A stretch of 20,000 bases of DNA from contig JAYWIR010000069.1 in assembly GCA_036172245.1 (NCBI GenBank), forward strand, positions 425,101 through 445,100. Reading direction: 5' to 3'. This DNA is from Raillietiella orientalis. Its lineage: Eukaryota. The notes under the pieces were generated by a model that was not told where the DNA came from, did not search any database, and saw only the letters and a list, made by a program, of their open reading frames with translations. The translations under genes and the position numbers were made by a program. Shown here one piece after another: positions 1 through 20,000 of the stretch (within the stretch, counting starts at the first letter, position 1; every line of letters starts with the position of its first letter).

Positions 1-2320
1 TTTTTAATTAAAGATGGCCTTATCCTGTTTCATCGCTAAAACTATTCTTCAGTGAAGATGACTTCTGGCTCTCACGGAACTGTCCAAATGCTGCTGGCGC
101 AAAAGAAACGATCAGTTTACTTGCAATCGCCTTAAAAAGGAAGAAAACAACCAAGTTGAGAAGGAAAGACGACAGTGAACTGTTGCACGTCGCAGCTTCA
201 ACGATTTTCCTTTGACGAAATTTAGAGAACTTTGTTTAAGCTGCCATTAGTTGGAGGTCCATTATTCCCGTTTACCGAAGGACATCCGTATGTTTATCAC
301 TGCACCCTGGTTTGAAATTCCAGCAAGATTCTTTGAATTTGCAGCATCCACAGCGTGCTCAGCTTCCATTAGTTCTGATGACTGCGTTTGAGATCGTGAC
401 TTTTACTCATTCTATGGTCTTTTTGACTTGAAGGACATGAAAATTGGGCCCCGAATGTCCACACATTCCAGCCGTTGATGTTTCAACGCCTCACAGCGGT
501 TGCAGGGGACAATCAAGGCAGCGCCACTAAAATTTAAACCGATGTAACATCTGAAATAGCAAGCAGGAGTTAGTTTTTAAGGGCACTGTGCAACTTCACG
601 GGCCGTTCGACCCTCACGTTGCAGTGATGAACAGAATCCAGTAGCTACATTTTGACACACTCAGTGTCTAGCCAGCAAGCATAAGGACAGAGGAGAGGGA
701 GCGGAATCTCAACAAGCATGCAGCTTCTTGAAATACAGGCAAAATGCGTGGGCTCTTCACACTTCCGTAGAAGGGTCGCTCTTTCCATCCTTCTTTCTAC
801 GCGTTCAATGATGCTGAGGGGTGCCACGTGCAACCTTGCTTCCACACGCAGGGGTACCTCCTTTGATTCTCACCATAAGGCAGTAAGTTTCCATTAGGCT
901 GCTCCAAGTGGATTCACCAAACAGATATAAAATAACAAGTTGGAAAAAGCGTTTCCTAAGCAAATAAAACGAAACGAATTCGAAGGGAAGACTTCACCTA
1001 CTCGCAGGTTGTTACTCTGTCATTCTGGAGCGGGAAAGGACAGTAAGTAAGCAAAGTGAGAGAGCATGACGACAGAGATGTACTCAGTACGGATGCAGGG
1101 CGATTGTGATCTCCGGCTCGACTTCCTCTTCCTAGTGAGGGCACCTGCAACAGTTCCATTGGGGGCGGCTGCTGTGAAGTCCCTCCTTCCCTACGATAAC
1201 CACCCTCCTTCACGACGGAAATCCTTCATAGGGCAAAAATAAGATGCGCAATGTAAGCGGACAAGATGCGGGAGCAAAGTTTCATTATTGGCAAATGCGC
1301 AAGTGCTAAAAAGAGTATCTAATCTCGATACATTTCAGCCGCGCTCTCTAATTACATCCACATTCTATTCTGACGCGTTTTCCTTAGTTGTAAATGCGTA
1401 TGAAGGCGTATGATGGTTCTCAGATGCTGCTTGCTGAACCAGAAAACTTTGGACAAGTTGCACAACCCGATTCCGTTTAGTTTTCAAGGTCCAATCCCAT
1501 ATGGGTCTTCTTGCTGTGGACCGCGCCCGTCATAGAAGGAGGCAAGTGAGAATGTCTTCTTGTGTCTTAACAACGCTCTCACGGTCCATTCCTCAAACAT
1601 GCGTCCGACATTTCCATCCGGGGAGTCACAGAGCCTTTTTCACCTTGCTCAACAAAAAGCACGTTTGCTCTTCTTAGAATGCTCATTCCCACTTCGATCA
1701 CCTTGCAGCCGAAAGAAATGGAAACCTCTGAGCGGTGTAGACAGCATCAGTTCTGGAGAAGTCTTGTTAGGCCAAAGCAGAGATGCATTGGTGGGCGGGA
1801 CCGTGCGAACAGCTGGAACACGGCAGGGCGCGCAAGTGAATGCCGCCTCGGCACCACCAGGCCTTGCGTGCTGCTAATGGGCGTCCCAAGGGGAAGATGC
1901 CGCAAAGTCAAGTCGACACGTCGGAATGCTCCAATTTTTTGACTTTTTGAAGATTCCTCACGAGGCCGTGCTGCACGTTTGCCTTTTAAGAATCTGTAGG
2001 CGTGGAAGCACCGAGACCCCATTTGGTTTTCGGAGATTATGCCGAGGTCCATAGACAGTAGGCACTCAGCCTCAGGATGAACTACCTGTGCTGCATCGTG
2101 TTGGTTGTAGCCGCGACTGGTAAATCTCTTTCTGCATGGCGCCTTTGGATAACAGTGGACTGACGATCGGATCGTATGTGAGTGGTTTGCGTCTTCACTG
2201 CTATCCCGAAGCACTCTTGAAAGAACCGCTCTGTGGTGCCTTCCAAGCATGACGTCGTGGATAATAAAGGGGTGGGTGGGCATCTGTCTGAGTGTCCCTT
2301 TGCATTGGTACTCACGTTCT

Positions 2321-2812
2321 GAGGTGATTCGCTTTTTGCACTGAAGTTTGCGCAACAATGAGCGGCGGCACCGTGTTTCTGGTGGGCTGTCTTCCCCTTA
2401 ATGTGCACGGTGGGGTGCGACGGAGTTGTTCTCGCACCTTCTTTTGGACTGCGGTGCCCTCCACGAACTCTGGAGGAGACAGGCAGCAGCACTCCTGCCA
2501 CCGGGGGACACCGCTCGTAAGGAGCTGCTAGGGTTCTTCCAGCCGCAAGGACTTTTGACGGCTGCAATAATTTCGACCGTTGGCTGCATCCTAGCCATCG
2601 TCGCCGTCCGAGACGTGCTGGAGAACATTTGTCAGCTATGTTGTGTAACCAGGAAGGCAGCCAACTTCATCAGGTCGGCAGCTGGGTGGCGACACTCATG
2701 GGAAGACACAACGGAGCAGCTAACCGGTATCCATCGCCGAATGAGAAACGGCTTAGAACGACGAACCCGGTGATCCGCCCTTATTTTATTTTTAATTGAT
2801 TTTTTTTGTTCT
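2321..2812 (+). mobile_element. Copy E: short 3' remnant of the non-LTR retrotransposon (ORF2 C-terminus to TGA 2771-2773, then 3' UTR T-tract)
   Basis: Translates EVIRFLH*SLRNNERRHRVSGGLSSP*CARWGATELFSHLLLDCGALHELWRR...GIHRR, which aligns with copy B DVIMLVHWGFHSNQRTNLVSGGVVSPDCKR*GEVETLPHLLLDCGALLGLWRR...GIHRR. T-rich tract at 2781-2810 as in other copies. Both boundaries are approximate and the terminal AATAAA/stem-loop is missing. Confidence 0.85.
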
Positions 2813-2833
2813 CGCATCCTCCACGGCAAATAA

Positions 2834-3311
2834 TTGCCGGAGGATATCGACCCGGCGGTGGCGTTTGTCGTCGAACGCATGCTCGATGACGTCGCCTTTG
2901 AGCGAGCGGCGGAGCTCGCTGCGTCCTTGCAGCGTCCCCCCAAATCCGCGAAAAAGGACTCAAGGCATCCGATCAAGAAGTCGAAGATTCCGAACTCCGA
3001 CGCAGAGGCGGAAAACAGCCTGCGACATCGCAACCTCCCACCCGAGGGCCAGTCGCACGAAGAAGGCTACCCGCAAAATTATCCCGTCCGTGGAAAAGGG
3101 AGAGATAATCGAGGAAAGCGAGCGTGCGAAGAAAGTAAGAAACTCCGGGAACTCTCCTCCAGAGATAACCCCACGCTGTGACGGCGGAGGGAATGAAAGG
3201 GTAGAGTCTGTGCCCCAGGTGATTCAAGTGCCTGAGATGGCCGCGGTCCCCTTACTCGTCCCTCTCACCTGTCCCTTGACAGGTGCTGCAACGCCACGTT
3301 CCCAGCCTTAA
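2834..3311 (+). pseudogene. Copy C ORF1 C-terminal remnant (frameshifted near 3040)
   Basis: DDVAFERAAELAASL resembles the copy A ORF1 repeat DASFEKAAEELVATL. The second frame ends ...PRSQP* at TAA 3309-3311, overlapping the ORF2 ATG. Confidence 0.7.
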
Positions 3312-4196
3312 TGCCGGGAATCGCCTCTTGCCGCCGTCTGCGAATTGCCTGTTGGAACGTCAACGGGCTAAGCGACGACGGCAAGAGACGAGACGTGGCC
3401 TCCACCCTGGCATCGTTGGACCTGGTGCTACTGCAGGAGATCCACGTGATCTCAGCTGACCAAGCAACGGAGATCAAGCGTATCTCAGGTGGACGGCTGC
3501 TGTGGCGTTGCGGCACCGTTAAATCTTGCGGTGTCGCGTTCCTGCTTCGTCCAGCTGTCGAGACTGCGGCAAAGGGCGTACGGTTTGATAGTGCCGGTCG
3601 CGTCGGGCAGTTGACCATCAGGTGGTCCGACTCTATCGATCTGGTCATTACCAACGTGTACGCCCCAAGCGGCAGCGACGCGCTAAGGGCAAAGGCAAGG
3701 AGAGATTTCTTCCTTACCCTGAGGCGCGAATATCTGGACGAAGCGGGAGTGCGCAAAGCGCACCTAATCGCAGGTGACTTTAACCTGCGCCTGCTGTCAG
3801 GTGCGTCCAACACACTTCGGGACCGCGTGAACGAGCTGTGCGCAGAGATGCACACGCGCAACTTGTTCGCGGGAGATCCAGAAATGGCCGACAGCATAGA
3901 TCACGTGTTTCTTGACCAGCACCTATGCTCACGCGTGGGCAGGCGCGGCAAGTTACCGTCGGAACTGTCGGACCATGACCGGATCGTACTCGAGGTGCGC
4001 CCACGCGATAGGGGTCCGCCGTCATCTGCGTGGCGCTTATTGGGGGACTGGCTGAAACTTCCGGAAGCCGCGGAGCATCTCCGCGGATTCATACGAGGTT
4101 TCAGTTTGCAGACGCTTCAGGACTGGGACCGCTTCAAGCGCTCGGTCCGAGATTTTTGCGACGAGTTCCCTATGAATCTCCTGCCTGCCGGGTTTG
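3311..4196 (+). pseudogene. Copy C ORF2 N-terminal segment: APE (EEP-family) endonuclease and start of linker, interrupted by copy A
   Basis: Motifs WNVNGL, LQEIH, GVAFL, NVYAP, AGDFN, SIDHVF, LSDH. Homology ends at LLPAGF. The ORF-track tail to 4267 is read-through into the antisense 3' UTR of A. Confidence 0.92.
4190..4196. repeat. Target-site duplication of copy A, left copy (GGGTTTG; partner 14180-14186)
   Basis: Identical 7-mer at both junctions, extendable to 10 bp with one mismatch (GGGTTTGCTG / GGGTTTGGTG). Removing the insert restores the ORF2 frame of C. Confidence 0.8.
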
Positions 4197-4406
4197 CTGT
4201 TGCCACCCAGGTACGCCTGGGGCCTTTATTGAAAACTCTACAAAAACGTGATACGAGGCTCCAATAATGGCCAAACAACACCAGACCTGCCGGGACGCCA
4301 GGACGCAGCCCGGCGTGACGCTCCTCGGCAGTGGAGGGGAGTTTGAGAGAAAAAAAAAATAAAATAAAGAAAAACAAAAAAAGTTTGGAGGGAGGCAAAG
4401 GGACCA
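4197..4406 (-). promoter_or_regulatory. Copy A structured 3' UTR: U-tract (4350-4382), stem-loop with CUGCGU loop (4287-4331), AATAAA (4225-4230), terminal stem-loop (4204-4224)
   Basis: Sense strand reads ACGCCGGG-CTGCGT-CCTGGCGT inside CTGCCG...CGGCAG, then AATAAA-GGC-CCCAGG-CGTA-CCTGGG-TG. Same layout in B, C and D. Confidence 0.75.
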
Positions 4407-7400
4407 CTATCCACTAGGAGGAGGGCCAATCCTTCGCAGGATGCCCTCTAGGTTCTTCTGCGTTTGTCCCAGATGGGGCCATCTCGCAGCTCTTCGAATG
4501 AAGCTCACAGCATACGGGGTGACTTCCCTCTCGTTGGCATCCACTCCTTCGTCTCGGGTATCGCTCCAGGCCGCCACGATGCCTCGGATGCAGCAGAGGG
4601 TTGCGAGGGCTGCGGCGGGCTGCAGGACGTCCCGCACGAAGAAGGGCCGAAGAACGTCTCTGGGCGAGCTGCTCATAGGGAGCCCAAGGGTCGTTCCGAA
4701 CCGTTCCCATAGGGGTCGGAGGGCAGCAAAGTCAACGAGTAGGTGGAGGAGCGATTCCCGCTCCCCACACCTGGCACACTCAGGCCTTACACTTCCCCGT
4801 GTTCAGTGGAAGCGGCGCGCGTTGGAGGGTAGACCCCAGTGCAACAGCAGCAGCGCCGTTTCCTGCCACTTCAGGGGAAGAAGCCTGGATCCAAGTAATA
4901 CTGGGGGCCACTCCAGGTCATCCGTCGGGATGCCGAGCAGCTCGCCTCATCTAACAACTCCACGCGGGAGGGCACTCGGGATCGTGGTATCAGCCAGTTC
5001 TTCCATGGTCCAAGCGCTCGTCTTCTTTACTCTGCCTGCGATTCGGCAGGAGACTTGCCACTTTGGCGTCCGGCCGCTGGTTAGAGCCCTCCGTAAGAAG
5101 AATAGCGTCGAAGCTAAAGGGGTTATCTCCGCTCACGTGCTCCTGGCGGGACACTAAAGAGTGGTCCGTAGGGTGCAGCAAGCGTTGGGGCCGAATCGCA
5201 GGCGGTTCCAGTCATATCCGGTAGGTTGGTTCAACTTGGCCCACGTCCCAACGGATTCCTCCAGCCAAGCGGAGGAGTTGGCGGGGCTGCATATTGTCCA
5301 GCCGTTTTCACTTACCAGGGCTTCCATGTGTCCAAGGAGAAGGCCGCATCTCCTGACGTTCCGGCAGGGACACAGAAGCAAAGACGCGAGACCTTGCCTC
5401 CTGGATACACGGCTGCGAGGATGCGGGCCGGAACGCACCAAGGGGTGTTCCATGTCTTTGCTGCGATGGCCAGGGTGCGCCATCGCAGCTGCATGTCCAG
5501 GCACCCTAGCGTCAGGAGGCCAAGACCACCGTCACGACGCGGAGCGCATGTGTCCTTAAGAGGCGCACATGGCCTCCCACTGCCCCAGAGGGCGCTGCGG
5601 AGAAGGCTTTTGGTCCTCTTATTCAACACACGGGGGACGGGGCAAACAAAAAGCAGGAAGCGAAGGATGGGAGCCGCGAACGCGTTTTACACCGCGGCCC
5701 GTTCCGGTAGAAGGAACTTGCCATCCAAGAACGAGCCGATTGCCAACTCTACCTTTCGGATACGACCTGACCAGGCTTCTCCGAGACAGAAGTCCCCCAA
5801 CGGGACACCTAGGTACTTCAGGCACCTGGCCGCGGGGATTCCCAAGCGGATCCAGTCAGGCTGTCCAGCCCACGTCACCCCCACCACTACCACCGAAGAC
5901 TTCGCCTTGTTTACCCGCAATCCAGTCCCACGGCTTAGCAGACCGAAGAAGTCCCCAAATGCGGCTTCCGGGACGGACATGGGCAACATCAGCACGAGAT
6001 CGTCGGCGTATGCTGCAACGGCGGGCGTGCCGGGGCGCGAGCTAGGCAAGGCAGCCAAGGTTGCCCTGTACGCTCTTAGCACCAACACAAAGTAAGTGCT
6101 AAAGAGCAGGGGACTGAGGCTATCGCCCTGCCGTATGCCCCGCCGTACCGGCACGCCATACACCTGTTGACCTGAAAAACTGACCTTAATTATGGCGTTG
6201 CGCCAGCAGTAGCGCAGGTAGGAGAGAAAAGAGGGTGGGAAGCTCATGCGACCCAGGAGCTCAAACAGTAGCTCCTGGTCCACGCAGTCGAACGCCTTAT
6301 GCAGATCGACCGCGATCGCTAGGGCGCCCTTCCCTGCCCCGGTATCCATTCCCAGCCCGGCTAGCGGCCCCAAAGTGGGGTTGCCAATGTTGGCCCCGGT
6401 TTCGTTCGGACAACGCTGCACATGAAACCATGTGCTCGCGAAGAACAGGTTAGCATCCATACTTCGCCCGGGAACGGCATATGTCTCTTCCGGGCTAATT
6501 ATGGAGTCTGCCACCTGTCCTAGACGCAAAGCTCACAGTCCAGCAATTAGCTTGGCGTCCGTGTACACAATTGTGACCGGACGCCAATTGCTCAGTGATC
6601 TCAGGTCTCCTCCCTTTGGGAGGAGCCTCCCTCGGGCTGACCGAAACGAGGCGGGAACGTCGCCTTCGTCGCGGATCAGCCCGGTCAACTGAAGCACCAG
6701 GGGGGACAGCTTTGCCGCGAAGCATTGGAAAAACTCCGCGGGCAGGCCGTCCTCTTCTGGAGCCTCACGCCTCTTGAGCCTTTTAATACCGGCGAGAATT
6801 TCACCGGTAGTAAAAGGCTCGTCGAGGTTCATCCTTTCGTCCTCCCCTATTGCCGGGGCTTCGTCCGGAAGCAGCAGCCGCGAGGCATCCTGCTCTAGGG
6901 GTGTTTTGGCGTAGAGGGAGGAATAAAACCGTCGCACAAGGTGCCTGATCGCGGGTGGGGCAGAGCGCTCCCGCCCCTTGTCGTCCAGCAGGCTGGCCGA
7001 CCCGGATTGCCAGACTTGGCGCTCGACCCCCGCTCGATATTCGGCCAGGCGACGGACATTGGGGGTCCTCTCGTACCGTCGGACCTGTAAATAGGCCGTA
7101 TGGTTGCGAGCCCCCTCCCCAAATCCGGGGGGCAGGCGGTGCAAGGGGAACTCCTCGAAGAACTCGCGAACCGAGGCCTTAAAGAGGTCCCAGTCAGCGA
7201 GATTCCGGAAGGTGACGCCTCTCAGGAATTGGCGAAGGTGTTCTTTCGCCCCCGTGAGTCGCGTCCAGTCCCCAGGCATACGCCACGCCCTGGAAGGTGG
7301 TCCTTTGTCGCGCGGGCATATCTCGACGATTATGCATGAATGGCCCGACAGCGTCGACGCAACTTTCCCCCGTTTGCCGACCCGCGAGCACAGGTCGACA

Positions 7401-7818
7401 TCCAGGAAGAAGTGGTCGATGCTGCGGTCCATTCCCTCCGCGTCCGCCAACAAGTTGCGCGTGCGCATGGCAGCGCACAACTCGTTGGCCGTGCGTTCTT
7501 CTGCTTCGGGCTGACCTGACAGCACACGGAGATTTAGGTATCCAGCTATCAGGTGAGCCTTGCGCACGTTCATATCCGCCAGCCAGTCGCGCTTCATGGT
7601 TTCCAGAAACCTGGTGCGGTCGCTGTATTCCTGTTTTCCGCTGGGGGCGTAGACATTCGTGACGATCATTTCGATCGAGTCGGACCAGCTGAGAATCAGA
7701 TGACCGACCCGACCGTCGTCATCGAAGCGCACGCCCTTCACGGCAGCGTCGATGGCCGGCTTCACGAAAAACGCGACCCCACAGGTGTTGCGGGCGCCGC
7801 ATTGCCAATACAGCCGAC
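4407..7818 (-). pseudogene. Copy A ORF2 main part: rest of APE endonuclease, reverse transcriptase, C-terminal CCHC
   Basis: NVYAP, SIDHFF, APEEDGLPAEFF, NWRPVTI, DLHKAFD, GIRQGDSLSPLLF, YADD (5999-6010), KYLGVPL. In-frame stops at 6533-6535 and 5687-5689, a frameshift near 5390 and further lesions downstream. The catalytic GDFN is mutated to GYLN. Confidence 0.93.
7810..7818. repeat. Target-site duplication of copy B, left copy (ACAGCCGAC; partner 11968-11976)
   Basis: Identical 9-mer at both junctions. Excision restores the endonuclease frame of copy A. Confidence 0.88.
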
Positions 7819-8174
7819 GAAGGCACCCTCTAAGAGTGCTGGACCAGCTTCAGCTGCCACCAAAGAAAAGGCAGGCGAAACGCCCGCCGCGCGCGCGGAA
7901 TTCGGACTCCGAGGTGGAGTCCGAGGGTAGCGCTAAGGCTCGCCAAGCCCCGGTCAAGGCCAGGGCTGCGCGCAAGCCAAAACTTGCCAGGCAAGAGCCT
8001 GATGCCGGGAACGGTTCCCTATGCTCCTCGGAGACCAAGGCAATGGTCCTCGACTCCACCGAGCCGGCCGCGAGAGGCGCGGCGGGGACAGGAAGCGCTT
8101 GCGCTACCTCATCCGCCGTGCTCCCGGCTGATGCCTCGCCGGACGGTGCGAGGAACGCACCTCCATGTCCGTAG
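7819..8174 (+). pseudogene. Copy B ORF1 C-terminal remnant (low-complexity K/R/A/S-rich)
   Basis: Open frame PPKKRQAKRPPRARNSDSEVESEG...PPCP*. The NSDSE motif matches C (PNSDAEAE), A (GESDRE) and F (DSETESE). The stop lies 5 nt before the ORF2 ATG. Confidence 0.72.
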
Positions 8175-8179
8175 CAGCA

Positions 8180-11100
8180 ATGCGCGGTCTCGCTTCTTAC
8201 CGACGCGTCCGAGTGGCCTGTTGGAACATCAACGGGCTGCAGGACAACGAGAAGAGGCGATTGGTTGCCAACGTGTTGCGCGACTTCGATCTGGCCCTTC
8301 TGCAGGAGATTCACGCACTCTCCGAGCAGCAAGCGGCCGATTTGCAAGTTCGCGCAAGCGGGATGCTCCATTGGAGGTCAGGCTCCCAGAATACCTGCGG
8401 AGTCGCATTCCTTGTCCGGGGCAGTGTGGCAGGAGCGGTGCGGAGCGTTTGTTTCGACGAGGAAGGTCGTGTGGGCCAACGTGTCCTCAAGTGGTCCGAA
8501 TGGATCAACCTTGTCATCACGAACGTGTACGCGCCGTGCGGCTCTGCGCGTCACACCGAGAAACTGGAGTTTTTCCAGAGACTGCGCGACCGCTGGCTGA
8601 GGAACTCCGGCCCCGACGTGGCTCACCTCGTAGCCGGCGACTTCAACGTCCACGCGCTATCGGAGGAGTCTCACCGTCGCCGGGAGAAGCGGCTGGTGAA
8701 CGAGGTGTGCGCGTGCGTGCACGCCTCGAATTTGCTGGCCGACGATCCCGGGATGCGTGCTTTGCCGGACCATGTGTTCCTCGACGATCACCTGCATTTT
8801 CGGGTGGGTCGAAGAGGTCCCGTGCCGTCCGGGCTTTCCGACCACTACAGGCTGGAGTTGGAGTTACTCCCGCCTGGCAAGGGCCCTCCGACGCACGTCT
8901 GGAGGTTGCCGGCCGACTGGTTGAGAAATCCGGTGGCTGCGGAGCACCTCCGCCAGCATCTCCGGACCTTTGCCTTTCCAGAGCTCGTGGACTGGGACGA
9001 TCTGAAAAGATCGGTCTGCGAGTTCTGCAGCCGGTTCCCCTTGCGCCTGCTTCCCCGTGGCTTCGGAGAAGGTGTGGCCAACAGCAGAGAGTTTCTGCAG
9101 GCCCGCCAATTCTCCCGATGCCCGGACGTCCGGTACCTTGCGGAGTACAAGGCCAAGGCCGATCGCCAGGTCTGGCAGTCAGGAGCGGCTTGTCTGCTCG
9201 ACGACCAGGGCCTGGAGTGCTCGGGAGCGGCCGAAGTTCGCCGCCTCCCAAAGTGCTACTACTCCTCGTTGCTTGCTAGGGAGCCGACGGAACGCAGTCT
9301 CTCGGAGCTGCTTCTGCCGGCGGATTCCCCTACGGTCAACGAGGAGGAACGCACCACTCTTGACATGCCCTTCACAGCGAAAGAAGGGTCTTCCGCCATA
9401 GCGGGCCTCAAGAAGCGCTAGGCGCCAGGTGAGGATGGTTTGCCTGCGGAGTTCTTCCAGTGCTTCGCGGCGGAACTCATCCCCCTGGTGCTGAGGCTTT
9501 CTGCGCTGATGCGAGAGACGGGCAATGTCCTAGCCTCGTTTCGCTCAGCAAGGGTGCGTCTCTTGCCGAAAGGCGGAGACATGCGCCATTTAAACAACTG
9601 GCGTCCCATCATCTTGATGAATGCGGACGTCAAGTTGTTCTCCAGGCTGTGGGTCGCGCGCCTAGGCAGGATCGGTGGATCCGTGGTAAGTCCGGAGCAG
9701 TCTTACGCTGTTCCCGGGCGGTCCCTGGAGGCGAACCTGTTCTTCACGCGCACGTGGCTCGAGCTGCAACGTTGCGTGGCGCACGACAGCCAAACAACCG
9801 CATCTGCGGCTGCCCAGGCTAGGCGTCGCTGCATTAGGCCTGGGGAAGCGCCGGGTGCCTTGGCGGTCGCGGTCGATCTCCGCAAGGCGTTCGATTGCGT
9901 AAATCAGGATCTCCTGCTGGAGCTCCTGCAACGCCTCGGTCTCCCGGTGCACCTCGTGGCGTATTTGCGCGCTTGCTGTCGCCACGCCCTCATTTCCATC
10001 TCTTTTAGCGGCTGCCACGTGTACGGCGTGCCGGTGCGGCAAGGCATCAGGCAGGGCGACAGCTTAAGCCCGTTGCTCTTCAGCATCTTCTTTGAGTTGG
10101 TGCTGAGGGCGTACAGGCTGACGCAGGCCAACCTGCCGAGCTGTTGTCCAGGAACGCCGTCCGTGGCAGCCTATGCTGACGATCTGCTTCTCCTTTTACC
10201 CATGACCACCCCGACGTCCAGTCTCGAGGATTTCTTCGAGCTGATTCGCCGGGGATTGGGCATGAGCGTAAACCGGAGCAAGAGCGTGGTCGTACCTATT
10301 CGTGCGGCGTGGGAGGGGCAGTCCGACTGGATCCGCCTGGGGATCCCGACCGCTTCCACCATGCAATATCTGGGCGTTCCGCTGGGGAACATCAGCTCAG
10401 TGGAAGTGTGATCGGACTGCCTTCGGAAGGCTACGAATGCCCTGAGCCCGTTCCACCATGGCAGGTTCGTCCTGCCGGAGCGGGCCACGATATGGAACAC
10501 CTTCGTTGCCCCCCTCTTGCGCCCCTTGCTTTTTGTTTGCCCGCCCCCCTACTCGGCCAAGCTCCAGGCGCACAGCCTGTTGAGGAACGCTCTGTGGGGA
10601 CCTGCGAGGTCCAGGATACGCCTCAAAGACTTGGAGGCTCCGCGTCGGGATGCTGGTTTAGGCATCCCGACGCTGGAGAGAATCGAGCTGCAGGTGCAGC
10701 TTCGGATGTTGGCCCTGTGCGCCAACCTTTGGTCTACTCCCTGGTGCGCTTCCGCGTGCCTGCTTCTGCGACGCTGCACAGGCAGCAATGGACTTCTGTC
10801 GCTGCGGCCGCACACGGAGCGCGCCACGAGAAGCTTCGGTTTACCCTTGAAACCGCTGTACCGGCTCCTGGAAGCCCAGGAATGGATCTCCTGCCGCCCA
10901 ACGAACTTTGAAGCCTGTCGGCAGGAACCGTTGCATGGCTGGGCAAAGCACCAGGATGTTTCCCTCCTGAAACTCCGTTGCGCTCACCTCTCACCGTACT
11001 GCACGGTGGATGAAGTGTGCAACAGCCAGGAGAAGTGGACTCGCCTGGCCGTCACGCCCCTCGCCGATGCGCTGTCAGCCCTCAGGGGAAGAGATGACAG

Positions 11101-11743
11101 CTGCGATCCGGTGAGATGGGAGGTCGCCTGCGCCATCGCAGGAACAACCCGACCTATTGGCGGCTGGAGGACTTGCGAGCTGAAAGATACCGCCACGCCT
11201 CGCCACATACCGAAGGGACTCCTTCGGTGGAGCGAACACTTGAGTGTGCCCCCCGAAGAACTTTTGGTCCCTCCCTCGTGTTTGAACACTTCTGTGTTCC
11301 TTCTTTCGTGGAATCAGGACGTCATCATGCTGGTGCATTGGGGTTTTCACTCCAACCAGCGCACGAACCTTGTTTCCGGGGGAGTTGTCTCCCCAGACTG
11401 TAAGCGGTGAGGGGAAGTGGAAACGCTCCCGCACCTGCTCTTGGACTGCGGTGCTCTCCTAGGACTGTGGCGGAGGCTGGCCTCAGCTCTCCTGCACCAG
11501 GGGGACACCGCGAGGGATTCGATGCCCCGCTTCTTCACGCCAGGCGGCCTGTCCTTAGGTGCTGTTGTTGCAACCGTGTGTTGCATTCGCGCCATCGACA
11601 AGGCCCACCGACAACCTGAGAAGTTGGCCATCCTTCGTCAGCCCACCGGATTAGCCAGCGCCAGCATGTCGTCGGCAGCCGAGTGGGCGCATCTTCCAGA
11701 GAGCGTGAGGAAGGAGATCGCCGGCATCCATCGCCGGTTCTGA
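8180..11743 (+). pseudogene. Copy B ORF2 (APE endonuclease, RT, CCHC): 1188 codons in one frame with three premature stops
   Basis: ORF-track pieces 8165-9421, 9440-10411, 10517-11410 and 11417-11743 share a frame, with stops at 9419-9421, 10409-10411 and 11408-11410. Motifs WNINGL, LQEIH, NVYAP, GDFN, SDH, APGEDG, NWRPIIL, DLRKAFD, QGDSLSPLLF, YADD (10172-10183), YLGVPL, DAGLGIP, CKR*GEVETLPHLLLDC. The ATG at 8180 aligns with the other copies; 8165 is an alternative. Confidence 0.95.
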
Positions 11744-11967
11744 AAGGAAGGAACGGCAGAACCAAAGACCCCTGTCCCCTGCCCTCCATATCTTTATTTT
11801 TATTTTTTATAGTAGTGAATTTGTGTTCCCCTCCCTTCCGTTCCGGACTTTCGGCATACCGACCTGCGTGTCGGGGATGCCAGCCCCTTCGTTACTCTAT
11901 GTCCTTTGTCCGGAAACTTTGTTTCCGGATTGTTTGTAATAAACGCCCCGGCGCAACCGGGTGATAA
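11744..11967 (+). promoter_or_regulatory. Copy B structured 3' UTR: U-tract (11791-11810), CUGCGU-loop hairpin (11853-11881), second hairpin (11909-11929), AATAAA (11938-11943), terminal hairpin (11944-11963)
   Basis: GGCATA-CCGAC-CTGCGT-GTCGG-GGATGCC; TCCGGAAAC-TTT-GTTTCCGGA; CGC-CCCGG-CGCAA-CCGGG-TG. Confidence 0.78.
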
Positions 11968-11976
11968 ACAGCCGAC
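11968..11976. repeat. Target-site duplication of copy B, right copy (ACAGCCGAC)
   Basis: Matches 7810-7818. Confidence 0.88.
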
Positions 11977-12157
11977 TCCCCGTGATCGTCTCGATCTCCT
12001 GGACGTCTTCCGCGGTGATCACGTGGATCTCCTGCAGCAGGGCCAGGTCGAACTCACGCAGGGTATCGGCCGTATCTCGTCTGTTGCCGTCGTCGCGCAG
12101 CCCGTTGACATTCCAACAGGCCACGCTTATCCGACGGCAACAAGCGAGCCCAAATGT
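11968..12157 (-). pseudogene. Copy A ORF2 N-terminal segment (start codon decayed to ACA)
   Basis: (T)FGLACCRRISVACWNVNGLRDDGNRRDTADTLREFDLALLQEIHV...GSRL aligns with MPGIASCRRLRIACWNVNGL of C. Confidence 0.9.
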
Positions 12158-14079
12158 TAATCCTGGGAGAGTGGCAGTGCGGCGTCCGCCACCTTTTGGG
12201 CCGGGACGCTTGGAGGAGGACAGGTCGGTGCGTCGAGCACCTGTTCCTCCTCCTCCATTGGTGTCGGCGCGTTAGGCGGATCGCCCGAAGGTGTGGTAGC
12301 GCCTACCTGATCGCCCTCCTCAATAGGGGCGGGCTTCTCGGGTTCGGCGCATGCAGAGTTGGCTTCGTTTCATTGCTCACCTTCCTCCATAGGCGTCGCC
12401 TGTGCGCCGGCTTCCGAGCGTGGGAGTTCCCCCTCCGGGTTTCCCACGCTACCTTCGGCTTCCGGATTCTCCTCCTCGTTCGAAACGGTAGGGCACCTTT
12501 TGGGCTTTTGGGACTTCCGTTCTGCCTTTCGAGGAGGCGCCTCCGCGGAGGATGATGAGTTGCCGGCCTCCCGGTCGGACTCACCTGCGGGAGGCATTTT
12601 CCTCGGAGGCGGCCTGCGAACGCCCTTACGCGACGGGGTTTCGCGCTCGTCGAGCGTTGCCACGAGCTCCTCCGCGGCCTTCTCGAAGGACGCGTCTACG
12701 CTGCCGGCGAACGTCGCCGCAGGCTGCTCCGCGGCCTTCTTGAGGGACGCGTCATCGCTTCCTCCCAACGTTGCCGCGAGCTCTTCCGCGACCTTATCGA
12801 AGGCCGCGTCATCGCTTTCGTCAAACGTTGCCGCGGGATCCTCCGCGACCTTATCGGACGCGGCGTCCTCGCTTTCGGAGCGCGAGTCCCGCGTCTCATC
12901 CTCTAAACTTAGAGTGAGCTCGTCCACGCTCGTTTCGATCGCGACCCCATGAGCTGTTTGCTGAACATTGCCGCGGGCGACCTTCGCAGGAACGGCTAAG
13001 CGTTCCAATGCCACCGAGCACTCGCGGAGTTTTTTTGAAAGCGGCGCGGCTTCTTTCTTTTTGCCGGCAGTTTTCTTCTCCGACTTTTGCTCTCCCAGAA
13101 TCTTCTTTTTTTCTTTTCTGACCTTAACCATTTGCCATCCCTCCTGCACTCCCGCGTCTTACGCGGTTTCATCCTCCGACGCCTAAGTGGGAGGAGGAGG
13201 AGATGGCTGCTGGGGCTGGCCATTGTCACGCGCTGGTCTTTCCACCAGCTTTCCGCGCTTTCCCTGTGCCTTTTTGGCAGCAGGGGGAACCGGGGTGGGC
13301 GCTTAGGGCACACGCGTCGCACGTGCCCCTTCTCCCCGCATAAGTGGCACACAATGTTCGGGCACCTCTTTCTAAGATGCCCTACTGCATTGCAGTAGCC
13401 ACAAAATTGGGGTTTCCTTACGAACCAGAGGTCTACCGGTTCTTGGCAGACCTCCAGTTTGTGGAGAAGCGCACCACCTTCTTTCACCGTGACACGCGCC
13501 GCGGCCTGGCCTCCGAAAATGCTATTGAAGCCATCAAAAATCGTGGGCTTCGGCCAGAACGCGTGCACTTCACCGTGCTTCCGCAGCTCATCACCAACCG
13601 CTGACCGCGTCATGCGGCTGGTGATTCCGGTAAGATGGACCACTACAGAGCGGTCCATTATCACCGGAAAGATCTTCCGACCATCAACGATCAGCAAATC
13701 AGTGATCAGGCGTTGGATCGAGGTGATATCTTTGCATACCACCTCGACCTGCTGACCCCCGCTGAGGAGGGAGAGGCTGTCAAGACCTTGCTCCCGAATA
13801 TTTGCGTTCTGCAGCGCGTTCGAGAAGGCTCGTGCAGTCCGCTTATCAAATAATGGTCCTACCTTATATATGAGCGAGGGTTTATATCCTGCTGACCGGT
13901 AGGCCATTTGTTCCGATAAGGCTTCGGCGCTGGGCGCTGCCACCATGGCACTCCTAGTCCTCATCTGTAGCGGCGGGTAAAGATTCCGGGGCGGATGCCC
14001 CTGATCCAGTAGGCTGTGGGGGCGAACTACCCTTCCCCAGGCCTACTTCCATCGCGGTGTCCTCTGGCAACGCTGCCAT
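12157..14079 (-). pseudogene. Copy A ORF1 (gag-like nucleic-acid-binding protein): probable RRM-like region, two CCHC zinc knuckles, long charged low-complexity tail
   Basis: CGYCNAVGHLRKRC and CHLCGEKGHVRRVC (CX2CX4HX4C) lie in the 13964 frame. A frameshift and stops near 13165-13200 lead into the 13149-12370 frame, which continues past a TGA (12370-12372) to TAA 12157-12159. The start is either ATG 13964 or ATG 14079 with one more frameshift. The RRM call is inference from VVVHLTGI...VGDELRKHGEV. Confidence 0.85.
12646..12873 (-). repeat. Coding tandem repeat, 4 x 57 bp (19 aa), in the copy A ORF1 tail
   Basis: SEDAASDKVAEDPAATFDE / SDDAAFDKVAEELAATLGG / SDDASLKKAAEQPAATFAG / SVDASFEKAAEELVATLDE. 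Confidence 0.9.
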
Positions 14080-14179
14080 CGGACACCGACGATGTGCACG
14101 CACAAATCACTCAAGAAAAAACCACTCGCCTTGCCACGCAGGCGAAGCGAGGGAAAATCACGTCCACTTACTCACAAGA

Positions 14180-14186
14180 GGGTTTG
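14180..14186. repeat. Target-site duplication of copy A, right copy (GGGTTTG)
   Basis: Matches 4190-4196. Homology to C resumes exactly here. Confidence 0.8.
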
Positions 14187-14974
14187 GTGGAGGCGTGCGT
14201 AACGAGAGATGGTATTTACAAGCTCGATATTACGCGCGAACACCAGACGTACGCAAGTTAGCCGAATACCGTGCGGGAGCCGAGAGGCAGGCGTGGCAAT
14301 CCGGGTCAGCCAGCTTACTGGACGACCAGGGCTCGGAGCACTCGGCTCCCGCCCAGGTAGAAGGCTTATTAAAAAAATTCTACTCCTCCCTGTACGCGCG
14401 CGCTCCACCGGAACGGGATGTCTCGCGACTTCTTCTTCCGGAAGGCCCTCCGGCGATCGGGGAGGAAGATAGAAGGACCCTCAACGAGCCTTTCACGATG
14501 GGCGAGATCATCTCGTTCATCAAAAAGCTTAAGAGGCGCAAGGCTTCAGGGGAGGACGGCCCTCAAGAGGAATCCTGTCGACGTTTTGCGGCAGAGCTCA
14601 CTCCCCTGGTAAAGAAATTCACCTTGCTGATCCGCGAAACGGGCGACGTCCCCGCCTAGTTTCGTTCGGCAAAGGTGCGTCTCCTCCCTAAGGGAGGAGA
14701 CCTTCGGAGCATGAGCAACTGGCGGCCGATTACAGTGATCAACGCGGACGCCATGTTGCTGGCGAAATTGTGGGCTGAACGCCAAGGGCGATTAGCATAA
14801 AGCTTCATCAGCCCGGAGCAGACATATGCTGTTGCCGCCAGCACCTTTTCGCCCTCCAACAGGAAAGGGTCAGGATGAGCAATCGGACTTCCGGAATGTC
14901 CGCTGCTAGGAAACGGGATGGTTGGGAAGGGAGGAAGCCCTCGGAGTTGCAGTCGATTTGCATAAAGCATTCGA
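14187..14974 (+). pseudogene. Copy C ORF2 middle segment (linker and N-terminal RT), decayed
   Basis: RTPDVRKLAEYRAG, KASGEDG, LLPKGGDLRSMSNWRPITV, AVDLHKAFD. Stop at 14657-14659, further stops, and an apparent internal deletion after EQTYAV (~14835). Confidence 0.9.
14960..14974. repeat. Target-site duplication of copy D, left copy (GCATAAAGCATTCGA; partner 16388-16402)
   Basis: 14 of 15 identical to GCATAAATCATTCGA. It encodes HKAFD of the host RT. Confidence 0.92.
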
Positions 14975-15193
14975 TTTTCACCCGGATTTCGCCGGGGCGT
15001 TTATTGTTAAATAAACTTTTACAAAGACGTGCGGTGGCTGGACTACTGCTCCAGCCACGCACGAAAAAACACAGAGCCTGCCGGGTCACCGGTTCGCAGA
15101 CCGGTGCGGTCCACCACGGCAGCAGGGGGAAGGGGGAAAAACAAAAAAACAAAACAAAAAAGAGAAGAAATGTTGGGAGGGTAAGGGAAGGGA
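14975..15193 (-). promoter_or_regulatory. Copy D structured 3' UTR: U-tract (15137-15170), CUGCGA-loop hairpin (15078-15122), second hairpin (15028-15063), AATAAA (15000-15005), terminal hairpin (14979-14999)
   Basis: CACCGGT-CTGCGA-ACCGGTG within CTGCCG...CGGCAG; CGTGCGTGGCTGGA...TCCAGCCACCGCACG; CGC-CCCGG-CGAAAT-CCGGG-TG-AAAA. Confidence 0.78.
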
Positions 15194-16387
15194 TCACAGT
15201 CGCTGGTGGGGCTGTTGCATCCTTTGCAGGATGCCGGCAAGCTCCTTCTGTATTCCTGGATCCAGGTGGGGCCATCGGGACGCCCTCCTCAGGAACTGGG
15301 AGGCTGGCTGGATGGCACTCTGGTCGCGTTGTCCTCCCGTAGCCTTGCTCCAAGCGGTGACGATCCCGCGTAGGCAGCACAAAGCTGCTAACGAGGCCGC
15401 TGGCCGAAGGGCGTCGGCAACGAAGAGGGCTTTCAGTGCGCCCCTGGGGTTGCCGCAAAGGATTCCGATGGCCGCGGCAAAGCGAAACCAAAGGGGCCGA
15501 AGGGCAACACAATCCACTAGCAGGTGGGGGAGGATCTCCCGTTCCCCACACCTGACGCAATTGGGGTCCACCGCTCCCCAGGTCCAGTGGTGTCGGCGGG
15601 CGTTGCAGGGGAGTCCCCAGTGCTGCAACAGGAGAGCCGACTCCTGCCATTTTAAGGGGAGGGCGGAAGTGTTCATGAGCACCGGGGGCCACTTCAGATG
15701 TTCAATGGGAACATCGAGCAGCGCGAACCAGCGCAGAAGTCCATTGGGAGGCGTACTCGGGGTCGCAGCGTCTGTTAACTGGCCCGTCTCCCACTCTCCT
15801 ATCTTCTTCTCCTTTCCTGAGATTGTTACTTTAACCACCCACTTCGCCGCAACATCGCTGTCCAGATCTTCTATCAGGGAGGGCAGCGCAGCAGCGAGGG
15901 GGGTTCTTCCTGCCCACGCTCTCTTCTTTGGATCCTCCAGGATCTCGCGGAGCGTGCAACTTCTGTAACCCCCAAACAGGAACCTTCGTTCCTGTTGGGA
16001 GCGGTGCATGCCGAACTGTCCCCACGTTCGAACGGTTTCCTGCAACCAGGCACTACCGTTCAAAGGGCGACAGGTGAGCAATCCTGGGTTTTTCCGATAC
16101 AGCGCAGCCACCCTCCTTAGCTGGAGTCCGCATCGGTTGACGCGGCGACTGAGTGCAAGAAACGACGTCAGTCCCGTCTTGCCGGTGGCTTGCTGGAGAA
16201 GGAGACGTGCAGGGACGCACCAACAGGTGCACCACAACTCTGGAACGAGTGCCGACAAGCGGAACTGGAGCTGAAGCTCCAGCCGCTCCAGCGTCAAGAG
16301 GCCCAGACCACCATCCCGACGAGGAGCGCACAAGTCCTTTGAGCGGACTCGGGCCCTCCCGTTGCCCCAAAGGGCGATACGGAGGAG
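15194..16387 (-). pseudogene. Copy D ORF2 C-terminal fragment (post-RT region and CCHC finger), stop-free but with no start of its own
   Basis: LLRIALWG...RDGGLGL...CVRCGEREILPHLLVDC...RWPHL. The ORF-track ATG at 16411 comes from host copy C, outside the insertion. Confidence 0.9.
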
Positions 16388-16402
16388 GCATAAATCATTC
16401 GA
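16388..16402. repeat. Target-site duplication of copy D, right copy (GCATAAATCATTCGA)
   Basis: Matches 14960-14974 with one mismatch. Confidence 0.92.
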
Positions 16403-18282
16403 CTGTGTCAACCAGAGGCTCCTGCTGGAGCTCCTGGAACGCTTGGGCTTCCCGGTCTCTTTGCTGACCTACCTGTGATCCTGTTGGCGCGACGCGCTTA
16501 TCCAGATCTTTTTCAGTGGACACACCGTGCACGGCGTACCGGTGCGATGTGGCATACATTAGGGAGACAGCCTGAGTCCCTTGCTCTTCAGTACCTACTT
16601 CGAGTTAGTACTGAGAACGTACAGGGAAACTCTGGCGCACCTGCCGCGCGAATGTACCGGTACTCCTGCGGTGTCAGCATATGCAAACGACTTCCTGCTG
16701 CAGCTCCCTATATCCATCCCGGCATCAGCGGTCGACGAGTTCTTCGACCTGCAAAGTCGGGGAACCGGGCTTGAGGTGAACAGGGCGAAGTCGTCCTTCA
16801 TGCCAATGGGTGCGGCGTGGGCAGGGCAGCCGGACTGGTCCGTTTGGGGATCCCAACGGTACAGTACTTCAAGTACCTCGGTGTACCGATGGGTGATTAT
16901 GTTCTTTCGGATGCGTGGTCTAGCTGCCTTCAAAAGGTAGAGACGGCGATCGGCCCGTTCCAAGGCCGCAGGTTTTTCCTGCCGGAACGGGCCGCGGTGT
17001 GGAACGCATTCGCGGCGCCCCTCTTCCGTTCCCTGCTTTTTTTTTGTCTTCTCACCACAGAAACTAAAAAGCGGACGAAGGACCTCCTAAGGATTGCCCT
17101 GTGGGGTAATGGGAGGGTCCGAGTCCGTCTTGAGGACTTGAGCGCTCAGCGTCGGGACGGCGGTCTCGGCCTCCTGACGCTAGAGCGACTGGAGCTCCAG
17201 CTTCAGTTTAGATTACTGTCCCTAGTGGCGAAGTATCGGAGTACGGTTTAATGCGAGTTCGCACGCCTCCTCGTCGAGCAGGCTACAGGCAAGGTGGGAC
17301 TGTCATTCTTCCTTGCGCTCCGTCGTCGCCGCCAAGTCGGTCACTGAGGGTTGCAGCTGCGGAGAGTGGCTGACCTCATATGGAAGAACGCGGGATTGCT
17401 CTGCTGTCGCCCCGTTAACGGACCTGCATGGCTGTAGGAACCGGTTCAGACGTGGGCAAGGAGCAACCAGCAACGCACCCAAGAAGAACAGAGACAATTC
17501 TTCGCCCGTAATGACCGCCTGACGCTCCAGGAGGTCCTGGAGAACCCCCAAAAACAAGCCTGAGCAAGGAAAAATCCCCTCGCTGCAATGCTGCTTTCCC
17601 TAGTGGAATATCTGGACAGCAACACTGCGGCGCAATGGGGAGTTAGAGTAAAAATCTCCGGTACGGAGAAAAAAATTGGGGAATGGAAAACGGGAATTCT
17701 CTGCGATACCGCGGCCCAGACTACCACCCCTATTGGACTTTTGCGCTAGGGCGAGCTGCTTAATGTTCCGCGGGAACAATTAAAGTGGCCCCCGGTGCTG
17801 ATGAACACCTCCACCCTCCCCTTAAAATAACAGGAGTCGGCGCTACTGTTGCTGCATTGGGGACTCCTCTGCAGCGCCCGCCGACACCATTGGACCTGAG
17901 GAGCGGTGAGCCCTCATTGTGCAAGGTGTTGAGAACGGGAGTCCCTCTCTCACCTTTTTTTGGATTGTGTGGCTGTTCAGCCCCTTTGCAACCGTTTTGC
18001 CGCGGCAATCGGTATTCCCTGTGGCAACCGCAGAGACGCAGTTAGATCCCTCTTCGTTTGCGACGCCCTTCGGCCATCTGCCTCGTTAGCAGCTCTGTGC
18101 TGCTTTCGCGGGATCGTCGCTGCATGGAGCAAGGCAACAAGAGGACCACGAGATAAAGGTGCCGTCAAGTGCGCAGCCGAATTTATGAGGACGGCGACAG
18201 GATGGACCCATCTGGATTCAACAATTTAAAAACAGCTTTTGGCATCCTGCAAAGGATGCAAGGGCCCCACTGCAGACTGTGA
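16403..18282 (+). pseudogene. Copy C ORF2 3' segment (RT core to C-terminus), strongly decayed
   Basis: GDSLSPLLF, YAND (YADD mutated, 16680-16691), KYLGVPM, RDGGLGL, HLFLDC. Many stops (e.g. 17249, 17561, 17747, 17828, 17897) and frameshifts. Natural TGA at 18280-18282. Confidence 0.92.
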
Positions 18283-18508
18283 TCCCTTCCCGAGCCCCCC
18301 AGATCCTGTTTTCATATATTTTTTTTTTTTGTTCTATTTTTTGTTTTTTCCTTGCCCCCTCTGCTGTCGTGGTGGACCGTACCGAAATACGAACCGGTGA
18401 TCCGGCAGGCTTAATTTTGTGTACACCAGTGCGTGGCCGGGCCACCAGGTGAGCCACCAACGCTTGTTTTATTCGAACGAATAAACGCCTTGGCGCAGCC
18501 GGGTGAGA
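18283..18508 (+). promoter_or_regulatory. Copy C 3' UTR: U-tract (18309-18350), decayed first hairpin (18364-18408), AATAAA (18480-18485), terminal hairpin (18486-18505)
   Basis: Alignable to the D 3' UTR. The terminal CGC-CTTGGC-GCA-GCCGGG-TG keeps pairing through G-U pairs. Confidence 0.72.
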
Positions 18509-19318
18509 AGCAAGTTCGCGGATGACGGAGATCCGGAGGTGCTGACGGAGATGATCCGCCGCCTCCGGATGGCTATGCCAGTCCGCCAGCATCCTCCAGT
18601 TCTTCAACGGAGGCCCCTTGCCTGGCGCAAGGAGCTCGAGCTCCAACCTGTGATGGTCAGAGAGAGGAGACGGCAATCGTCCTCTCCTTCCCACACGAGG
18701 GTGCAGGTTGTCATCGAGGAAGATGTGATCCGGCGACCTTTCCATCTCAGATACGCCGACCATCAAGCTGGAAGCGCGTACTGACGCGCACACCTCGATG
18801 GCCTACGTGCGCTCCCTCGGGCAGTTCCAATCGTCAGAGAGCAGGTGGACGTTGAAGTCCCCTGAGACGAGTTGCGTCACTTTGAAGCTGGAGTTGTTGA
18901 GCCAGCAACATTTCACTTTCTCGAAGAGCGCAATTCCATCTTCGAGGTAGCAAGAGCCACTCGGCGCGTAGATGTTCGTGATGACGAGATCGATGGACTC
19001 GGACCACTTAACAACAAGTTGGCATTCCCGTCCTTTGCTGTCGAAACGAACACTTCGCACCGCTTCCGCCATTTTTCCTCTTGCGAGGAACGCGACGCCG
19101 CACGTTTGTGGGTCGCCGCACCGCCAAAGTAGCGTTCCGCCTGCGCGCTCTGCGATTTCGACAGCCTGCTCGTCGGAGATTACGTGAATCTCCTGCAGGA
19201 GCACGAGGTCAAAGGAGCGCAGGGCGTTGGCTACTATTCGCCTCTTCTCGTCGTTCTGCAGTCCGTTCACGTTCCAACACGTGACGGACAGGCGACGAGA
19301 AGAAGCTATTCCCTGCAT
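18509..19318 (-). pseudogene. Copy F ORF2 APE endonuclease with one in-frame stop (18803-18805)
   Basis: MQGIASSRRLSVTCWNVNGL, LQEIH, NIYAP, SGDFN, SPDHIF, LSDH. Confidence 0.92.
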
Positions 19319-20000
19319 TAATGCTGGGAAGTTGGCGGCTTTTTGCCCGTTTTTACAGGCGAGCGGTCGGTAAGCAGCACTGCTGGCTGGAGATCACGGC
19401 CGACACCGTCCTCCATAGTGCTGCACGAAATCGAGTGCTCGTCTCCGGGTAGCGTCGTTTGACGTTCCAGGGTGAACTCTCGCTCCTTCGCGGCCTTCGC
19501 TGCGCGCCCCAGGGCATTAGCGCGGCGCGCTACGGCTTCCGTGCGGGTGATACGACGTGCGGCGGTGATCTCAGACTCCGTTTCTGAATCTTATTGAAGC
19601 GCGGTCGCTTCGCGACTCACCTGTCGTGTCGATTCGGAAGTGGACGCTGATGCAACTGCGGTGAATTCCTTTATCGCGATCAACGGGGCATCTTTCCTGG
19701 CGATCGCATCTTTCGCGCTATAAGCGGTTGCGGCGGTAGCTTTTGCAATGGCAGAGGGAACCTTCGCGCGAGTTTTCTTCATCGCGCTACTGTTTCGTAG
19801 CTTGCAAAGGCTCTTGGAAGTAGGTTGCTGAGAATTTTTGGGAAATTTTATTTTTCTCCCTTTCTCCACAACCGTCCACCCACCGTCCGTTTCCTCGGAG
19901 CGCTCCTCGACTTTCTTGAGAGACGCCTCCGAGCTTTTCTCCCCAACCGCCTGGGGCGCTGCTTTTGCTGCACCCTTAAAAGGCGGTAATGGCGCAGCCT
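19318..20000 (-). pseudogene. Copy F ORF1 C-terminal region (K/A/E-rich, with internal stops), partial
   Basis: KSLCKLRNSS resembles PLSKKLRECS of A ORF1. DSETESE motif. Same frame as the TAA overlapping the ORF2 ATG. Confidence 0.68.

Follow-up and report, generated by a model that had tools for sequence, protein, structure and literature searches.

Piles of LINEs inserted into one another, such as the one described here, are already on record from the centromeres of green algae. In Coccomyxa subellipsoidea C-169, formerly 'Chlorella vulgaris', the element Zepp is described in passages of PMC3446292 as forming nested clusters, one per chromosome. ZeppL clusters are placed at Chlamydomonas centromeres in the relevant parts of two accounts (PMC8226300, PMC9940879), and a passage of a third has them bound by CENH3 (10.1101/2025.03.28.645958). 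In published passages on Zepp and ZeppL, no tally of nests by strand was found. For human L1 in L1, the table of Levy, Schwartz and Ast 2010 (PMC2836564) gives 21,559 sense vs. 9,899 antisense insertions, or 2.18 to 1, and the accompanying text explains this sense bias by features intrinsic to the L1 and Alu sequences. At the 3' end, 5 of the 15 green-algal L1 families listed in Table 1 of PMC3472496 have no 3' repeat. The window described here, the whole 20,000-nt stretch of DNA that was analysed, holds a tidy, datable nesting series together with a LINE group that has a conserved non-poly(A) 3' end.

A LINE-only island and its nested elements

From 2285 to 20000 the window consists of LINE sequence only, 17.7 kb in all. 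The elements, labelled A to F (Table 1), were mapped by tblastn with the B ORF2 (1204 aa) as query against the window, with residue numbers referring to this protein throughout, and the gaps were inspected. As all sequence between the protein matches belongs to the UTRs or ORF1 of these elements, no other repeat type is present in 2285–20000, in agreement with a preliminary description of about 17.7 kb of this DNA. The left edge of the island at 2285 is sharp and the DNA beyond it has ~48% GC. With tblastx of 1–2830 against the rest of the window no match was obtained left of about 2315, and the flank matched nothing in Pfam or Rfam. Rfam gave no match anywhere in the window and, apart from LINE domains, no gene or RNA family was detected in it with Pfam and Rfam. 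A weak PsbP_2 match at 19591–19998 (E 2.8e-4, below cut-off) falls within the ORF1 linker of F and was discarded as an indication that the host is photosynthetic.

Table 1. Features of the window; aa numbers are residues of B ORF2.
Feature	Position	Strand	Content
Non-LINE flank	1–2284	none	GC 0.479; left island edge
E, 3' LINE fragment	2285–2815	+	ORF2 C-terminus 2285–2743 (aa 1050–1203), then first ~70 nt of 3'UTR
C piece 1	2816–4199	+	5'-truncated start in ORF1 linker, 5' boundary approximate; ORF2 endonuclease to aa ~311; tblastn 3305–4195 = aa 15–311, 0 stops
A target-site duplication	4190–4199 and 14180–14189		GGGTTTGCTG and GGGTTTGGTG; 9/10 identical
A 3' part	4200–7818	-	3' motif, 3'UTR, ORF2 aa 79–1203 (tblastn 4428–7813); RVT_1
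B target-site duplication	7810–7818 and 11968–11976		ACAGCCGAC; 9/9 identical
B	7819–11967	+	4149 bp, 5'-truncated in ORF1 linker; 3'UTR closes with common motif
B 3' motif	11938–11967		
A 5' part	11977–14179	-	ORF2 aa 9–73 (11987–12181), acidic linker, ORF1, 5'UTR
C piece 2	14180–14974	+	Right A duplication copy, ORF2 aa ~304–583, left D duplication copy at end; tblastn 14162–14833 = aa 304–527
D target-site duplication	14960–14974 and 16388–16402		GCATAAAGCATTCGA and GCATAAATCATTCGA; 14/15 identical
D	14975–16387	-	1413 bp, 5'-truncated at ORF2 aa 816; tblastn 15218–16387 (aa 816–1203)
D 3' motif	14975–15005		
C piece 3	16388–18510	+	Right D duplication copy, ORF2 aa ~585–1196, 3'UTR, end +/-1 nt; tblastn 16392–18238 = aa 585–1196
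C 3' motif	18480–18509		
F	18511–20000	-	ORF2 aa 2–285 (18512–19363), upstream ORF1 linker running off window

Three nests are resolved: B(+) in A(-), A(-) in C(+) and D(-) in C(+). Each of these insertions is flanked by a duplication of 9–15 bp. When the insert and one duplication copy are removed and a single-frame match is sought across the junction, the A frame closes across the B site in one match (aa 9–878) and the C frame closes in one match (aa 15–1196) that spans the A site as well as the D site. Duplications and restored frames thus bear out all three nests as first proposed.

The outer junctions are of a different kind. C(+) stands against the broken F(-) with its 3' end intact, as had been noted before, and the 3' part of F is missing, cut exactly where this C 3' end stands. 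E(+), whose junction was absent from the earlier count, adjoins the 5' end of C(+) on the same strand. It lacks the terminal 3' motif, and its 3'UTR aligns with the other copies only up to a T-rich tract, breaking at ~2815. Comparison of both flanks of C by eye found no target-site duplication. The E/C and C/F junctions are at odds with a clean insertion and call for a deletion or rearrangement. Lacking duplications and not matching each other, they are also what chimeric joining of repeat copies during assembly could explain. Such an artefact is nevertheless very improbable, as at each of the three nested junction pairs the duplication is exact or nearly so and the frame is restored, which a mis-join would not give.

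The elements share several features with L1-type LINEs. In ORF2 an N-terminal AP-type endonuclease precedes the reverse transcriptase, with Pfam matches to Exo_endo_phos (PF03372) in B, C piece 1 and F (E 1e-16, 5e-14 and 6e-7) and to RVT_1 (PF00078) in B and A (E 1e-22 and 7e-16). Duplications vary in length (9, 10 and 15 bp) and B, C and D are 5'-truncated. A, with an own length of 5822 bp including ORF1, is nearly full length. Its ORF1 region (12370–14042) has one frameshift and two CCHC knuckles in 12996–14042 (zf-CCHC E 1.5e-5, 2 stretches), and its acidic linker carries four 57-bp repeats (12632–12859). The B ORF2 lies in one frame (8165–11743; tblastn extent 8132–11740), and a 'DSExESE' linker motif is common to B and F. 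The layout would thus be L1-like, with two CCHC knuckles in ORF1 and an endonuclease, a reverse transcriptase and a putative Cys-rich tail in ORF2. In that tail region a zf-RVT match (PF13966) is weak and limited to D (E 0.002, 19.2 bits vs. a 27.5-bit cut-off).

Age, divergence and relatives of the copies

The copies decay in step with the nesting order, as the preliminary description had it. In-frame stops number 14 in C, 6 plus one frameshift in A, 3 in the B translation and 0 in 393 aa of D, while the outer fragments have 2 in 154 aa (E) and 1 in 284 aa (F). GC content drops with age towards that of the flank, from 0.614 in B through 0.597 in A, 0.596 in D and 0.570 in C to 0.540 in E and 0.479 in the flank itself. 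CpG observed/expected is ~1 even in old copies, hence mutation has left no sign of heavy cytosine methylation.

The view of these copies as one family does not hold. Pairwise DNA identity among them is 66–73%, and in all 10 pairs compared identity at codon position 3 (0.36–0.58) is far below that at position 2 (0.63–0.79). Differences that fall mostly at third positions point to distinct lineages that diverged under selection. A rough estimate leads the same way: given that ~4% of random codon changes are nonsense, the stop counts suggest ~2–9% neutral decay per copy, whereas the copies differ by 27–34%, so they would already have been different at insertion. Judged from their sequences, the copies represent at least five old, separately evolving lineages.

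Close relatives are few. An exhaustive protein search returned P0025 (58% identity), P0032 (76% over 106 aa) and P0068 (61% over 132 aa), followed by a match at 36%, with the remaining matches listed at ≤37% identity, mostly 25–33%. Word-indexed protein searches gave distant relatives only, except for P0025, a JGI record. The best named matches are plant LINE-1-like proteins at 25–27% identity, and among the matches returned by the protein searches there is no named algal relative. Metagenome contigs yielded no close relative, the 80 loci kept all being ≤32% identical, and prokaryote genome contigs gave 2 distant matches. In the Atlas the nearest clusters comprise generic proteins of the reverse transcriptase and CCHC kinds from mixed taxa, and for ORF1 animal CCHC proteins; both serve as leads only. 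In a FastTree phylogeny of 99 rows, built without Repbase references, full support unites A, B and P0025. Their branch is long (1.22) and lies outside the land-plant L1 group, a placement that is unsure.

All four complete 3' ends share a motif of ~30 nt, AATAAA(C/G)GCC..GGCG...C.GGGTG..AA, which is conserved although the copies are only 66–73% identical overall. In contrast to L1-type LINEs, none of the four has a poly(A) tail; ...GGGTG(A/G)NAA is followed directly by the duplication or the flank. A hairpin can be drawn in this region, but it is short, shows no double compensatory change in the alignment and folds no better than shuffles (z -0.5 to -1.2). Evidence for the hairpin is weak, and of the two features only the sequence conservation is solid. 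The terminus may serve for recognition by the elements' own reverse transcriptase ('stringent' priming).

Landing sites, strand and a probable regional niche

The island probably grew as one LINE after another inserted into older LINE copies by target-primed reverse transcription. E and F came first, followed by C with its 3' end in F; A and D then inserted into C, and B into A, most copies being 5'-truncated. What brought them here is less certain. All three nests do land in ORF2, as the preliminary description stressed, however this is uninformative: ORF2 makes up ~62% of A and ~84% of C, so all three would fall within it by chance with a probability of ~0.44.

Tx1-group LINEs insert into other repeats and have an ORF1 of the RRM/CCHC kind. 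Each resolved insertion in the window likewise sits within a related element, which would suit sequence-specific targeting of one element site. Unlike in that group, there is no single target sequence in the window. The nest targets lie at ORF2 residues ~77, ~308 and ~580, with C/F at ~285, their sequences are unrelated and the duplications differ in length. The earlier suggestion of Tx1-like targeting is contradicted by this absence of a common motif or position and is exceedingly improbable.

All three proven nests are antisense (one-sided p 0.125), and inclusion of the C/F junction makes it 4/4 (p 0.0625). The E/C junction is same-strand, bringing the tally to 4/5. With so few events the antisense pattern is indistinguishable from chance. 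The orientation bias, which had set the finding apart, is not established, and relative orientation is treated as unbiased pending a larger count. A real bias might have its source in an endonuclease site that is strand-asymmetric, or in recombination between direct repeats that removes same-strand nests, and strand bias of LINEs within LINEs does exist elsewhere, in human L1 in L1 (PMC2836564, Table 3). Against this, base composition is near strand-symmetric in every copy (A ~ T, G ~ C), no motif is common to the three nick sites and recombination between copies is unlikely at 66–73% identity. Such a bias is quite doubtful here.

A more far-reaching version is a long shot. In it, an undescribed group of L1-like LINEs lacking poly(A) would insert exclusively into one another's copies, with a preference for the opposite strand, and many old lineages might persist in this way. 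The resulting islands, rich in inverted repeats, might provide the host, not necessarily a green alga, with a centromere or with double-stranded RNA. The island does contain inverted-repeat arms of 528 nt with 78% complementarity, at 15239–15766 and 17711–18238.

Of the explanations first put forward, a regional niche is the best reading of 17.7 kb of LINE sequence with a sharp left edge. The lineages that arrived here number at least five, are long separated and hit differing targets, from which we infer that the region and not a DNA motif directs integration, perhaps by chromatin or a tethering factor. Successive LINE insertions into a region-defined niche, working like the Zepp/ZeppL islands, are on balance the probable origin of the locus. 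The case for regional targeting rests on one window, and the same picture would be expected if copies had survived passively in a tolerant region. Under that alternative, insertion is near-random and copies survive only in a gene-poor, low-recombination region, so that nests form without targeting. The lack of a target motif at the three sites, the lack of any gene or RNA family in the window and the old, graded ages of the copies all agree with it. However, no other kind of repeat has accumulated in 17.7 kb, at least five distinct lineages are all present, and three insertions in a row inside a few kb of older LINE sequence would be improbable in a genome not largely made up of LINEs. Passive accumulation is therefore considered rather unlikely, though a real contender, and regional steering is retained as the working explanation.

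Comparison with described LINE systems

The human case resembles the window in having LINEs within LINEs (PMC2836564, in part), but the few window cases are antisense and no motif of the kind invoked there is visible. A parallel for the 3' end is found in the 'stringent' L1-clade LINEs LINE1-1_ZM and L1-1_CR, for which passages of Ohshima 2012 (PMC3472496) describe a conserved 3'-terminal sequence and a possible small stem-loop. Here, no partner SINE accompanies the elements and the hairpin is poorly supported.

The strongest resemblance is to Zepp and ZeppL-1_cRei, L1-type LINEs which, as far as the published passages describe them, share with this locus a LINE-only island, insertion into earlier copies, frequent 5' truncation and several nested copies within tens of kb. 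Within 17.7 kb of the window, LINE meets LINE in three proven nests and at two other junctions. As with Zepp, GC lies above that of the surroundings, at 61% vs. 53% in the part of PMC3446292 concerned and 57–61% vs. 48% here. There are also differences. Zepp and L1-1_CR end in poly(A) according to Table 1 of PMC3472496 and the window elements do not. Zepp nests are described in a passage of PMC8226300, citing Higashiyama 1997, as tandem arrays of 3' ends, whereas the window nests alternate in strand. The ORF1 of Coccomyxa Zepp is reported to be without RRM or CCHC in the relevant part of PMC5203782, and two CCHC knuckles are present in the window ORF1. For Chlamydomonas, a single ZeppL family is given in PMC9940879, as opposed to at least five lineages here. 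If these lineages were confined to one island per chromosome, the locus would add another example, perhaps of independent origin, to the LINE-built centromere-like regions, differing from the known ones in its many coexisting lineages in place of one family.

Anatomy of the LINE copies

The GC content of the window is 57–63% from ~2300 rightwards and 44–50% to the left. Both strands carry Pfam matches to AP-type endonuclease and reverse transcriptase domains, and an ORF on the minus strand has a CCHC zinc knuckle. The ORF2 of B spans 1204 codons and translates in one frame with three stops. A tblastn search of the window with this ORF2, on which residues are numbered, yielded six LINE copies, A to F.

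Coordinates of the LINE copies and associated features in the window
Feature	Position	Strand	Terminal motif	Basis
E	2285-2743	+		tblastn with B ORF2
C, three pieces	3305-4195, 14162-14833, 16392-18238	+	18480-18509	tblastn with B ORF2
A, two pieces	4428-7813, 11987-12181	-	4200-4230 (-)	tblastn with B ORF2
B	ORF2 8132-11743	+	11938-11967	tblastn query; translation
D	15218-16387	-	14975-15005 (-)	tblastn with B ORF2
F	18512-19363	-		tblastn with B ORF2
ORF with CCHC knuckle	12996-14042	-		Pfam
57-bp units of A	12632-12859	- (coding)
57-bp-like unit in C	~2870-2925	+
Overlapping open frame, 481 aa	7834-9279	+
PsbP_2 match	19591-19998	-		Pfam
Palindrome at E/C junction	2813-2845
Inverted arms, D and C	15239-15766, 17711-18238

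A (5822 bp) is nearly full length, as an acidic linker with four tandem 57-bp repeats and an ORF1 bearing two CCHC knuckles were found 5' of its ORF2. B (4149 bp) and C (~4277 bp) both start within the ORF1 linker, while D (1413 bp) begins at ORF2 residue 816. The repeats in A encode 19-aa acidic units with the pattern D-A-x-F-[DE]-K-[AV]-A-E-[ED]-L-A-A-T..., and C contains one resembling unit. A 'DSExESE'-like motif directly upstream of ORF2 is common to B, C and F. Many long open frames overlap the true LINE frames in another phase or on the opposite strand, and these are probably by-products of high GC; the only one scanned (481 aa) had no Pfam match. A weak PsbP_2 match inside the ORF1 linker of F (E 2.8e-4, below the Pfam cut-off) was taken as noise rather than as a hint about the host.

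The four complete 3' ends, those of A, B, C and D, have AATAAA(C/G)GCC..GGCG...C.GGGTG..AA in common, which we claim as a conserved sequence. None of the four carries a poly(A) tail, and the motif directly abuts the duplication or flank. AATAAA lies at a constant ~24 nt from the final base in every complete element, a spacing like that of a polyadenylation signal, yet the A-tail is not copied into the DNA. A 5–6 bp hairpin can be drawn in the terminus, with one-sided base changes only and folding no better than shuffles, hence this structure is only a suggestion.

Proof and order of the nests

The preliminary description proposed nested insertions with decay tracking their order, and both are borne out. 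Direct repeat ACAGCCGAC flanks B on both sides with exact boundaries inside A, GGGTTTGCTG and GGGTTTGGTG flank A with B included, and GCATAAAGCATTCGA and GCATAAATCATTCGA flank D; A and D both lie in C. Inserts were deleted with one repeat copy and protein matches examined across the scar. A without B gives a single-frame match over residues 9-878, and C without its inserts gives one across both scars, residues 15-1196. Assembly error was rejected as the source of the nests, as it would not yield duplications and restored frames. Stop counts climb with nesting depth, from 0 in D through 3 in B and 6 in A (plus one frameshift) to 14 in C, and GC declines in the same order towards the value of the flank, the non-LINE DNA at the left end of the window. 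The nests are confirmed, and their structure is cleanly resolved.

The complete 3' terminus of C sits exactly at a break in the endonuclease of F (residue ~285), therefore reverse transcription of C began in F. The remainder of F was not found beyond the other end of C, where the truncated 5' end adjoins E(+), whose 3'UTR ends after a T-rich tract without the terminal motif. No target-site duplication was found for C, and the simplest explanation would be a deletion or rearrangement where its 5' end joins E. An imperfect palindrome (CCTCC-A-CGGCAA / TTGCCG-GAGG) coincides exactly with the E/C junction and folds as DNA at -12.4 kcal/mol (z = -3.2), with 0/200 shuffles folding as well. This palindrome may have been left by a snap-back or hairpin when the 5' end was joined.

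Lineages, target sites and orientation

Every copy pair has 66–73% DNA identity over alignable parts and protein identity between copies is 42–61%. In 10/10 pairs, identity at third codon positions (0.36–0.58) is far below that at second positions (0.63–0.79), although the alignments were picked on protein similarity, a choice that favours positions 1 and 2. A stop arises in approximately 4% of random codon changes, so 0–14 stops correspond to only a few percent neutral decay per copy. The copies must therefore have belonged to different lineages already at insertion, and their description as one family does not hold.

Insertion points fall at ORF2 residues ~77, ~308 and ~580, with C/F at ~285. 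The first three targets differ in sequence and position and no shared motif was seen at their nick sites, which argues against Tx1-like site-specific targeting. The claim that insertions always land in ORF2 is uninformative, as ORF2 forms ~62% of A and ~84% of C, giving a chance probability of ~0.44. The antisense pattern stands for 3/3 proven nests, but a bias is not established (p 0.125 one-sided and 0.25 two-sided). With C/F included the count is 4/4 (p 0.0625), and with the same-strand E/C as well it is 4/5. Strand composition is near-symmetric in every copy. Human L1-in-L1 nests are reported with a 2.18 to 1 bias towards sense (PMC2836564, Table 3), thus strand bias in LINE-in-LINE nests is a known phenomenon. 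The suggested regional niche is plausible. D within C also creates inverted arms of 528 nt, 78% complementary and 1.9 kb apart, and a read-through transcript over them could fold back on itself.

Relatives and comparison with Zepp islands

An exhaustive protein search found P0025, a 619-aa fragment whose identity is 58% to B and, over the reverse transcriptase segment, 69% to A, and two further short fragments at 76% and 61%. After these three the next match is at 36%, with others among the matches listed mostly at 25–33% (maximum 37%). The second-best match, P0026 (36%, 1555 aa), consists of the same reverse transcriptase fragment several times in tandem and is probably a gene model that runs across tandemly arrayed LINE fragments in a different organism. 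A FastTree phylogeny of 99 reverse transcriptase segments, in which deeper placement is unreliable, unites A, B and P0025 with full support; their branch is long and lies outside the group of land-plant L1 elements.

CpG observed/expected is ~1 in old and young copies alike, and TpA, which RIP is expected to raise, is not raised in the copies. The copies show no sign of heavy decay through methylation and no RIP-like signature. The flank CpG ratio of 0.82 does not look vertebrate-like against typical values.

Zepp in Coccomyxa is described as forming nested, LINE-only, GC-rich islands, with one cluster per chromosome (PMC3446292). In Chlamydomonas and relatives, ZeppL is reported to form islands of the same nested, LINE-only, GC-rich kind, at centromeres that are genetically mapped, hypermethylated and CENH3-bound (PMC8226300, PMC9940879, 10.1101/2025.03.28.645958). 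The island in the window resembles these in being nested, LINE-only and GC-rich and seems to work in a similar way, a likeness of architecture, clade aside. Zepp and L1-1_CR are listed with terminal poly(A) (PMC3472496, Table 1), unlike the elements here, and the published picture of Zepp nests is of 3' ends in tandem arrays (PMC8226300), from which this island differs. Furthermore, Coccomyxa Zepp ORF1 is described without CCHC (PMC5203782) whereas ORF1 of A has two such knuckles, and Chlamydomonas is reported to harbour a single ZeppL family (PMC9940879) compared to the multiple lineages in the window.

Follow-up and report, generated by a model that had tools for sequence, protein, structure and literature searches.

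A shared 3' end module without poly(A) in nested L1-group LINEs of Raillietiella orientalis, and family-favoured insertion sites in sister ORF2

Nested LINEs in the window

The window, i.e., the whole stretch of 20,000 nucleotides analysed here (contig JAYWIR010000069.1), is a nest of LINEs with an APE endonuclease and a reverse transcriptase (RT), as seen with Pfam and on the BLAST map. Elements A and D lie inside C, B lies inside A, and the 3' end of C lies inside a K-type element. Only LINE domains were found in the Pfam scan of 67 flanking frames, and Rfam gave no match in the window.

Element A (4200..14179, minus strand) is approximately full length, with an ORF1 bearing a zinc knuckle and an ORF2, and is split by B (Pfam, BLAST map). 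Its target duplication is of 10 bp with one mismatch (4190-4199 and 14180-14189), the site being the PxGFG codons of C, antisense. The 3' end of A (4200..4230, minus strand) comprises AATAAA, a hairpin with a private A-U pair and the tail GCAA; a hairpin with a CTGCG loop, found from the sequence and by folding against shuffles, lies upstream (4297..4314, minus strand). Four 57-bp tandem repeats occupy 12641-12878, in the ORF1 region of A.

Element B (7819..11967, plus strand) is 5'-truncated with a broken ORF2 (APE endonuclease and RT by Pfam), and is 94% identical to an intact B copy. Its AATAAA (11938..11943), near-invariant in 27 UTR clusters, is a probable polyadenylation signal. The terminal hairpin follows (11947..11961), with invariant 5-bp arms and a family-variable loop of 5-6 nt, then a 4-nt tail of the form NNAA (11964..11967) delimited by the target duplication. 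This duplication is of 9 bp (3' copy 11968..11976, 5' copy 7810-7818) and its site is the endonuclease RLxW codons of A, antisense. The upstream hairpin of B (11859..11874) has a conserved CTGCGH loop and a stem that covaries between families. All these features of B are on the plus strand.

Element D (14975..16387, minus strand) is a 1.4-kb 5'-truncated copy. Its 3' end (14975..15005, minus strand) has AATAAA, a hairpin with a 6-nt loop and the tail AAAA. The target duplication, of 15 bp (3' copy 14960..14974, minus strand; 5' copy 16388-16402), lies at the RT KAFD codons of C, antisense. The upstream CTGCG-loop hairpin of D (15088..15105, minus strand) has a z of -2.3 against shuffles.

Element C (2821..18509, plus strand), related to D, hosts both A and D, and the BLAST map places its 5' limit approximately. 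A target duplication was looked for around C and none was found. At its 3' end (18480..18509, plus strand) the hairpin is decayed and the tail is AGAA; its upstream hairpin (18381-18398, plus strand) is likewise decayed. The K-type LINE (18510..20000, minus strand; BLAST map) receives the 3' end of C in antisense. It must be noted that 2328-2820 is a K-family remnant whose 3' UTR stops before the end module, where C begins; the orientation of this host mismatches the 3' flank of C, which suggests a rearrangement.

Classification of the families

The initial annotation had called the family L1/Tx1-like; membership of the L1 group is upheld by the domain order of ORF2, i.e., N-terminal APE endonuclease, RT and C-terminal CCHC (PF03372 and PF00078; the match to PF13966 is below its cut-off). 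The closest solved structure is human L1 ORF2p (E 5e-45). Other L1-group traits are the zinc-knuckle ORF1 of A, the 5' truncations and the target duplications. In a quick RT tree, the families and the database protein P0001 form one long branch (SH-aLRT 100), the placement of which is weak in a tree without a labelled Tx1 sequence. P0001 is the closest database protein (63%), all others being at about 30% or less; in the tree this metagenome protein falls within the radiation. From the Atlas came only generic RT and endonuclease clusters.

Alignment of the endonuclease with that of human L1 stops at L1 residue 178, and the DH motif of the present enzyme is found 11 residues further on. In L1, the catalytic residue D205 lies 27 residues after residue 178. 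On alignment evidence, such a short endonuclease end would leave room for a contribution of RNA to targeting; it is not a proof of it.

The 3' end module and its tail

The four window ends share one module: AATAAA, the three nucleotides CG[C/T], CCCGG-loop-CCGGG, TR and then NNAA. The four ends and their hairpins had been correctly written in the initial annotation: B at 11938-11967 and C at 18480-18509 (plus strand), D at 15005-14975 and A at 4230-4200 (minus strand). Two details are modified. AATAAA is present, as claimed, and CG[C/T] separates it from the hairpin, which had been placed directly after it. The few trailing bases were right for B (ATAA) and D (AAAA); GCAACAG, given for A, includes three target bases, and AGA, given for C, is one base short. 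The tail is thus of 4 nt in all four copies (ATAA, AGAA, AAAA and GCAA).

In the 210-Mb assembly the exact form of the module has 1512 matches, against 0 for the reversed control; a first, different pattern had given 752 against 0. The motif is far beyond chance. When loci were picked by the ORF2 C-terminus instead of the motif, 207 of 221 fetched matches carried the module (a few ends being counted twice). The module-bearing L1-group LINE families are 50-75% identical in ORF2, and their 3' UTRs form 27 clusters. No module was found in metagenome contigs, a collection from which records near this genome were possibly left out.

That there is virtually no poly(A) tail, as initially annotated, holds genome-wide: eight A within 2-30 nt are found at only 6 distinct places among the 1512 exact ends, and no mammalian-type poly(A) tail is seen at the insertion 3' ends. 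In 207 ends, the A-run counted from tail position 3 has a length of 2 in 117, of 3 in 79 and of 4-6 in 3, the remaining 8 being shorter. Of 116 ends picked by protein, 114 have AA at tail positions 3-4; across the 27 clusters, positions 1-2 show 10 dinucleotides. D ends are exactly AAAA in 30 of 30.

The insertion ends exactly at NNAA and is followed by the target duplication, mostly of 13-15 bp (30 of 55 duplications, the range being 10-19 bp). Of the 52 insertions that have a target duplication (55 rows minus 3 family-A rows that are matches to homologous host copies), 49 have a 4-nt tail and 3 a longer one; among the 49, three have one mismatch in the first two duplicated bases.

Among 210 ends in the fetched loci, a sample biased to LINEs, no SINE sharing the tail was seen: 191 have ORF2 upstream, and the remaining 19 have the appearance of LINE ends that are truncated or cut off. 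Three side observations concern these ends. (i) One locus (L170, G000:C1:9279792) has, by eye, an apparent insertion of 35 nt consisting of the end module only, inside a 14-bp duplication. (ii) At L072 a run of 19 T lies directly behind a B end, with an apparent duplication of 13-14 bp around it; it is possibly a separate, tiny poly(A) insertion. (iii) A distant LINE family (L175 and L177, on G000:C33 and C92; 26-30% identity in ORF2) is likewise without poly(A): its end consists of AATAAAC, then a GC-rich stretch that can form a hairpin and differs from the one described here, then a few A.

Target sites in sister LINEs

Each family has one favoured site inside the ORF2 of sister LINEs. For each family, sites were counted in the best 30 of 150 listed copies, and rows whose 40-nt flanks were identical were dropped. 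The favoured site is the RT KAFD codons, antisense, for D (17/29); the endonuclease RLxW codons, antisense, for B (11/30); the PxGFG codons, antisense, for A (17/26); and the endonuclease GDFN codons, sense, for K (15/26). With a looser DNA rule and all rows, the counts are 22 for D, 10 for B, 25 for A and 22 for K, each out of 30. These families thus show the trait of the Tx1 clade, i.e., a target sequence preference, often for other transposons. Insertion into rDNA, the trait of R1/R2, is not what is seen: the favoured sites are in sister ORF2.

Copies at the same site differ in 5' truncation (0.9, 1.4, 2.4, 3.8 and 5.6 kb for D) and in host family; the different 5' ends, together with the duplications, indicate that they are independent events. 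Moreover, four places (L043, L047, L064/L005 and L024) have head-to-tail insertions, at a site that the previous duplication had restored; as a target, left flank and duplicated bases are sufficient.

Insertions away from the favoured site retain a core at the start of the duplication: TCGA for D, ACAGC for B, C[AC]CC for A and A[TC]TTC for K. Besides this core of 4-5 nt, each family has a left flank that it prefers. In 19 off-site B copies, the strongest conservation on the duplicated side is from +1 to +5 (A 14, C 15, A 19, G 16 and C 13 of 19), a stretch of the same length as that seen in the mis-started copies described below. The left flank of these copies also shows a preference (C at -4 in 13/19, A at -3 in 13/19 and C at -2 in 12/19). 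An RNA made from the 3' flank could not read matches left of the nick; recognition by protein is thus needed anyway, and it could also explain the core. A sister ORF2 holds 13-55 occurrences of a core, so that pairing alone cannot give a preference for one site and more than the core must decide. A target-like tail encoded by the element itself was ruled out at the DNA level, the core being present in both copies of the duplication.

By eye, minor families have apparent sites of their own: the RT 'NxDAK' codons for L131, L134, L145, L157 and L181, the endonuclease helix for L002 and L195, and the C-terminal part of the endonuclease for L162 and L167.

Mis-started insertions

The ends with an A-run shortly behind the tail were examined at 6 + 10 + 1 places, plus 3 K copies; the number of mis-started copies given here is a lower bound from a partial survey, six further listed places lying outside it. 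Three cases are bounded by a duplication, two clear and one weak. In L224 (family B), the tail is followed by ACAG and 4 A, then by a duplication of 14-15 bp starting with AAAG and found at the 5' boundary. In L215, an 85-nt remnant whose K-like assignment rests on a 40-nt match and the motif type, the tail is followed by ATTTC and about 10 A, then by a 15-bp duplication starting with AAAC. In the weak case, L233 (family B), ACAAC and one A are followed by an 11-bp duplication with 2 mismatches, starting with AAAAG. In all three the extra bases are the usual core of the family, and the real target lacks the core and begins with AAA. Since the real target begins with A, the primer ended in T and could pair with poly(A).

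A like arrangement (tail, core, oligo(A)) is seen in L218 and L220, for which no duplication was found. No convincing duplication was found for L226-L232 (weak, of 10 nt, in L232), and a loose pattern for further mis-started copies was not above control. In L219 about 10 extra A lie directly after the tail, with a duplication, and the K copies L129, L133/L207 and L150 have 1-3 extra A at that place, so that either the cut falls at the tail in some RNAs or there is slippage of the enzyme. In L066 the tail is repeated in place of the core.

These copies might be accidents (slippage, small duplications, non-templated bases), with site reuse inflated by segmental duplication. Four A-runs behind a core (L213, L214, L223 and L225) indeed turned out to be target-derived, inside the duplication, and that of L216 is probably so as well; duplicated flanks exist, and L220 is readable as a 10-nt tandem duplication. 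Against this, the extra bases of L215 and L224 equal the family core and are absent from the 5' junction, an agreement that random bases would give 1 time in 1024 and 1 in 256, respectively, and the same-site copies differ in 5' truncation and host family. Accidents are thus held to be a very improbable explanation. Reading as they do tail, core and oligo(A), the mis-started copies suggest that at least some template RNAs are polyadenylated just inside the old target, with 4-5 nt of core and then oligo(A). The oligo(A) behind target-derived bases also means that the missing poly(A) in DNA does not imply an RNA without poly(A).

Terminal and upstream hairpins

The compensatory changes that the initial annotation had seen in the terminal stem are not borne out. 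The changes are private C>T and G>A decay, and genome-wide the double changes are 15 compensatory versus 15 not. Left-arm G>A occurs at 94 places, all of them listed, of which 7 have a compensatory change in the right arm, 7 a non-compensatory one and 80 none; for C>T (100 of 117 listed) the corresponding counts are 8, 8 and 83, with one triple, these tallies being made by eye from the listings. In the 27 cluster representatives, one cell is changed on both sides, a count reached by 110 of 500 shuffles, and the covariation term of RNAalifold is -0.01. The larger alignment thus holds no significant covariation of this stem. The extra A-U pair of copy A is G-C in the family consensus and arose via CpG>CpA plus CpG>TpG; what was described as G-U pairs in copy C comes from C>T changes. 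When folded in isolation, none of the four terminal hairpins stands out from shuffled sequences (z from -1.0 to -1.6).

The consensus arms CCCGG/CCGGG are found in 7 of 9 multi-copy clusters (representative rows) and in all four large families, while the loop varies in sequence and length between families. On this sequence pattern the terminal hairpin itself is plausible, the case for it being the invariant arms around a variable loop and not covariation. The feature of stringent LINEs, i.e., a 3' stem-loop with compensatory changes, is not found in it. A role of the inverted repeat in DNA, as the site of a dimeric protein, was judged unlikely because the spacer is not constant (5 or 6 bases). 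It must be noted that adjacent CC>TT changes are frequent in the C run of the terminal stems, beyond CpG (window 18486-18495, L063, L065 and L087), and that L107 has an internal inverted duplication in the terminal hairpin, as from fold-back during copying.

A second hairpin lies 70-100 nt upstream of the end, with a CTGC[GA] loop in 17 of 27 clusters; in the other 10 this loop is absent at the expected distance. Covariation was analysed in 16 distinct rows from these 17 clusters, anchored on the loop, with statistics that do not fully control kinship. All 6 pairs of the stem change on both sides (17 cells versus 5.7 in shuffles). The covariation is 0.55 versus 0.275 shuffled, slid controls being at 0.22 or less; shuffles reach the observed value in 0/500 on four measures and in 4/500 on a fifth. 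The signature of stringent LINEs, a conserved loop on a covarying stem, thus belongs to the upstream hairpin and not to the terminal one. In addition, AATAAAC can pair in some families with a GTTTATT just upstream (mean stem 5.0 versus 4.0 shuffled; 6 bp or more in 10 of 27 clusters versus 2.7 shuffled), a pairing that could weaken its function as a signal.

It is possible, though somewhat short of probable, that the terminal inverted repeat is a spacer for 3'-end processing or a sequence motif read by a protein, with no RT binding, and that the upstream hairpin alone is recognised. Invariant arms with a variable loop are the reverse of the pattern described for zebrafish L2 (PMC4176376), which is the pattern of the upstream hairpin, and the cut suggested by the mis-started copies would be near the maximum of the 10-30 nt from the signal that PMC7614891 gives as usual. 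Pure spacing, however, would tolerate any stem, yet the arms are invariant across families that are 50% identical in ORF2; and the CTGC[GA] loop is missing at the expected distance in 10/27 clusters. This reading is compatible with the mechanism proposed below and differs from it only in the job given to the terminal hairpin.

Proposed mechanism

The mechanism that we favour, with moderate confidence and from sequence comparisons, is that polyadenylation takes place inside the old target, that the carried bases anneal to the nicked target and that copying starts at the NNAA joint. With AATAAA as the signal, the RNA would be cleaved and polyadenylated about 28-29 nt further downstream, a position 4-5 nt into the old target of the donor. 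From AATAAA to the cut, the spacer may be shortened by the terminal hairpin; RNA structures that span from a poly(A) signal to its cleavage position were reportedly described by Wu and Bartel in 2017. ORF2p would hold the RNA via the 3' hairpins, the covarying upstream hairpin being the best candidate. The endonuclease would nick the preferred site, and the 4-5 carried bases would anneal to the freed 3' end. Reverse transcription would then begin at the joint of NNAA and target and the poly(A) would be skipped, so that the next copy again precedes the core. Where the nicked site begins with AAA, the T tract of the primer would pair with poly(A), as in L1, and the true RNA end would be copied.

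Although D primers, with their terminal A, are unable to pair with poly(A), the tail is exact; annealing to carried bases would explain this precision. Alternatively, polyadenylation would take place at NN^AA and ORF2p, bound to the terminal hairpin, would copy from a fixed distance, the core being read by the endonuclease alone. Every family indeed has a fixed distance from hairpin to end, AA is kept where NN takes 10 dinucleotides (27 clusters), L219 and some K copies have A-runs immediately behind the tail, and the left-flank preference points to reading of DNA by protein. A stem-loop is reported to position the template on human L1 ORF2p (PMC12503042), and a Penelope-like element to initiate internally without target homology (PMC11167929). 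This alternative leaves unexplained the family core before oligo(A) at sites without the core, and the terminal stem that it calls upon shows no covariation. Moreover, a start without pairing inside poly(A) should presumably vary in position, which the 30/30 exact ends of D do not. Copying from a fixed distance is regarded as rather unlikely.

Priming looks better explained by pairing of RNA and target than by the terminal structure alone. From the structure-based 3' recognition or priming signal of the initial annotation, the module is retained as the exact 3' end and the hairpin as plausible; the covariation argument fails.

A further proposal, about which we have more doubt than confidence, is that the poly(A) site of each family captures 4-5 bases of the last target as a micro-guide. 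The insertion core would then be inherited through the flank, families would partition the sites in one another's ORF2, and changed bases would shift the site within the tolerance of the endonuclease.

Significance and comparison with known systems

How APE-type LINEs fix the RT start and gain new target sites is still an open question; the SART1Bm paper calls the basis of accurate initiation unclear (PMC7265360). Many related families with one 3' module and different cores and sites form a comparative panel for nuclease reading versus RNA pairing, and the mis-started copies make the target-derived micro-guide testable. If true, the micro-guide at the poly(A) site would join, in one element, the poly(A) priming of L1 and the target annealing of R1/R2, and would bear on gene insertion based on retrotransposons. 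If not, the families show a tail-less L1-group end that is well defined and belongs to a kind known in general. No description of this combination was found in a literature search at the level of titles and abstract openings. Hairpin-ended LINEs, structured tails in the L1 clade, read-through annealing and targeting of transposons by Tx1 are each already known singly.

In R2Ol, 4 nt of downstream target on the RNA (r4) are reported as critical for where reverse transcription begins (PMC6795142), and R1Bm requires downstream target sequence (as cited in PMC7265360). The proposal made here is alike: a few downstream target bases on the template would set the start, and the joint needs no poly(A). 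Unlike R1/R2, which target rDNA, the elements here are of the L1 group and their targets are differing codon motifs in sister LINEs; also unlike R1/R2, the carried bases appear to be delimited by a poly(A) site directed by AATAAA.

For stringent LINEs, the ZfL2 proteins are reported to read a conserved loop on an exchangeable stem (PMC4176376). Stringent L1-clade elements are described from maize/sorghum and Chlamydomonas, the maize tails with a conserved loop and an exchangeable stem (PMC3747384). Like ZfL2-1/ZfL2-2 of zebrafish, UnaL2 of the eel and the maize/sorghum elements as so described, the present families have conserved 3' stem-loops, the upstream hairpin having a conserved loop and a covarying stem. 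Unlike in UnaL2, there are no terminal short repeats here; the Chlamydomonas pair is described as ending in poly(A) and the present elements do not end so. In contrast with the tails given for stringent LINEs, the terminal hairpin has an invariant stem and a variable loop, and their SINE partner was not seen here among the 210 ends.

Among the site-specific LINEs of the Tx1 clade, Tx1 is found in Tx1D, Tx1-Mar in Mariner-N4_AMi, and Tx1-8_Crp and Tx1-4_AMi in LTR elements (PMC4494074). The present families resemble the target-specific Tx1 described there, being APE-type LINEs at fixed sites of transposons with tandem insertions around the duplication. The Tx1 targets named in that source are DNA transposons, LTR elements, small-RNA genes and microsatellites; here they are ORF2 motifs of sister LINEs.

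Vertebrate L1s are described as ending in AATAAA and poly(A) (PMC5381506). The domain order and the terminal AATAAA are common to the two, priming by a T tract being seen here only in rare copies. Unlike the poly(A) ends so described, the tail is here fixed at 4 nt and the targets are family-specific and not T. Finally, the piling of L1-group elements into clusters is shared, in what is described of them, with Zepp and ZeppL of green algae, the Zepp elements being self-nesting.
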